NCBI GenBank assembly: GCA_026982705.1
Contig: JALSGP010000009.1
Coordinates: 29,429-93,428, forward strand
DNA: 64,000 nucleotides
Reading direction: 5' to 3'
Origin: Alphaproteobacteria bacterium
GTDB taxonomy: Bacteria > Pseudomonadota > Alphaproteobacteria > Geminicoccales > Geminicoccaceae
The position numbers and the translations under genes are program-made. This document shows positions 1-64,000 of the stretch, one piece after another (positions within the stretch are counted from its first letter, which is position 1; every line of letters starts with the position of its first letter). The notes under the pieces were generated by a model. It ran no database searches. It was given only the letters and a program-made list of their open reading frames with translations, and was not told the origin of the DNA.

Positions 1-102
1 CGGGACGGCCCGCGCGCGGGCCGAATCCGTGGACGGCCTCCTGCCTGCCCGGCCCGGGCGCGACGCCCCGTGCGCCCGCCGTCCCGCCCCCGCCGGACCC
101 GC

Positions 103-795
103 TCAGCGGGCCGGCCGCAGCCGGTCGGCCCGCAGCAGGGTGAGGCGGCCGTCCGCCCGCCCCGGGAAGTGGACGTCGAGGGTGCTGGCGGCGTAGTAGG
201 GGTGATAGTAGCGCCGCACCGCCTCCACCGGACGCGGCCGCGGAGCCAGATTGTCCAGGAGCAGGTCGCGCCCGTCCACCCGCACCTCCAGCACCGCATG
301 GGGCACGTCGCGCCGGGTGTCCTGCAGGACGATCAGGCGCATGTCGCGCGCCGGCACGCCCAGGAGGCGCAGAGAGACATATTTGAAGATCGCATAGTCC
401 TCACAGTCGCCGGAGCGGGTGAGGAATTCGAAGGGCGTGGCCCAGTAGTCGCTCCGTCCCCAGATCTCGGCGTCGGTCCGATAGGGAAAGGCGTTGGCGA
501 ACCGATCCACCGCCGCCACCTGCGCCGCCCGCGACCGATCCCCGAGCCGACGCAGCAGATCGCGCCAGGCGCGGGCCCGATCCGACGGACAGGCCCCGGC
601 CCGGGCGAGACAGGCCTCGTAGCGCGGCCATTCCCGCGCCAGCCGATCCAGCAGGCGCTTCCACTTGGGCACCGCCTCGACGCCGGTGGTGTAGGCCACC
701 GCCCGCCCCAGCACCGCCGAGAGGGGCGCCGCCCCGACGGGGGCCGCGAGGAGCAGCAGCAGGAGAGCGCACAGCGGGGCCAGCGCACGCGACAT
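103..795 (-). CDS. secreted transglutaminase-like cysteine peptidase (BTLCP / peptidase C93-like)
   Basis: ORF 103..810. The internal ATG at 795 has GGAGGA 6 nt upstream. Signal peptide MSRALAPLCALLLLLLAAPVGAAP. Motif SGDCEDYAIFKY resembles the catalytic Cys region of bacterial transglutaminase-like peptidases (recognised from memory). Confidence 0.55.
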   Translation of the reverse strand: MSRALAPLCALLLLLLAAPVGAAPLSAVLGRAVAYTTGVEAVPKWKRLLDRLAREWPRYEACLARAGACPSDRARAWRDLLRRLGDRSRAAQVAAVDRFANAFPYRTDAEIWGRSDYWATPFEFLTRSGDCEDYAIFKYVSLRLLGVPARDMRLIVLQDTRRDVPHAVLEVRVDGRDLLLDNLAPRPRPVEAVRRYYHPYYAASTLDVHFPGRADGRLTLLRADRLRPAR

Positions 796-907
796 GACGA
801 TCCTCCACACTCCACCGCCGTGGAGGATCGCCCACGGATCTTAAGGACCGGTTAGCGGCGCGCCCGCGTGCCGTCCGTTCATACCCGGATATTCGCGTTC
901 CCACACG

Positions 908-2104
908 TCACGGTCGTCGCCCCTCCGCCACCCGCCGCAGCCGGGCGAAGCCCGCCTCGAGGTCCGCGACGAGATCGTCGGGATCCTCGAGGCCCACGTG
1001 GAAGCGCAGGGTGGGTCCCTCCGCCCGCCACGGCACCGCCGTCCGCTGGCGCTCGGGATGGGTGACCAGCACCAGGCTCTCGTAGCCTCCCCAGCTCGCG
1101 CCGATGCCGAAGAGTTCGAGGCCGTCCACCATGGCGTGCACCGCTTCCGTCGGAACCGGCCGGAGCACCACGCCGAAGAGGCCGGTGGCGCCGCGGAAGT
1201 CCCGCTTCCAGAGGGCATGGTCGGGATGGGTGTCGAGGGCCGGATGGAGGACGCGGGCGACTTCCGGCCGTCCCGCCAGCCACTCCGCCACCCGGAGGGC
1301 GCTCCGCTCGTGGCGCTCCAGGCGGGCGGCCAGCGTGCGCAGCCCCCGGAGCGCCAGCCAGCAGTCGTCGGGACCGGCAGGCGCCCCGTATTCGTAGATG
1401 CCGTCGCGGAGTTCGAGGTGGAGCCCGGCGCCGGTGGTCACCGCCCCCATCACCAGATCGGAATGGCCGCCGATGTACTTGGTCACCGCCTGGATGGAGA
1501 CGTCCACCCCCACCTCCAGCGGCCGGAAGAACAGCGGCGTCGCCCAGGTGTTGTCCATGGCCGTGAGGACGCCGCGACCGCGGCAGATCTCGGCGATGGC
1601 GGGCACGTCCTGCAGCTCGAAGGTGAGCGAGCCCGGCGATTCGAGGAAGACGAGGCGGGTGTTCGGCCGCAGGAGCTCGCGGATGCCGGAGCCGATGCGC
1701 GGATCGAAATACTCCACCTCCACCCCGAAGCGGCGCAGCACCCGTTCGCAGAAGCGGCGGGTGGGACCGTAGACGCAGTCCACCACCAGCACGTGATCGC
1801 CGGCGCGGGTGAGGGCCGCCAGGGTGAGCACGCAGGCGGCCTTGCCCGAACCCACCACCAGCGTGCGGTGGCCGCGCTCGATGCCGGCGATGGCTTCCTC
1901 GAGGGCGAAGGTGGTGGGGGTGCCGGCCCGGCCGTAGGTGACCCCTTCGTGGGGACGCCGTGATTCATAGGCCGCCACGGTGGGCGCCAGCACCGTCGAG
2001 GCCCGGTAGACGGGCGGATTGACGATGCCGAAGTGGCGCTCGGGGTCGCGCCCGAGCTGGGTGAGGAGGGTGGCGTCGCGAAGACCGGGGCGGATCCGGG
2101 TCAT
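908..2104 (-). CDS. metC: cystathionine beta-lyase (Cys/Met-metabolism PLP enzyme)
   Basis: 398-aa ORF. N-terminus DATLLTQLGRDPERHFGIVNPPVYRASTV and the PLP-lysine region AVTKYIGGHSD are typical of MetC-type enzymes. Confidence 0.8.
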   Translation of the reverse strand: MTRIRPGLRDATLLTQLGRDPERHFGIVNPPVYRASTVLAPTVAAYESRRPHEGVTYGRAGTPTTFALEEAIAGIERGHRTLVVGSGKAACVLTLAALTRAGDHVLVVDCVYGPTRRFCERVLRRFGVEVEYFDPRIGSGIRELLRPNTRLVFLESPGSLTFELQDVPAIAEICRGRGVLTAMDNTWATPLFFRPLEVGVDVSIQAVTKYIGGHSDLVMGAVTTGAGLHLELRDGIYEYGAPAGPDDCWLALRGLRTLAARLERHERSALRVAEWLAGRPEVARVLHPALDTHPDHALWKRDFRGATGLFGVVLRPVPTEAVHAMVDGLELFGIGASWGGYESLVLVTHPERQRTAVPWRAEGPTLRFHVGLEDPDDLVADLEAGFARLRRVAEGRRP

Positions 2105-2273
2105 GGCGATGCGTCCGCGGCTGCCCGCGCCCCGCTAGCACCGGCCGCCGGCGGCGACCAGAGTGCACACCCGCAACGCCCGTCCCGCCGGGAGCCGGTG
2201 CGGCCGCGACGCTTGCCGCGGCGCCGCGGCGGCGTTAGCTCCGGCGCGGTCGTCCCGGACGGATCGCGAGACC

Positions 2274-3074
2274 ATGGACCCCGCCCCCTGGCTCGAGGCG
2301 GCGCTTTTGGGCGCCGTCGAGGGCCTCACCGAATTCCTGCCGGTCTCCTCCACCGGTCACCTCATCCTCCTCGTGGACCTGCTCGCCTTCGCCGGACCGC
2401 CCGGGCGGGTGTTCGAGGTGGTGATCCAGCTCGGCGCCATCCTCGCCGTCTGCGTCGCCTACTTCCGCAGGCTCCTCGGCGTGCTGGTGGCGCTTCCCCG
2501 CGACGACGGGGCCCGCCGCTTCGCCGCCAATCTGCTGCTGGCCTTCCTCCCCGCCGCCGTCCTCGGCGCCACCCTCCACGGCTTCATCAAGGCGGTGCTG
2601 TTCGACCCGCGGGTGGTGGCGGTGGCGCTGGTCGCGGGCGGATTCGTGCTGCTGTGGGCGGACCGGCGGCCCCACGCCGAGCGTTACGGGGAGGTGGAAC
2701 GGATCCCGCCGCTCCGGGCGCTGGGCATCGGCCTGTTCCAGACCCTCGCCATGATCCCCGGCGTCTCCCGTTCCGGCGCCACCATCGTCGGCGCCCTGCT
2801 GCTGGGCGTGACGCGGCGGACGGCGGCGGAGTTCTCCTTCTTCCTCGCCATCCCCACCATGCTCGGGGCCGCCGTCTTCGATCTCTGGAAGAACCGCGCG
2901 GTGCTGGATCTCGACGGTCTCGCCCTCGTCGCCACCGGCTTCGCCGTGGCCTTCCTCGCGGCGCTGGCGGTGGTGCGCCCCTTCGTCGCCTTCGTCGGCC
3001 GCCATGGCTTCGCCCCCTTCGCCGTCTACCGCATCGCCCTCGGCAGCGTGCTGCTGGGGCTGCTCCTGGCCTGA
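2274..3074 (+). CDS. uppP: undecaprenyl-diphosphate phosphatase
   Basis: Internal ATG at 2274 of ORF 2163..3074. LGAVEGLTEFLPVSSTGHLIL and IPGVSRSGATI are classic BacA/UppP motifs. Multi-pass membrane protein. Confidence 0.85.
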   Translation: MDPAPWLEAALLGAVEGLTEFLPVSSTGHLILLVDLLAFAGPPGRVFEVVIQLGAILAVCVAYFRRLLGVLVALPRDDGARRFAANLLLAFLPAAVLGATLHGFIKAVLFDPRVVAVALVAGGFVLLWADRRPHAERYGEVERIPPLRALGIGLFQTLAMIPGVSRSGATIVGALLLGVTRRTAAEFSFFLAIPTMLGAAVFDLWKNRAVLDLDGLALVATGFAVAFLAALAVVRPFVAFVGRHGFAPFAVYRIALGSVLLGLLLA

Positions 3075-3200
3075 ACCGTCCGTGCGCGTTGACAGACCCC
3101 GGCCCCGGCCCTATATGCGCCGCGCACGCCGGGGCGTCCGGTGCCCGACACGTGTCCCCGGCCCGGCACATCCCACGGTCTCGAGCGAAACGGCCCATCC

Positions 3201-3518
3201 ATGTACGCAGTCATCCGCACGGGCGGCAAGCAGTACCGTGTCGCCGAGGGACAGGTGCTCTTCATCGAGAAGATCGATGCCGAGCCGGGCAGCACGATCG
3301 AGTTCGACGACGTGCTGATGATCGGCGGCGAGGAGACGCGCATCGGACGGCCCCGGGTGGAGGGCGCCCGGGTGCGCGCCACGGTGCTGGACCAGATCAA
3401 GGGCCCCAAGATCGTGGTCTTCAAATTCAAGCGCCGCAAGAACTACAAGCGCAAGAAGGGCCACCGCCAGCGCCAGACGGTGGTGCGCATCCAGGACATC
3501 CTCCTTCCCGACGCGTGA
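3201..3518 (+). CDS. rplU: 50S ribosomal protein L21
   Basis: MYAVIRTGGKQYRVAEGQVLFIEK start, inside ORF 3141..3518. Confidence 0.9.
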   Translation: MYAVIRTGGKQYRVAEGQVLFIEKIDAEPGSTIEFDDVLMIGGEETRIGRPRVEGARVRATVLDQIKGPKIVVFKFKRRKNYKRKKGHRQRQTVVRIQDILLPDA

Positions 3519-3526
3519 GGTGAGCC

Positions 3527-3793
3527 ATGGCGCACAAGAAGGCAGGCGGCAGCTCCCGCAACGGTCGCGACTCGCCGGGCAAGCGGCTCGGGGTCAAGAT
3601 CTTCGGCGGCCAGCGGGTGATCCCGGGCCACATCATCGTCCGCCAGCGGGGGACCCGTTTCCACCCGGGCAAGGGCGTGGGCATGGGCCGCGACCACACC
3701 CTCTTCGCCCTGGTGCCGGGACGGGTGGAGTTCCGTCGGCGCCACGGGCGGACCTACGTCCACGTGGTGCCGGAGGCACAGGCGGCGGAATGA
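3527..3793 (+). CDS. rpmA: 50S ribosomal protein L27
   Basis: [24 protein letters not shown]... canonical L27 N-terminus, directly after rplU. Confidence 0.95.
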
Positions 3794-6033
<2,240 letters not shown>

Positions 6034-6123
6034 GATCCCCTCCCACCACCCGCCGGAACGGTCCACCGGTGGCACGGCGGCGCTAGACGTGCGGGCGGCA
6101 GGACGCCGCGACGGGAGGGGATC

Positions 6124-7101
6124 ATGGCCGCGTCCACGACCCTCGACATCGGCTTTCCCTACGAGCTGCGCCTCGTCACCGAGGCGGCCGCCCGCGCCTG
6201 CTACGACTGGATCGGGCGCGGCGACAAGATCGAGGCGGATCGCGCGGCGGTCCACGCCATGCGCGAGACCCTGAACCGCCTGCCCTTCCGCGGCGTGGTG
6301 GTGATCGGCGAGGGGGAGAAGGACGAGGCGCCGGAGCTCTACAAGGGCGAGCTGCTCGGGGCGGCGGCGGGCGAGCCGGCCTTCGACATCGCCGTCGATC
6401 CCCTCGAGGGGACCAGCTATCTCGCCAAGGGCCTCACCAACGCCATGGCCGCCATCGCCATCGCGCCGCGTGGTGCCATGCTGGATCCGGGGCCCTGCTA
6501 CTACATGGAGAAGTTCGCGGCCCCGCCCGCCGCCCGCGGCGCGATCGAGCCCGACTGGCCGGTGGACCGCAAGCTCGCCCGCCTCGCCGAGGTGCTGGAC
6601 AAGCGGGTGTCGGATCTCACCGTCTACGTGCTGGAGAAGCCGCGCCACGAGCGGCTGGTCAGGGAGATCCACGCCGCCGGCGCGCGGGTGGCCCTCTATC
6701 CGGCGGGGGACGTGGCCGGTGCCATCATGGCCGCCCTGCCGGATTCCGGCATCGACGCCCTCATGGGCACCGGCGGCACGCCGGAAGGGATCCTCGCCGC
6801 CTGCGCCATCCGGGCGCTCGGCGGGACCTTCTTCGGTCGCATGGACCCGCAGCTCGCCGGCGAGAAGCAGCGGGTCCGGGAGGCCGGCATCGACACCACC
6901 CGCTGGTACACCCTCGAGGAGCTGGTCACCGCCTCCGACGTGGTCTTCTGCGCCACCGGCATCACCACCGGTCTGCTGTTCGAGGGCGTGACGCGCACCG
7001 ACGGCCACTACCGGACCCAGACGCTGATCGTCTCCGGCCTCACCGGCGAGCGACAGCTCCTCACCACCTGGCTGCCCCGCAGCGCCCGCAGGGAGATCTG
7101 A
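6124..7101 (+). CDS. glpX: class II (GlpX-type) fructose-1,6-/sedoheptulose-1,7-bisphosphatase, first gene of the cbb operon
   Basis: 325 aa. RLVTEAAARACYDWIGRGDKIEADRAAVHAMR, VVIGEGEKDEAP and DPLEGT are GlpX hallmarks. The gene ends 2 nt before prk. Confidence 0.85.
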   Translation: MAASTTLDIGFPYELRLVTEAAARACYDWIGRGDKIEADRAAVHAMRETLNRLPFRGVVVIGEGEKDEAPELYKGELLGAAAGEPAFDIAVDPLEGTSYLAKGLTNAMAAIAIAPRGAMLDPGPCYYMEKFAAPPAARGAIEPDWPVDRKLARLAEVLDKRVSDLTVYVLEKPRHERLVREIHAAGARVALYPAGDVAGAIMAALPDSGIDALMGTGGTPEGILAACAIRALGGTFFGRMDPQLAGEKQRVREAGIDTTRWYTLEELVTASDVVFCATGITTGLLFEGVTRTDGHYRTQTLIVSGLTGERQLLTTWLPRSARREI

Positions 7102-7103
7102 AG

Positions 7104-8033
7104 ATGCCCGAAAGGCGTGTGGATCATCCCATCATCCTCGGCATCGTCGGCGATTCCGCCACGGGCAAGACCACCCTCACCTCCGGCATCGCCGCCATTC
7201 TCGGCAGGGACCGGGTCGCCACCATCTGCACCGACGACTATCACAAGTACGACCGCAAGCAGCGGGCCGAGCTCGGCATCACCGCGCTCCATCCGGACTG
7301 CAACTACATCGACATCATGGAGCAGCACCTGCGCCTGCTGCGGCAGGGGCAGCCGATCCTGAAGCCGATTTACAATCATTCCACCGGCACCTTCGATCCG
7401 CCGGAATACATCGAACCAAAACCGTACATCATCGTCGAGGGGCTCTTGGGGTATCATACCCGCAGGATGCGGGAGTGCTACGACGTCAAAGTCTATCTCG
7501 AACCGGACGAGAACCTGCGCGTCAAGTGGAAGGTCCACCGCGACACCACCAAGCGCGGCTACACGCCCGAACAGGTCCTGAAGCAGATCGAGGAGCGGCG
7601 CGCCGACACCGAGGCCTTCATCCGGCCGCAGCGGACCTTCGCCGACATCGTGGTCACCTTCTATCCGCCGGCGGACCATGCCGAGGAGACGGGGGCCCAT
7701 CTCAACGTGCGTCACATCCTCCGCCCCACCCTCCCCCATCCCGACTTCACCCCGATCCTCGACGTGGATCCCAACGGCCACATCTATCTGCGGCTCGCCC
7801 GCGACGTGGACGGCAAGCCGGTGGACATCCTGGAGATCCGCGGCGACATCCCCGAGGCCAAGGCGAAGCGGGTGGAAGATCTGCTCTGGTCCCTCATTCC
7901 CGAAGCGAGCTATCTGCGGCAGAACGTCGGCCGCTACGAGGAGGGGCGCGAGATCAGCCATCCCCTCGCGCTCACCCAGCTCCTGCTCGCCTACCACATG
8001 GTCAAGGCGGCGCAGGGGGTCTATGCGGTCTGA
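7104..8033 (+). CDS. prk: phosphoribulokinase
   Basis: P-loop IILGIVGDSATGKTT followed by ICTDDYHKYDRKQR, typical of bacterial PRK (cbbP). Confidence 0.9.
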   Translation: MPERRVDHPIILGIVGDSATGKTTLTSGIAAILGRDRVATICTDDYHKYDRKQRAELGITALHPDCNYIDIMEQHLRLLRQGQPILKPIYNHSTGTFDPPEYIEPKPYIIVEGLLGYHTRRMRECYDVKVYLEPDENLRVKWKVHRDTTKRGYTPEQVLKQIEERRADTEAFIRPQRTFADIVVTFYPPADHAEETGAHLNVRHILRPTLPHPDFTPILDVDPNGHIYLRLARDVDGKPVDILEIRGDIPEAKAKRVEDLLWSLIPEASYLRQNVGRYEEGREISHPLALTQLLLAYHMVKAAQGVYAV

Positions 8034-8057
8034 ACCTGCCCTTCGGGAGTGGAGCCC

Positions 8058-10082
8058 ATGACCACCGCGACCCTCGAGACCACGGCCCGGGAGGTGGAGC
8101 TGCGGCGGCTCGCCCATGCCGTCCGCTTCCTCGCCGTGGACGCCGTGGAGCAGGCCCGCTCCGGTCATCCCGGCATGCCGCTGGGCATGGCCGACGTGGC
8201 CACGGTGCTGTGGCAGAAGCACCTGCGCTTCTACGCGGCCGAACCGCAGTGGCCCGACCGTGACCGCTTCGTCCTCTCCGCCGGCCACGGTTCCATGCTG
8301 CTCTATGCCCTGCTCTATCTGACGGGCGTGCCGGGGGTCGGTCTCGACGAACTGAAGCGGTTCCGTCAGCTCGGCTCGAAGACGCCGGGCCATCCCGAGG
8401 TGGGGCTCACGCCGGGCGTGGAGACCACCACCGGCCCGCTGGGACAGGGCTTCGCCAATGCGGTGGGCATGGCGCTGGCCGAGGCCCATCTGCGCGCGCT
8501 CTTCGGGGAAGAGCTCGTGGATCACCGCACCTGGGTGATCGCCTCCGACGGCGATCTCATGGAGGGGGTGAGCCACGAGGCGGCTTCCCTCGCCGGCCAT
8601 CTGCGCCTGTCGCGGCTGATCGTGCTGTTCGACGACAACGGCATCTCCATCGACGGCCGCCTCGACCTCGCCTGCTCCGACGACGTGCTCCGGCGCTTCG
8701 AGGCTTACGGCTGGAACGTGGATCGCATCGACGGCCACGATCTCGACGGGATCGACCGGGCGCTCGCGGCGGCGAAGGACTCGGATCGGCCGGTGCTGAT
8801 CGCCTGCCGCACCGTCATCGGCTACGGCGCCCCCACCCTCCAGGGCAGCGAGAAGGTCCACGGCGCCCCCCTCGGTCCCGAGGAGGTGGCCCGCCTGCGG
8901 GAGAAGCTGGACTGGCCCCACCCGCCCTTCGCGGTGCCGGAGGAGCTGATGGCCCGCTGGCGGGCGGCGGGTGCGCGCGGGCGCGAGGCCTATCTGGCCT
9001 GGCGGGCGCGGCTGGAGCGGGCGCCCGAGGGGCTGCGGGCGGAGTTCGTGCGGCGGCTGGAGCGGCGTCTGCCCGAGGGACTCGCCGCGGCGATCCGCGA
9101 TCACAAGCGGCGGCTGGTGGAGGAGCGGCCCACCGTCGCCACCCGCAAGGCCAGCCAGATGGCGCTGGAGGCCATCAATCCGGTGGTGCCGGAGACCATC
9201 GGCGGCTCCGCCGATCTCACCGGCTCCAACAACACCAGGACGTCCGATCTCGCCGCCATCGCCCCCGGGGCCTATGCCGGCCGCTACGTCCACTGGGGCG
9301 TGCGCGAGCACGGCATGGTGGCGGCGATGAACGGCATGAGCCTGCACGGCGGGGTGATCCCCTACGGCGGCACCTTCCTGGTCTTCTCCGACTACTGCCG
9401 GCCGGCGCTGCGGGTCGCCGCCCTCTCCCACATCCCGGTGATCCTGGTGGCGACCCACGACTCCATCGGCCTCGGCGAGGACGGCCCCACCCACCAGCCG
9501 GTGGAGCATCTGGCGGCCCTGCGGGCGATGCCCAATCTGTGGGTGCTGCGCCCGGCCGACGCGGTGGAGACCGCCGAGTGCTGGCAGGTGATGCTGGAGC
9601 GCCGCGACGGCCCCTGCGTCGTCGCCCTCACCCGTCAGAACGTGCCGCCGGTGCGCACCGTCCAGGTGGACGAGAATCTGTGTGCGCGGGGCGGCTACGT
9701 GCTGGCCGAGGCCGACGGACCGCGGGACGTGACGCTGCTCGCCACCGGCTCGGAGGTCCACATCGCCCTCGAGGCGCGCGATCGCCTCGCCGCCGAGGGC
9801 ATCCGGGCGGCGGTGGTCTCCCTGCCCTGTTTCGAGCTCTTCGACCTGCAGCCGGAAGCCTACCGGCGCGAGGTCCTGGGTTCCGCTCCCCGCCTCGCCG
9901 TGGAAGCGGCGGTGCCGTTCGGCTGGACGCGCTATGTGGAGAGCGAGGCCGACGTGGTGGGCATGCGTGCCTTCGGCGCCAGTGCGCCCTACAAGGACCT
10001 GTACCGCCACTTCGGCATCACCGCCGAGGCACTGGCCGAGAAGGCCCGAGCGAAACTGTCACGAGAGGGAGCGAGACGATGA
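8058..10082 (+). CDS. tkt: transketolase
   Basis: [24 protein letters not shown] ThDP motif. ORF begins at GTG 8049, but ATG 8058 has GGGAGTGGAG just upstream, so 8058 was chosen (start uncertain by 9 nt). Confidence 0.9.
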
Positions 10083-11083
10083 CCCTGCGCGTGGCCATCA
10101 ACGGGTTCGGACGCATCGGACGCAATGTGCTGCGCGCCCTGGTGGCGCGGGGCGAGCGCGAGGTGCAGGTGGTGGCGATCAACGATCTCGCGCCGCCCGA
10201 GACCAACGTGCATCTTTTCAAGTACGACAGCGTCCACGGCCGCTTCCGTGGCGAGGTGCGCCACGAGGGCGAGACCATGGACGTGGGCTTCGGGCCCATC
10301 AAGCTGCTGGCCGAGCCGGAGGTGGAGCGGCTTCCCTGGCGGGAGCTCGGCATCGACGTGGTGATGGAGTGCACGGGTCGCTTCACCAAACGTGACGCGG
10401 CGGCCCGCCATCTCGCCGCCGGCGCCCGCAAGGTGCTGGTCTCGGCGCCGGCCGACGGGGCCGATCTCACGGTGGTCTACGGCGTCAACCACCGCATGCT
10501 CCGGCCCGAACACACGGTGGTCTCCAACGCCTCCTGCACCACCAACTGCCTCGCGCCGCTGGCCAAGGTCATGCACGAGACCTTCGGCATCGAGCGCGGC
10601 CACATGACCACCATCCACGCCTACACCAACGACCAGCGCCTGCTCGACGTGTTCCACAAGGATCCGCGGCGGGCGCGGGCGGCCGCCGTCAACATGATCC
10701 CCACCTCCACCGGCGCCGCCCGGGCGGTGGGGCTGGTGCTGCCGGAGCTCGCGGGCAAGCTCGACGGCGTCGCCATCCGCGTGCCCTGCGCCAACGTCTC
10801 GCTGGTGGACCTCACCTTCGTGCCCGGTCGCGAGGTGACGCGGGAGGAGGTGGAGGAGGCGGTGGTGCGCGCCGCCGAGGGCGAGCTCGCCGGCGTCCTC
10901 GACTATCACCGCGAGCCGCTGGTCTCCATGGATTTCAACGGCAGCGCCGCGAGCTCCACGGTGGACCTCACCTCCATCAAGGTGCTGGAGAGCCGCCTCG
11001 TGCGTGTCGCCTCCTGGTACGACAACGAATGGGGCTTCTCCAACCGCATGATCGACACCGCCAAGGCCCTCGGGAGGGTGTGA
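10079..11083 (+). CDS. gap: glyceraldehyde-3-phosphate dehydrogenase
   Basis: ATG 10079 overlaps the tkt stop (ATGA). [17 protein letters not shown] and the [12 protein letters not shown] active-site motif. Confidence 0.9.
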
Positions 11084-11085
11084 GC

Positions 11086-12303
11086 ATGGTCCGCTTCCGC
11101 ACCCTCGACGATCTCGATCCGCGCGGCCGTCGGGTGCTGGTGCGCGTCGACTTCAACGTCCCCATGCAGGACGGCGAGGTGACCGACGCCACGCGGATCG
11201 AGCGGGCGGCCACCACCCTGCGGGAGCTCGCGGACAAGGGAGGGCGCGTGGTCGCGCTCTCCCACTTCGGTCGCCCCAAGGGCCGGCGCGAGCCCTCCAT
11301 GTCGCTGCGGCCGGTGGTGTCGGTGCTGGAGCGGGTGCTGGGACGGCCGGTGGTCTTCGGCGAGGACTGCGTGGGCGAGGCGGCGATGGCGGCGGTGGCG
11401 AGGCTCGCCGACGGCGGGGTGGCGCTGCTTGAGAACCTGCGCTTCCACCCGGGCGAGGAGAAGAACGACCCGGCCTTCGCCGAGGCCCTCGCCGCCCTCG
11501 GCGACGTCTACGTGAACGACGCCTTCTCCGCCTCCCACCGGGCGCACGCCTCCATCGTCGGCCTCGCCGAACGGCGGCCCGCCTTCGCGGGGCGGCTGCT
11601 GCAGCGGGAGGTGGAGGCGCTGGAGACGGCGCTGGGCGGTGCCGCCCGTCCCTCGGCGGCGCTGGTGGGGGGTGCCAAGGTGTCCACCAAGCTCGCCGTG
11701 CTGGAGAACCTCCTGGACCGGGTGGACGTGCTCGTCGTGGGCGGCGGCATGGCCAACACCTTCCTGCTGGCACGCGGCCTCGACGTGGGGCGGTCGCTGT
11801 GCGAGCGCGAGCTGGTGGAGACGGCCGCCGCCATCCTCGACAAGGCCGCCCGCACCGGGCGCGAGGTGGTGCTGCCGGTGGACGCGGTGGTGGCCCGCGA
11901 GCTGGCGCCGGAGGTGGAGACCCGGGTGGTGCCGGTGGCGGAGGTGGGAGCGGAGGAGATGATCCTGGACGTGGGCCCCGCCACCGTGGCTGCCATCGTC
12001 GAACGGCTGCGCGCCTGTCGCACGCTGCTGTGGAACGGTCCCCTCGGCGCCTTCGAGGTGCCGCCCTTCGACCGGGCCACGGTGGAAGTGGCGCGGGCGG
12101 CGGCCGAGCTCACCGAGGCGGGCGGGCTCGAGACCATCGCCGGCGGCGGCGACACCGTGGCCGCCCTCGCCCACGCCGGCGTGCTCGAGCGCTTCACCTA
12201 CGTCTCCACCGCCGGCGGTGCCTTCCTCGAGTTCATCGAGGGCAAGCCCCTGCCCGGGCTCGTGGCCCTCGAACGGGCGGCCGCGCGGACCGGATCGGGC
12301 TGA
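11086..12303 (+). CDS. pgk: phosphoglycerate kinase
   Basis: [23 protein letters not shown] and [19 protein letters not shown] before ATG 11086. Confidence 0.9.
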
Positions 12304-12320
12304 GCCAGGGAGAGAGAGCC

Positions 12321-14884
<2,564 letters not shown>

Positions 14885-14902
14885 GGCGAAGGGAGAGCCG
14901 AA

Positions 14903-15325
14903 ATGCGCATCACGCAGGGAACCTTCTCCTTCCTGCCGGACTTCACCGACGAGGAGATCGCCGCCCAGATCCGCTACTGCATGGATCGGGGCTGGGCCAT
15001 GAACATCGAGTTCACCGACGACATCCACCCCCGCAACACCTACTGGGAGATGTGGGGGTTGCCCATGTTCGACGTCGACGATCCGGCGACGGTGATGTAC
15101 GAGCTCAACGAGTGCCGCAAGGCCTATCCCAACTGCTACATCCGTCTTTCGGCCTACGACAATCGCAAGGGATGGGAGTCGCTGCGGCTCTCCTTCATCG
15201 TCCACCGTCCCACCGACGACGATCCCGGCATCCGGCTGGAGCGGACGGAGGGCTGGAGCCGCACCCAGCGTTACAAGCTCTATCCCTATGCCACCGACAA
15301 GCCGCAGGGTGAGCGCTATCGCTGA
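14903..15325 (+). CDS. cbbS: RuBisCO small subunit (red-type)
   Basis: [40 protein letters not shown], 140 aa, directly after cbbL. Confidence 0.95.
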
Positions 15326-15336
15326 GCGGACCCGGA

Positions 15337-15368
15337 GTCTCCGGCCCGGCCGCGGCCGGGCCGGAGAC
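15337..15368 (+). promoter_or_regulatory. intercistronic GC-rich stem-loop between cbbS and cbbX
   Basis: Perfect inverted repeat gtctccggcccggcc / ggccgggccggagac (15 nt arms, 2 nt centre). No U-run follows, so it is more likely an mRNA-stability or attenuation element than a full terminator. Confidence 0.5.
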
Positions 15369-15394
15369 CCGGTGGCCAGTGAGGGGAGAGGATC

Positions 15395-16366
15395 ATGAGC
15401 GAGCGCGAAGGGCAGGCCGGGACCGGCGGGTCCGGCGAGACCACGGCGGCGGTGGACCTGCGGCGGCTGTGGCAGGAATCGGGCGTGGCGGAGGTCCTGG
15501 ACCAGCTCGACCGGGAGCTGGTGGGGCTGATCCCCGTGAAGCAGCGCATCCGCGAGATCGCCTCGCTGCTGGTGGTGGACCGGTTGCGGCGCGAGCACGG
15601 CTTCGAGGCGGAGCCGCCCACCCTCCACATGTCCTTCACCGGCAATCCCGGCACCGGCAAGACCACGGTGGCGGTGCGCATGGCCGACATCCTCCACCGG
15701 CTCGGCTACATCCGCACCAACAAGCTGGTGTCGGTGACGCGGGACGATCTCGTGGGCCAGTACATCGGCCACACCGCGCCCAAGACCAAGGAAGTCCTCA
15801 AGCGGGCCATGGGCGGGGTGCTGTTTATCGACGAGGCCTACTACCTCTATCGCCCCGAGAACGAGCGCGACTACGGCCAGGAGGCCATCGAGATCCTGCT
15901 GCAGGTGATGGAGAACCAGCGGGACGACCTCGTGGTGATCGTGGCCGGCTACAAGGATCGCATGGAGCGGTTCTTCCAGGCCAATCCCGGCTTCCGCTCG
16001 CGCATCGGCCATCACATCGAGTTCCCCGACTATACCCTCGATGAGCTCATGGCCATCGCCGAGCTGATGCTGGCGAAGCAGAACTACCGTTTCAGCGACG
16101 AGGCGCGCGAGGCGTTCCGCGAATACCTGCGGATCCGCATGACCCAGCCCCAGTTCGCCAATGCCCGCTCGGTGCGCAACGCCCTCGACCGGGCCCGGCT
16201 GCGCCAGGCGGTGCGGCTGGTGGAGCAGGGCGCCCGCGAGGTGCTGGGCATCGACGCGCTGTGCACCCTCGAGGCCGAGGACATCCGCAAGAGCCGGGTG
16301 TTCCGCGGCGGCATCGACGGGGATCCGGCGCAGCAGGGCGAGCCGCGGGAACGTGTCGACGCATGA
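15395..16366 (+). CDS. cbbX: CbbX, AAA+ red-type RuBisCO activase
   Basis: Walker [14 protein letters not shown] and Walker [11 protein letters not shown], with the [20 protein letters not shown] region typical of CbbX. Sits downstream of cbbLS. Confidence 0.9.
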
Positions 16367-16548
16367 GGAGATACGGCGAGTTTTCCCCGAAGGGGGATCC
16401 GGAACGTCACGGGCGTCGCGGCGATCGTCCCGTGACGTATCGGCCGGAGTCGGGGTCCGGGTAACAGGGGATCCGGGGCACCCGGCCCCGTCCTCCGGCC
16501 ACCGCCGGCCGGTGCCGGCTCTTCGATGCCTCCCCGACTAACCAACTC

Positions 16549-16580
16549 GGGCCATCGGCTCCGCCGGTGGCCCCTTTTTT
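16549..16580 (+). terminator. rho-independent terminator after cbbX
   Basis: Stem gggccatcgg (16549-16558) pairs with ccggtggccc (16564-16573), including one G-U pair. 5-nt loop, then c + TTTTTT (16575-16580). Confidence 0.7.
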
Positions 16581-16615
16581 CCCGCCTCTACACCCGCATC
16601 AGGGAGACAGGCAAG

Positions 16616-17284
16616 ATGGAGCGCAGGCTGCTGATCGCCCCCTCGATCCTCTCGGCCGACTTCGCCCGCCTCGGCGAGGAGGTGAAGGCGGTGGACGAGG
16701 CCGGTGCCGACTGGATCCATCTCGACGTCATGGACGGCCACTTCGTCCCCAACATCACCTTCGGACCCCAGGTGGTGAAGGCGATCCGCCCCTGGTCGAA
16801 GAAGTGCTTCGACACCCATCTCATGATCGAGCCGGTGGATCCCTACGTGGAGGCCTTCGCCGCCGCCGGCGCCGACCGGATCATCGTCCATGTGGAGGCC
16901 ACCCGTCATCTCGACCGCACCCTCCAGCTGGTGGCCGGCACCGGTGCCCGGGCCGGCGTCTCCCTCAATCCCCACACGCCGGAGAGCCTCGTGGAGTACG
17001 TGCTGGACCGGGTGGACCTGGTGCTGGTCATGAGCGTCAACCCCGGCTTCGGCGGTCAGAAGTTCATCCCCGCCGTCCTCAAGAAGATCCGCCGCCTGCG
17101 GCGCATGATCGGCGACCGGCCGGTCCACGTGGAGGTGGACGGCGGCATCGATCCCACCACCGCGCCCCTCGTGGTGGAGGCGGGGGCCGACGTGCTGGTG
17201 GCGGGCTCGGCGGTGTTCGGCCGGCCGCCCTATGCCGAGGCCATCGCCGCCCTGCGCGCGGCCGAACGGCATCTGGTACGCTGA
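16616..17284 (+). CDS. rpe: ribulose-phosphate 3-epimerase
   Basis: Internal ATG 16616. [45 protein letters not shown] is canonical Rpe. Confidence 0.9.
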
Positions 17285-17326
17285 GACCATGCGACCATCG
17301 GCCGCGATGGACGCTCTCATTCTGTT

Positions 17327-17340
17327 CATATAAAAATATG
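17327..17340. promoter_or_regulatory. A/T-rich palindrome upstream of sqr (candidate operator/promoter element)
   Basis: CATAT-AAAA-ATATG lies inside the only A/T-rich stretch between rpe and sqr (ttcatataaaaatatgcgtatcatcgtgtgaaaatcc), ~37 nt upstream of the sqr ATG. Confidence 0.25.
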
Positions 17341-17376
17341 CGTATCATCGTGTGAAAATCCGGGAGGGAAGTCTCC

Positions 17377-18651
17377 ATGACCACCATCGTCGTCCTCGGC
17401 GCGGGCGTGGGCGGCATCAGCGCGGCCTACGAGCTCCGGCAGGTGCGGAAGCCGGGCGAGGAGATCCTCGTGATCTCCGACCGCCCCACCTTCGACTTCA
17501 CCCCCTCCAACCCCTGGGTGGCGGTGGGCTGGCGCGAGCCGCGCCAGATCCGGGTGGAGCTGGCCCCCCTCTTCGCCCGCTTCGGCATCGGCTTCACCGA
17601 CAAGGGAGCCCGGCGGGTGCATCCCGACCGCAATGTGGTGGAACTCGCCGACGGCAGCACCGTCACCTACGACTATCTGGTCGTCGCCACCGGCCCCCGC
17701 CTCGCTTTCGACGAGGTGCCGGGCCTCGGCCCCCACGGCGGCTTCACCACCTCGGTGTGCACCACCGACCACGCCCGCATGGCCTTCGAGCGGTGGAAGG
17801 ACTTCGTCGAGAAGCCGGGGCCGGTGGTGGTGGGGGCGGTCCAGGGTGCCTCCTGCTTCGGACCCGCCTACGAGTTCGCCTTCATCATGGACGCCGACCT
17901 CCGACGGCGGAAGATCCGCCACCGGGTCCCCATGACCCTCGTCACCTCGGAGCCCTACATCGGCCATCTCGGCCTCGGCGGCGTCGGGGACTCCAAGGGG
18001 ATGCTCGAGTCGGAGCTGCGCCAGCACCACATCGATTGGATCACCAACGCCCGGGTGGAGAGGGTGGAACCGGGGGTGATGCACGTGGTGGAGGTGGACG
18101 CCTCGGGACGGGAAAAGGCCCGCCACGAGCTGCCCTTCGCCTTTTCCATGATGCTGCCGGCCTTCAAGGGGGTGGAGGCGGTCTTCGGCATCGAGGGGCT
18201 GGTCAATCCCCGCGGCTTCGTGATCGTCGACGACTACCAGCGCAATCCCACCTATCGCAACGTCTTCGCTACCGGCGTCTGCGTCGCCATCCCGCCGGTG
18301 GAGGCGACGCCGGTTCCCACCGGCGCACCCAAGACGGGCTACATGATCGAGACCATGAGCCACGCCGCGGCGCTCAACATCCGCGCCCTCATCGACGGTC
18401 GCGAACCCCATGCCCGTCCCACCTGGAACGCCATCTGCCTCGCCGACATGGGCGACGACGGCATCGCCTTCGTCGCCATCCCGCAGATCCCGCCCCGCAA
18501 CGTCAACTGGATGAAGAAGGGCAAGTGGGTGCATCTCGCCAAGGTGGCCTTCGAGAAGTACTTCCTCCGCAAGGTGCGGAGCGGTACCATCGAGACCTTC
18601 TACGAGAAGCGCACCCTCCAGCTCCTCGGCATCGAGAAGCTGGCGAGCTGA
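17377..18651 (+). CDS. sqr: sulfide:quinone oxidoreductase (FAD-dependent pyridine nucleotide-disulfide oxidoreductase)
   Basis: MTTIVVLGAGVGGISAAYEL FAD fold, FDFTPSNPWVAVGW, YDYLVVATGP. Size and motifs fit SQR. Confidence 0.8.
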   Translation: MTTIVVLGAGVGGISAAYELRQVRKPGEEILVISDRPTFDFTPSNPWVAVGWREPRQIRVELAPLFARFGIGFTDKGARRVHPDRNVVELADGSTVTYDYLVVATGPRLAFDEVPGLGPHGGFTTSVCTTDHARMAFERWKDFVEKPGPVVVGAVQGASCFGPAYEFAFIMDADLRRRKIRHRVPMTLVTSEPYIGHLGLGGVGDSKGMLESELRQHHIDWITNARVERVEPGVMHVVEVDASGREKARHELPFAFSMMLPAFKGVEAVFGIEGLVNPRGFVIVDDYQRNPTYRNVFATGVCVAIPPVEATPVPTGAPKTGYMIETMSHAAALNIRALIDGREPHARPTWNAICLADMGDDGIAFVAIPQIPPRNVNWMKKGKWVHLAKVAFEKYFLRKVRSGTIETFYEKRTLQLLGIEKLAS

Positions 18652-18732
18652 CGGGGATTCCGCCGGCGCAGCGGTCACCGGACGGGAAGGCACGGGACGG
18701 GCCGACGCGGGCCCGCCCCTTCCGTGTGCGCC

Positions 18733-20520
18733 TCAGCCCTCGGCCGGGACGGCGGCATCCTCCACCACGAAGCGCACCCGCTCGCGCCGCTGCCAGCGGT
18801 CCAGCACCACCCGTCCCGCCAGCCACAGCCGCGTGCGGCCGGCCAGGAGCGCCTCCCCCAGCGGGGTGCCGGCGCTGCGGAAGGCGATGGCCTCCACCCC
18901 GCCGCCGCCGGTCCCGGCGAGCCACAGTCGCACATGGTCGCGCCCCACCACCCGCGCACCCCTGGGGATCGCGTCCACCAGCGCGAAGCGGGGTTCGGGA
19001 TTGCCGGGGCCGAAGGGGGCGAGACGGGCGAGCAGACGGGCGAGGTCGAGGCGGACGCCGCGGGTGGTGAGATGGCCGTCGAGCCACAGCGGCCGGCGCT
19101 CCGGCGGACCGCGGAAGACGTGGTGGGCGCGCTCGGCGAGGAAGTCGAGGAAGGCCTCCCGCTTCCCATCGGCGAGGGTGAAGCCGGCCGCGAGCTCGTG
19201 ACCGCCGCCGGCCTCCAGGAGTCCGGCCCGGCGGGCGGCGATCACCGCCGCGCCCACGTCGAATCCCTCGACGGAGCGGGCGGAGCCGCGGACGTGTCCG
19301 CGGCCGTCGTGACCGCCCACGAAGCTGGGCCGGTCGAAGCGTTCGGTGAGCCGGCCGGCGACGATCCCCACCACGCCCGGATGCCAGCCGCCGCCGGCGG
19401 CGAACAGCACCGGCCGGTCGCGCTCGAGCTGGGGGCGCACGCAGGCGAGGGCCGCCTCCAGCACCCGCTGCTCCAGCTCCTGGCGGCGCCGGTTGAGGCG
19501 ATCGAGCTCGGCGGCGAGCCGTGCCACCTCCTCCTCGTCCTCGGCCAGCAGCAGCCGCACGGCGAGATCGCTCGCCCCCAACCGACCGCCGGCATTCAGC
19601 CGCGGCCCCAGCACGTAGCCCAGATGCCGGGCCTCGCCGGGTCCCTCGATGCGGGCCACGCGGGCGAGCTCGGCGAGCCCCGGGACCCGCGAGCGCGTCG
19701 CCACCTTCAGCCCCTGGGCCACGAAGGCGCGATTGAGGCCGGTGAGGGGCACCACGTCGCAGACCGTGCCGAGGGCCACCAGATCCAGCCACGCCCTGAG
19801 GTCCGGTTCGGTGCGGTCGGTGAAGGCGCCGCGGCGGCGCAGCTCGCGATTGGCGGCCACCAGCAGCACGAAGGTGACGCCGACGGCGGCGAGATGACCG
19901 AGGGGACTCGCCTGGTCCCGCCGGTTGGGATTGACGAGGGCAAAGGCCGGCGGCAGGGCCTCCTCGGCCTGGTGGTGGTCCACCACCACCACCTCCAGTC
20001 CCAATCGCCGCGCCTCCTCCAGCGCCGCGAAGGCGGTGGTGCCGGCATCCAGCACCAGCACCAGGCGGATGCCCGCCTCGGCCAGGGTCGCCAGCAGGGC
20101 GGGATGGGGCCCGTAGCCGTGCTCGAGGCGATCCGGCACCACCACGCGGAAGGAGACGTCCAGGGCCCCGAGCCAGCGGCCCAGCAACGCCGCCGCACTG
20201 GCCCCGTCCACGTCGTAGTCGGTGAGGATCCCCACCGGCTCGCGCCGCAGCACGGCATCCGCGAGCCGCCCGGCGGCCCGGTCCATGTCCCGCAGGTGGG
20301 AGGGATCGGGCAGCCAGTCGCGGATGCGGGGGGTGAGATGGTGCGGCACCTCCGCCACCGTCACCCCGCGGGCGGCCAGCACCCGCCCCACCACTTCCGG
20401 CAGGCCGTGGCGCTGGGCGATGGCGAGGGCGCGGCCGGCCGGCGCATCCCTGAGTCGCCACGGCCGGCCGGTGAGCGAGATCGTCTCCGCCGCCCGCTCG
20501 GCGGGCGGGGCCAGGGTCAC
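18733..20520 (-). CDS. recJ: single-stranded-DNA-specific exonuclease RecJ
   Basis: GTG start 3 nt after the glpX stop. DHH-family motifs ILTDYDVDGASAAA, VLVLDAGT, VVVVDHHQ and GGHELAAG. Confidence 0.85.
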   Translation of the reverse strand: MTLAPPAERAAETISLTGRPWRLRDAPAGRALAIAQRHGLPEVVGRVLAARGVTVAEVPHHLTPRIRDWLPDPSHLRDMDRAAGRLADAVLRREPVGILTDYDVDGASAAALLGRWLGALDVSFRVVVPDRLEHGYGPHPALLATLAEAGIRLVLVLDAGTTAFAALEEARRLGLEVVVVDHHQAEEALPPAFALVNPNRRDQASPLGHLAAVGVTFVLLVAANRELRRRGAFTDRTEPDLRAWLDLVALGTVCDVVPLTGLNRAFVAQGLKVATRSRVPGLAELARVARIEGPGEARHLGYVLGPRLNAGGRLGASDLAVRLLLAEDEEEVARLAAELDRLNRRRQELEQRVLEAALACVRPQLERDRPVLFAAGGGWHPGVVGIVAGRLTERFDRPSFVGGHDGRGHVRGSARSVEGFDVGAAVIAARRAGLLEAGGGHELAAGFTLADGKREAFLDFLAERAHHVFRGPPERRPLWLDGHLTTRGVRLDLARLLARLAPFGPGNPEPRFALVDAIPRGARVVGRDHVRLWLAGTGGGGVEAIAFRSAGTPLGEALLAGRTRLWLAGRVVLDRWQRRERVRFVVEDAAVPAEG

Positions 20521-20523
20521 CGC

Positions 20524-21516
20524 TCAGCCCCGGAAGTGGGGCACGGCGCGCATCTTCTGCGGCAGGTCGTGCTCCGCCTCGATGATGCGCACCGTGCCGG
20601 TCTTGGAGCGCATGACGATGGAATGGGTGTAGACCCTGGTGCCGATGCGGCGCACGCCCCGCAACATGGTGCCGTCGGTGACGCCGGTGGCGGCGAACAT
20701 GACGTCGCCACCCGCCAGCTCGTGGATGTCGTAGATGCGGTCCGGGTCCTCGATGCCCATGCGGCGGGCACGCGCGCGCTCCTCGTCGTTGCGGAACACG
20801 AGACGTCCCTGGAACTGGCCGCCGATGCAGCGGAGCGCCGCCGCCGCCAGCACCCCCTCGGGGGCACCGCCGATGCCCATGTAGATGTCGATGCCGGTCT
20901 CCGGGCGGGCGGTGGCGATGACGCCGGCCACGTCGCCATCGGTGATGAGGCGGATGCGGGCACCGGCCTCGCGCACCTCGCGGATCAGCCGCTCGTGGCG
21001 GGGGCGGTCGAGGATCAGCACCACCAGATCCTCCACCGTCACCCCCTTGGCCTCGGCGAGGCGGCGGAGGTTCTCGGCCGGCGGATCGTCGAGGCGCACC
21101 ACCCCCTGCGGGAGTCCGGGGCCGACGGCGATCTTCTCCATGTAGGTGTCGGGGGCGTGGAGGAAGCCGCCGCGCGGCGCCATGGCGATGCAGGAGATGG
21201 CGTTGGGCCCGCCCTTGGCGGTGATGGTGGTGCCCTCCAGCGGATCGAGGGCGATGTCCACCTCGGGTCCGCGGCCGGTCCCCACCTTCTCGCCGATGTA
21301 CAGCATCGGCGCCTCGTCCCGCTCGCCCTCGCCGATCACCACCGTGCCGTCGATGTCCAGCACGTTGAGGGCGCGGCGCATGGCGTCCACCGCCGCCTGG
21401 TCGGCGGCGCGCTCGTCGCCGCGGCCCATGAGCCGGGCGCTGGCCAGCGCCGCCGCCTCGGTCACGCGCACGGAATCCAGCGCCAGATTGCGATCCTCGC
21501 TGTGATAATCGGCCAT
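20524..21516 (-). CDS. glpX: class II (GlpX-type) fructose-1,6-bisphosphatase, second paralogue
   Basis: VRVTEAAALASARLMGRGDERAADQAAVDAMR, VVIGEGERDEAP, DPLEGT. Lies in the hom-glpX-recJ arrangement. Confidence 0.85.
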   Translation of the reverse strand: MADYHSEDRNLALDSVRVTEAAALASARLMGRGDERAADQAAVDAMRRALNVLDIDGTVVIGEGERDEAPMLYIGEKVGTGRGPEVDIALDPLEGTTITAKGGPNAISCIAMAPRGGFLHAPDTYMEKIAVGPGLPQGVVRLDDPPAENLRRLAEAKGVTVEDLVVLILDRPRHERLIREVREAGARIRLITDGDVAGVIATARPETGIDIYMGIGGAPEGVLAAAALRCIGGQFQGRLVFRNDEERARARRMGIEDPDRIYDIHELAGGDVMFAATGVTDGTMLRGVRRIGTRVYTHSIVMRSKTGTVRIIEAEHDLPQKMRAVPHFRG

Positions 21517-21550
21517 GGTCTCCCTCTCTCCCTCGGACGTGGCGATTCCC

Positions 21551-22864
21551 TCAGGCGGCGGGCTCGCCGTCGCGGAAGGGTTCGATCCGGATCATCCGCG
21601 GCGGCTCCAGCACCGAGGCGAGGTCGCCGATGCGGGCGAGGGCCGCCGTCATGGCCTCCTCCCGCACCTCGTGGGTGGTGAGCACGATGGGCACCCCCTG
21701 CCCCGGATTGCGCGCCCGCTGGATCAGCGCCTCGATGGAGACGGCGTGGTCGCGGAGGATGGCGGCGATCTCGGCCAGCACGCCCGGCCGGTCCACCACC
21801 TGCAGGCGGATGTAGTAGCTGCCCTCGTGGCGGCTCATGGGCGCCGGCGTCGGCTCCATGAGGCGGTCGGCCGGGACGCCGAAGACGGGCAGGCGTACGC
21901 CGCGGGCGAGGTCCGCCAGGTCCGCCACCACCGCCGAGGCGGTGGGGCCGCCGCCGGCGCCCCGTCCCTCGTAGACGGTGGTGCCGACGAAGTCGCCCTC
22001 GACGGTGACGCCGTTGTAGACCCCCTCCACCTGGGCGATGGGCGCCGCCGCCGGCACCATGGCCGGATGCACCCGCTGCTCCAGCCCGTGCTCGGTCATG
22101 CGCGCCACGCCCAGGAGCTTGATGCGGTAGCCCAGCTCCTCGGCGAAGGCGATGTCGAGCGGCGTGACGTGACGGATGCCCTCCACGTGGACGGCGTCGA
22201 AGCGCGGGACGCCGCCGTAGGCGACGGCCGCCAGCAATGCCAGCTTGTGGGCCGCGTCGACGCCGTCCACGTCGAAGCCGGGATCGGCCTCGGCATAGCC
22301 CAGCCGCTGGGCCTCGGCGAGGACGTCGTCGAAGGTCCGGCCGGTCTCGCGCATCTGGGTGAGGATGTAGTTGCAGGTGCCGTTGAGGATGCCGTAGACG
22401 CGGCGGATGCGGTTGCCGGCGAGTCCTTCCCGCAGCGCCTTGACCACCGGAATGCCCCCCGCCACCGCCGCCTCCCAGGCGATGGTGGCGCCGTGGCGCT
22501 CGGCGAGGCGGGCGAGCCGGGCGCCGTGGTGCGCGAGCAGCGCCTTGTTGGCGGTGACCACCGGCTTGCCGGCGGCGAGGGCCGTCTCCACCACCTCGCG
22601 GGCGATGCCGTCGCTGCCGCCGATGAGCTCGCACACCACGTCCACCTCGGGATGGGCGGCAAGGGCGCGGGGATCGTCGAACCACTCCACGCCGGCGAGA
22701 TCGAGGCCGCGCTCGCGCCGGCGGTGGCGGGCGCTCACCCCGCGGATCTCGAAGAGGCGGCCGGTGCGCGCCCGCAGCAGCTCGCGGTGGCCGCACAGCA
22801 GCCGGAAGACGCTGGCGCCGACCGTGCCGAGGCCGGCGATGCCGATCCGGAAGGATGTCGTCAT
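21551..22864 (-). CDS. hom: homoserine dehydrogenase (with C-terminal ACT domain)
   Basis: ATG at 22864 in ORF 21551..23299. FRIGIAGLGTVGASVFRLL, VVTANKALLA and a C-terminal YYIRLQVVDRPGVLAEIAAIL ACT-like region. Confidence 0.85.
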   Translation of the reverse strand: MTTSFRIGIAGLGTVGASVFRLLCGHRELLRARTGRLFEIRGVSARHRRRERGLDLAGVEWFDDPRALAAHPEVDVVCELIGGSDGIAREVVETALAAGKPVVTANKALLAHHGARLARLAERHGATIAWEAAVAGGIPVVKALREGLAGNRIRRVYGILNGTCNYILTQMRETGRTFDDVLAEAQRLGYAEADPGFDVDGVDAAHKLALLAAVAYGGVPRFDAVHVEGIRHVTPLDIAFAEELGYRIKLLGVARMTEHGLEQRVHPAMVPAAAPIAQVEGVYNGVTVEGDFVGTTVYEGRGAGGGPTASAVVADLADLARGVRLPVFGVPADRLMEPTPAPMSRHEGSYYIRLQVVDRPGVLAEIAAILRDHAVSIEALIQRARNPGQGVPIVLTTHEVREEAMTAALARIGDLASVLEPPRMIRIEPFRDGEPAA

Positions 22865-22865
22865 C

Positions 22866-24113
22866 TCACTCCACGGGCTCGGTTCGCGGTCGCTCCGACA
22901 GCCGGGCCGGCAGGGCGCCCGGCGGCTCCACGCCGTGACGGCGCAGGAACTGGCGGATGTTGCGCACGGCCTGGCGCAGGCGATGGCGGTTCTCCACCAG
23001 CGCCATGCGCACATGGCCCTCGCCGTACTCGCCGAAGCCGATGCCGGGGGCCACGGCCACGTCCGCCTCCTCCAGCAGCCGCTTGGCGAAGGCCAGCGAT
23101 CCCATGGCCCGGAAGGGCTCGGGCACCGGCGCCCAGACGAACATGGTGGCGGTGGGACGCGGCACCGGCCAGCCGGCGCGGCGCAGTCCGTCCACCAGCA
23201 CGTCGCGGCGCTCGCGGTAGAGGCGGCGGATGTCGGCGACACAGTCCTGGGGCCCGTGCAGGGCGGCCGCCGCCGCCACCTGGATGGGGGTGAAGGCACC
23301 GTAGTCGAGGTAGGACTTGATGCGGGCGAGGGCGGCGATCAGCCGCTCGTTGCCGGCGGCGAAGCCGATGCGCCAGCCGGGCATGCTGTAGGTCTTGGAC
23401 ATGCTGGAGAATTCCACCGCCACCTCCATGGCCCCCGGCACCTGGAGGATGGAGGGCGGCGGATCGCCGTCGAAGTAGATCTCCGCATAGGCGATGTCGG
23501 AGAGGATGAACATGTCGCGCCTGCGGGCGAAGGCCACCGCCTCGCGGTAGAAGTCGAGATCGACGGTGATGGTGGTGGGATTGTTGGGAAAGTTGAGGAT
23601 CATGGCCGTCGGCGGCGGCACCGAGTGTTCCGCCGCGTGGGCGAACTCGGCCACGAGATCGACGCCGGGGGCGAGGTGGACGTGGCGGATGGCGGCGCCG
23701 GCGATGATGAAGCCGTAGGGATGGATGGGATAGGAGGGGTTGGGCACGAGGATGGTGTCGCCGGGGGCGGTGATGGCCTGGGCGAGATTGGCCAATCCCT
23801 CCTTGGAGCCCAGCGTCACCACCACCTGGGTCTCGGGATCGAGCCGCACGCCGAAACGACGGGCGTAGTAGGCGGCGAGGGCCCGCCGCAGGCCGGGGAT
23901 GCCGCGGGAGGTGGAGTAGCGGTGGGTGCGGGGGTTGCGCACCGTCTCGATCAGCTTCTCGACGATGTGGGCGGGTGTGGGGGAGTCGGGATTGCCCATG
24001 CCGAGGTCGATGACGTCGCGGCCGGCGGCGCGGGCGCGCGCCTTCATCTCGTTGACCTCGGCGAAGACGTAGGGCGGCAGCCGACGGATGCGGTGGAAGG
24101 TGGTATCCGGCAT
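22866..24113 (-). CDS. class I/II PLP-dependent aminotransferase (AlaC/aspartate-aminotransferase-like)
   Basis: ATG 24113 in ORF 22866..24413. [33 protein letters not shown] and the PLP lysine region [14 protein letters not shown]. Stop lies 1 nt before the hom start. Confidence 0.8.
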
Positions 24114-24273
24114 GGGATCCCCGATCCTCCGGGCCCGTGGACGGCGCGGGCGCATCCAATCTGTCGCCGGCACCCCCCGCTGGCAAGCCGGCCCGCGGCT
24201 TGAAACGCCCGCGGCGCGGCGCCACTTCACGGCCCGGCTGCGGCCATTGCCCCGGTCCAGCGCGCGAGGTGGA

Positions 24274-26688
<2,415 letters not shown>

Positions 26689-26730
26689 GGGGCGTTCGGA
26701 GGCCGGACCGGCGCGGGACGGTTCCATGCG

Positions 26731-26756
26731 GGTGGTGCGTGACCGCGCGCACCACC
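26731..26756. terminator. hairpin in the convergent lon / NUDIX gap (candidate terminator)
   Basis: ggtggtgcg (26731-26739) and cgcaccacc (26748-26756) form a perfect 9-bp stem with an 8-nt loop. No clear U-run on either strand. Confidence 0.35.
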
Positions 26757-26772
26757 GGTGCGGGACGATCCC

Positions 26773-27252
26773 TCACCCTCCGTCCGCATCCGCCAGCGGC
26801 ACGCCGAGAAGGGCCAGTCCCCGGCGCAGCACCTCGCGGGTGCGGCTCCAGTCCAGCCGACGCAGTGCCTCGGCCGGCGGCATCCAGCCCAGCTCGGCCG
26901 CATCCGAGGCGGCGCGGGGGCGCCCCGGCTCCGCGCGGGCGGCATAGTCGACCAGCGTATAGTGGCGTCGCACGCGGCCTTCCGCGTCGCGCTCGATCAG
27001 ATCCACCACCGCCACCAGATGGAGGGTCCCGAGGGCGAGGCCGGTCTCCTCCGCCACCTCGCGGCGGGCCGCCTCCTCCACCGTCTCGCCGAGCCGCTGG
27101 AGACCGCCGGGGATGGACCAGCGACCGGCGTGCGGCGGCCGACCGCGGCGCACCAGCAGCACCCGTCCCTCCCGCACCACCACCACCCCCACGCCCACCC
27201 GGGGATGGGCGGGATAAAGCCGACCATGCGCGTCACAGCGGCGAGCGCTCAC
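26773..27252 (-). CDS. NUDIX hydrolase
   Basis: C-terminal part of ORF 26773..27849. Nudix box [23 protein letters not shown]. No in-frame ATG before the domain, so GTG at 27252 ([10 protein letters not shown]...) was taken as start. Confidence 0.7.
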
Positions 27253-27356
27253 GACCGGTTGACTCCAATTCAACCCACGGTTATAAACCGCCCCGCACCG
27301 ATCGACCGGAGGGCACAGCGGCCGGTCGGTGTGACGGACCGATGAGATGGGACCCT

Positions 27357-27383
27357 GGGGGGCTGTTCGAAAGAACAGTCCCC
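27357..27383 (-). terminator. hairpin abutting the stop of the OmpA/MotB-like gene
   Basis: Minus strand reads GGGGaCTGTTC-TTTC-GAACAGCCCC (6 perfect bp plus a G/C clamp with one bulge). No U-run. Confidence 0.3.
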
Positions 27384-28279
27384 TACGGGTCCCGTCGGTC
27401 CTCCGTCCGCCGCGGGGGCTCGATCCCCCGTTCCACCCGCCGCCGCAGTTCCGCCACCTCCGGCGCCTCCGGAGCCGCCAGCACGAAGCGCAGGTCGATG
27501 CGTCGGTTGCGGCGGCGCGAGGCGGCATCCCGGTTGGGCACCACCGGCCGCCTGGCCTCGTAGGCGGAGATCCCGAGCAGCGCCTCGCCGCGGGAGTTGC
27601 GCAGCAGGTCCAGAAGCGGCTGGTCGGCCACCAGCGCCCGGAAGGTGTGGATGGCGCGGGCTGCCGAGAGCTCCCAGTTGTCGCGGAAGGGGCCGCCGCG
27701 GATGGGCAGATCGTCGGTATGCCCCTCGACGAGCACCGCCTCCAGGATCGGCCGGCTGCCGCGCGGACAGTCGCCGCGGGCGGCGGGCGGCGCGACGGCG
27801 TGGCAGGGGAGCACCAGCGCCAGCACTTCGGCCAGCGCCCGCAGGGCACGATGCCCCTCCGGCGTGAGCTCGGCGCTGCCGAGGGGGAAGAGCAGCTCCT
27901 CCGGCAGCCGCAGCACGCCCTTCTCCGGCGCCAACGCCACCCGGACCTCCCGTTCCGCCAGCAGTGTGGCGATCCGCACCATCATGGCGCGGCGCTCGGC
28001 CTCGCGGCTCTCCAGCCGCTCCACCACCCGGCGCAGGGTATCGCGTTCCTCGCGCAGGCGATCCCGCTCGCGGTCGAGGGCGCGGCGGGCCCGCTCCACC
28101 GCTTCCAGCCGCCGCTCCAGCTCGGCGCGGGTCACGTCGGCCTCTCGCTGGGCGGTGCGGAACTGGAGGGCGTAGGCCATGAGCAGGATGATGAAGAGGA
28201 AGAGCAGACCCACCATGAGGTCGCTCACGGAGGCGAGATAGCCTCCTTCCGCTGCCCGGCCCTCGCCCGTCTCCCGCAC
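27383..28279 (-). CDS. MotB-like stator protein with C-terminal OmpA peptidoglycan-binding domain
   Basis: GTG start 6 nt after the upstream gene's stop. N-terminal TM with a conserved Asp (YLASVSDLMVGLLFLFIILL), a long coiled coil, and an OmpA-like C-terminus (VEGHTDDLPI, NWELSAARA, NRRIDLRF). Confidence 0.75.
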   Translation of the reverse strand: MRETGEGRAAEGGYLASVSDLMVGLLFLFIILLMAYALQFRTAQREADVTRAELERRLEAVERARRALDRERDRLREERDTLRRVVERLESREAERRAMMVRIATLLAEREVRVALAPEKGVLRLPEELLFPLGSAELTPEGHRALRALAEVLALVLPCHAVAPPAARGDCPRGSRPILEAVLVEGHTDDLPIRGGPFRDNWELSAARAIHTFRALVADQPLLDLLRNSRGEALLGISAYEARRPVVPNRDAASRRRNRRIDLRFVLAAPEAPEVAELRRRVERGIEPPRRTEDRRDP

Positions 28280-28285
28280 CGTGCC

Positions 28286-29617
28286 TCACCCCTCGCCGAG
28301 CCGCGCGGCCAGCCCGCGCAGCGCTTCCCGCGCCCGCACCAGTTCCCCCTCGGCCGCCCGCACCGTCGCCACGGCGTCGTCCGCCGTCACCTCCGCCTCC
28401 GCCAGCCGCTCGCGGAGATGGCGGAGCTGGCGGCGGGCCTCCCGCACCCGTTCCTGCAGATCCGTCACGACGGCGGCGAGCTCGCGGCGGCCGGCGCGGA
28501 CCCGTCGGCCCCGCAGGCGTTCGCGCAGGGCCGTCAGATGGGCCAGCAGACGGGCGAGCCCGCGCTCCCCCTCGAGGACGGCGTCGAGGCGGGGATCGGC
28601 GGGCGCGCGCGGCGACACCGCCGACCCGCCGCCGGCCTCCAGCACCGCACGGATGCGCCGCAGCTCGCGCAGCAGTTCCGCCAGCTCCCCGCCGGCCCCC
28701 CGATCGCCCACCACCGGCACCGCCGCCACGGTCCGCCGGCCGCCTCCGACCGCCGCCTCCCGCAGCAGCGCCGGGGCCTCGCGTTCGAGGGCCCCGGCGA
28801 CGCGGGCCATCGCCTCGTGGAGGGGGGCGAAAGCCCGTGCGATCTCGGCGGCGAAGGTCCGCTCCACCACCTCCGGCAGTTCGGCGAAGTCGCCGCGGGC
28901 GAGACGGGCCAGATCCTGCCGCTGCTGGCGCAGCACCTCGAGCTGGGCGGCGGCGAGTCCCTCGGCGGTCAGCGGCACCATCCGCGCCTCGAGGGCGTCA
29001 CAGAAACGGGCGAGCTCGCGCTGCGCCTGATGGAGCCGGCTTCGCTCCCGCCAAGTGAAGAGGATGGAGGCGGCGAGACCGGCGATGGAGGTGGCGAACT
29101 TGAAGGTGGCGGCGGCCAGCAGGTCGCGCAGCGAGGCCTGGGCCACCGCCACCTCGGCGGCGGCCACCCCGCGGCTGGCAAAGTGGAGGGCCGCCACCAG
29201 GCCCACGAAGGTGAAGAGCAGCCCCAGCCCCACCAGCAGGTTGGGCACCGATTCGTAGAAGCGGAGATTGAGGGCGCGCACCAGCAGGCCCTGGTCGAAG
29301 TGCTCGCGCGGACGGCGGGCGTAGGCCAGCACGTCGCCGTCGCCGGGGAAGGGCTGCACCGTGGGCACCCAGGCCCTCCACGCCTCCCCCAGCACCGGAT
29401 CGGCCTCCAGCTCGCGGGAGATGCGGGCGAACCGGGCGCGGAAGGCGGCCGGCCCCTCGCAGTTCTCCACCGCCCGGCGGGCGCGGGCGAGGGCCGCCAC
29501 CACCGGCTCGAGGCGGGTGCGGAAGGCGAGCCAGAGGGCGAAGGCGCCGGCGAGGATGGCCGCCGAGAGGATCCACGGCACCGACTCGCCCGCGAGCAGC
29601 GTGAAGAGGGCCTCCAT
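28286..29617 (-). CDS. MotA/TolQ/ExbB-like proton-channel protein with ~200-aa coiled-coil tail (ZorA-like architecture)
   Basis: 443 aa with a GGAG RBS. TM1 VPWILSAAILAGAFALWLAF. Channel-like helices NLLVGLGLLFTFVGLVAAL and FKFATSIAGLAASILFTW. A long Arg/Glu/Leu-rich helical C-terminus follows. Confidence 0.55.
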   Translation of the reverse strand: MEALFTLLAGESVPWILSAAILAGAFALWLAFRTRLEPVVAALARARRAVENCEGPAAFRARFARISRELEADPVLGEAWRAWVPTVQPFPGDGDVLAYARRPREHFDQGLLVRALNLRFYESVPNLLVGLGLLFTFVGLVAALHFASRGVAAAEVAVAQASLRDLLAAATFKFATSIAGLAASILFTWRERSRLHQAQRELARFCDALEARMVPLTAEGLAAAQLEVLRQQRQDLARLARGDFAELPEVVERTFAAEIARAFAPLHEAMARVAGALEREAPALLREAAVGGGRRTVAAVPVVGDRGAGGELAELLRELRRIRAVLEAGGGSAVSPRAPADPRLDAVLEGERGLARLLAHLTALRERLRGRRVRAGRRELAAVVTDLQERVREARRQLRHLRERLAEAEVTADDAVATVRAAEGELVRAREALRGLAARLGEG

Positions 29618-29737
29618 GGGCTGCTCCGACTCCCGCCCGGCGGGCCGCGCACCGCCGTCCCGCCCGCGGCCTCCCGGCGTCGAGATACGTCGGATGCGGC
29701 GGCGGATCCACCGGCGCCGGCATCCCCGGGGGCGTCC

Positions 29738-30235
29738 TCAGCTCAGGGCGTCGATCTCCTCGTCGGAGAGCCGCCCCGGCACCAGCGTCACCGGGACCCG
29801 CAGCCGGTGGAGGTTCTTCACGAGATGGGAGACGATGGGACCGGGATCGCTCTGCTCGGGGGCGGTCGCCAGGACCAGCAGCGAGATCTCCGGCGCCTCC
29901 TCCACCAACCGCAGCGTCTCCTCGGCGCGGTCGCCCTCGCGGATGTAGAGGGTCGGCATGGTGCCGGTCTCGCGGAACACCTCGGCGGCGAGGGTCTGCA
30001 GCCGCCGTTCCGCCTCCAGCCGTGCCTCCTCCTCCAGCACCCGGCCGACCCCGAGCCAGTGCTGGAACTCCGCCGGCTCCACCACGTAGAGCAGCGCCAC
30101 CCGCCCCCCGGTGTGCATGGCCCGCCGGCAGGCGAAGCGCAGTGCGTTGCGCATTTCCCGGCTCTCGTCCACCACCACCAGGAAGACGCGCGGCCGTGTC
30201 CCGCCCCCGGTGGCCGTCCCCGCGGTTCCGCCCAT
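29738..30235 (-). CDS. universal stress protein (UspA family)
   Basis: RVFLVVVDESREMRNALRFACRRA ... ISLLVLAT ... GPIVSHLVKNLHRLRVPVTLVP, a typical Usp alpha/beta fold pattern. Confidence 0.75.
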   Translation of the reverse strand: MGGTAGTATGGGTRPRVFLVVVDESREMRNALRFACRRAMHTGGRVALLYVVEPAEFQHWLGVGRVLEEEARLEAERRLQTLAAEVFRETGTMPTLYIREGDRAEETLRLVEEAPEISLLVLATAPEQSDPGPIVSHLVKNLHRLRVPVTLVPGRLSDEEIDALS

Positions 30236-30237
30236 GG

Positions 30238-31047
30238 TCAGCGCCTGCCCAGCAGTGCGTTGGCCCCGAACCCGGCGATCATCGCGATCACCACGGAAGT
30301 CAAGCCGTAGAGGGCCGGCCGGCGACGTGCGAAGTCGGACAGCTCAGCCTCGAGCCCCACCTTGGAGACGAAGAGGACGTTGGTCTGGGCGTGGGCGATG
30401 CGGCCGTCGCGGAGATAGAGGGTGCGGACCCGGTAGTTGCCGGGCGGCACGGCACCGGGGAAGTGGAGATCGCCGCGGAAGAGGATGTCGCCGATGCGGC
30501 GGACGGCCGCCGGATCCTCCAGATAGAGACCGCGCGCGCGCTTCTTGCGCAGGAGGGCCGCGCGGAACTCGGCCAGCTCCCGCCGCCGCACCGGACCCTC
30601 CGCCTCGAGTCGGGCGACCAGGGCCTCGAGGTCGAGACCGAGGGTGGCGGCCAGCCCGCCCGTCCCACCTCCCCCGTCGCCGCCCTCGCCGAGGACGGCG
30701 TAGAAGGCCGGCACGTCCCGGAAACGCACCTCGCGGGTCACCAGCCAGAAGGGGCCGACGCGCTCACGGCGCCGGATGCGCACGTCGCGACCCGGCCCCT
30801 GCACCACCACGGCGACGCGGCCGGCGGGATCGCGCAGGGCGCCGAAGAGGACGAGATCGGTGCCGGAAAAGACGGTGGTGATGGCCACGAGATGGCGGGA
30901 GAGATCGGCGACGAGGGGCTGCCCGCGCCCCGCCGCCGGCCACGTCAGGACCAGCAGCAGTCCCAGCAGCGCGCACCGCGGTCCCACCACCGCCCTGTCC
31001 CCGGCGCCCTCAGCCCGCGGCCCGCAGCGCATCCGTCCCCTCGCCAC
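30238..31047 (-). CDS. alphaproteobacterial putative membrane protein (TIGR02186 / Alph_Pro_TM-like)
   Basis: Signal peptide, ITTVFSGTDLVLFGAL, VAVVVQGPGRDVRIRRRERVGPFW, and a C-terminal TM (LYGLTSVVIAMIAGFGANALLG). Start is uncertain because the ORF overlaps the arsR 3' end by up to 38 nt. Confidence 0.55.
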   Translation of the reverse strand: MARGRMRCGPRAEGAGDRAVVGPRCALLGLLLVLTWPAAGRGQPLVADLSRHLVAITTVFSGTDLVLFGALRDPAGRVAVVVQGPGRDVRIRRRERVGPFWLVTREVRFRDVPAFYAVLGEGGDGGGGTGGLAATLGLDLEALVARLEAEGPVRRRELAEFRAALLRKKRARGLYLEDPAAVRRIGDILFRGDLHFPGAVPPGNYRVRTLYLRDGRIAHAQTNVLFVSKVGLEAELSDFARRRPALYGLTSVVIAMIAGFGANALLGRR

Positions 31048-31459
31048 GGCCGGTGCGGGGCGACGTCCCGTCGCCCGTCCCCACGGAGGCCGGCCGCGCC
31101 TCGCCGCGCCCGGGTTCCTCGCCGCGGGCCGGCACGCAGTAGAGATCGTAGAGGGTGGCCAGCACCGCCTCCACCTCCGGCGAGGCGAGGGAATAGAAGA
31201 TCTGCTGGGCCTGGCGGCGGGTGCGCACGAGGCCGTGGTGGCGCAGCTTGGCCAGCTGCTGGGAAAGGGCCGACTGACTGATGCCGATCTGGCGCACCAG
31301 CTCGCCCACCGACATCTCGCGGCCCACCAGCTGGCAGAGGATGAGCAGCCGGTGTTCGTTGCTCATGGCCTTGAGCAGGCGCGAGGCCTCCTCGGCCGCC
31401 TCGCGCAGCCGCGCCATGTCGGCGGGCGTGGCGTGATCGGCGTGTTCGGGACGGGTCAT
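31010..31459 (-). CDS. ArsR/SmtB-family transcriptional regulator
   Basis: LLKAMSNEHRLLILCQLVGREMSVGELVRQIGISQSALSQQLAKLRHHGLVRTRRQAQQIFYSL is a canonical ArsR wHTH. Confidence 0.8.
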   Translation of the reverse strand: MTRPEHADHATPADMARLREAAEEASRLLKAMSNEHRLLILCQLVGREMSVGELVRQIGISQSALSQQLAKLRHHGLVRTRRQAQQIFYSLASPEVEAVLATLYDLYCVPARGEEPGRGEARPASVGTGDGTSPRTGRGEGTDALRAAG

Positions 31460-31480
31460 CCTCGTCTTCCTCCCTGATCC

Positions 31481-32626
31481 TCAAGGTCGGGTGCCGGGGG
31501 ACATGCGCGACATCCCGCGCAGCGCGCGCGGATGGAAGAGACCGGCGGCGAGCAGACGGACCCCCAGCCGTCCGCCCAGGACGATGCCGAGGAGGGCCAG
31601 CAGCGAGCCCGCCGACAGGGTGGAGAGGCCGGTGAGGCCCTGCCCCACGGTGCAGCCCATGGCGAGGGTCCCGCCCACCCCCATCAGCAGACCGCCGGCG
31701 AGATGGCGCCCGGCGTCGCCACCGTCGACAAAGCCGTCGAAACGGAATTCGCCGCTCCCGCGGGCGGCGGCGAAGGATCCGGCGAGCACGCCCAGCACCA
31801 CCGCCACCCCGAAGCCGGGCCAGCCCTCGCCGGCCATGAGGAACCAGACGGTCCGGGCGAGGGGACCGACGAAGGACAGGGAGACCACGGGGCCGGGCTC
31901 GAAGAGGTCGTGGGTGAACATCCCGGTGATCCACCAGCCGGCGAGGACGGCGGCGGCGAGACCGAGGGCGGTGGCGGACTCGCGCGAGGGCCGGCGCAGG
32001 CGCGGCTCGGCCAGGGCGAAGGCGAGCAGGGCACCGCCCGCCAGCAGCGAGAGGAGGAGGGTCCCGCCCGTCCCGAGGCCCAGGGGCGCCGCCATCAGGT
32101 CCGGAAGGGCAGCGCCCGCCTCCGGCCGCGCCGTGCCCACCGCCCGCAGCCAGCCGTGCAGCGGTGCCAGCGGCCCCGCCATGGTGGCGAAGGCGGAGAT
32201 CGCCAGCATCAGCACCGCCAGCAGCGCCCGCACGCTGCCCTCGCCGGCGCGCACGAGACAGCGGCTGGCACAGCCCCCGGCCAGCACCATGCCGATGCCG
32301 AAGAGCAGACCACCACCCAGCGCCCCGAGCCAGAAGATCCCGTCCCGCAGATAGGGACTCTCGGCCAGCGGCAGACCGGCCAGGGTGGCGCTCGCACGCA
32401 CGCCGAGAACGGCGAGGCCGGCGGCCATCGCCCACACCCTGAGCCGGCGCAGGCTGCCGAACACGGTCCAGTCGGAGACCGCGCCCATGAAACAGTAGCG
32501 GGTCCGCTGCAGCAGCGCGCCCGTGAACAGTCCGAGCGCGAAGCCGGCGGCGGCACGCCACAGGGCGATCTCCACCTCGTCCGCTCCCTCGCGATCCGCG
32601 TCCCGTTTATCCGATTCCGCGAACAT
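31481..32626 (-). CDS. YeeE/YedE family sulfur(thiosulfate)-transport membrane protein
   Basis: Repeated Cys motifs: QRTRYCFMGAV, LAGGCASRCLVRAG, LAMGCTVGQGLTG. ORF starts at 32674, but the first 16 codons lie in an A/T-rich intergenic-looking stretch, so ATG 32626 is preferred (start uncertain). Confidence 0.7.
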   Translation of the reverse strand: MFAESDKRDADREGADEVEIALWRAAAGFALGLFTGALLQRTRYCFMGAVSDWTVFGSLRRLRVWAMAAGLAVLGVRASATLAGLPLAESPYLRDGIFWLGALGGGLLFGIGMVLAGGCASRCLVRAGEGSVRALLAVLMLAISAFATMAGPLAPLHGWLRAVGTARPEAGAALPDLMAAPLGLGTGGTLLLSLLAGGALLAFALAEPRLRRPSRESATALGLAAAVLAGWWITGMFTHDLFEPGPVVSLSFVGPLARTVWFLMAGEGWPGFGVAVVLGVLAGSFAAARGSGEFRFDGFVDGGDAGRHLAGGLLMGVGGTLAMGCTVGQGLTGLSTLSAGSLLALLGIVLGGRLGVRLLAAGLFHPRALRGMSRMSPGTRP

Positions 32627-32758
32627 TATCAATACGCTCAACCATATGCTCTTCGACGGATTTTCCACATCCATTTCGAGGAAATATCCGCGCCGTCCCC
32701 GCCCCGACGGTTTACTCGCCGCCGGCGGACCCTACACCAGCCCCGTGCGGCATCGGGG

Positions 32759-33754
32759 ATGCGCATGCACGGAGAGACGGCGTCCGTCGGCATCGTCGGG
32801 GCCGGGAGCTGGGGCACGGCCCTCGCCTGCGCGGTGGCGCGGGCCGGCCGCCGCGTCCGGCTGTGGGCGCGCGATCCCACGGCCGTCCAATTCATGCGCG
32901 CGCGGCGGGAGAGCCCGCGGCTTCCGGGCGTGCCGCTGCCGCGAGGGGTGGAGCCCACCGCCGATCTCGCCGACCTCGCCGATTGTGCGGTGCTGCTGCT
33001 GGCGGTCCCGGCCCAGACGGTGCGGACCGTCGCCCGCCGCATCGCATCGCTGCCGGGCACACCCCTGGTCTGCGCCAAGGGCATCGAGCGTGGGACCCGC
33101 CTGCGCCTCACCCGGGTGGTGGCGGAGGAGACGGGGCACCGGACGGTGGGGGTGCTCTCCGGTCCCTCCTTCGCCCGCGAGGTGGCCGAGGGCCGCCCCA
33201 CCGCCCTCACCCTCGCCGCCCCCGATCTCGCCCTCGCCCGTCGCCTCGCCGCCCTCCTCGCCAGTCCCGCCTTCCGCCTCTATCCCGCCGACGATCCGGT
33301 GGGGGTGGAACTGGCGGGCGCCCTCAAGAACGTGGTCGCCATCGCCGCCGGCGTGGTGATGGGTCGCGGCCTCGGCGAGAACGCGCGGGCGGCGCTGATC
33401 ACCCGCGGCCTCGCCGAGACGGCGCGGCTGGTGGTGGCGGAGGGCGGCCGCCGCGAGACCCTGATGGGGCTTTCCGGTCTCGGCGATCTCATGCTCACCG
33501 CCACCAGTCTCACCTCCCGCAACACCCGTTTCGGCTACGACCTCGGCCGCGGCGTGCCGCTGGCCGAGCTGCACGTTCCGGATCGGCCGCTGGCCGAGGG
33601 CGTGTGGACCGCCCGCGCCGCCCTCGAACTCGCCGCCCGCCACGGGGTGGAGCTGCCCGTCACGGCAGCGGTGGCCGACGTGGTGGAGGGGCGCATCGAC
33701 GTGGCGGCGGCGGTGCGGCGCCTGCTGGCCCGCCCGCCGGCCGCCCGCGAGTGA
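32759..33754 (+). CDS. gpsA: NAD(P)H-dependent glycerol-3-phosphate dehydrogenase
   Basis: VGIVGAGSWGTALACAVARAG, LSGPSFAREVA, GALKNVVAIAAG, SRNTRFG. ATG 32759 in ORF 31532..33754. Confidence 0.85.
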   Translation: MRMHGETASVGIVGAGSWGTALACAVARAGRRVRLWARDPTAVQFMRARRESPRLPGVPLPRGVEPTADLADLADCAVLLLAVPAQTVRTVARRIASLPGTPLVCAKGIERGTRLRLTRVVAEETGHRTVGVLSGPSFAREVAEGRPTALTLAAPDLALARRLAALLASPAFRLYPADDPVGVELAGALKNVVAIAAGVVMGRGLGENARAALITRGLAETARLVVAEGGRRETLMGLSGLGDLMLTATSLTSRNTRFGYDLGRGVPLAELHVPDRPLAEGVWTARAALELAARHGVELPVTAAVADVVEGRIDVAAAVRRLLARPPAARE

Positions 33755-33898
33755 AGGGGATGCCGGAGCCGCCCTCGCGCGGCGGGCGAGGATCGGCGCG
33801 GGGGATTGCCTTCCACGGGGCTTTGCGCGAAACTCGATCCTGACGCACAGGCTGTGCCCGCGGCCTTCGTGCGGGGATCCGCCCTGTGGGAGGAGGCC

Positions 33899-34714
33899 AT
33901 GAACTGTGCGGATCTCGACCGGCTGCTGGAGGCGCACGTCGGCCGTCGGCTGACCGCGCGGGAGCGCGACGGGCTCGTCCGCCATCTCCTGGTCTGCCGC
34001 CACTGTCGTCTGCGGGTGCAGGAGCTGCGCCGCTTCGAACTGGAGCTGGCGCGGCGTCTGCCCGCCTTCGCCGAGATCGCCTTCTGGTCGGTGCTGGCGG
34101 CGGAGCCCGCCACGGTGGCGCCGCGCGAGGCGGGCCGCCGGCTGTTGCCGGTCCAGCTCCCCGCCCGCCTGCCGGCGCCCGCCCGGCGTCCGCCGGCGCC
34201 TCGACCGCCGCGGATGCGGGATCCCGGGGCCGGCACGCGCGGCCGCCGGATGGGACGGGTGTTCAGACGCACCCTCGGCCTCGCCGTCCTCGCCGCTCTC
34301 GGCATGGCGGCCCTTCACCGGCTGCTGACCCCCGCCGGGATGCCGACGCCCGAGCCCGTGGATCTGCGGGCACCCGCCGACTTCGACCGGGTCGACTTCG
34401 TCACCCCCGATTCCGCGGTGCTGCGCGACTGGTTCCGCATCCAGCTCGGCGGCGCGCCGCCGCTGCCGGAGCCGCCCGCCGACGTCGCGCTCCTGGGGGG
34501 CCGGGTCGAGGGGTTCGGCGCCCGGGTGCGGGCGGTGGCGGTCTACGAGCACCGCGGTCGTCGTTTCGCGCTCTATGCCCTGCCCGCCGATCCGTCCTCC
34601 GACCTTCCGCGCGCCCCCGGCATCCGGCGTGAGGGCTGGATCCTGGTGCCGGTGGGCGACGTGCCCGCCGAACACCGGACCCTCTTCACCGGTGCACCGG
34701 TGCCGGTCCCGTGA
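33899..34714 (+). CDS. zf-HC2 anti-sigma-factor-like membrane protein
   Basis: GGGAGGAGG RBS. MNCADLDRLLEAH...HLLVCRHCRLRVQEL is a putative zinc-finger (H-x3-C-x2-C). One central TM (LGLAVLAALGMAAL). Confidence 0.5.
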   Translation: MNCADLDRLLEAHVGRRLTARERDGLVRHLLVCRHCRLRVQELRRFELELARRLPAFAEIAFWSVLAAEPATVAPREAGRRLLPVQLPARLPAPARRPPAPRPPRMRDPGAGTRGRRMGRVFRRTLGLAVLAALGMAALHRLLTPAGMPTPEPVDLRAPADFDRVDFVTPDSAVLRDWFRIQLGGAPPLPEPPADVALLGGRVEGFGARVRAVAVYEHRGRRFALYALPADPSSDLPRAPGIRREGWILVPVGDVPAEHRTLFTGAPVPVP

Positions 34715-36009
34715 GCCTCCGGACCCGCATCGTCGCCCTCGCCGTCGTGCTGGCGATGCCGGCGCCGGTGGCCGTCCGCGCCGACATGATCGTGGAACTC
34801 CGCGACGGCCGTCGCATCGTCCTGCCGGTGCGGCGGGAGGAGGTGGTGCGCGTCCGCTTCTCGGACGGGACCGTCCTCTCCGGCGGCCGCATCGGCCTCC
34901 TCGGTGCGGAGACCGACGCGGCCGACGTCCGTCCGGCGACGCCCACCGGCGGCGGCCGGGTGCTGCGGGTGGGACCGGAGGGGCCCTTCCGTCGGCCGAG
35001 CGAGGCGGCGGCCGCGGCAAGGGACGGCGACGTGGTGGAGATCACCGCCGGCCACTACCGCGACGTGGCCGTGTGGCGGGCGTCGGATCTGGTGATCCGC
35101 GGCGTGGATGGCCGGCCGGTGATCGACGGCGGCGGCCGCGGCGCCGAGGACAAGGCGGTGTGGGTGATCCGGGGCGCCCGGGTGCGGGTGGAGAACGTGG
35201 AGCTGGTGGGCGCCGCCGTTCCCGACCGCAACGGCGCCGGCATCCGTGCCGAGGGCGCCGATCTCGAGCTCGTGGGCGTCTCCGTCCACGACAACGAAAT
35301 GGGCATTCTGGTGGCGGCCGACTTCCGCGGCACCGTGCGCATCGTCGATTCCGAGTTCTACCGCAACTTCACCGATCACGAGCGCTACGGCGTGCCGCCC
35401 GGCCACAACGTCTACGTCTCCGGCGGCGACCGGCTGGTGCTGGAGGGCTCCCACCTCCACGGCATGCGCGGCGGTCACGGCGTCAAGAGCCGCGCCCGCG
35501 CCAATCTCATCCGCTGCAACCGCATCGAGGACGGCGACGGGGCGGGCTCCTATCTGATCGACATCGCCGAGGCCGCCCCCACGCGCATCGAGGGCAATCT
35601 GCTGATCCAGGGGCCGCGGGCCGAGAATCGGACGCTGGTGGCCTTCGGCACCGAGGGGGGCGATCCGGATGCCCGCCTCGAGCTCGCCTTCGACACCCTG
35701 GTGAGCGAGGTGGCGGGCGCCGTCTTCGTCGCCAACCACACGCCCACACCCGCATCGGTACGGGCCACCCTGCTGGTGGGCCGCGGGCGGCCGCTTTCGG
35801 GTCCCGGCACCCTCACCGCCACCCTCGCCTTCCCCGACGCCGCCGCGGCCGGTCTCGACGGCGACGGCATCCCGCGGCCCGATTCGCCCGCCGTCGACGC
35901 CGCCGGCCGCCAGCCGCCGCCGCCCTGTCGTTTCCGTGCCCCGCGCGGCACCCTTCCCCGGACGGTGCGGGGGCGGGGCGCCGATGTGGGCGCCTTCGAG
36001 GGCGGCTGA
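34711..36009 (+). CDS. secreted right-handed parallel beta-helix repeat protein
   Basis: GTG start overlaps the upstream stop (GTGA). Signal peptide IVALAVVLAMPAPVAVRA. Repeated turns such as NGAGIRAEGADLELVGVSVHDNEMGILV / VRIVDSEFYRN / NVYVSGGDRLVLEGSHLHG. Confidence 0.55.
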   Translation: MSLRTRIVALAVVLAMPAPVAVRADMIVELRDGRRIVLPVRREEVVRVRFSDGTVLSGGRIGLLGAETDAADVRPATPTGGGRVLRVGPEGPFRRPSEAAAAARDGDVVEITAGHYRDVAVWRASDLVIRGVDGRPVIDGGGRGAEDKAVWVIRGARVRVENVELVGAAVPDRNGAGIRAEGADLELVGVSVHDNEMGILVAADFRGTVRIVDSEFYRNFTDHERYGVPPGHNVYVSGGDRLVLEGSHLHGMRGGHGVKSRARANLIRCNRIEDGDGAGSYLIDIAEAAPTRIEGNLLIQGPRAENRTLVAFGTEGGDPDARLELAFDTLVSEVAGAVFVANHTPTPASVRATLLVGRGRPLSGPGTLTATLAFPDAAAAGLDGDGIPRPDSPAVDAAGRQPPPPCRFRAPRGTLPRTVRGRGADVGAFEGG

Positions 36010-36492
36010 TCAGACCTCGCAGGCGAGGTCCTCCGGCGCCCCCTCCACCTCGGCGATGCGCCGCTCGAGCCGGCCCAGCATCCGCTCCAGACAGGCGCGC
36101 TCGCACCCGTCCAGACCGGCGAGGAAGCGTCGCTCCCAGGCCAGCGCCTCCGCCGCCACCGCGGCGTAGATCTCGCGTCCGCGTCCGGTGAGCCGGTGAC
36201 GGGTCACCCGATGGTCCCGGCGGTCGCGCTCGCGGGCCACGAGCCCCTTGCGCGCCAGCGCCTGGGCGGCGCGGGTGATCTTCACCTTGTCCATGGCCGT
36301 GCGCGCCGAGAGTTCGCGCGCCGACAGGCCGTCCTCGCGTCCCAGGACCGCCATCACCCGCCATTCCGGCACCGACAGGCCGAAGCGGTCGCGATAGCGA
36401 CGCGCCAGCGCCGCGCTGATGCGATTGGCCAGCACCGAAAGCCGGTAGGGGACGAACCGTTCCAGCCGCAGGACGGGCTCGGACGCCTTCAC
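36010..36492 (-). CDS. MarR-family transcriptional regulator
   Basis: LSVPEWRVMAVLGREDGLSARELSARTAMDKVKITRAAQALARKGLV is a MarR wHTH. Divergent from the homogentisate dioxygenase-like gene. Confidence 0.8.
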   Translation of the reverse strand: MKASEPVLRLERFVPYRLSVLANRISAALARRYRDRFGLSVPEWRVMAVLGREDGLSARELSARTAMDKVKITRAAQALARKGLVARERDRRDHRVTRHRLTGRGREIYAAVAAEALAWERRFLAGLDGCERACLERMLGRLERRIAEVEGAPEDLACEV

Positions 36493-36591
36493 GGATTCTT
36501 TTCCCGTTGCCTTTGGTTTCAGATGAAACTAATTCGGGGGGTGCCTCACGGACAACCCCGACCCCGCACGGTCAGAGAGGAGGCGGTCGTC

Positions 36592-37728
36592 ATGCGCAAG
36601 CCCATCGCGTTCCCGCGCGTGGAAGGCGAAGCCGCGCGCCAGGCCCATGCCGGCTTCCGTCGCGAGCTCTACGAGCGCGAACTGGGCCGGGAGGGCTTCT
36701 TCGGTCCGGCCACCCACATGTACCATACCCATCCCCCCACCGGCTGGCTCGACTGGGAGGGGCCGCTGGCCCCGCGCTGCTTCTATCTGGAACGGATCCG
36801 GGATGTCCACGCCTCGCCCTGGGACGCGGTACGGTTCCTCCACAATGCCCACTGCAAGATGCGCTTCTGGCGGGCGCCGGAGCGGATGGACCATCTCGTC
36901 CGCAACGCCGACGGTGACGAACTCCTCTTCGTCCACCGCGGGCGCGGCCATCTCTTCTGTGACTTCGGCCACCTCGAGATCCGGCCGGGCGACTACGTGA
37001 TCCTGCCGCGCGGCACCATGTGGCGGATCGAGGCCGAAGAGCCGATCACCGCGCTCCTGATCGAGGCCACCGGCTCCATGTACATGCTGCCCGAGAAGGG
37101 CATCGTCGGCCGCCACGCCATCTTCGACGAGGGCGTGCTGGAGACGCCGCACATCGACGAGCGCTTCCGTGCCCAGTACGACGAGCTCGGTCCCGACGGC
37201 ACCTGGAAGGTGCGGGTCAAGCGGCGCGATGCCCTCAGCACCGTCACCTTCCCCTTCAATCCGCTGGACGCGGTGGGCTGGAAGGGCGACAATGTGCCGG
37301 TGCGCCTCAACGTCGAGGACATCCGCCCGCTCGCGAGCCACCGCTATCACCTGCCACCCTCGGCCCACACCACCTGGGTGGCCAACCGCTTCGTGGTCTG
37401 CACCTTCGTGCCGCGGCCCTTCGAGAGCGCGCCCGACGCCCTCAAGGTGCCCTTCTACCACAACAACGACGACTACGACGAGGTGATCTTCTATCATGCC
37501 GGGGACTTCTTCTCGCGCGACAACGTCGAGCCCGGCATGGTCACCTTCCATCCCTGCGGCTTCACCCACGGTCCCCATCCGAAGGCCCTCGGGCGGGCGT
37601 GGGAGCAGCCCAAGGCCATGACCGACGAGTACGCGGTCATGATCGACACCCGCGATCCCTTGGAGGTGGGCGAGCTGCCCGAGGGGGTGGAATGGAAGGA
37701 GTACAGGTACAGCTGGCGGGGATCCTGA
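36592..37728 (+). CDS. homogentisate 1,2-dioxygenase-like cupin dioxygenase
   Basis: [12 protein letters not shown] before ATG 36592. FFGPATHMYHTHPPTGW, ELLFVHRGRGHLFCDFGHLEIRPGDYVILPRG, VPFYHNNDDYDEVIFYH, FHPCGFTHGPHP. Flanked by MarR and a FAH-family gene. Confidence 0.65.
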   Translation: MRKPIAFPRVEGEAARQAHAGFRRELYERELGREGFFGPATHMYHTHPPTGWLDWEGPLAPRCFYLERIRDVHASPWDAVRFLHNAHCKMRFWRAPERMDHLVRNADGDELLFVHRGRGHLFCDFGHLEIRPGDYVILPRGTMWRIEAEEPITALLIEATGSMYMLPEKGIVGRHAIFDEGVLETPHIDERFRAQYDELGPDGTWKVRVKRRDALSTVTFPFNPLDAVGWKGDNVPVRLNVEDIRPLASHRYHLPPSAHTTWVANRFVVCTFVPRPFESAPDALKVPFYHNNDDYDEVIFYHAGDFFSRDNVEPGMVTFHPCGFTHGPHPKALGRAWEQPKAMTDEYAVMIDTRDPLEVGELPEGVEWKEYRYSWRGS

Positions 37729-37774
37729 GGTACCGCCGGACCGAGGACGGAACGATTCCGGAGTCCGCGAGGCG

Positions 37775-38806
37775 ATGAAACTCGCCACTCTGCGCGAGGG
37801 CGGCCGCGACGGCACGCTCGTCGTGGTCTCCCGCGACCTCACCCGGGCGGTGCGGGTGCCGCAGATCGCCCGCACCCTCCAGCAGGCCCTGGATCGCTGG
37901 GCCGAGGTGGAACCGCGGCTGCGGGCGGTGGCCAGCGCCCTCGAGGCCACCCGGCTCGAGGAGGAATTCCCCTTCGATCCCGCCGCCTGCGCCAGCCCCC
38001 TGCCCCGCGCCTATCAGTGGGCCGACGGCTCCGCCTACGTGAACCACGTGGAGCTGGTCCGGCGGGCGCGCGGCGCCGAGATGCCGCCCTCCTTCTGGAC
38101 CGATCCGCTCATGTACCAGGGCGGATCGGACAGCTTCCTCGGCCCCACCGACGACATCCCCCTCGAGGACGAATCCTGGGGGCTCGACTTCGAGGCGGAG
38201 ATCGCGGTGGTGGTGGACGACGTGCCCATGGGCATCCGGCCGGAGGCGGCCCTGCGCCACGTGCGGCTGATCATGCTGGTCAACGACGTGAGCCTGCGCA
38301 ATCTGATCCCGGCCGAGCTCGCCAAGGGGTTCGGCTTCTTCCAGTCCAAGCCCTCCTCCGCCTTCTCGCCGGTGGCGGTCACCCCCGACGAACTGGGCGA
38401 GGCCTGGCGCGAGGGGAAGGTGCACCTGCCGCTGCGCTCCTGGCTCAACGGCGAGCCCTTCGGCGAGCCGGACGCCGGCGTCGACATGACCTTCGACTTC
38501 GGCCGCCTCGTCGCCCACGCCGCCCGCACCCGCCCCCTCGGCGCCGGCTCCATCATCGGCTCCGGCACCGTCTCCAACCGCGATGCCGACGGCGGACCGG
38601 GACGGCCGGTGCGGGCCGGCGGGCGCGGCTATTCCTGCATCGCCGAACAGCGCATGGTGGAGATCATCCTCGAGGGCGAGGCGAAGACGCCCTTCATGCG
38701 CTGGGGCGACCGGGTGCGCATCGAGATGTGGGATCCCGACGGGCGCAGCATCTTCGGCGCCATCGACCAGCGCGTGGTGCGCTACGTGCCGCCGGCGGAG
38801 GGGTGA
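37775..38806 (+). CDS. fumarylacetoacetate hydrolase (FAH) family protein
   Basis: 343 aa. PLPRAYQWADGSAYVNHVELVRRARG and LDFEAEIAVVVDDVPMG are typical of the FAH fold. Confidence 0.8.
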   Translation: MKLATLREGGRDGTLVVVSRDLTRAVRVPQIARTLQQALDRWAEVEPRLRAVASALEATRLEEEFPFDPAACASPLPRAYQWADGSAYVNHVELVRRARGAEMPPSFWTDPLMYQGGSDSFLGPTDDIPLEDESWGLDFEAEIAVVVDDVPMGIRPEAALRHVRLIMLVNDVSLRNLIPAELAKGFGFFQSKPSSAFSPVAVTPDELGEAWREGKVHLPLRSWLNGEPFGEPDAGVDMTFDFGRLVAHAARTRPLGAGSIIGSGTVSNRDADGGPGRPVRAGGRGYSCIAEQRMVEIILEGEAKTPFMRWGDRVRIEMWDPDGRSIFGAIDQRVVRYVPPAEG

Positions 38807-38829
38807 GCGCGTCCCGGCTCCCGGACGTC

Positions 38830-40236
38830 TCAGATCCCGAAGTAGAGCTGGAATTCCACCGGGTGGGGCGTGCGCGCCACCCGTTCCAGCTCGCGCCGGC
38901 GCACCGCGATGTAGGCCGTCACCAGATCCGCCGGGAACACCTCGCCCTCCAGCAGGAACTCGTGGTCGGCCTCGAGGGCGGCCAGCGCCTCCTCGAGGCT
39001 GGCGGCGGCCCGCGGCACCTCCTCCATCTCCTCCGGGCTCAGATCGTAGACGTTGCGGTCCATGGCGTCGCCCGGCTCCAGCCGGCGACGGATGCCGTCG
39101 AGCCCGGCCATGAGGATGGCGGCGAAGGCGAGATAGGGATTGGCGGAGGGGTCGGGAAAGCGGAGCTCGATGCGCTTGGATTCGGGTCGCGCCGCGAAGG
39201 GGATGCGGATGGCGGCCGAGCGGTTGAAGGCGGCGTAGGTGAGGAGCGTCGGCTCGTCGCCGCCGGCGAGTCTGCGGTAGCTGTTGGTGGTGGGATTGGT
39301 GAAGGCGGCCAGCGCCCGGGCGTGGGTGAGGACGCCGGCGATGAAGCGCAGACAGTCGGGGCCGAGATCGGCATATTCGCGACCGGCGAAGAGAGGACGA
39401 CCGCCCCGGTGCAGCGAGACGTTGACGGCGAGGTGCGAGCCCGGCTCGTCGAGCAGCGGCTTGGGCAGGAAGGTGGCGGTCTTGCCGTAGGAGGCGGTGA
39501 CCTGATGGACCACGTATTTGAGGATCTGCAGCCGGTCGGCGGCGCGCACCAGCGACTCGGGCCGCACGCTGAGTTCGCACTGGGAGGTGGCGCGACCGTG
39601 GCGGTGCTGGATGCGGCCGAAGTCGAGCCGCTCCAGGATGGTGGCGATCTCCGCCCGCAGGTCCAGCAGATGGTCCGCCGGCGGCATCGCCAGATAGGCC
39701 GCCCCCGGCGCCGGCCGGTGGCCGGTGTTGCCGGTGGCGTAGCTGCGCGCCGCCGCCGCCCGGTTCTCGGTGGCCTCGAGGCGGAAGCCGAGGCGGGTGG
39801 GCTCGCCCTCCACGATCACCTCGTCGAAGACGAAGAAGGCGATCTCCGGCGCGAACAGCGCCTCGTCGGCGATGCCCGAGCGGCGCAGATGCTCCAGCGC
39901 CCGCCCGGCGATGGCCCGGGGATCGCGCTCGTAGCCGAGGCCGGTGCTGGGATCGGAGGCGCTGCACAGCAGCACCAGCGTGGGCTGGGCGGTGAAGGGA
40001 TCGACGAAGGCGGTGGCGGGATCCGGCCGCACCAGCAGATCCGCCTCCGTCACCTCGCGCCAGCCCGGGACCGCCGAGCCGTCGATGAAGAGTCCGTGTT
40101 CCAGCACGGTGGCATCCACGCTGGCGGCATCGATGGCGGTGTGGCGGAAGCGGCCGCCGAGATCGGTGAAGCGGAAGTCGACGATGCGGATGCCCTCGCG
40201 CTCGATCCGCTCGAGGATCTCCCGGGCGTCGCTCAT
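38830..40236 (-). CDS. glnA: glutamine synthetase, type I
   Basis: ATG 40236 in ORF 38830..41112. IRIVDFRFTDLGGRFRHTAI, FIDGSAVPGW, NPTTNSYRRL, RIELRFPDPSANPYLAFAA. Confidence 0.85.
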   Translation of the reverse strand: MSDAREILERIEREGIRIVDFRFTDLGGRFRHTAIDAASVDATVLEHGLFIDGSAVPGWREVTEADLLVRPDPATAFVDPFTAQPTLVLLCSASDPSTGLGYERDPRAIAGRALEHLRRSGIADEALFAPEIAFFVFDEVIVEGEPTRLGFRLEATENRAAAARSYATGNTGHRPAPGAAYLAMPPADHLLDLRAEIATILERLDFGRIQHRHGRATSQCELSVRPESLVRAADRLQILKYVVHQVTASYGKTATFLPKPLLDEPGSHLAVNVSLHRGGRPLFAGREYADLGPDCLRFIAGVLTHARALAAFTNPTTNSYRRLAGGDEPTLLTYAAFNRSAAIRIPFAARPESKRIELRFPDPSANPYLAFAAILMAGLDGIRRRLEPGDAMDRNVYDLSPEEMEEVPRAAASLEEALAALEADHEFLLEGEVFPADLVTAYIAVRRRELERVARTPHPVEFQLYFGI

Positions 40237-40317
40237 GCTCCTCCTCCCACGCGCCCCGCGCCCGCCGGTTGTAGGCGAGCCGGGGCCGGGCGCCAAGCGC
40301 GCGGCCGGCGGCGCGGC

Positions 40318-41136
40318 CTGGCCGGCCTCCTGCTCGCGCTGGCCGCCCTCCTCCTCCCGCCGGCGCCGCTGCGGGCGGTCGCCGATGCCGCCTCCTGCCG
40401 GATCGCCGTGCTGGGCGATTCCCTCACCGCCGGCTGGGGGCTCGCCGATCCCGACCTCGCCTTCCCGGCGGTGCTGGAACGCGCCCTCGCGGAGCGCGGC
40501 TTCGCCTGCACCGTGATCGACGCCGGCGTCTCCGGCGACACCTCCGCCGGCGCGCGCGCCCGCCTCGACTGGGTGCTGGCCGCGCGCCCCACCCATCTGC
40601 TGGTGGAGATCGGCGGCAACGACGCCCTCAGGGGGCTGCCGGTGGAGGCCTTCGCCCGCAATCTCGACGCCATCGTGGCCCGGGCCCGGGCGCGCGGTGT
40701 GGCCGTCTTCCTCCTCGGCATGGAGGCGCCGCGCAACTGGGGGGATGACTATGTGCGGGCCTTCCGGCGGGCGTGGCGCGCGGTGGCCCGTCGCCACGGC
40801 GTCCCCCTCGATCCCTTCTTCCTCGCCGGTGCCTGGGGCGTGCCGGGCCGCATGCAGGCCGACGGCATCCATCCCACGGCCGAGGGTGTGCGGGCCATCG
40901 TGGCACGTCTCCTGCCCACCCTCGTCCGCTGGCTGGAGGCGACGGGGGTGCGGCCGGCGGCGCCGTCTCAGCTGCGCGAGGAGTCGAGGAGGGTGCGCAG
41001 CTCGGCGGCGACCCGGCGCAGCCGTGCCGCCAGCGCCCGCATCTCCGCCGCCTCCCGCCCCTCGCGGGGAGGTCCGGCCCCGGCGGCGCGGGCGCGCCGC
41101 TCGCGCAGACACCGGCGGGCGCCGCGGATGGTGTAG
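40318..41136 (+). CDS. SGNH/GDSL arylesterase-lipase (TesA-like), start unresolved
   Basis: [14 protein letters not shown] (block I), [30 protein letters not shown] (block V). No ATG/GTG/TTG precedes the signal-peptide-like [17 protein letters not shown]; the nearest in-frame GTG is ~40138. 40318 is a CTG placeholder. The frame only closes at 41136, overlapping merR by 169 nt. Confidence 0.5.
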
Positions 41137-41345
41137 CCCTCCTCGTGGAGCAGCGTCTTGATCTCGCGCAGCAGCGCCACGTCCTCGGGTCGGTAGTAGC
41201 GGCGGCCGCCGCTGCGCTTGAGGGGGCGGAGCTGGGGGAACTTGGTCTCCCAGAAGCGCAGCACGTGGGGGGCGACGCCGAGTTCCTCGGCCACCTCGCT
41301 GATGGTGCGGTAGGCGTTCTCCGATTTCGTCCCGGCCGTCGCCAT
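40968..41345 (-). CDS. MerR-family transcriptional regulator
   Basis: ATG 41345. [55 protein letters not shown]. Start overlaps the ihfA stop (TGATG). Confidence 0.75.
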
Positions 41346-41674
41346 CAGCCTCCGTCGTCCCGCGGCGCGCCGGCCGTGGCGCGGTTGAGACGCTCGCGCA
41401 GCAGACGCGAGGGGCGGAAGACCAGCGTGCGGCGCGGCGCGATGGGCACCACTTCGCCGGTGCGCGGGTTGCGCCCCACCCGCGGGCCGCTGGTGCGCAC
41501 CACGAAGCTGCCGAAGGCGGCGATCTTCACCGACCCCTCGCGCACCAGCGAGTCGCGGATCTCGTCGATGAGCGCGTCCACCAGCGCCGCCGATTCCGTC
41601 CGCGACAGGCCGAGCTCGCGGTAGACGGCATCGGCCAGGGTGGCGCGGGTGACGGTGCCGGACTTGCCGCCCAC
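41345..41674 (-). CDS. ihfA: integration host factor subunit alpha
   Basis: [33 protein letters not shown] ... [26 protein letters not shown] 41674 chosen, since the ORF's upstream ATG adds an atypical 20-aa extension. Confidence 0.8.
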
Positions 41675-41851
41675 GATCGCCTCTCCGCCCGTGCGATCCC
41701 CACAAACCCTACGCGATCCAACGACTTCGATCAACTCGGAGGATCCGCGCGCGGGGATTGATCCCTCCCGCCGACCTACGCAGTTTGAGCCCGGCGCCCG
41801 CCTCTGCTAGGCGGGATGCGCCGTCGGCGCAGTCCGGAGGAGAGGAGCCCG

Positions 41852-42838
41852 ATGCCGCGCAACCGGCCGCTCGTGATCGTCACCCGCCGCCTGCCCGAGG
41901 TGGTGGAGGCCCGCATGGCCGAGCTGTTCGACGTGCGTCTCAACGAGACCGACGCGCCCCTGAGTCGCGAACAGCTGCGCGAGGCGCTGCAGGAGGCGGA
42001 CGTGCTGGTGCCGACGGTGACCGATCGCATCGATGCCGCCCTCCTCGCCCACGCCGGCCCGCGCCTGCGCCTCATCGCCAACTACGGCGCCGGCGTCGAC
42101 AACATCGACGTGGAGGCGGCCTACCGGCGCGGCATCACCGTCACCAACACCCCCGGGGTGCTGACCGAGGACACCGCCGACATGACCATCGCCCTCATCC
42201 TCGCCGTCATGCGGCGGCTGGTGGAGGGCGACCGGCTGGTGCGCTCCGGCGCGTGGACCGGCTGGAGCCCCACCTCCATGCTGGGCCATCGCATCTGGGG
42301 CAAGCGCCTCGGCATCCTCGGCATGGGCCGCATCGGCACGGCGGTGGCGCGGCGGGCGCGGGCCTTCGGCATGTCCATCCACTACCACAACCGCCGCCGC
42401 GTCCACGAGAGCATCGAGGAGGAGCTGGAGGCCACCTACTGGTCCAGCCTCGACCAGATGCTCGCCCGCATCGACATCCTCTCCGTCAACTGCCCCCACA
42501 CGCCGGCCACCTATCACCTGCTGTCGGCCCGCCGCCTCAAACTGCTGCGGCCTCACGCCATCGTCGTCAACACCTCGCGGGGGGAGGTCATCGACGAGGC
42601 GGCGCTGGTGCGCATGCTGCGCAACCGCGAGATCGCGGGCGCCGGCCTCGACGTCTTCGAACACGAGCCGGCGGTCAATCCGCGCCTGCGCGAACTGCCC
42701 AACGTGGTGCTGCTGCCGCACATGGGCTCGGCCACCCTCGAGGGGCGCATCGAGATGGGCGAGAAGGTGATCATCAACATCAAGACCTTCGTCGACGGTC
42801 ACCGTCCGCCCGACCGGGTGCTGCCGAGCATGCTCTAG
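41852..42838 (+). CDS. D-2-hydroxyacid dehydrogenase (glyoxylate/hydroxypyruvate reductase-like)
   Basis: GGAGGAGAGG RBS before ATG 41852. NYGAGVDNIDV, the GILGMGRIGTAVARRA NAD-binding motif, and VVNTSRGEVIDEAAL. Confidence 0.85.
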   Translation: MPRNRPLVIVTRRLPEVVEARMAELFDVRLNETDAPLSREQLREALQEADVLVPTVTDRIDAALLAHAGPRLRLIANYGAGVDNIDVEAAYRRGITVTNTPGVLTEDTADMTIALILAVMRRLVEGDRLVRSGAWTGWSPTSMLGHRIWGKRLGILGMGRIGTAVARRARAFGMSIHYHNRRRVHESIEEELEATYWSSLDQMLARIDILSVNCPHTPATYHLLSARRLKLLRPHAIVVNTSRGEVIDEAALVRMLRNREIAGAGLDVFEHEPAVNPRLRELPNVVLLPHMGSATLEGRIEMGEKVIINIKTFVDGHRPPDRVLPSML

Positions 42839-43545
42839 CCCGCGCGGTCGCGGTCTTCCGGTGCCCCGCCACCGAGGCCGAGCCGGGCCACCAGCGCCTC
42901 CGGGGCGGCGGCGAAACGGCCCCGCCCCTCCACCGTGCGCAGCCAGGCCCGTCGCCGGCACGGCCCCCGCAGGGCCATGCAGGTGTGAAAGGCGCGCACC
43001 GCCACCACCAGCCCCTCCGGCGCCAGCGCCCGCTCCAGATGATCCGCGATCTGGCGGGTGAGGCGCTCCTGGATCTGCAGCCGCCGCGCCAGCGCCTCCA
43101 CCAGGGCGGCCACGTGGCCGATGCCCGGCAGGTGCGCGCCCACCCGCAGCACCACGTCCACGGTGCCGAAGAAGGGGGCCAGATGGTGCTCGCAGTGGGA
43201 GGCGAAGGCGATGTCGCGGATCTCCACGAGCTGCCCCCGCATCTCTCCCGCCGCCATGGGTGTGCCCAGCGCCGCCGCCGGATCGCGGCCGTAGCCGGCG
43301 AAATACTCGTCCAGCGCCGCCACCACCCGCCGCGGTGTCGCCACCAGCTCCGGCCGGTCGGGATCCTCGCCCAGATAGCGGAGCAGCAGCCGCACGGCCG
43401 CCTCCGCCTCGGCCCGTCCGGGCCGTCCCCGCTCGCCCTCGCGCAAACCCGCTCCTCCCGCTCCCCGATCCCGGCCGTGAGATGGCCCCGGCCGATCCCC
43501 CCGGTCAAGGGCGGGGGTGGACCGTCGACGGCCGGGCGTTGACAA
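42835..43545 (-). CDS. folE: GTP cyclohydrolase I
   Basis: [56 protein letters not shown]. The ORF start is a TTG, so the start is uncertain. The stop shares a CTAG with the convergent dehydrogenase stop. Confidence 0.8.
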
Positions 43546-43621
43546 GCGCGATCGGCGGACCTACCGCCTGTGCGGTGCAACACGAGCCATCGAAGGGCGC
43601 AGCCGTCGGGGTGAGGAGCGC

Positions 43622-44371
43622 ATGAAGATCCTGGTGCCGGTCAAGCGGGTGGTCGATCCCAACGTCAAGGTCCGCATCCGTGCCGACGGCCGCGGCGTGG
43701 ACACCACCAACCTCAAGATGGCCATGAACCCCTTCGACGAGATCGCCGTGGAGGAGGCGATCCGCATGAAGGAGCGCGGACTCGCCCGGGAGGTGGTGGC
43801 CGTCTCCATCGGCGAGCCGCGGATCCAGGAGACCCTGCGCACCGTGCTGGCCATGGGGGCGGACCGCGCCATCGCCGTCGAGACGGAGGTGGCGGTGCAG
43901 CCGCTGGAAGCGGCCCGGATCCTGAGGGCCGTCGTCGCGCGGGAGGAGCCGGATCTGGTGATCATGGGCAAGCAGGCGGTGGACGACGACTCCAACCAGA
44001 CCGGCCAGATGCTGGCGGCGCTCCTGGGTTGGCCCCAGGCCACCTTCGCCTCCCGCATCGAGATCGTCGACGGCGAGGCCGAGGTGGCACGGGAGGTGGA
44101 CGAGGGCATCGAGGTGATCCGGGTGCGGCTGCCGGCGGTGATCACCACCGACCTGCGCCTCAACGAGCCGCGCTACGCCTCCCTGCCCAACATCATGAAG
44201 GCCAAGCGCAAGCCGGTGGAGAGGACGACCCCGGCCGACCTCGGCGTCGATCCCACCCCGCGTCTCGAATATGTCGAATTCGCCGAACCGCCGAAACGGC
44301 AGGCGGGGATCCGCGTGGAGTCCGTGGAGGAACTGGTGGCGAAGCTCGTGGAGAAGGGAGTGATCGGATGA
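43622..44371 (+). CDS. etfB: electron transfer flavoprotein beta subunit
   Basis: [23 protein letters not shown]...[12 protein letters not shown], canonical EtfB. Confidence 0.9.
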
Positions 44372-45324
44372 GCGCCCTCGTCGTCGCCCAGCACGACAAC
44401 CGCAGGCTCGATCCCGTCACCCTCGCCACCGTCACCGCCGCCCGCCGTCTCGCGGAGGAGGTGGACGTGCTGGTGGCGGGATCCGGGGCGCGCGCCGTCG
44501 CCGAGGAGGCGGCGCGGATCGAGGGCGTGCGCCGGGTGCTGCTGGCCGAGGCTCCCCATCTCGAGAACCCGGTGGCGGAGGACCTGACGGAGACGGTGCT
44601 GACCGTGGCCGGCGACCACGAGGCGCTGCTGGCCCCCGCCACCACCTTCGGCAAGAATCTGATGCCGCGGGTGGCCGCCCGCCTCGACGTGGCCCAGATC
44701 AGCGACATCGTCGAAGTGCTGGCACCCGACACCTTCCGCCGGTACATCTACGCGGGCAACGTCCTCACCACCGTGCGCACCCGCGACGGCCGACGGGTGC
44801 TGACGGTGCGCACCACCGCCTTCGACAGGGCGGCCGCGGAGGGGGGCGCGGCCGAGATCGTGCCGGTGGAGGCGCCGCCCGCCACCGGTCTCGCCCGCTT
44901 CGTGCGGCGCGAGGTGCATGCCAGCGAGCGCCCCGAGCTCACCAGCGCCCGGGTGGTGGTTTCGGGCGGCCGCGGCGTCGGCTCCCGGGAGAACTTCGCC
45001 CTCATCGAGAAGCTGGCCGATGCGCTGGGCGCCGCCATCGGTGCCTCGCGGGCGGCGGTGGACGCCGGCTTCGCCCCCAACGACTGGCAGGTGGGCCAGA
45101 CCGGCAAGATCGTGGCGCCGGAACTCTACGTGGCGGTGGGCATCTCCGGCGCCATCCAGCACCTGGCCGGCATGAAGGACAGCAAGATCATCGTCGCCAT
45201 CAACAAGGATCCGGAAGCCCCCATCTTCGAGGTGGCGGACTTCGGCCTCGTGGACGACCTGTTCCGGGCCGTGCCGGAGCTCGTCGAGCGCATCGAGAAG
45301 ATCAAGCGCGAAGGCGCCGCCTGA
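44368..45324 (+). CDS. etfA: electron transfer flavoprotein alpha subunit
   Basis: ATG overlaps the etfB stop (ATGA). [43 protein letters not shown]. Confidence 0.9.
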
Positions 45325-45337
45325 AGGAGAGGCCGCG

Positions 45338-46252
45338 ATGGCGCAGGAATACGTGGAGCGCGACTATCCGCCGATTCCCGAGATCCGCACCATCGGGGTG
45401 ATCGGCGCCGGCCAGATGGGCTCGGGCATCGCCCAGGTGGCGGCCGTGCGGGGCTTCGAGGTGCGCCTCGTGGACGTGGCGCCCGAGCAGCTGGAGGCGG
45501 CACTGGCCAAGATCGACTATTTCCTCGGCCGCAGCGTCGCCCGGGGCCGTCTTCCGGAGGAGGAGAAGAAGGCGGCGCTGGCGCGCATCCGCACCGACAC
45601 CGACCTCGCCCACGTCCGGGACTGCGAGTTCGTGGTCGAGGCGGCGACGGAGAACGAGGAGGTCAAGACCGGCATCTTCCGCGAGCTGTGCCCCCTGCTG
45701 CGGCCGGATGCGGTGATCGCCACCAACACCTCCTCCATCTCCGTCACCCGCCTCGCTGCCCGCACCGACCGGCCGGAACGGTTCATCGGCATGCACTTCA
45801 TGAATCCGGTGCCGGCCATGAAGCTGGTGGAGATCATCCGCGGCATCGCCACCAGCGAGGAGACCTACCGCGCCACCGTCGACCTCGCCCACCGGCTCGG
45901 CAAGGAGACGGTGACGGCCGAGGACTTCCCGGCCTTCATCGTCAACCGCATCCTCATCCCCATGATCAACGAGGCCATCTACACCCTCTACGAGGGGGTG
46001 GGGAACGTGGAGAGCATCGACCGGGCCATGCGGCTCGGCGCCAACCATCCCATGGGCCCGCTGGAACTGGCCGACTTCATCGGCCTCGACACCTGCCTCG
46101 CCATCATGCAGGTGCTCTACGAGGGCCTCTCCGACAGCAAGTACCGGCCCTGCCCGCTGCTGGTGAAGTACGTCGAGGCCGGCTGGCTGGGCCGCAAGAC
46201 CAAGCGCGGCTTCTACGACTACCGCGGCGAGAAGCCGGTGCCCACGCGCTGA
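45338..46252 (+). CDS. hbd: 3-hydroxybutyryl-CoA / 3-hydroxyacyl-CoA dehydrogenase
   Basis: [56 protein letters not shown]. Confidence 0.85.
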
Positions 46253-46280
46253 TCCCCGCGCGGTCACGGAGGGAGAGACG

Positions 46281-47045
46281 GTGCAGGTGGATCTGTCGGG
46301 GCGGGTGGCGATGGTGACGGGCGCCTCGGGCGGCCTGGGTTCCCACTTCGCCCGCACCCTCGCCCGCCACGGGGCGGCGGTGGTCCTCGCCGCCCGCAGA
46401 ATGGACCGTCTCGACGCCCTCGCCCGCGAGATCGAGGGGGCCGGCGGCCGGGCGGTGGCGGTGCCGCTGGACGTCACCGACCCCGTGAGCGTGCGGGCGG
46501 CCTTCGATGCCGCCGAACGCGCCCTCGGACCCGTGGACATCCTGATCAACAATTCCGGCATCGCCGGCCGCACCGGCTGGATGCTGGAGCTGGAGGACGG
46601 CGACTTCGAGCGGGTGGTGGAGGTCAACCTCGACGGTGTCTTCCGGGTGGGCCGCGAGGCGGCGCGACGGCTGGTGGCGGCGGGTCGCGGCGGGGCCATC
46701 GTCAACATCGCCTCCATCGTCGCCTTCGGTGCCCGCGCCGGCATCGCCGCCTACGGCGCCTCCAAGGCGGCGGTGGCCCATCTCACCAAGTCCATGGCGG
46801 TGGAGTGGGCGCGGCACGGCATCCGCGTCAACGCCCTCGCCCCCGGCTACATCCCCACCGAGCTCAACCGCGACTATCTGCTGAGTCCGGCCGGCCAGAA
46901 GCTCCTGCGCCACATCCCGCTCGGCCGCTTCGGCACCCCCGAGGACCTGGAGGGACCGCTGCTGCTGCTGGTCTCCGAGGCCGGCCGCTGGATGACCGGC
47001 ACCGTTCTCGTGGTGGACGGCGGGCAGGTGGCGTCCATGCCCTGA
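46281..47045 (+). CDS. short-chain dehydrogenase/reductase (SDR)
   Basis: GTG start. VTGASGGLGSHFA, NNSGIA, and the YGASKAAV catalytic motif. Confidence 0.8.
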   Translation: MQVDLSGRVAMVTGASGGLGSHFARTLARHGAAVVLAARRMDRLDALAREIEGAGGRAVAVPLDVTDPVSVRAAFDAAERALGPVDILINNSGIAGRTGWMLELEDGDFERVVEVNLDGVFRVGREAARRLVAAGRGGAIVNIASIVAFGARAGIAAYGASKAAVAHLTKSMAVEWARHGIRVNALAPGYIPTELNRDYLLSPAGQKLLRHIPLGRFGTPEDLEGPLLLLVSEAGRWMTGTVLVVDGGQVASMP

Positions 47046-47070
47046 GGATCGACGAGGGGGAGGCGATCCC

Positions 47071-48273
47071 GTGGACTTCACCCTGTCCCTGCGCCTGCGC
47101 GAGCTGCGCGCCAAGGTGGTGGAATTCGTCGAGGACCGGCTGCTGCCGCTGGAGCGCGATCCGGCGAGCTTCGGCGAGGGCGAGCACATCCGCTGGGAGC
47201 TGGTGGAGACGCTGCGACGCGAGGTGCAGGATCTCGGCCTGTGGGCGCCGCAGGTCTCCCGCGAGCGCGGCGGCCTCGGCTGTTCCATGACCGAGATCGC
47301 CGTCCTCTACGAGGAGATGGGGCGTTCCCGCTTCGGGCCGGTGTGCTTCAACTGTGCCGCCCCCGACGACGGCAACATGATGTGCCTCGAGCGCTGCGCC
47401 GACGAACGGCAGAAGGACGTGTGGCTCGATCCCGTGGTCCGCGGCGAGGTGCGCTCGGCCATCGTCATGACCGAACCCCATCCGGGTGCCGGCTCCGATC
47501 CCGCCGGCATGACCCGCACCCGCGCCGAGCGGCGCGGCGACCGCTACCGGGTCCACGGCCGCAAATGGTTCATCACCGGCGCCGAGGGGGCGAAGCACTT
47601 CATCCTGCTGGCGCGCACCGGCGACGACCGCCGCCGCGGTCTCACCGCCATGATGTTCCATGCCGACCAGCCCGGCTGGCGGATCGTCCGCCGCATCCCC
47701 ATCATGGGCCCCGAGGAGCACGGCGGCCACTGCGAGCTGGAGTTCGACGGGCTCGAGGTCCCGGTGGAGAACGTGCTCCTGGGCGAGGGGCTGGGGATGC
47801 GGGTGGTGCTCACCCGTCTCGCCCGGGCCCGCCTCACCCACTGCATGCGGTGGCTGGGCATGGCCCGCCGCGCCCTCGAGATCTGCGAACCCTACATCCG
47901 CGAGCGGGAGGCCTTCGGCCGCCGGCTGCTGGAGCTGGAGAGCGTCCAGCAGATGCTGGGCGAGGCGGCCATGCGCATCGAGGTGGGGCGCCTCCTGGTG
48001 ATGCGGGCGGCCTTCGCCCTCGACCGCGGCGAGCGCGCCAATCGCGAGGTGTCCATGGCCAAGATCCAGGTGGCCGACACCCTCCACCATGCCGTGGACA
48101 CCGCCATCCAGCTCATGGGCGCCCTGGGTTATTCGAAGGACACCCCGCTCGAGTGGATGTACCGCTACGCCCGTCAGGCGCGGCTGGTGGACGGCGCCTC
48201 CGAAGTGCACCGCATGGTGGTGGCCCGCGAGCTGCTCCGGCAGGGGCGCGACTTCTTCACATGGCCCGCGTGA
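47071..48273 (+). CDS. acyl-CoA dehydrogenase
   Basis: 400 aa. AIVMTEPHPGAGSDPAG, GRKWFITGA, and a C-terminal YRYARQARLVDGASEVH. Confidence 0.85.
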   Translation: MDFTLSLRLRELRAKVVEFVEDRLLPLERDPASFGEGEHIRWELVETLRREVQDLGLWAPQVSRERGGLGCSMTEIAVLYEEMGRSRFGPVCFNCAAPDDGNMMCLERCADERQKDVWLDPVVRGEVRSAIVMTEPHPGAGSDPAGMTRTRAERRGDRYRVHGRKWFITGAEGAKHFILLARTGDDRRRGLTAMMFHADQPGWRIVRRIPIMGPEEHGGHCELEFDGLEVPVENVLLGEGLGMRVVLTRLARARLTHCMRWLGMARRALEICEPYIREREAFGRRLLELESVQQMLGEAAMRIEVGRLLVMRAAFALDRGERANREVSMAKIQVADTLHHAVDTAIQLMGALGYSKDTPLEWMYRYARQARLVDGASEVHRMVVARELLRQGRDFFTWPA

Positions 48274-49304
48274 TCGACCTCGACGCCCGCAGATCCGCCC
48301 TCGAGGCCTTCCTCGCCGAGGCCTGCGGTGCCGCGCGGGCCGAGCTCCTCGGCTGGAGCCGGCTCACCGGCGGCGCCATCCAGGAGAATCTGGGACTGGA
48401 CGTGCGGTTCGAGGGCGGACGTCTCGCCGGTCGCCGGGCGCTGGTGCTGCGCACCGACGCGCCCACCCGGGTGGCGGCGAGCTGGGATCGGGTGCGCGAG
48501 TTCGCGGTGCTGCGGCGGGTCCACCGGGCCGGCGTGCGGGTGCCGGAGCCGGTGGCGGTGGAGCCCACGGGCACGGTGCTGGGCCGTCCCTTCGCGGTGA
48601 TGGCGCGGGTCTTCGGCGAGACGCGGGGGCCGCGGCTGGTCCGCGATCCGGCGGTGGCGGCGCGGGGGGCGGAGCTCGTCGCCGAACTCGCCCGCGAGCT
48701 CGCCCGGATCCACACCGTCCGCCCGCCCGATGCCGAGCTCGCCTTCCTGCCGGATCCGGGGCCACGGCCGGCCCTCGCCCGCATCGCCCTCTACCGCCGC
48801 TGGCTCGACGAACTGGACGCGGCGGAGCCGGTGCTGGAGTGGGCGCTGCGGACGCTGGAGCGGTTGGCGCCACATCTCGGGACGGAGGAGGTGGTGCTGG
48901 TCCACGCCGACTTCCGCACCGGCAATCTGGTGATCCGCGACGGACGGCTGGTGGCGGTGCTGGACTGGGAGTTCGCCGCCTGGTCGGATCCCCTGGAGGA
49001 CGTGGCCTGGTTCTGCGCCCGCTACTGGCGTTTCGGCCGCGACGCCATGGAGGCGGGCGGGCTCGGTCCCCGCGAGGCCTTCCTCGGGGCCTACGAGGCG
49101 GCCTCGGGACGGCGGGTGGATCCCTTCGCCTTCCTCTGGTGGCGGACCCTCGCCGACGTGCGCTGGGCGGTGATCGCGCTCCAGCAGGAGGCGCGGGTGG
49201 CGGCGGGCGAGTCGTCGCTGGAGCTGGCACTCACGGGCCACGTGGTGCCGCGGCTGGAGCGGGACATCCTGGACGGTCTCGCCGAACTGGAGGCGCTGAG
49301 GTGA
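48261..49304 (+). CDS. phosphotransferase (APH/choline-kinase-like) family protein
   Basis: ATG 48261 overlaps the ACAD end by 13 nt. The Brenner motif LVHADFRTGNLVI and LDWEF are typical of ACAD-associated kinase-fold proteins. Confidence 0.75.
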   Translation: MARVIDLDARRSALEAFLAEACGAARAELLGWSRLTGGAIQENLGLDVRFEGGRLAGRRALVLRTDAPTRVAASWDRVREFAVLRRVHRAGVRVPEPVAVEPTGTVLGRPFAVMARVFGETRGPRLVRDPAVAARGAELVAELARELARIHTVRPPDAELAFLPDPGPRPALARIALYRRWLDELDAAEPVLEWALRTLERLAPHLGTEEVVLVHADFRTGNLVIRDGRLVAVLDWEFAAWSDPLEDVAWFCARYWRFGRDAMEAGGLGPREAFLGAYEAASGRRVDPFAFLWWRTLADVRWAVIALQQEARVAAGESSLELALTGHVVPRLERDILDGLAELEALR

Positions 49305-49654
49305 GCGATCCCACCGCCCTGCTCCTCCTCGCCGCCGAGACGTGCCGGCGGGAGCTGCTGCCAGAGCTCGCCGGCGAGGCCCGCTACCACGCCGCCATGG
49401 CGGTGCGGGCCATGGAGATCGCGGTGCGCCTCCTGCGGGAGGGGGAGGCGCTCGCCGAACACGAGCGGCGGGCGCTGGCCGCCCTCTATGGGGCGGAGGC
49501 GGCGGCGCTCGACCTCGCCGCCCTGCGGCGGCGGCTCGCCCGCGACATCCGCGCCGGCCGCTTCGACGATCCCGCGGCCGCCCGCGCCCTCCGCGCCGCC
49601 CTCGAGACCCGCACCGCCTGCCGCCTCGCCGTCTCCTGGCCGGGGTATCGGTAG
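49301..49654 (+). CDS. small helical protein often paired with the preceding kinase-fold gene (DUF6285-like)
   Basis: GTG 49301 overlaps the upstream stop (GTGA). 117 aa, Ala/Arg/Leu-rich helices. Family assignment is from memory only. Confidence 0.4.
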   Translation: MSDPTALLLLAAETCRRELLPELAGEARYHAAMAVRAMEIAVRLLREGEALAEHERRALAALYGAEAAALDLAALRRRLARDIRAGRFDDPAAARALRAALETRTACRLAVSWPGYR

Positions 49655-50042
49655 AGGACGCCCGTCGGCCCGGCCCCGTCACCGCCACGACCGGCGCTCC
49701 GGGGCCCCATCCCCGATCCTCTCCATGTCCCCGGGCGAGACCTCCCCCTTTGCCGCCCGCGAACGCCACCACGAGCCGGCCGTCCGGGACATCGCCGACG
49801 ACCGTACCTTCCTCTCCCGCGTGCGGGAGCCGGGTCCCGACCGGTGGTCCGACGATGCGGTGGACATCCGCGTCACCGACGTCCTTCTCCTCTCAGATCT
49901 CCGTCCAGCTCCGCACCAGCCCCTCGACACGCGCCGTCGAGAGCCGCGTGGCCGTCCTGCGTGCGTCCTCCCCAAAACAGCGGCGCGACCACGGAACAGG
50001 CGAAGGTGTCACGTGCACCTCGTGGCAATCCCCGCCCTTCCC

Positions 50043-50573
50043 TCAGACGACGCGGAAATCCTTGAGCGGACCCCAGTTCTCGTAGATTCCTCCTTGCCAG
50101 TGATAGAGGACCACTTGGAAGGTATTGGCCAGATGGGCTCCCACCACGGCCGCCACGGGCACGGGGACACCCAGGAAGAGATGAACCCGGTCCACGCCGA
50201 GCCCGCTCAACCGGCCGATGGCCTTTCTCAGCTCGCGGTGGAAATCGACCATCTCGTCGGCGGTGATCGGTCGGTCGCGTCGGAGGGTCACGATCCGCTC
50301 CGGTGGAATCGCCGCGAGATGGGCCTGCTGCCTGCGGAACTTCTCCACATTGGCCCGGATGTCCTGTTGCGGCAGCAGATCGACGATCAGCACCCCCGGG
50401 CGTTCGCCCGGTTCACGGCGGATCTGGGCGAAGACCGCCTTCCGCTGCCGCCAGGCCCGAAGGAGCAGGACCCAGGACCAGACGATCGGAACCGTCGCCA
50501 CGACGCCCAGCCATATCCCGATCGGGTCGATCCAGTATACCGTGAAGTCCGAAAAGCTATTCCACCAATCCAT
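50043..50573 (-). CDS. 176-aa membrane-anchored protein with a SAVED/CARF-like Rossmannoid domain (hypothetical)
   Basis: ATG 50573 with GGAG 10 nt upstream. N-terminal TM IGIWLGVVATVPIVWSWVLLL, then a beta/alpha alternation: GVLIVDLL ... RIVTLRRD ... RVHLFLGVPVPVAAVVGAHLAN ... FQVVLYHW. GC3-biased but with many A/T-ending codons. Same strand as the cas operon and downstream of it. Confidence 0.5.
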   Translation of the reverse strand: MDWWNSFSDFTVYWIDPIGIWLGVVATVPIVWSWVLLLRAWRQRKAVFAQIRREPGERPGVLIVDLLPQQDIRANVEKFRRQQAHLAAIPPERIVTLRRDRPITADEMVDFHRELRKAIGRLSGLGVDRVHLFLGVPVPVAAVVGAHLANTFQVVLYHWQGGIYENWGPLKDFRVV

Positions 50574-50810
50574 GACAACGATACTCCACGAGATCCCGAT
50601 CGGACTTCCTAGTCTTCCTTCGTCACCTCCGTCAGGGCCCATGACGGCCCTCACCGCCGCGTCTCGCCGGATCGGAGTCGATCGCCAAGGGGCATCCCGG
50701 CCCCGGACTCGCGGAATCCGCACCGATACGATCCGCGACGGTCCGTGGACCCGAAGAGGTGAAGGCCGGACGCGGAAATGCCCGTCGTTCGGCCAAGAGG
50801 AAGACAACGA

Positions 50811-51776
50811 TCAGACCGTCCCCCAGAGCGGCTCGCCGCGGGTGAAATTCACGAACCTGCCGACGGAGATGCGGCGCGCGCGCACGAGCTCGGCGACCCC
50901 GTGGGGACGGAGCCGCTCGGCCCGCGGCATCGGTGCCACGAGTTCGGGATGGGCCAGGAGATGGCGGATGGCCGAAAGACGCGAGGGGACCGTCCAGATC
51001 GGCCAGGTGATGGTGCGGCCGCTCTCGTGCCGCGCGAAGCCGGTGGTGGCCAGGCCGTTTCGGCTCGGGAACACCGGGAAGAGCGGGATACCGACGGCCG
51101 CGAGGCGGTTGGCACCGGGAACGGTTCCGATCTTGCCGTCTTTGCTCGTCGGATCCGCGAACTGGTAGGCGTAGCGCCGGTCCTCCCGGGGATCGAACCG
51201 GAAGCCGCCGAAGTTCGGATCGCGCTGGCGCTCCCAGTCTTCGGACAGCGTCCGTCGCACGAGGTCGGCACCGTCCTGACAATCCTCGAGAGGAAAGGCG
51301 ACGCCTCTTCCGGTTTTCTCGCGCGGGCTCATCCGTTCGAGAAAATGCTGATTCCCCTGACCGAACATCGTGCAAAGCGGAGTCGGTACGACGACCCGCT
51401 TCTTCTCGTCGCGCACCACACCGTCGCTCGCGAGCGAAGCGAGCACCTCCGCCCGCACGCCCTCGGCGTCACGAGCGAGTCTGCGGAATTCCTCGTCCGT
51501 GAAATCGGGATCCTTGCGCCCGCAGAAGGATTGGAATTCCGCGAGCTCCAGCACCCCGCGTTCGGCTTCGGCTGCGAGGTCCTCCAACACGACCCCCGCC
51601 CCGTCCACGACCGCCACCACCGGGATCCAGGGGCCACGGCCCCCGCGCCGCCGCCACCAGGTCCGCACCCGCCAGTCCGGGCGGGCATGGTCCAGGGCGC
51701 GCACGAGGCCCAGGAGTGCGAGGAAGGCGAGCAGATTGTCGTGGCGGAAGGGCTTGAGTTCGAATTCCCGCGCCAT
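50811..51776 (-). CDS. candidate type I-G/I-U large-subunit protein (Csb3 / Cas8u1-like)
   Basis: ATG 51776 overlaps the cas3 stop (ATGA). 321 aa. N-terminus FRHDNLLAFLALLGLVRAL resembles the start of Csx17/Csb3 proteins. Its position after cas3 fits the csb1-csb2-cas3-csb3 order. Identity not verified. Confidence 0.5.
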   Translation of the reverse strand: MAREFELKPFRHDNLLAFLALLGLVRALDHARPDWRVRTWWRRRGGRGPWIPVVAVVDGAGVVLEDLAAEAERGVLELAEFQSFCGRKDPDFTDEEFRRLARDAEGVRAEVLASLASDGVVRDEKKRVVVPTPLCTMFGQGNQHFLERMSPREKTGRGVAFPLEDCQDGADLVRRTLSEDWERQRDPNFGGFRFDPREDRRYAYQFADPTSKDGKIGTVPGANRLAAVGIPLFPVFPSRNGLATTGFARHESGRTITWPIWTVPSRLSAIRHLLAHPELVAPMPRAERLRPHGVAELVRARRISVGRFVNFTRGEPLWGTV

Positions 51777-54634
51777 CACCCCGCTTCCTCTTCGGACGTT
51801 CGGTGATCGGCGAGTCTGAGGATCGCTTCGAGATACGCGAGCATCCAGGGGCCGAAACGGCGATGCAGCCGCGCGTGGAGATCGAACCAGAAGGAATCGA
51901 GGCGGGCGAGGCCCGGGTCGCCCGGGACCTCGACCTCGCGCCCGCAGGCCTCGACGGTGAAGTCCCGCGCCTCGGGATCCTCGACCGGCGGGAAGAACGG
52001 CCTCCCGCGACCGTGATGGGTGCCGACGAGCCAGAGGACGAGATCGCGAACGGGCTCGTCCTCCCCCTCGAGCAATGTCGCGGCTGCCGCCACCGACCAT
52101 GCTTCGTGACGGATGCCCGCGGGAAGACCCGCAAGCTCTCGCGCCCGCCTCGGGTTCGAGAACCGGTCCGATTTGGCGAGCGGAGCCTGGAGCCGGGCCG
52201 CGAGACGGTCACCGCCGCGCAAGTAGGCCTGGAAGCGCGGCTCCGCCTTGCCGAGATCGTGCAGGCGCGCGGCCGTGACGACGGCCTTCGCGAGTTCGGG
52301 GGCGAGTCCGAGAGTCCGGGCGAAACGCTCGGCCTTGCGGGCGACGCGAAGGAGGTGATCGCTCAAGTTCACGGGCTTCGGTGCGAGGAGCGAACTGCGG
52401 TCGCTTTCGCCCACGGCCTCGCCCGAAAGCGCGTCCTCGTCGTCCTCGGGCGAAGGGAGCCGTCGGAAGCCACCGAGCACGCAGCCGGCCGGGAACTCCG
52501 GCCCGTAACGATGGAGGATCCGCGGATCCAGCCCGGCGAGGCGTTCGAGACGTTCGCGAAGGCGTGTGGGCAGCGCCTCGCGGGCGAGAAGGGCGTCGAC
52601 GAGCTCCGGCGCCTCCGCGTCCCCGAGCCGTTCGAGCTCGTCCCGCACGATCCGCCAGGCGCCGGCGCCGTCGAGATCGTCGTCCTCGCCGATCCAGCTC
52701 GGGGCGAGGGCCGGATGCAGGCGGAGAAGGAGGCGCCTTCGCTGACGCTCGATCGCCGCTTCGGCGAGATCCACGACAGGCTCGCGCGCTTTCGGGTTCC
52801 AGCCATAGCGGTCGCAACCGCCGTAGGACGCCGGCACGACGAGCACGTCGCCGGGCCGGATCGCCTCGGGGCCCACCACGGTCGTGGCCTCGTCCTCGGG
52901 TCCCCGCCAGCGGAGCACGCGGCGCCCCTCGCGCCGCCCGTCGTCTTCGCCTTCCTGTGCGGCGCCTTCCACGTCGGCCATGTCCCGGAGGTGTCCTTCG
53001 AGCCAGGCGCGGGCGACGTGAAGGGGAAGCTCGAGCGCTTCCAGGGACGAGGGCGGTGCGACGGAAAGGAGCTCCCGTACGCGCTCCGGGTGGTCGAGGT
53101 CCCATTCGCCGAGATCCGCACGCCAGACGATCCGGACATCCGGAGGACCGGCCTCGAGCCCGTGCAGGAACAAGCCGATGTCGGGTTCGGCCGCGGGTGG
53201 TGGCGAGGTGCGGGCGAGGACTTCGGCGTAGACCGGAAGGAAGACGGGCGCGCGGGCGCGCGGTGTGAGCCGTTCCGCGGTGAAGGCGCCCTCCTGCGTC
53301 CGGAAGGCTTCGATGCCGAAGTCCATCACCCGTGCCCGTCCGTCCCGTCGGGCGCGCGCCCAGAGCCACGTCCAGCTCGCGCGCAACGCCCCGCCGTAGA
53401 CGGGATCGAGCCGCTTCCCCGTGACGTCCGCCTTGCGGGCGAGGATCACGGCCGGCGCCTCGAGGGACTCGCCCCGGCGGTTCAACCGCCCGAAGCGCTG
53501 ACAGAGGGCGTCGATGGGCGCGGCTTCGGTGACCAGCGCGTCGAAGTCGAAATCCGCGCCCACCTCCACCGTCTGCGTCGCGACCAGGATCACGGCACGA
53601 CCGCCATCCCCGCGCGCCGGCCCGAGTCGCGCCTCGAGTTCGCGGCCGAGCTCGTCGCGCTCGAGCGGACGCGACCGCCCGATGGCGAGACGGACGTCCG
53701 CGATCTCACGGGCCGCATTCGAAAGGCGCTCGAAGATCGCGCGCGCCCGGGAGACGCGGTTGACGACGACGCCGATGCGCCTGCGGCCGTCCTCGAGGAA
53801 GGAGAGCGCGCGCTCGACGAAGGCGCGGGCCGCGGCCGCTTCGTCCTCCGAGTCGATTCGCTCGAGCCGCGCGGGCTTCCGCGCCGAAAGACGCCGCTTC
53901 AGCGCCTCGTGCGCGCGGTCCTCCGCGTCGAGCGCGAGGGCGCCGTCCGTCTTCGTGCCCGGTGTGGCGGTGAGACGGCAGACGACGAAGGGCGGGTCGA
54001 ACCCGACCTCGGATGCGCGCCGGAGCCGTGCGACGGCTTCGAGCGTGTCGAGAAAGGCCGCGGAAAGGTGGGCCTCGTCGACGAGATGGAGCACGTCGTT
54101 CGCGAAAAGACCGGCGTGGACCGGCCACATGGAGGGGGAGAGGCCGTAGCCCCGGAACAGCAGCCGGGAGCCCACCTGGTCGACGGTGGCGAGGACCACC
54201 GTGGGCTGGTGCGGAGTCCGGACCCAGTCGGGATCCAACGGCATGCCGCCGCGAAGGCGCACGACCGCGAGGGGTGGTCCGCCGTCGGCGAGGCCCCGCA
54301 GCGCCGCCGCCACGGCCGCAAGGGGCCCTTCTCCGGCCTCGCGGAGCCTGCGGGAGATCGTCCTGGCCCGGGTGAAGGCCTGGTCCACCACGAGCCGACG
54401 GTCGACCACATAGACCACGCGCACCGCGGCCCGCCGGGGGCAACTCGCGGCTTCGCGGGCCAGATGCCACACGGCCACGTCCAGCGCCGCCGTCTTGCCG
54501 CAGCCGGTCGGAATGTCGAGGAGTTCCGGCCAGCCGCGCTCCACCACCCGGGCCGCGAGCCGGCGCTGCCAGGGGAAAGGCTCGTGTCCCCAGAGTGCCG
54601 CGAAGAATTCGGCGAAGGAGGGAAAAGCGCTCAC
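51776..54634 (-). CDS. cas3: type I-G/I-U Cas3 helicase with C-terminal HD nuclease
   Basis: GTG 54634 overlaps the csb2 stop (GTGA). Motif I DIPTGCGKTAA and motif II LHLVDEAHL. C-terminal HD motifs AARLHDLGKAEPRFQ, GIRHEAWS, GTHHGRGRPFF. The 1425-aa ORF in the track is this gene plus a spurious 5' extension. Confidence 0.85.
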   Translation of the reverse strand: MSAFPSFAEFFAALWGHEPFPWQRRLAARVVERGWPELLDIPTGCGKTAALDVAVWHLAREAASCPRRAAVRVVYVVDRRLVVDQAFTRARTISRRLREAGEGPLAAVAAALRGLADGGPPLAVVRLRGGMPLDPDWVRTPHQPTVVLATVDQVGSRLLFRGYGLSPSMWPVHAGLFANDVLHLVDEAHLSAAFLDTLEAVARLRRASEVGFDPPFVVCRLTATPGTKTDGALALDAEDRAHEALKRRLSARKPARLERIDSEDEAAAARAFVERALSFLEDGRRRIGVVVNRVSRARAIFERLSNAAREIADVRLAIGRSRPLERDELGRELEARLGPARGDGGRAVILVATQTVEVGADFDFDALVTEAAPIDALCQRFGRLNRRGESLEAPAVILARKADVTGKRLDPVYGGALRASWTWLWARARRDGRARVMDFGIEAFRTQEGAFTAERLTPRARAPVFLPVYAEVLARTSPPPAAEPDIGLFLHGLEAGPPDVRIVWRADLGEWDLDHPERVRELLSVAPPSSLEALELPLHVARAWLEGHLRDMADVEGAAQEGEDDGRREGRRVLRWRGPEDEATTVVGPEAIRPGDVLVVPASYGGCDRYGWNPKAREPVVDLAEAAIERQRRRLLLRLHPALAPSWIGEDDDLDGAGAWRIVRDELERLGDAEAPELVDALLAREALPTRLRERLERLAGLDPRILHRYGPEFPAGCVLGGFRRLPSPEDDEDALSGEAVGESDRSSLLAPKPVNLSDHLLRVARKAERFARTLGLAPELAKAVVTAARLHDLGKAEPRFQAYLRGGDRLAARLQAPLAKSDRFSNPRRARELAGLPAGIRHEAWSVAAAATLLEGEDEPVRDLVLWLVGTHHGRGRPFFPPVEDPEARDFTVEACGREVEVPGDPGLARLDSFWFDLHARLHRRFGPWMLAYLEAILRLADHRTSEEEAG

Positions 54635-56127
54635 GGGCCCACCTCTTCCGACACCGGCAGCATCAGCCCGAGCCCGAAATGGCGTCCCGCCCCCAGCATC
54701 ACGGGTCCGGCCACCGGAGTGGGAAAGCGGATCCGGGCGTGGACCAGGGAGCGATGCCCGAACGCCGCGCGCACGATCCAGCCCCGACCCCGTGGATCCC
54801 GGCCGGAGCGCCGGCGTGCGAGGCTCGTGCCCGTGAGATACGGATGTGCCCCCACCTCGATGGCTTCCGGCACCGGAAGCCCCTGCTGCCGGCAGGCCAG
54901 TGCGATCTGCGCCTCCGCGCTGTCGCCGCGCCTGGCCTTCATGTGGCGCGGGAGCACGATCGGGGTCACGCTCGCGAAGCGCCGCGACGACCGCAGATAG
55001 CGGGCGGGGCGCAGCGAGGCCCGTTCCGGCGACGGATCGTGTTCGAGACGCCAGGTGCCGAAGCGGCCGAGGGTGAGGGTACCGCCGGCCTCGAGAAACC
55101 GCGCCACCGCATTCTCCAGTTCGATCCGGATCGGATCGGCGAGCCCGTCGTGTTCGCGGGGGAGGACGAGGGCGAGACCGAAGAGCCTTCCGTCCGACCA
55201 GTCGAAACCGACGTTCGCGAGAGGCAGGATGGCGAGATGCGGTGCCGCCGCCGGGCCGCTTCCCTCGTGGCCGCCGAGCACGGGCAGGACGGGCCCCTCC
55301 GCGTGCGCCAGGAGGGCTCCCCGCATGGCCTCGGCCACCCGGACGAAGGCCTCGAGGGCGGGGGCGCGGCGGCCCGTGCCTTCGAGCACGATCCAGTTGC
55401 GACCGTAGGCCGTGCCGGCGAACGCATCCGGCTCCCGTTCCCGCCACAGGTCCCGATAGCTCACGACGGGCGCGGGCTCCGGCCGGAAGCCGCGGCCCTT
55501 CCCGGCTTTGCGGCCCTTCCCGGCTTTGCGGTCCTTCGCGGCTTTGCGGTCCTTCGCGGCTTCGAAGCCGACGACGAGCTCTCCGAGCCGTCCAGGATAG
55601 GGAACGCGAAGCCGCACGACGCCATCCGCTGCCGGCACGAAGCGCGGCACGGGATCGCGCGTCTCGCGCAGAAAGCGCATGGAGACGAGCGAGGCGGAAT
55701 GGCCGAGATAGCCCACCTGCCGCGCGATGCGGTCGAGGGCGGGGAGATGATGGGCGACATCCTCCGCCGAGGCCCTCCACCAGAGCCGTACCCGCGGCGC
55801 GTCGGGCACGACGGCGGGGAAGACCCGCGGCTGCAGCTTGGCGGGAAGGCCGAGCTCGCGCCGCCCGTCGCTGCGATCGTTCGGGGGCACGTAGACCGTG
55901 CACACGTCCCGCGAGCCCGCGCTCGGTGCTTCGAGTGCGGGCGGGTCCAGGGATTCGAGCCACGAGAGCGCCGCCCGGCCGGGCTCGTCCGCCCCGTTTT
56001 CCGCCCAGGCGCACACGAGCGCCGAGAAGATGCGATCGGGATGGGGCGGCCATTCGGCACGCTCCTTGGCGGCGACGGTCGCGGCGCGAAAGACCCCCGT
56101 CAGGAAATGAACATCGAGGCGGAGCAC
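54631..56127 (-). CDS. csb2: type I-G/I-U Csb2 (Cas5-Cas6 fusion, GSU0054 family)
   Basis: GTG start with GGAGGG 11 nt upstream. The hallmark N-terminus AEWPPHPDRIFSALVCA and the glycine-rich C-terminus GAGRHFGLGLMLP. Confidence 0.8.
   Translation of the reverse strand: MLRLDVHFLTGVFRAATVAAKERAEWPPHPDRIFSALVCAWAENGADEPGRAALSWLESLDPPALEAPSAGSRDVCTVYVPPNDRSDGRRELGLPAKLQPRVFPAVVPDAPRVRLWWRASAEDVAHHLPALDRIARQVGYLGHSASLVSMRFLRETRDPVPRFVPAADGVVRLRVPYPGRLGELVVGFEAAKDRKAAKDRKAGKGRKAGKGRGFRPEPAPVVSYRDLWREREPDAFAGTAYGRNWIVLEGTGRRAPALEAFVRVAEAMRGALLAHAEGPVLPVLGGHEGSGPAAAPHLAILPLANVGFDWSDGRLFGLALVLPREHDGLADPIRIELENAVARFLEAGGTLTLGRFGTWRLEHDPSPERASLRPARYLRSSRRFASVTPIVLPRHMKARRGDSAEAQIALACRQQGLPVPEAIEVGAHPYLTGTSLARRRSGRDPRGRGWIVRAAFGHRSLVHARIRFPTPVAGPVMLGAGRHFGLGLMLPVSEEVGP
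55492..55563 (-). repeat. in-frame 18-bp tandem repeat x4 inside csb2
   Basis: Plus strand: gcggcccttcccggcttt x2, then gcggtccttcgcggcttt and gcggtccttcgcggcttc. These encode AAKDRK-AAKDRK-AGKGRK-AGKGRG (about residues 189-212). Confidence 0.9.
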
Positions 56128-56131
56128 GGCC

Positions 56132-57325
56132 TCATCCCTCCGCCTCCTCGGCCCCGCCCGAGAGTGCCAGCCTGCGGCTTTCGGCGACGATTGCCACGAG
56201 TTTTTTCTGCGGCCGGAGCCGAAGCGGCTCCTCGCGCCAGGGGAGGCCGGCCTCCTTCGCCGCTTTCACCGCGTCCGCACAGAGCGCACGGGCGGCTTCG
56301 AGATCGAGCGGGAATTCGCGCACGCTGCCGTCGGCATCGAGGATCTCGAACGATGCTGCGCCGTCCGGGACCAGATCGCAGCGCGAGCGGAGATTGTAGC
56401 CGGCACGATCCTGGGCGACGACCGCGAGCAGGGCCAGGGCCGCGAGCACCGTGCGCGCGGCCTCGTCGCGCCCTTCGTCCGCTTCACCGTTCACCGGAAA
56501 CCGCAGGCGCCGGAGCGTCGGCAGGCTGACGACGACGGTCTGCAGGGCGTGGTCGATGGTCACACCCAGCTCCTGGACCGTCGGGGCGATGTTGCCGTGA
56601 TTGACCTCAGAGGGGCGAACGCGCTTCGCTTTCTCGCCGGCCTCCTCCCTGCTGAGGCCCCAGCCGGCAGAGCCCTTGTAGATCTCCACTTCGCGCCGGA
56701 CCTGGAGCGGATCGATGCGGCTTCCCGTACGTTTTCCCGGGACGGCATCCACACCGACGATCTCCGAGACGATGGCCCGCGGGAATTTCGCCCCGAGACC
56801 TCCGCCCTGACCGGTCGAGTGCCAGCAGCCGAAGACCAGCGCGGTGGGCGAGAGCGCGAAGACGGCCGTGGCCTGGTCCGGCTTCGCCCGGATCAGCTCG
56901 AGGCCGGGCGGAGAGTGCCAGAACGACGTGCCGTCGAGCTCGCTGTCGCGGAAGATCGCATCGAACACCCGATGCGGGGCCTCGAGGGAGGTGATCTGCC
57001 CGAGATCGGAGAGATCGTCGTCACCGTCCTTCACTCCCTCGAAGTCGACCAGGATGTGCGGGATCCACACCCCGCCTCGTCGCAGGAGATCGCGCAGCGC
57101 GAGCTCCATGCGGTTCGCCTGGCTCTGGACCGAATCGAGGAGCACGCAGGTCTTCGTGTCCTCCCCGATGCGCCGTCGTTCGAAGACGTGCGTCGGCGCG
57201 TTGTCCGGCCCCGGATAGGTGGGCGGGAACACCTTGTCGCCCGCCCCTCCCGCGGGCACGAGACGCCGCACCCGCCGAATGGCGGCCGCCTCGTTGACGA
57301 TCATTCGGAGCTGTCCGAGATCCAT
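56132..57325 (-). CDS. csb1: type I-G/I-U Csb1 (Cas7, GSU0053 family RAMP)
   Basis: ATG 57325 with GGAAGG 8 nt upstream (the ORF in the track starts further up at 57433). LVPAGGAGDKVFPPTYPG, ALVFGCWHSTGQGGG and NHGNIAPT resemble Cas7u. First gene of the interference operon. Confidence 0.7.
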   Translation of the reverse strand: MDLGQLRMIVNEAAAIRRVRRLVPAGGAGDKVFPPTYPGPDNAPTHVFERRRIGEDTKTCVLLDSVQSQANRMELALRDLLRRGGVWIPHILVDFEGVKDGDDDLSDLGQITSLEAPHRVFDAIFRDSELDGTSFWHSPPGLELIRAKPDQATAVFALSPTALVFGCWHSTGQGGGLGAKFPRAIVSEIVGVDAVPGKRTGSRIDPLQVRREVEIYKGSAGWGLSREEAGEKAKRVRPSEVNHGNIAPTVQELGVTIDHALQTVVVSLPTLRRLRFPVNGEADEGRDEAARTVLAALALLAVVAQDRAGYNLRSRCDLVPDGAASFEILDADGSVREFPLDLEAARALCADAVKAAKEAGLPWREEPLRLRPQKKLVAIVAESRRLALSGGAEEAEG

Positions 57326-57352
57326 GCCACACCTTCCGTCGAACGCACCGTC

Positions 57353-57382
57353 AGTATGAACCCGGCGGTACCCCCGAGTCGA
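57353..57382 (-). promoter_or_regulatory. weak sigma70-like promoter candidate for the interference operon
   Basis: Minus strand reads TCGACT-18 nt-CATACT, about 30 nt upstream of the csb1 ATG. Each hexamer matches the consensus at only 4/6 positions. Confidence 0.2.
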
Positions 57383-57521
57383 GCTCGAGGCGAGCGCGGC
57401 AGGCCTGCCCGATCGACCCGAAGACGGCCGCACGGGGGCGGCTACGGATCATCGGCACGCCGCGAGAGATCCGTCGAAGGTCCGACGGCGGCCCGGGACC
57501 GACCCGGGCTGGTCGGGCCCG

Positions 57522-58073
57522 ATGGCGTCGGGACGAGGGCACCTCCGCCGGACCCCTTCTCGGACGTTCTCCGTCCCTTTTCTTCTTTTCGGACCTGTGG
57601 TCCTCTCGGAGGATCTCCGGGCACGTCCTCGCGCCGAACTGCCGCTCGACGAGCCGCCGGTGGAACGGGCGCGGCGTGTGGCGACGCGCGAGGAGCTGCT
57701 GCAGCTCGCCCGTGAGGTGTTCGGCGGAGATCGGGCACGGTTCGACGTGGCCGGGCTGCCGGTGTGGATCGACGTCCCGGCGCTCGCGGCGCACATCGGC
57801 CTGGAGCGGTCGATCTGGCTGCCGCTGGTGCCGGATGTCCTTACACGCCCGCGAGAGGTATGGCTTGGCTTCGAGCGCCACCAGCGCACGGGTCGGGTCC
57901 GGCTGCGCATCCGCGTGCTGAAGGCTTATCGGATCAAGGATGGGCGTGCGCTCGTCATCGTAATCGATGGAGACAAGGGCTTTCTGGCAGCGATCACCAC
58001 CTTCCCAGTTTCGCGAATGCGCGAGCTCGAGAATATCCGCGTCGGCCGTCCCCTGATGGTCCGCACGGTCTGA
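57522..58073 (+). CDS. phage-derived ORF, possibly the 3' remnant of a MuF-like head-morphogenesis/polyvalent protein (PBECR-like C-terminal domain)
   Basis: GC3-biased from ~57677 onward (VATREELLQLAREVFGG ... LPLVPDVLTRPREVWLGFERHQ ... RALVIVIDGDKGFLAAITTFPV). The first ~50 codons look non-coding. The frame is open back to 57360 with no better start. Lies directly upstream of the scaffold/protease-like gene, as in phage head modules. Family assignment is tentative. Confidence 0.3.
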   Translation: MASGRGHLRRTPSRTFSVPFLLFGPVVLSEDLRARPRAELPLDEPPVERARRVATREELLQLAREVFGGDRARFDVAGLPVWIDVPALAAHIGLERSIWLPLVPDVLTRPREVWLGFERHQRTGRVRLRIRVLKAYRIKDGRALVIVIDGDKGFLAAITTFPVSRMRELENIRVGRPLMVRTV

Positions 58074-58296
58074 GTCGGCACAATAGATCGGCGGGAGCGT
58101 TTTCGCGCCCCCGCCTGAACAAAGCGTGCGCCACTTGCCGCCCCGGCGCGACCAGGCTGGCTCGCCCCGCTCGAGCGGCAACCGGGACCATCGCGGGGCC
58201 AGCTGTCATGAACATGGGTGCGTGCCGGCTCGAGTGCAAGACGCCCGACAGCGTTCGCCATGACAGCGCCGCATCGCCCCTCATACTCGCACGGCG

Positions 58297-58839
58297 ATGA
58301 TGATCGAGATCCTTCGCACGGGGCGTTTCCTGGACAGCCACGGCCGGCCCGTCGAAATCCGGCCGGACGACCTGCACCGCATCGCCGAGTCCTACGATCC
58401 GGCGCTCCACGAGGCGCCCGTCGTCATCGGGCATCCGAAGGACGACGCCCCGTCCTACGGGTGGGTGCGGCGGCTCGTTGTCGAGGGTGACCGGCTGCTG
58501 GCCGAGCTCGACCAGCTCGACCCGGCCTTTGTCGAGCTCGTCAAGGCTGGCCGGTACAAGCACCGTAGCGCCTCGCTCTACCTCCCCGGCCACCCCAATC
58601 ATCCCCGTGGCGGCAAGGGCATGTACCTGCGCCACGTCGGCTTCCTGGGCGCGCAGCCGCCGGCGGTGAAGGGCCTGCGTCCGGTCCAGCTCGCGGACGA
58701 CGGCGATGGGGTCGCCGAGCTCTTCCTCCCCGCGAGGGACGGCCCGGCAGACACCGAACCCGCCCGCCCACGGAAGGGAAACGCCGACATGGCCGACCAC
58801 GACGCTCCCGATGGGATGGAGGGGCGAGGGCTTCCATGA
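58297..58839 (+). pseudogene. phage capsid scaffold/protease-like gene (P2 GPO / Mu I-like), 3'-truncated by the CRISPR array
   Basis: Strong GC3 bias. RTGRFLDSHGRPVEIRPDDLHRIAESYDP...PVVIGHPKDDAPSYGWV...GRYKHRSASLY...YLRHVGFLGAQPPAVKGL follows the N-terminal pattern of GPO/Mu-I proteins. Only 180 aa. The last codons and the TGA (58837-58839) lie inside terminal repeat R1. Confidence 0.55.
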
Positions 58840-61800
58840 GGCCCCGGCAGTATTGCCGGGGAAGATGGATCGGAGCGGTTTCAGCGGCACCGATGGCACC
58901 TCGCTTCAATGAGGCCCCGGCAGTATTGCCGGGGAAGATGCATCCGTCCGGGGTGAACGCTCCCCCACTTCTACAGAGCTTCAATGAGGCCCCGGCAGTA
59001 TTGCCGGGGAAGATTTGAGGAGCTCCACGAGCCTCTTGGCCCCTTCACGCCCAGCTTCAATGAGGCCCCGGCAGTATTGCCGGGGAAGATACGTCCTGAA
59101 CGTCCACGTCCTCGGCATAGAGAGTGGCTTCAATGAGGCCCCGGCAGTATTGCCGGGGAAGATGGGCGGCCGGCCAAAAAAAATCCCCGCGCCGCATACC
59201 GGCTTCAATGAGGCCCCGGCAGTATTGCCGGGGAAGATGGCGCGAGCTGATTGCCCAGAACGCGGAGAAGTTCGGGCTTCAATGAGGCCCCGGCAGTATT
59301 GCCGGGGAAGATCCGCGCGCGCCCTCGCAAGCGCAAGCGAGTATCCGCGTGGCTTCAATGAGGCCCCGGCAGTATTGCCGGGGAAGATGACCTGAAGGAG
59401 AAGGTCGAAAACGGCCTCCTCGACGCTTCAATGAGGCCCCGGCAGTATTGCCGGGGAAGATGTCGAGCGGGGCGATCGGGTCTGGACGTGGACCCCGGTC
59501 GCTTCAATGAGGCCCCGGCAGTATTGCCGGGGAAGATGACGGACGCGAGAACGGGGCCCGCAGCCGTATGGCGGCGCTTCAATGAGGCCCCGGCAGTATT
59601 GCCGGGGAAGATGCGCGCTGCATGAGGTTGTTGTCTATGGCAAGGCCCCGCTTCAATGAGGCCCCGGCAGTATTGCCGGGGAAGATGCATCCGTATCCCC
59701 CGTGGGCTGCGACGGCCCACGGAGCTTCAATGAGGCCCCGGCAGTATTGCCGGGGAAGATAACGGCCACCCCCGTGTAGGGGTAGCCGGGAGAGAGGCTT
59801 CAATGAGGCCCCGGCAGTATTGCCGGGGAAGATCGGCCGGGGTTCGGCACGTACCTTCGGGCGCATCTGGTCGCTTCAATGAGGCCCCGGCAGTATTGCC
59901 GGGGAAGATCTGTCGACGGGCACGACGGACGACACGCTCGGCTTCGAGCTTCAATGAGGCCCCGGCAGTATTGCCGGGGAAGATCTTCAGCGCCCCCTGC
60001 GCCGGGTCGGCCCAGTTGACCAGGCTTCAATGAGGCCCGGCAGTATTGCCGGGGAAGATCCCCTCCAGCAGGGAGACGTGCTGAGCGGGACCATCACCGC
60101 TTCAATGAGGCCCCGGCAGTATTGCCGGGGAAGATCACTGAGCCTGAGATCGCCCCTCTCCTCGCTTCCCTCGCTTCAATGAGGCCCCGGCAGTATTGCC
60201 GGGGAAGATTGCAGCAGAAAGGATTGCCGCCGCTCGTCGGATTAATGGCTTCAATGAGGCCCCGGCAGTATTGCTGGGGAAGATCTTGATGCGGCGGCGG
60301 AAGTCGCGACCGGTCATCATATGCTTCAATGAGGCCCCGGCAGTATTGCCGGGGAAGATGTCGATTCGGTTTACGGCGTCAGTGATAGTGGTGACGCCGC
60401 TTCAATGAGGCCCCGGCAGTATTGCCGGGGAAGATGCACCAACGGGGCGGGCTCGACGCGTTCGATCACAGGCTTCAATGAGGCCCCGGCAGTATTGCCG
60501 GGGAAGATCGGTGGAGAGCCTGAGCGTCCCGTGGTGATCCGCGCCCGGCTTCAATGAGGCCCCGGCAGTATTGCCGGGGAAGATCGGCGGAAACAGCAAT
60601 CGCTGTCATCCTCCGCCGCCACTGCTTCAATGAGGCCCCGGCAGTATTGCCGGGGAAGATACGGTGGGCGAGTGGCAACTGGAGGTGCGGCCGGCATGCT
60701 TCAATGAGGCCCCGGCAGTATTGCCGGGGAAGATGGGGCGCTCACCGTAAAGTGGGTCATACCGCATCGCCGCTTCAATGAGGCCCCGGCAGTATTGCCG
60801 GGGAAGATTTCCTCGGCGTGGCGCTGGCCGACGCGGCGGGGGGCGAGGCTTCAATGAGGCCCCGGCAGTATTGCCGGGGAAGATGCCGCGGAAGATGAGA
60901 TTTCCGACGCAGAGCGCGCTGCGGCTTCAATGAGGCCCCGGCAGTATTGCCGGGGAAGATTGGGCTGGGCCCTGGACCCCAGCCGAGCCACTCCAGGCTT
61001 CAATGAGGCCCCGGCAGTATTGCCGGGGAAGATGGGCACGCTGGTCAGCTATGCCCGTCGAGGCCACCGACGCTTCAATGAGGCCCCGGCAGTATTGCCG
61101 GGGAAGATCTCCGCGTCGCTCGCTCGCTTAGGGGCGCGGTTTACAGCTTCAATGAGGCCCCGGCAGTATTGCCGGGGAAGATTGGGCGAGGGGCGGGATG
61201 GGCCCGCTCCGGAGCAGAGGCTTCAATGAGGCCCCGGCAGTATTGCCGGGGAAGATCGCGCCGGCGAACTATTACGGGACGGACCATTGGCGGCTTCAAT
61301 GAGGCCCCGGCAGTATTGCCGGGGAAGATTGAGCTCCCCGATGGTGCGTGGGACGGGGGCCCATACGCTTCAATGAGGCCCCGGCAGTATTGCCGGGGAA
61401 GATAATGTGGTGTGGGACCGCATTCCGCCGGATGCGATGGTGCTTCAATGAGGCCCCGGCAGTATTGCCGGGGAAGATTCCTCGAGCTGTCTCAAAAGCG
61501 AATAAAAGCTATCGCGCTTCAATGAGGCCCCGGCAGTATTGCCGGGGAAGATAGGGGGCCGCGCGGCTGGTGATCGCGCGGCTCGCGCCCGCTTCAATGA
61601 GGCCCCGGCAGTATTGCCGGGGAAGATGCCGCCACCAGCGGTTCGCGCCCTGGTCGATGCCGGAGCTTCAATGAGGCCCCGGCAGTATTGCCGGGGAAGA
61701 TGAGGGCCCCCGCCCGCGCCCGCGGGGACGGGACGAACGTGCTTCAATGAGGCCCCGGCAGTATTGCCGGGGAAGATGCTCTGCGTCGGCAATCTCATCT

Positions 61801-62227
61801 TCCGCTGCTTTCAACAGCTTCAATGAGGCCCCGGCAGTATTGCCGGGGAAGATGGAGGGAGTGGGGCGCATATCTCCGCTCCCTCGACTGGCTTCAATGA
61901 GGCCCCGGCAGTATTGCCGGGGAAGATCCGAGGAGCTGACGCGGAGCCTGCCGGTCGCACCGGAAGCTTCAATGAGGCCCCGGCAGTATTGCCGGGGAAG
62001 ATCCGCCGCCGCCACTCGGCGGCGTGGCGGCCGATGCCCATGCTTCAATGAGGCCCCGGCAGTATTGCCGGGGAAGATTTCGTCGCCGACACGAACCGTC
62101 ACGCTTGATCCCGGAGCTTCAATGAGGCCCCGGCAGTATTGCCGGGGAAGATCCCCGGAGAAAGGGGGGGGGCGGGGGCGCCGCTACCGCGCTTCAATGA
62201 GGCCCCGGCAGTATTGCCGGGGAAGAT
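58830..62227 (-). CRISPR. CRISPR array, 46 repeats of 37 bp and 45 spacers of 36-39 bp
   Basis: Plus-strand repeat GCTTCAATGAGGCCCCGGCAGTATTGCCGGGGAAGAT, with internal hairpin CCCCGGCA-GTAT-TGCCGGGG. The minus-strand reading ends in ATTGAAGC, like many type I repeats. The cas genes and cas2-proximal leader are on the minus side. The degenerate terminal repeat (GCTTCCATG...) at 58830 marks the trailer end. Confidence 0.97.
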
Positions 62228-62434
62228 GGCTCCACGACAACCCGCTGGCGTCGCTGTCGGAATTCCCGACCCTGCGAGCACCCCCGTTCGAAGGAGCCTG
62301 TCCGGTTCCCCCACATCGCCCATCGCATCCTCACGATATCACGGATCGCTTGGGGCGCAAGGCCCCGGGCCCGATGCGAGCGGTCCCCGCCCCTGCGGTC
62401 GGACCGGACCGCTCGCGGCGAGCCGGCGAACGTT
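62228..62434 (-). promoter_or_regulatory. CRISPR leader (between the cas2 stop and the first repeat)
   Basis: 207-bp non-coding gap adjacent to the undegenerated end of the array. Contains a slightly A/T-richer patch (cacgatatcacggatcgc). No promoter could be pinned down by eye. Confidence 0.5.
62376..62416 (-). other. 11-bp perfect inverted repeat just downstream of cas2
   Basis: gcgagcggtcc (62376-62386) and ggaccgctcgc (62406-62416), separated by 19 nt. Possibly a cas-operon terminator or a leader protein-binding site. Confidence 0.35.
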
Positions 62435-62737
62435 TCAGACGATCACCGGCTCCCGTCGCACCGGCTCGAACCGGCGGCCGAGGCTCCACACCCGCACCTC
62501 TACACCCTCGGCCGGCCCCAGGTCCAGCACGAGGACATGATCCTCTTCACGTTTCACGAGCCTCTCCAGCTCCGCCCGAAGTTCCACCATCCGCCGCCGC
62601 GAGAGCCGACACTGGAAGACCGAGAGCTGCAGCCAAGCGCCATAGCCCTGCATCAGCCGGTAGACCCGCCGCCAGCGTCGGGGATCGGAAATATCGTAGG
62701 CCACGATGTAGAGGTGGGCATCCTCGCGGACACTCAT
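62435..62737 (-). CDS. cas2: CRISPR-associated endoribonuclease Cas2
   Basis: ATG 62737, 1 nt after the cas1 stop. 100 aa. MSVREDAHLYIVAYDISDPRRWRRVYRLMQGYGAWLQLSVFQCRL is the classic Cas2 ferredoxin-fold N-terminus. Confidence 0.9.
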   Translation of the reverse strand: MSVREDAHLYIVAYDISDPRRWRRVYRLMQGYGAWLQLSVFQCRLSRRRMVELRAELERLVKREEDHVLVLDLGPAEGVEVRVWSLGRRFEPVRREPVIV

Positions 62738-62738
62738 G

Positions 62739-64000
62739 TCAACGAACCAGATATTCGGGATAGTCGGCAATGTCGCCCAGAAGATGACGTGCCAGAAGTC
62801 TCGCCTGCAGCTCCAGCAGTCGTCGATATTCGAGACGGTAACCGAAAACCGGATGGGTGGCCTCCACGGAGAGACGGCGCTCGAAGGCGGCGATGAGCCG
62901 ACGGCGACCACGCGGGGTGAGCGCCACGGCACCGCCGGCCCGAAGGAAGTCGTCGCGACCGATCTCACCGTTGTTGACGGCACCCAGCACCGTCGAGTCG
63001 GCCAGCACCGGCCGCAGCGCTTCCATGAGGTCGAGGGCCAGCGCCGGCCGTCCGTAGCGGGGACGATGGAAGAACCCCCGCCAGGGATCGAAGCCGACCC
63101 GCACCAGCGTCACCGTCAGCGTGCGCGCGAGGAGGGCATAGGTGAAGGACAGGAGCGCGTTGAGGGGATCGGAGGGCGGCCGACGCTTGCGTCCCTCGAA
63201 GGTGTAGCCCTCGGCGAGGGCACGGTCGGAAAGCATGTCCGGGAAATGTTCGAAGTAGATCCGCCCGGCGCGTCCCTCGATGCCCAGCAGCCTTTCCATG
63301 TCGGGCGCCCGTGCACCGGCGGCGGCCAGACGCCGCAACTCCCGCAGCGCCCCTTCCACGGCGGCACGGTCGCGTGCATTGCGACGCAGCAGGGTGCGCT
63401 GATTGCGGATCTTCGCCTCGACGAAACGACGGGCGAGGGCGAGGCAGCGGGTCCGGTCGAAGCTCGCGGCGTATTGGGCGCTGCGCAGTTCGACGTTGCG
63501 GTGTCCCAGTCCGACGGTGAGGCCGAGGAACCATCCCCCGTAGCTGTGCCAGGCGACCGGGATTTCCCGGCGCATGAGCTCGTGGAGCGCGGGGGTGGTG
63601 ATGCTCGCGGTACCGAACAGGACCACCGACGAGAGATCGGCGAGGCGAGCGCGGACCGGCTCGCCCTTCTCCCGCTCCACCACCAGTTCCATGCCCTCCT
63701 TGCGAATGCGGGCACGGGGATCCTGGACGTAGAGCGGCAGGGTCTCCTCGCGGCGGACCGCCAGCGGGCGGGGTGCGCCTTCACCGCGACGCAGGAACGC
63801 CACTTCGTCCGGCAGACAGATCCCCACCAGGGCACAGCGCGGACATTTGGGGCTGTCCTCCAGGGGCGGTGGCACGCGCCCGGAGAGGACGGTGAGGCGG
63901 AGACCGGCGATGGCCTCGCGGGTCTGCCGCCGCAGCTCCTCGTCGAACACCACGCGGACACGCTCGCGGCTCCCGGCGAACCACAGGAACCCCTCCGGGA
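62739..64000 (-). CDS. cas1: Cas4-Cas1 fusion protein (5' end beyond the window)
   Basis: The frame stays open to position 64000 (…PEGFLWFAGSRERVRVVFDEE…). CPRCALVGIC is the C-terminal C-x2-C-x5-C cluster of a Cas4 domain. The Cas1 body follows (LFGTASITTPALHELMRREIPVAWHSYGGWF, NALLSFTYALL, PALALDLMEALRP). This fusion is the signature of type I-G/I-U. Confidence 0.9.
   Translation of the reverse strand, partial: PEGFLWFAGSRERVRVVFDEELRRQTREAIAGLRLTVLSGRVPPPLEDSPKCPRCALVGICLPDEVAFLRRGEGAPRPLAVRREETLPLYVQDPRARIRKEGMELVVEREKGEPVRARLADLSSVVLFGTASITTPALHELMRREIPVAWHSYGGWFLGLTVGLGHRNVELRSAQYAASFDRTRCLALARRFVEAKIRNQRTLLRRNARDRAAVEGALRELRRLAAAGARAPDMERLLGIEGRAGRIYFEHFPDMLSDRALAEGYTFEGRKRRPPSDPLNALLSFTYALLARTLTVTLVRVGFDPWRGFFHRPRYGRPALALDLMEALRPVLADSTVLGAVNNGEIGRDDFLRAGGAVALTPRGRRRLIAAFERRLSVEATHPVFGYRLEYRRLLELQARLLARHLLGDIADYPEYLVR

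Follow-up and report, generated by a model that had tools for sequence, protein, structure and literature searches.

SAVED domains bind many cyclic di-, tri- and tetranucleotides. TM-SAVED effectors of type III CRISPR systems have been predicted bioinformatically (PMC9704534). Cam1 has a transmembrane (TM) helix and a CARF domain, is activated by cA4 and causes membrane depolarisation (PMC11229360; 10.1101/2025.11.13.688252), and the CBASS proteins Cap14 and 3TM-SAVED are nucleotide-gated membrane effectors (PMC10402079). Csx23 and Cap1 are described as tetramers with an N-terminal TM segment and a cytoplasmic cA4-binding domain, which bring about growth arrest at the membrane (PMC11014256; 10.1101/2025.11.13.688252). 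Csx16 is a cA4-specific ring nuclease (PMC12409355) and the viral SAVED ring nuclease of PDB entry 9r8s degrades cA4 (PMC12751052). The SAVED domain of CalpL is likewise given as a ring nuclease by PMC12409355, on the authority of Binder 2024 and Smalakyte 2024.

The gene described here, SAVED-TM, is the last gene of a type I-G cas operon and lies on the cas strand. The stretch of DNA analysed, referred to as the window, is 64 kb long and the genome of the locus is metagenome-assembled (MAG GCA_054026875.1). Its features are collected in Table 1. An initial annotation had proposed an open reading frame (ORF) starting at an ATG with GGAG upstream and a gap of 237 bp to the preceding cas gene, all of which was borne out by the sequence: the ATG occupies 50573-50571, the GGAG lies 10 nt 5' of it at 50587-50584 and the stop codon of cas8g is at 50813-50811. 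A 254-aa ORF with a TTG start was also considered as the reading frame and was rejected. The longer start is taken to be unused because homology to the relatives, in DNA and in protein, begins at the ATG and because an identical 176-aa gene call is found in four independent assemblies. A consensus scan gave no terminator-like site in the spacer between cas8g and the gene. The one site found, past the stop codon of SAVED-TM, compares with 0.5 expected and, coming from the consensus scan only, is weak evidence. The gene is followed by 388 nt and then by convergent housekeeping genes.

Table 1. Features of the SAVED-TM gene and of the type I-G locus in the window.
Feature	Coordinates	Strand	Evidence
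Terminator-like hairpin and T-run, ~50 nt past the SAVED-TM stop; putative end of the cas-strand transcription unit	49970..49992	-	Scan, weak
SAVED-TM gene, 176 aa	50043..50573	-	ORF; Pfam, NCBIfam and PADLOC matches; AF2 model; Foldseek
Codons of the Rossmann-like beta/alpha domain, residues ~57-170	50064..50405	-	AF2 secondary structure; Foldseek; conserved residues
Codons of the TM helix, residues 18-40 (IGIWLGVVATVPIVWSWVLLLRA), then basic RAWRQRK	50454..50522	-	Kyte-Doolittle; AF2 model
Spacer from cas8g stop to ATG, 237 nt	50574..50810	-	Sequence; GC 0.65
cas8g (Csb3 / 'Cas3-extension' family), immediately upstream	50811..51776	-	PADLOC Cas8g E 7e-63; NCBIfam NF049934, 163 bits
cas3g (helicase + HD nuclease), 952 aa	51776..54634	-	PADLOC Cas3g E 3e-256; gene call
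cas5-cas6 fusion of type I-G (Csb2)	54631..56127	-	PADLOC Cas56g E 7e-113
cas7g (Csb1)	56132..57433	-	PADLOC Cas7g E 4e-43; NCBIfam TIGR02570
CRISPR array, at least 44 copies of a 37-nt repeat (+ strand GCTTCAATGAGGCCCCGGCAGTATTGCCGGGGAAGAT)	58830..62227	-	TRF; Rfam CRISPR-DR16, 44 matches on - strand
cas2	62435..62737	-	PADLOC Cas2g E 6e-31; translation; gene call
cas4-cas1 fusion, N-terminus cut by window end; 569 aa in full contig	62739..64000	-	PADLOC Cas1g E 5e-141; Cas4 and Cas1 Pfam families in L066 gene call

The protein was examined by hydropathy, by profile searches and by structure prediction with AlphaFold2 (AF2). A single hydrophobic segment was found at residues ~18-40, where the 19-residue Kyte-Doolittle windows peak at 2.15, as the initial annotation had supposed in describing one N-terminal hydrophobic helix. 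In the AF2 model of the 176-aa protein (pLDDT 94.3) these residues fall inside a continuous helix, 2-53, and the hydrophobic segment followed by RAWRQRK predicts an N-out/C-in topology, which would place the sensor on the cytoplasmic side. The strands (E) and helices (H) of the remainder are E59-65, H72-82, E94-98, H105-124, E129-135, H138-149, E153-160 and E163-169. The sensor domain has the conserved motifs HLF..GP...A..GA.LAN and Y.NWGPL, and the family-invariant residues P137, G145, N150, Y164 and G168 are all kept. The GAELAN motif of the family reads GAHLAN in the clade of the window gene.

Matches to the SAVED profiles of Pfam (PF18145, 34.3 bits, cut-off 26.2) and NCBIfam (NF033611, 44.1 bits, cut-off 33) were both above threshold and the 27 best Foldseek matches of the model in the PDB were all SAVED proteins, headed by Cap4 (E 1.6e-5, TM-score normalised to the query 0.52) and followed by Cap14, SAVED-CHAT, 3TM-SAVED and the viral ring nuclease 9r8s. 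The last of these is also the best PDB match by sequence (E 4.6e-7). The description of the protein as a membrane helix with a SAVED/CARF-like sensor was therefore right, with clear SAVED similarity in both structure and profile. Coverage of the SAVED domain was partial throughout, extending over positions 115-180 of 190 in the Pfam profile, 156-254 of 261 in the NCBIfam profile and residues 116-238 of 243 in 9r8s, with 115-136 columns aligned by Foldseek to solved SAVED structures, chains or domains 235-480 residues long. The sensor is one CARF-like half-SAVED of ~115 aa matching the C-terminal half of a SAVED domain, and the two fused CARF-like lobes per polypeptide which make up the SAVED pseudo-dimer are absent.

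The window gene is a genuine and intact member of a family of small TM-SAVED proteins (~165-190 aa) whose usual place is inside type III loci. The protein matched the PADLOC profiles PDLC01160, 'CARF, 2 TMs' (E 9.4e-57, residues 4-171 against 2-170 of 172 profile positions), and PDLC02011, 'SAVED4--SAVED_TM' (E 2.8e-41), and more weakly the SAVED-Lon/CRISPR-Lon profiles of the same PADLOC SAVED4 group. As full-length profiles already exist the family is a known one and not a new one. A full HMMER search gave 343 cluster representatives, nearly all of 160-190 aa.

The genomic context of the relatives was surveyed using 48 distinct sequences, and was counted in the 30 whose flanks extend to 2 kb or more. 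In all 30 the gene is surrounded by cas or ancillary genes. Type III effector genes lie within the available flank of 23, csx16 is near 16 and Card1-like genes are near 11. I-G effector genes were found beside none of the 30. Type III effector genes were present in 15 of 15 loci having ~8 kb or more of upstream flank and cas genes upstream. The relatives with usable flanks that were examined individually are all in type III loci whose Cas10 bears GGDD. The gene cmr1 is directly downstream in the two closest relatives (66-67% identity), followed in one of them (P0002, L006) by cas10. Another locus (L005) has hut genes upstream and the start of cmr1 downstream, and on the 2-kb contig of relative P0004 nothing was seen. 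Further relatives were sought elsewhere: a scan of a genome collection recovered only the known Geminicoccaceae MAG, tblastn against plasmids and two scans of viral contigs gave nothing and PHROGs held no match for the protein.

A source of cyclic nucleotide was then looked for in and around the window. PADLOC found no Cas10 or CD-NTase in ten ORFs of the cas locus and its immediate surroundings, nor in 46 further ORFs, and so the adjacent CD-NTase typical of CBASS TM-SAVED genes is absent. When 50 seed proteins, among them six for Cas10 and others for type III genes, were compared by tblastn with the downstream region and the whole window in a search for type III remnants, only cas1 and cas2 matched. 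No cmr remnant was found 3' of the SAVED-TM gene, where tblastx against L006 matched the coding sequence only. The 8 kb past the cas4/1 end of the window is housekeeping DNA. Neither Cas10, a CD-NTase nor another cyclase is thus present within ~50 kb downstream or ~22 kb upstream of the gene, and adjacency to a type III (cas10) locus is lacking over the window and the 8 kb beyond cas4/1. The usual partners csx16, Card1 or other CARF effectors were also absent from the window by PADLOC scan and tblastn. The initial annotation had remarked on a membrane-anchored SAVED sensor in an I-G neighbourhood with no cyclase in the window; the searches agree, and the oddity is real.

Two candidate leads were discarded. 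A PADLOC match to Csa3 / CARF3 at 31010-31459 (-) covers only the winged-helix half of the profile, lies 19 kb away and is no CARF sensor. The sole type III-B contig in the same samples (L006/L007) is 4.6-4.9 kb long and carries a SAVED-TM paralogue of 66% identity. Its linkage to the window genome is unsupported: it is short in all three assemblies, whereas the contigs of the window genome in these samples are 86-100 kb long, its GC is 0.67 against 0.72 for that genome and it has no copy of the window CRISPR repeat. It probably comes from another, rarer organism.

Comparison with the closest I-G loci indicated that the gene is an addition specific to this lineage, placed at the 3' end of an I-G locus that has been rearranged and also contains a phage gene fragment. 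The closest loci share 74-85% (L068) and 60-76% (L069/L070) amino-acid identity with the window across all cas genes and have the order cas8g, cas4/1, cas2, array. No SAVED-TM gene was present in the DNA compared from these three loci. Window homology to them stops exactly at the stop codon of cas8g and the 237-nt spacer has no homology to their cas8g-cas4/1 junction. The breakpoints reveal no mechanism of rearrangement, since homology ends exactly where genes end and the DNA between genes is unrelated. The only flanking repeats around the gene that might have pointed to a mobile cassette were short and at chance level. A type III operon adjoins L068; it is of type III-C (Cas10c) and gives no support for signalling because the cyclase domain of this subtype is inactivated (PMC12669027). 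The association of SAVED-TM with type I-G is seen in one lineage only, and in a metagenome-assembled genome.

Codon usage had been taken as a sign of foreign origin, and GC3 of the gene (0.81) is indeed far below that of the housekeeping genes (0.935 +/- 0.019). However, the gene cannot be separated on this basis from the other cas genes (0.844 +/- 0.028, minimum 0.78), in whose range it falls. It is the CRISPR island as a whole that stands apart in composition, and not just this gene. The gene is under purifying selection, with the frame intact, dN/dS of 0.23-0.27 against relatives and unique changes per outgroup of 10.0 vs 11.7 and 12.6 vs 11.9, which show no rate acceleration compared with the sister genes linked to type III, though the frame, the invariant residues, dN/dS and the rates mostly mirror the history before relocation.

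Given that the family is a known one and that its relatives with enough flank have a type III CRISPR setting, SAVED-TM seems to be an accessory gene of type III that has been displaced, and not a novel component of I-G immunity. On balance we favour, by a little over even chances, a TM-SAVED protein that is a probable cA4-gated membrane effector and that would need cA4 supplied in trans by Cas10 or another cyclase elsewhere in the genome. A half-SAVED would be expected to require dimerisation, so two subunits may pair to rebuild a SAVED-like ligand site, which would bind a cyclic oligoadenylate, most probably cA4. Oligomers bridged by the ligand could then draw the membrane helices together, and membrane depolarisation or perforation by the clustered helices might stop growth or lead to abortive infection. 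This membrane action is modelled on that of Cam1 and the CBASS TM-SAVED effectors. Type I-G itself would give no signal and the protein would act only if Cas10 or some other cyclase elsewhere made cA4 in trans. The idea of an orphan sensor for signals made elsewhere is still the most plausible reading offered in the initial annotation. The lack of a cyclase over the ~50 kb downstream and ~22 kb upstream makes the source of the signal purely hypothetical. It is doubtful that the I-G operon has captured a type III-style cOA-gated membrane effector as its expressed last gene, and so co-regulates a DNA-targeting type I system with an abortive-infection arm. Were this so, cA4 from a distant Cas10 could feed the effector, giving cross-talk between CRISPR types in which effector and cyclase are encoded apart; a trigger from I-G interference, either a signal or a protein contact, is far less likely.

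Several other explanations were weighed against this displaced, cA4-gated effector. The gene may be a stranded relic, which either arrived together with a type III module now gone or remained when that module was lost; with no cOA source in the cell its unliganded product would be harmless and silent, and the gene has yet to decay. We regard this as the most serious competitor although distinctly less probable. The position of cmr1 directly after the gene in the two closest relatives, with cas10 next in one, where here there are 388 nt and convergent housekeeping genes, is consistent with such a loss, as are the rearranged locus with its phage gene fragment and the lack of a cyclase within ~70 kb. 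On the other hand the frame is intact, the invariant residues are kept, dN/dS is ~0.25 and the rate has not accelerated, even if these mostly record the time before relocation, and GC3 matches that of the resident cas genes. The lack of any cmr remnant downstream also means that a deletion must have been clean or old. That the protein answers a signal from outside type III, such as the product of a CBASS-type or other cyclase or a phage-derived nucleotide, as a stand-alone abortive-infection effector merely sharing the I-G defence island, seems unlikely. The varied ligands of SAVED domains and the CBASS effectors Cap4, Cap14, 3TM-SAVED and Cap5 among its structural neighbours would suit such a role, but by sequence the protein has its affinity with the type III SAVED4 group and the cA4-degrading viral SAVED, relatives with enough flank have cas genes or ancillary genes of type III around them, with csx16 often the neighbour, and the window contains no CD-NTase.

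A functional I-G accessory, co-transcribed with cas7g-cas5/6g-cas3g-cas8g and triggered as an abortive-infection arm by a product of I-G interference or by Cascade/Cas3, is very improbable. To our knowledge no I-G activity makes a SAVED ligand. The initial annotation had suggested an uncharacterised I-G module of this kind and the gene is the last of the cas operon and on its strand, has a terminator-like site after it and none in the gap before it, and resembles the cas genes in GC3; against this, none of the 30 relatives adjoins I-G effector genes, the three closest I-G loci lack the gene in the DNA compared and the 237-nt gap has room for a promoter of its own. Equally improbable is a membrane-tethered ring nuclease or sponge which removes cA4 as a damper instead of killing the cell. 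It is suggested by the nearest solved sequence relative, a cA4-degrading SAVED ring nuclease (PMC12751052), and by the CalpL SAVED domain of the PADLOC SAVED4 group, also named as a ring nuclease in PMC12409355, where Binder 2024 and Smalakyte 2024 are cited. However, the relatives usually possess csx16, a dedicated ring nuclease, just upstream of the gene, and the strict conservation of the membrane helix points to the membrane as the place where the protein acts.

Were SAVED-TM active in this genome, it would provide a natural example of a cOA effector encoded within a type I locus and away from any Cas10. Signalling by type III systems across loci has been suggested on statistical grounds (PMC11229360), and an active SAVED-TM would bear on this and on the movement of ancillary effectors between CRISPR types. 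The compact, uncharacterised TM-SAVED family, with its half-SAVED on a single membrane helix and its usual pairing with csx16, would be a minimal model for the coupling of SAVED/CARF ligand binding to membrane damage. The I-G association, seen in one lineage, by itself leaves unchanged the view of type I systems as non-signalling.

Among the known membrane effectors, Csx23, with its unique domain, and Cap1, with a 'CARF-like' domain and DUF4579, have sensor folds which are unrelated to that of the window protein or divergent from it, and neither was matched by sequence in the PDB profile search or by fold in Foldseek. Cam1 is like the window protein in its short N-terminal membrane helix, its single Rossmann-type cOA sensor and its overall size, and by analogy ligand-driven oligomer formation followed by membrane depolarisation would be expected. 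It differs in that the window sensor scores as SAVED and not as a canonical CARF in Pfam, NCBIfam and Foldseek; no chain named Cam1 was among the PDB profile matches at E <=10 or the 50 best Foldseek matches listed. The CBASS proteins Cap14 and 3TM-SAVED (PDB 9om7, 9wq2/9wq3) have the membrane anchor and SAVED sensor in common with it (Foldseek E 7e-4 to 1.6e-3, probability 1.00). However, they have a complete two-lobed SAVED of ~260 aa on 2-3 TM helices where the window protein has half a SAVED on one helix, and they answer CD-NTase products such as 2',3'-cGAMP whereas the window gene has relatives linked to type III and no CD-NTase close to it. The CalpL SAVED and the viral 9r8s protein bind cA4 and share the PADLOC SAVED4 neighbourhood of the SAVED-Lon profiles, but are soluble, with both SAVED lobes and a protease or ring-nuclease output, where the window protein is one membrane-tethered lobe with no enzymatic domain. 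The type III TM-SAVED family (PDLC01160, PDLC02011) itself is found in III-A, III-B or III-D-like loci beside csx16, Card1-like genes or cas1-cas2, unlike the window gene which follows cas8g of an I-G operon with no Cas10 within ~70 kb. The PDLC01160 label gives 2 TMs where hydropathy of the window protein shows one clear TM segment. In size (~175 aa), in the arrangement of an N-terminal helix and a C-terminal SAVED unit and in its motifs, the window protein is like the members of this family.

The SAVED-TM gene does stand appended to the type I-G operon. As the initial annotation had it, its ATG is preceded at 10 nt by GGAG (50587–50584) and lies 237 nt beyond the cas8g stop codon (50813–50811). 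A 254-aa version starting at a TTG, the longest mechanical ORF, was rejected: the extension is non-coding because similarity to relatives, both nucleotide and protein, sets in only a few bases from the ATG and ceases close to the stop codon, and because the 176-aa product was called in four independent assemblies of the locus. The single N-terminal hydrophobic helix was borne out by hydropathy, which gives one membrane-spanning segment at residues ∼18–40, followed by RAWRQRK. Judged from this sequence, the acidic 17-aa N-terminus would face outward and the remainder of the protein would be cytoplasmic.

A complete type I-G system surrounds the gene, all on the same strand. A consensus-only, and therefore weak, scan gave a terminator-like hairpin 3′ of the gene and no terminator-like site in the 237-nt gap. 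Downstream are convergent housekeeping genes (DUF6285, APH, acyl-CoA dehydrogenase), and upstream of cas4/1, on the adjacent contig of the same assembly, are further housekeeping genes (zinc alcohol dehydrogenase, GSDH, a PAS-GGDEF-EAL protein and Wzz). Within the coding region of cas5/6g, the 18-nt unit GCGGCCCTTCCCGGCTTT is repeated in tandem (3.9 copies, 96% matches). Positions 1–48000 of the window carry housekeeping DNA from an autotroph of high GC (71%), probably an alphaproteobacterium, with a Calvin-cycle cluster (RuBisCO large chain, PGK, transketolase, FBPase, aldolase, GAPDH and Rpe) and genes for Lon, GlnA and an Alph_Pro_TM protein. A MotA/MotB-like pair scores best on PADLOC ZorA/ZorB profiles (ZorB1 E 2.7e-79, ZorA1 E 1.4e-43); no ZorC/ZorD partner was seen, and the two genes could simply encode a normal stator or an ExbB-type pair.

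Features of the window, in order of position
Feature	Position	Strand	Details
MotA/MotB-like pair	27383–29617	−	443 + 298 aa
Winged-helix regulator	31010–31459	−	149 aa
Terminator-like hairpin	49992–49970		
SAVED-TM gene	ATG at 50573, stop codon 50045–50043	−	176 aa
cas8g	50811–51776	−	
cas3g	51776–54634	−	
cas5/6g	54631–56127	−	
18-nt tandem repeat	55492–55562		
cas7g	56132–57433	−	
Phage head-module fragment	57522–58839	+	1.3 kb
PBECR2 nuclease-like domain ORF	57522–58073	+	Pfam PF18810, 49.4 bits
Head-maturation protease, N-terminal third	58297–58839	+	phrog_976, E 1.4e-61, profile positions 33–172 of 415
CRISPR array	58830–62227	−	at least 44 repeats of 37 nt
cas2	62435–62737	−	
cas4/cas1	62739 to window end	−	

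The assignment to a SAVED/CARF-type domain proved correct. The protein exceeded the cut-offs of the SAVED profiles of Pfam (34.3 bits, cut-off 26.2) and NCBIfam (44.1 bits, cut-off 33) and matched the PADLOC profiles PDLC01160 ‘CARF, 2 TMs’ (E 9.4e-57; residues 4–171 on profile positions 2–170 of 172) and PDLC02011 ‘SAVED4--SAVED_TM’ (E 2.8e-41); profiles of SAVED-TIR, SAVED-Lon and CRISPR-Lon gave weaker matches. The AlphaFold2 model, made from 43 family members, was confident (pLDDT 94.3, pTM 0.79) and has a long helix (2–53) followed by a beta-alpha-beta Rossmann-type domain. The top 27 rows of a Foldseek search of the PDB were all SAVED proteins, the matches including Cap4, Cap14, SAVED-CHAT, 3TM-SAVED and a viral SAVED ring nuclease, 9r8s, which is also the best PDB sequence match (E 4.6e-7) and breaks down cA4 (PMC12751052). 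Matches to profiles and solved domains are restricted to their C-terminal half (115–136 aligned columns), thus the protein has a single CARF-like lobe, equal to half a SAVED, and we infer that a ligand site would require pairing of subunits.

Among 1.84 billion cluster representatives, a full HMMER search gave 343 relatives at E < 1e-3, nearly all of 160–190 aa with the same layout; one of the top matches, P0005, was spurious, being a eukaryotic-type repeat protein. P137, G145, N150, Y164 and G168 are invariant among 43 diverse members, and the C-terminal motif first pointed out contains them. All six individually examined relatives with usable flanks are in type III loci whose Cas10 carries GGDD: P0002 (66% identical), immediately followed by cmr1 and cas10; those of Methylohalobius and Methylocalor; one in a 2.8-Mb genome (cas6-cmr1-cas10-cmr3-6); and two more in III-D-like and III-A loci. 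The closest relative with a named source belongs to a Geminicoccaceae MAG. P0003, the second-closest relative, from a Geminicoccaceae MAG, is followed by the start of cmr1 at the contig end, and P0004 has no recognisable neighbour on its 2-kb contig.

A metagenome scan contributed 50 loci, annotated by blastp against Cas proteins from Pfam-annotated loci and the window; de-duplication left 48 distinct relatives, 30 of which had 2 kb of flank or more. In all 30, cas or ancillary genes adjoin the relative; effector-complex genes of type III are within reach in 23, cas1/cas2 in 21, csx16 in 16 and Card1-like genes in 11. Where at least ∼8 kb of upstream flank was available and cas genes lay upstream, type III effector genes were present in 15 of 15; one locus, L005, has hut genes upstream and the start of cmr1 downstream. 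The family, already known, is thus an ancillary gene linked to type III loci. Csx16 (TIGR02620; Cas_VVA1548 in Pfam annotation) is a cA4-specific ring nuclease (PMC12409355). These neighbours, and affinity to the SAVED4/CalpL-like group, suggest that the family is probably tuned to cA4. A block of csx16, SAVED-TM and adaptation module recurs (L011 9593–12926; L015 10001–12968; many of L017–L053), its adaptation module being an unusual cas2-cas1-cas1-cas2 with two different cas1 and two different cas2 in tandem.

The claim that no cyclase is present holds over ∼50 kb to one side of the gene and ∼22 kb to the other: a scan of 46 further window ORFs detected no Cas10, CD-NTase or other defence cyclase, and tblastn seeded with six Cas10 and other type III proteins matched only cas1 and cas2. 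A small winged-helix regulator matches the DNA-binding half of Csa3 profiles (E 2.3e-18); it was rejected as a Csa3-type sensor, having no CARF domain and being unrelated to the cas locus. The same samples contain a type III-B contig with a 66%-identical SAVED-TM paralogue. This contig is short in three assemblies and lower in GC, which suggests another organism.

The codon usage described as foreign is indeed far from that of housekeeping genes (GC3 0.81 against 0.935 ± 0.019) but falls among the values of the resident cas genes (0.844 ± 0.028), and the compositional oddity is a property of the whole island. Compared with two type III-linked sisters, dN/dS is 0.23–0.27, and a relative-rate count with 15 outgroups showed no acceleration (10.0 versus 11.7 and 12.6 versus 11.9 unique changes per outgroup); the gene, which is intact, has evolved under constraint, these measures being no proof for the time since relocation.

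The three closest I-G loci were compared with the window. Over all six Cas proteins L068 is 74–85% identical to the window in amino acids, and L069 and L070 are 60–76% identical. Each of them shows the canonical order cas7g-cas5/6g-cas3g-cas8g-cas4/1-cas2-array with cas4/1 beginning ∼80 nt past cas8g, and no SAVED-TM gene in the compared DNA. In the window the order is permuted to cas4/1-cas2-array-[phage fragment]-cas7g-cas5/6g-cas3g-cas8g, with the adaptation module and array upstream of cas7g. The phage head-module fragment between array and cas7g is on the opposite strand, and its protease ORF is cut off where the first CRISPR repeat starts (58830). Homology with the three loci breaks exactly at gene boundaries, that with L068 ending with the final base of the cas8g stop. 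Reshuffling of the I-G locus is plain, and the SAVED-TM gene is an addition specific to this lineage. Mixing of CRISPR modules is seen in this group. The III-B locus of Methylocalor (L012 10560–15350) has an I-G-like cas4-cas1 fusion, 57% identical to the window's, as well as a 60%-identical cas2, and its 37-nt repeat has the first 14 nt (GCTTCAATGAGGCC) in common with the window's, thus one adaptation and repeat module serves both III-B and I-G effector modules. In L068 a convergent type III-C operon, cmr6-cas10c-cmr4-cmr5-cmr3 (11070–16653, −), lies ∼330 nt past the I-G cas2, with only a single degenerate repeat between them; ∼2 kb more of this contig extend past the DNA compared.

The I-G placement is real and unusual, none of the 30 relatives having I-G effector genes, and is apparently unique to this lineage. 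The proposal of a new I-G accessory function, under which homologues would accompany csb1/csb2/csb3, is disfavoured by the same count. We consider it unlikely that the placement reflects a functional link of a type I locus to cyclic-oligoadenylate signalling. Module shuffling in a defence island is the most likely origin of the arrangement.

TM-SAVED effectors are listed as predictions only in PMC9704534. By analogy, the best-supported model is of a membrane effector: two subunits would reconstitute a SAVED-like site in the cytoplasm, cA4 binding would drive higher-order assembly, and the clustered membrane helices would damage the membrane and arrest growth, which in this genome would require a cyclase encoded elsewhere. 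Higher-order assembly on ligand is known for CalpL, Cap4, SAVED-CHAT and 3TM-SAVED, and their filament structures are among the fold matches of the SAVED-TM protein. Membrane-based growth arrest, proposed here by analogy, is the mode of Cam1, Csx23 and Cap1 (PMC11229360; 10.1101/2025.11.13.688252).

Follow-up and report, generated by a model that had tools for sequence, protein, structure and literature searches.

The question raised by this locus is how an internal piece of a phage genome came to separate the interference genes of a type I-G CRISPR system from the oldest repeat of its array. The locus is on contig JALSGP010000009.1 of Alphaproteobacteria bacterium, from a draft assembly of 48 contigs, and was analysed within a stretch of 64,000 nucleotides that is referred to here as the window (features in Table 1). 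The count of 45 spacers given in an earlier note on this DNA was reproduced, together with 46 repeats, and the array is transcribed on the minus strand from a leader at 62228-62434 that adjoins cas2. Cas7g (Csb1), Csb2, Cas3g and Cas4g/Cas1g, the type I-G gene set, all score above the NCBIfam cut-offs (score/cut-off: TIGR02570, 65.5/38 bits; TIGR02165, 282.9/45; TIGR02621, 816/400; NF049935, 592.3/560), and intact Cas4g/Cas1g and Cas2 are encoded beside the array. The interference operon has the order csb1-csb2-cas3g-Cas3-extension. Its first gene also matches Pfam Cas_GSU0053 (E 4.5e-48), has a GGAAGG ribosome-binding motif upstream on the minus strand, and starts at 57325, as fixed by the alignment of relatives over residues 1-397. 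The model for the Csx17 (Cas8g) large subunit, TIGR04113, has no match in the whole genome; since the order csb1-csb2-cas3-"Cas3-extension" is common to relatives, this absence looks like a variant of the locus rather than damage caused by the insert, and the CRISPR-Cas locus beside the phage DNA is apparently intact. A genome of the same genus (G003) has the same array-then-csb1 layout, with ~170 bp from the array trailer to the csb1 start and no phage DNA, and a search for sister strains in which the site is empty found none. In the window the phage DNA lies antisense, flanked by the trailer-most repeat (R1) and csb1.

Table 1 Features of the CRISPR-proximal phage slice and its surroundings (positions in the window)
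Feature	Position	Strand	Evidence
csb1/cas7g, intact, first gene of the interference operon	56132..57325	-	TIGR02570, Cas_GSU0053
Non-coding stretch between csb1 start and slice	57326..57632	.	No codon-position GC periodicity
MuF-PBECR2 head protein gene, 3' fragment, 146 codons + stop	57633..58073	+	PBECR2 score, G006 identity, periodicity
Phage intergenic region, MuF to protease genes	58074..58296	+	Alignment to G006 intergenic region
Head maturation protease/scaffold gene, 5' fragment, ~177 codons	58297..58827	+	PHROG 976, G006 alignment
Junction, two unassigned bases GG (58828-58829) + first 10 nt of R1	58828..58839	+	Direct read, G006 alignment
R1, trailer-most repeat	58830..58866	-	Rfam CRISPR-DR16, minus strand, 35.1 bits
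CRISPR array, type I-G, 46 repeats + 45 spacers	58830..62227	-	Repeat family, Cas profiles, Rfam

The window DNA at 57633-58827 (plus strand) is a non-autonomous slice from the interior of the head-morphogenesis module of a temperate phage with a Mu-like head, in which 146 codons from the end of a MuF-PBECR2 gene are followed by a phage intergenic region and ~177 codons from the start of a protease/scaffold gene. Its closest homologue lies in a prophage of a related genus (G006), where the two genes are complete and stand side by side with their order kept, at 76-85 % DNA identity, with matches (E 1e-135 and 1e-116) that are, by sequence comparison, far beyond chance. The G006 pair encodes a 406-aa Phage_Mu_F + PBECR2 protein followed by a 322-aa protease/scaffold protein, and sits downstream of a terminase and a Portal_Mu gene. 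The earlier note had described a remnant of two consecutive phage head genes, cut at opposite ends, near the array trailer, and the full-length adjacent pair in G006 bears this out. Phage homologues, which that note had proposed to seek for both open reading frames, were found in PHROG 976, phage records and G006. It had also held that the same sequence occurring in sister genomes without an array would speak against its reading; the related copy in G006 lies in a normal phage head module and does not refute it. A further related prophage (G085) carries a different C-terminal end on its MuF protein.

The first open reading frame, ORF1 (57522-58073, plus strand, 183 aa), is present as previously described and is, as was also recognised, without a credible start: its ATG at 57522 falls in non-phage, non-coding DNA, and its frame spans a terminator-like hairpin with a T-run on the plus strand at 57562-57590. 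The gene fragment within it corresponds to residues ~261-406 of the 406-aa G006 homologue, with PBECR2 complete and Phage_Mu_F missing, and DNA identity to G006 is 85 % over 57634-58006. ORF1 scores 49.4 bits against Pfam PBECR2 (PF18810; cut-off 27.1, E 6.5e-13), its residues 68-175 aligning with profile positions 12-115 of 120. Phage_Mu_F (PF04233), to which ORF1 had been provisionally assigned, gave no match at E <= 1, whether ORF1 itself or its open frame of 237 aa was searched, and PBECR2 at the C-terminus is the only domain matched. In the G006 protein Phage_Mu_F occupies residues 55-171, upstream of the break at ~261, and PBECR2 residues 291-399; what survives in ORF1 is thus part of a MuF-fusion gene and not a MuF protein.

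Alignment of the region between the two gene fragments with its G006 counterpart revealed no conserved small ORF. A block of 46 nt at 58159-58204 is identical in G006, and among 107 genomes of the family only these two carry it; a promoter-like site was located at 58260-58287. The second reading frame, ORF2 (58297-58839, plus strand), is also present as described, with 180 aa. It matches PHROG 976 "head maturation protease" (E 1.4e-61), covering only profile positions 33-172 of 415, and 79 phage records, among them BcepMu gp32 and the head maturation protease of phiE255, in alignments that all end at ORF2 residue ~142. Neither of the Pfam families suggested for it was recovered, Phage_GPO (PF05929) reaching 10.8 bits where 33.6 are required and Mu-like_Pro (PF10123) giving no match at E <= 1. 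The native part is longer than the N-terminal ~135 aa first supposed: homology to G006 continues through ...ADMADHDAPDGME(G)R, the codon-level alignment extending to the Arg codon at 58825-58827 (DNA identity 76 % over 58138-58826), so that ~177 native codons are kept. In the 322-aa G006 homologue these represent residues 1-~167; the scaffold half at the C-terminus is missing, and ORF2 falls short of a full-length PHROG 976 protein, which has the protease and the C-terminal scaffold part in about 320-415 aa. Among the best 150 homologues the median length is 367 aa and 2/150 are shorter than 200 aa, in agreement with the earlier view that ORF2 is truncated and not naturally ~180 aa long.

The left border of the slice was placed at ~57633, homology to the G006 prophage DNA beginning at 57634 and the high/low/high GC pattern across codon positions at 57633. 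The insert had been drawn at 57360-58866 with a size of 1.4 kb; its phage origin stands, but demonstrable phage DNA amounts to ~1.2 kb, from ~57633. The non-coding stretch on the csb1 side of this border is possibly the native trailer plus the csb1 promoter region. It has no homologue in its own genome, relatives, the phage loci compared or public collections, and no degenerate CRISPR repeat above chance was detected in it. Neither a repeat nor a recognisable feature was found at the left border; no repeat-like sequence exceeds chance in 57000-58829, and an Rfam search of 57200-58900 finds R1 only. Each gene fragment is single-copy in the genome, and a search of the genome revealed no terminase, portal, integrase, transposase or other gene of this phage, nor its ends. 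The slice contains no frameshifts, and its protease domain shows no excess of unique substitutions (4 in the window copy, 12 in G006), from which its arrival may be judged recent. Neither gene fragment is able to make its native product, and the slice is most likely functionless. The same arrangement was not found in any other genome, and the junction is known from one genome.

On the right, phage homology runs through 58827 and R1 begins at 58830, which places the border 0-2 nt from the repeat. Direct reading confirmed that ORF2 runs into R1, which supplies its last codons and the TGA at 58837-58839, the junction giving residues G-L-P and then the stop. R1 differs from the consensus repeat in one base (GCTTCC for GCTTCA), and its 3' end in the crRNA sense (...ATGGAAGC), the "spacer side" of the repeat, abuts the phage DNA; in reverse complement, the consensus repeat has ATTGAAGC at its end. 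R1 is nearly free of mismatches, which fits a repeat that was once internal, in contrast to the true terminal repeat of G003, which is degenerate. The slice is flanked by a repeat on the right only (R1) and is not a giant spacer.

In the type I-G systems studied, the PAM end of a spacer is joined at the repeat 3' end, crRNA sense, and in the M. barkeri type I-G system spacer-side integration was scored at the ATTGAAGC repeat end (PMC10504553). The G006 bases matching 58830-58832 are CAA, giving TTG on the crRNA-sense strand just beyond the break, a TTN-type motif like that of the studied type I-G systems, seen in one homologue at 76 % identity. These three G006 bases differ from the window's own, and the dinucleotide AA has a frequency of 2.6 % in the G006 phage. 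The one in-genome proxy for the PAM, obtained by comparing spacer 59164-59201 with an overlapping spacer in another array, is CAG, not TTN. None of the 45 spacers of the array matches the slice, the prophage regions of G085 and G017, or ~40 kb of the contig that carries the G006 prophage, and there is therefore no independent sign that the array ever targeted this phage family. For a 37-nt repeat and a ~75-nt period, the chance that a deletion end-point falls <=2 nt from such a repeat border is roughly 4-13 %, which is not negligible.

The best reading, put forward tentatively, is that a phage recombined with a matching old spacer and was then mostly deleted. Phage DNA is joined at the repeat border where spacers attach, so the array itself may have guided the capture, which one example cannot prove. 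An older spacer beside R1 would have matched the phage protease gene just downstream of a TTN PAM, and Campbell-style homologous recombination between spacer and protospacer would have joined phage DNA to the array, which would be why phage sequence is flush with the spacer-side border of R1. A later large deletion would have taken the rest of the phage, the older repeat(s) and part of the trailer, and would have created the left break at ~57633. The second copy of the protospacer would still carry its PAM, and Cascade-Cas3 self-targeting may therefore have driven the deletion. Spacer-protospacer recombination between a phage and a CRISPR locus has a precedent in Varble et al. 2019, Nat Microbiol, as listed in PMC7145637 (reference 60). 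Of the two origins proposed in the earlier note, a prophage insertion later deleted and a spacer-protospacer recombination, the latter gains some indirect support from the 0-2 nt junction and the TTG in G006, and a matching spacer was not recovered for it.

Somewhat less likely is that the slice arose by ordinary prophage decay independent of CRISPR, from a phage lying in the trailer or the old end of the array, with the flush junction at R1 a coincidence. Two illegitimate deletions, or a single insertion of a fragment at a break, would then account for an internal scrap of 1.2 kb. Remnants of prophages abound, no CRISPR feature marks the left border, no spacer of the present array matches the phage family, a random end-point would come within about 2 nt of a repeat border at the frequency estimated above, and the PAM coincidence comes from one diverged homologue. 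Decay nevertheless needs two independent coincidences, the junction at a repeat border and TTG at the PAM position of G006, where AA is as infrequent as stated, and no phage ends, integrase, transposase or other phage gene are left in the genome. The slice is without signs of decay, and both deletions would therefore be recent.

An improbable route is mis-integration by Cas4g/Cas1g-Cas2, in which long phage DNA cut at a PAM was joined as a half-site to the spacer side of R1 and repair joined its far end to the trailer, which would yield a kilobase "spacer" with no second copy of the repeat. The junction has the geometry and strand seen when a PAM end is integrated on the spacer side, the G006 homologue has TTG at the PAM position, the adaptation proteins beside the array are intact, and the gap from trailer to csb1 is short in G003; the stretch 57326-57632 would on this account be native trailer and the event therefore a single clean insertion. 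Normal integration, however, takes place at the repeat nearest the leader, with a substrate of 36-39 bp that the complex holds, and leaves the repeat duplicated, whereas a second repeat copy is absent at the left border, and the genome encodes no Ku for end joining. We know of no demonstration of kilobase DNA integration in vivo.

An assembly artefact, in which a co-occurring phage sequence was misjoined to the array through k-mers shared by a spacer and its protospacer, is very improbable: arrays and phage targets do share exact 36-39-mers and the genome is a multi-contig draft, but it would take two chimeric joins separated by just 1.2 kb, the left one (57633) has no sequence in common with the rest of the assembly, and the rest of the phage is on no other contig. 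Equally hard to credit is domesticated cargo, with the PBECR2 ORF and/or the stand-alone protease domain kept as expressed and useful, for example as a toxin or as a decoy against related phages, for which the two open frames with a complete PBECR2 domain, the protease part without excess substitutions and the promoter-like site could be cited, but ORF1 lacks a credible start, a small ORF of immunity type is absent between the fragments, the arrangement is absent from other genomes, and open frames are weak evidence at 70 % G+C.

If something other than chance lies behind the flush junction, the locus preserves, as a natural fossil, the joining of phage DNA to a CRISPR array, by spacer homology or by the integrase, and bears on the loss of old spacers from arrays, on DNA exchange between phages and CRISPR loci and hence the transduction of immunity, and on whether Cas3 self-targeting shapes the trailer end. 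Should the less probable mis-integration be true, arrays could occasionally archive gene-sized fragments and this locus would be a type I-G instance. If the junction is due to chance, the slice is ordinary prophage scrap. In G003 the array and the interference operon lie ~170 bp apart; here the insert puts 1.2 kb of phage DNA in antisense orientation between them, and csb1-csb2-cas3 expression could be altered as a result.

In staphylococcal systems, the hybrid molecules that arise by spacer-protospacer recombination are reportedly transient and undergo packaging and transduction. On the reading favoured here, the present locus would resemble the recombination of Varble et al. in that phage DNA is covalently continuous with the array at a spacer position via short spacer-target homology, and differs in being a fixed chromosomal remnant in a type I-G system, with one junction kept and a guiding spacer that is no longer identifiable. 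PhiAP1.1 of Streptococcus pyogenes, a whole prophage that integrates by an integrase of its own at an att site lying within the CRISPR repeat (bioRxiv 10.1101/2020.10.09.333658), likewise adjoins a CRISPR repeat and splits part of a CRISPR-Cas locus from the rest, whereas here the junction lies in mid-head-gene DNA of 1.2 kb only, without integrase or phage ends. Canonical type I-G acquisition by Cas4/1-Cas2 joins the PAM-processed end (GAA, with TTC on the opposite strand) at the ...ATTGAAGC spacer side (PMC10504553); the junction described here is at the same ATTGAAGC repeat end, with TTG at the matching position in G006, whereas it involves 1.2 kb instead of 36-39 bp, the trailer-most instead of the leader-proximal repeat, and no duplicate on the far side. 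Compared with the MuF polymorphic toxins of temperate phages (Jamet et al. 2017, PMC5576092), the slice retains the C-terminal domain only, without MuF domain, start codon or phage context, whereas its source gene is of the same kind, a MuF head protein with a variable, nuclease-type C-terminal domain encoded in the packaging/head module.

The plus-strand DNA between csb1 and the type I-G CRISPR array carries fragments of two phage genes, ORF1 (57522-58073) and ORF2 (58297-58839). ORF1 matched Pfam PBECR2 at 49.4 bits (cut-off 27.1), and ORF2 matched PHROG 976, "head maturation protease" (E 1.4e-61), covering only profile positions 33-172 of 415. Matches of ORF2 to phage records numbered 79, with BcepMu gp32 and the head maturation protease of phiE255 among them, and all of these alignments stop near residue 142. 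In profile searches of the ORFs, Phage_GPO scored far under threshold, and Mu-like_Pro and Phage_Mu_F gave no match. The description of two consecutive phage head genes in the earlier note therefore holds, with some adjustment of its family names.

A whole-genome search of relatives returned one close DNA match, to a prophage of G006, a genome of a different genus in the same family (57634-58006 at 85% and 58138-58826 at 76%). The gene order in G006 is terS, terL, Portal_Mu, a gene joining Phage_Mu_F to PBECR2 (406 aa), the protease/scaffold gene (322 aa) and the next head gene. The equivalent of residues ~261-406 of the first head gene is retained in the window, with a complete PBECR2 domain and without the MuF domain, together with residues 1-~167 of the second. 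The codon-position GC pattern is flat over 57360-57632 and is on from 57633, coinciding with the start of DNA homology; the phage DNA was therefore placed at 57633-58827 (~1.2 kb), and the ATG at 57522, lying outside it, is not a genuine start. The earlier note had reported a 1.4-kb phage insert from 57360 and an ORF1 without a credible start; the insert and the missing start were both borne out, while the left edge and the size needed correction. It had also taken ORF2 to have about half the usual length: the best 150 homologues, from 1.84 billion representative proteins scanned, have a median length of 367 aa, with just 2 below 200 aa, so that ORF2 is truncated and not short by nature. As had likewise been proposed, the last codons of ORF2 and its TGA (58837-58839) fall within R1, the terminal repeat of the array (58830-58866).

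Both fragments are single-copy in a genome that is 99.7% complete. Searched with tblastn, the G006 prophage terminase and portal and five further proteins of that prophage had no match in the genome, apart from a weak HNH endonuclease match on another contig. No phage relative closer than G006 was found in 107 family genomes, genome contigs or IMG/VR. The fragment contains zero frameshifts, the protease domain compared with 61 outgroups has 4 window-specific and 12 G006-specific substitutions, and the fragment is fresh. It is settled that the feature is genuine and that it represents a dead slice, 1.2 kb long, of the head module of a Mu-like phage.

The left break of the fragment is at the linker immediately before the toxin domain. 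The C-terminal domains of MuF proteins differ among prophages of the same bacterial family, being PBECR2 in G006 (L011, 17249-18469) and another domain in genome G085 (L045, G085:C103, 3-893), which fits the exchange of cassettes that polymorphic MuF toxins are expected to show. No small immunity-type ORF was found between the fragments, after the toxin domain. The intergenic region contains a 46-nt block, GGCTCGCCCCGCTCGAGCGGCAACCGGGACCATCGCGGGGCCAGCT (58159-58204), that is 100% identical to G006:C10:89524-89569, the flanking genes being 76-85% identical. The block includes a GC inverted repeat of 7 bp, was not found in the other 105 family genomes, and could serve the phage as a regulatory site or as an RNA element. 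A structured RNA in the intergenic region was considered and rejected, as folding was no better than for shuffled sequence (z = 0.46) and no Rfam family was found.

The right end of the window is occupied by a minus-strand type I-G CRISPR-Cas locus, in which every cas gene exceeds its NCBIfam cut-off.

Features of the type I-G CRISPR-Cas locus in the window
Feature	Coordinates	Strand	Basis or remark
cas4g/cas1g	63998..62739	-	extends off window
cas2	62983..62435	-	above NCBIfam cut-off
leader (~207 bp)	between cas2 and array	-	adjoins cas2
CRISPR array (46 repeats, 45 spacers)	62227..58830	-	repeat family
csb1/cas7g	57325..56132	-	above NCBIfam cut-off
csb2	56127..54631	-	above NCBIfam cut-off
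cas3g	54640..51776	-	above NCBIfam cut-off
"Cas3-extension" gene	52100..50811	-	family NF049934

Transcription of the array on the minus strand follows from the match of Rfam CRISPR-DR16 to R1 on that strand, the position of the leader, the location at R1 of the sole variant repeat at an array end, and the 3' end of the repeat reverse complement, ATTGAAGC, which is also that of the Methanosarcina barkeri type I-G repeat (PMC10504553). Position 58830 is therefore the trailer (oldest) end, as the earlier note had it. Repeat 17 (60024-60059) has 36 nt in place of 37, and spacers 28 and 40 (60885-60923 and 61778-61816) address one target on opposite strands, with 28 nt in common and one mismatch. 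Csx17/Cas8g (TIGR04113) had no match anywhere in the genome. Replacement of csx17 (cas8g) by the insert was rejected because relatives share the order csb1, csb2, cas3 and extension gene without csx17 upstream of csb1. In this type I-G variant the role of the large subunit may be taken by the "Cas3-extension family" gene, which comes after cas3g in this locus and in relatives.

In G003, a genome of the same genus (L026, G003:C23, 6572-7329), the array likewise has the adaptation side on one flank and csb1 on the other, lies directly upstream of csb1 and is oriented as in the window; an array in the middle of the locus is therefore the ancestral layout of the genus, and the phage insert did not create it. 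The distance from terminal repeat to csb1 start is ~170 bp without phage DNA in G003, versus 1504 bp in the window, and relative to the G003 layout the phage fragment is an insert. The G003 terminal repeat is degenerate over its last ~9 nt. Another genome of the genus, G001 (L054, G001:C177, 1-1000), has a related array (repeat ...CCCCGGCATTACTGCCGGGGCCAAATTGAAGC); beyond its trailer come a tRNA-like sequence and a methyltransferase gene, not csb1. A Csb1 homologue is lacking from the results for G001, and the array may be orphan or relocated. Metagenome and genome contigs scanned for exact matches to a left-flank 27-mer and to the oldest spacer revealed no sister strains or empty sites, and an exact-protein look-up likewise gave no match.

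Between csb1 and the phage fragment lie 307 bp of non-coding DNA (57326-57632), which had no homologues in the genome itself, 107 family genomes, compared phage loci, metagenome contigs or genome contigs; blastn and tblastx gave chance-level matches only, including one weak, out-of-frame tblastx match to the G006 MuF gene. This segment may represent the original trailer together with the promoter region of csb1. A true "giant spacer", with a second repeat on the left, was rejected, since no degenerate repeat beyond chance is present at the left border or in 57326-57632. A terminator-like hairpin, GGACGTTCTCCGTCC, followed by an unusually T-rich run, CTTTTCTTCTTTT, lies at 57562-57590 (+) in 70% G+C non-coding DNA, ~45 nt left of the left border of the fragment, and no plus-strand gene ends there.

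At the right border the codons read ...GAT GGG ATG GAG GGG CGA in the window, then GG, then GCTTCCATGA..., and ...GAT GCG ATG GAG GCG CGC CTC AAG GAG... in G006, so that homology reaches 58827 and two unassigned bases, GG, separate it from the start of R1 at 58830. Read in crRNA sense, R1 finishes in ...ATGGAAGC and the phage DNA comes next, on the "spacer side" of the repeat. It is to this side that type I-G systems attach a new spacer by its PAM-proximal end, once Cas4 has trimmed the PAM, GAA or TTC by strand (PMC10504553). The G006 bases matching the first three of R1 are CAA, so that the crRNA-sense strand has 5'-TTG-3' immediately upstream of the "protospacer", a PAM position read from a single homologue of 76% identity in which the three junction-adjacent bases differ from the window. 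In that G006 phage region only 2.6% of dinucleotides are AA, and a random break this near such a repeat border is expected in roughly 4-13% of cases. Together, the spacer-side border, the TTG and this expectation suggest, short of proof, that CRISPR logic determined where the join was made. Microhomology between GCCTCAAGGAG of G006 and GCTTCAATGAGG of the repeat (9/12 positions) was unconvincing, as it needs a 4-nt shift and leaves the R1 variant base unexplained.

The comparison of all spacers with the fragment and related prophages that the earlier note had called for gave no match: no protospacer of any array spacer was found in the fragment, the genome itself, the prophage regions of G006, G085 and G017 (a further compared genome), IMG/VR loci, INPHARED phages or PLSDB plasmids. 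Two scans of viral contigs for a PAM found nothing, and neither of the overlapping spacers 28 and 40 covers the PAM side of the other. In-genome spacer matches are only to spacers of other arrays, and the sole in-genome PAM proxy is CAG, which weakens the case for a CRISPR-guided join; it comes from a type I-G spacer that overlaps a spacer of another array, both on the same terminator-like sequence. Two further large arrays are present (C24:~160-5970 and C18:~64400-68100), in which the repeat GTCTTAATCCCTTCTTCATCAGGGCAAGTGGCTAGAG occurs at least 79 times and at least 40 times, respectively. The type I-G spacers at 59164-59201 and 61330-61366 overlap near-identical spacers of those arrays (30/32 nt and 21/21 nt), so identical sites of invaders were registered by different CRISPR systems within a single cell; one of these sites consists of an intrinsic-terminator-like hairpin with a T8 run behind it.

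The fragment is tentatively attributed to spacer-guided recombination followed by a large deletion. Homologous recombination would have joined a phage genome to the array at a spacer then beside R1, and the remaining phage and the older repeat(s) would subsequently have been lost. Such a Campbell-type product would keep one protospacer copy with its PAM and would thus be self-targeted, which, from general type I interference, could give a reason both for the loss and for its one-sidedness. Type I Cas3 is known to produce long deletions. Somewhat less likely is the remnant of an unrelated prophage that borders on the repeat by coincidence, a reading that accords with the lack of a repeat at the left border and of any present spacer matching the fragment or related prophages. 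Half-site integration of long PAM-ended DNA at the terminal repeat by Cas4/1-Cas2, with 57326-57632 as intact trailer, is improbable, since the repeat is not duplicated, no Ku is encoded in the genome, and we know of no precedent for such integration of long DNA. An assembly chimera is very hard to credit, as it requires two joins and the left join has no sequence in common with any other contig; expression of domesticated fragments is equally implausible, given an ORF1 without a credible start, the absence of an immunity-type ORF, and an arrangement found in no other genome (107 family genomes, genome contigs and IMG/VR). For the tentatively preferred route of spacer-guided recombination and deletion, a precedent in which a phage recombined with an array under the guidance of a spacer was reportedly described by Varble et al. 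in 2019, and the fragment can be regarded as a variant of known phage-CRISPR recombination phenomena.
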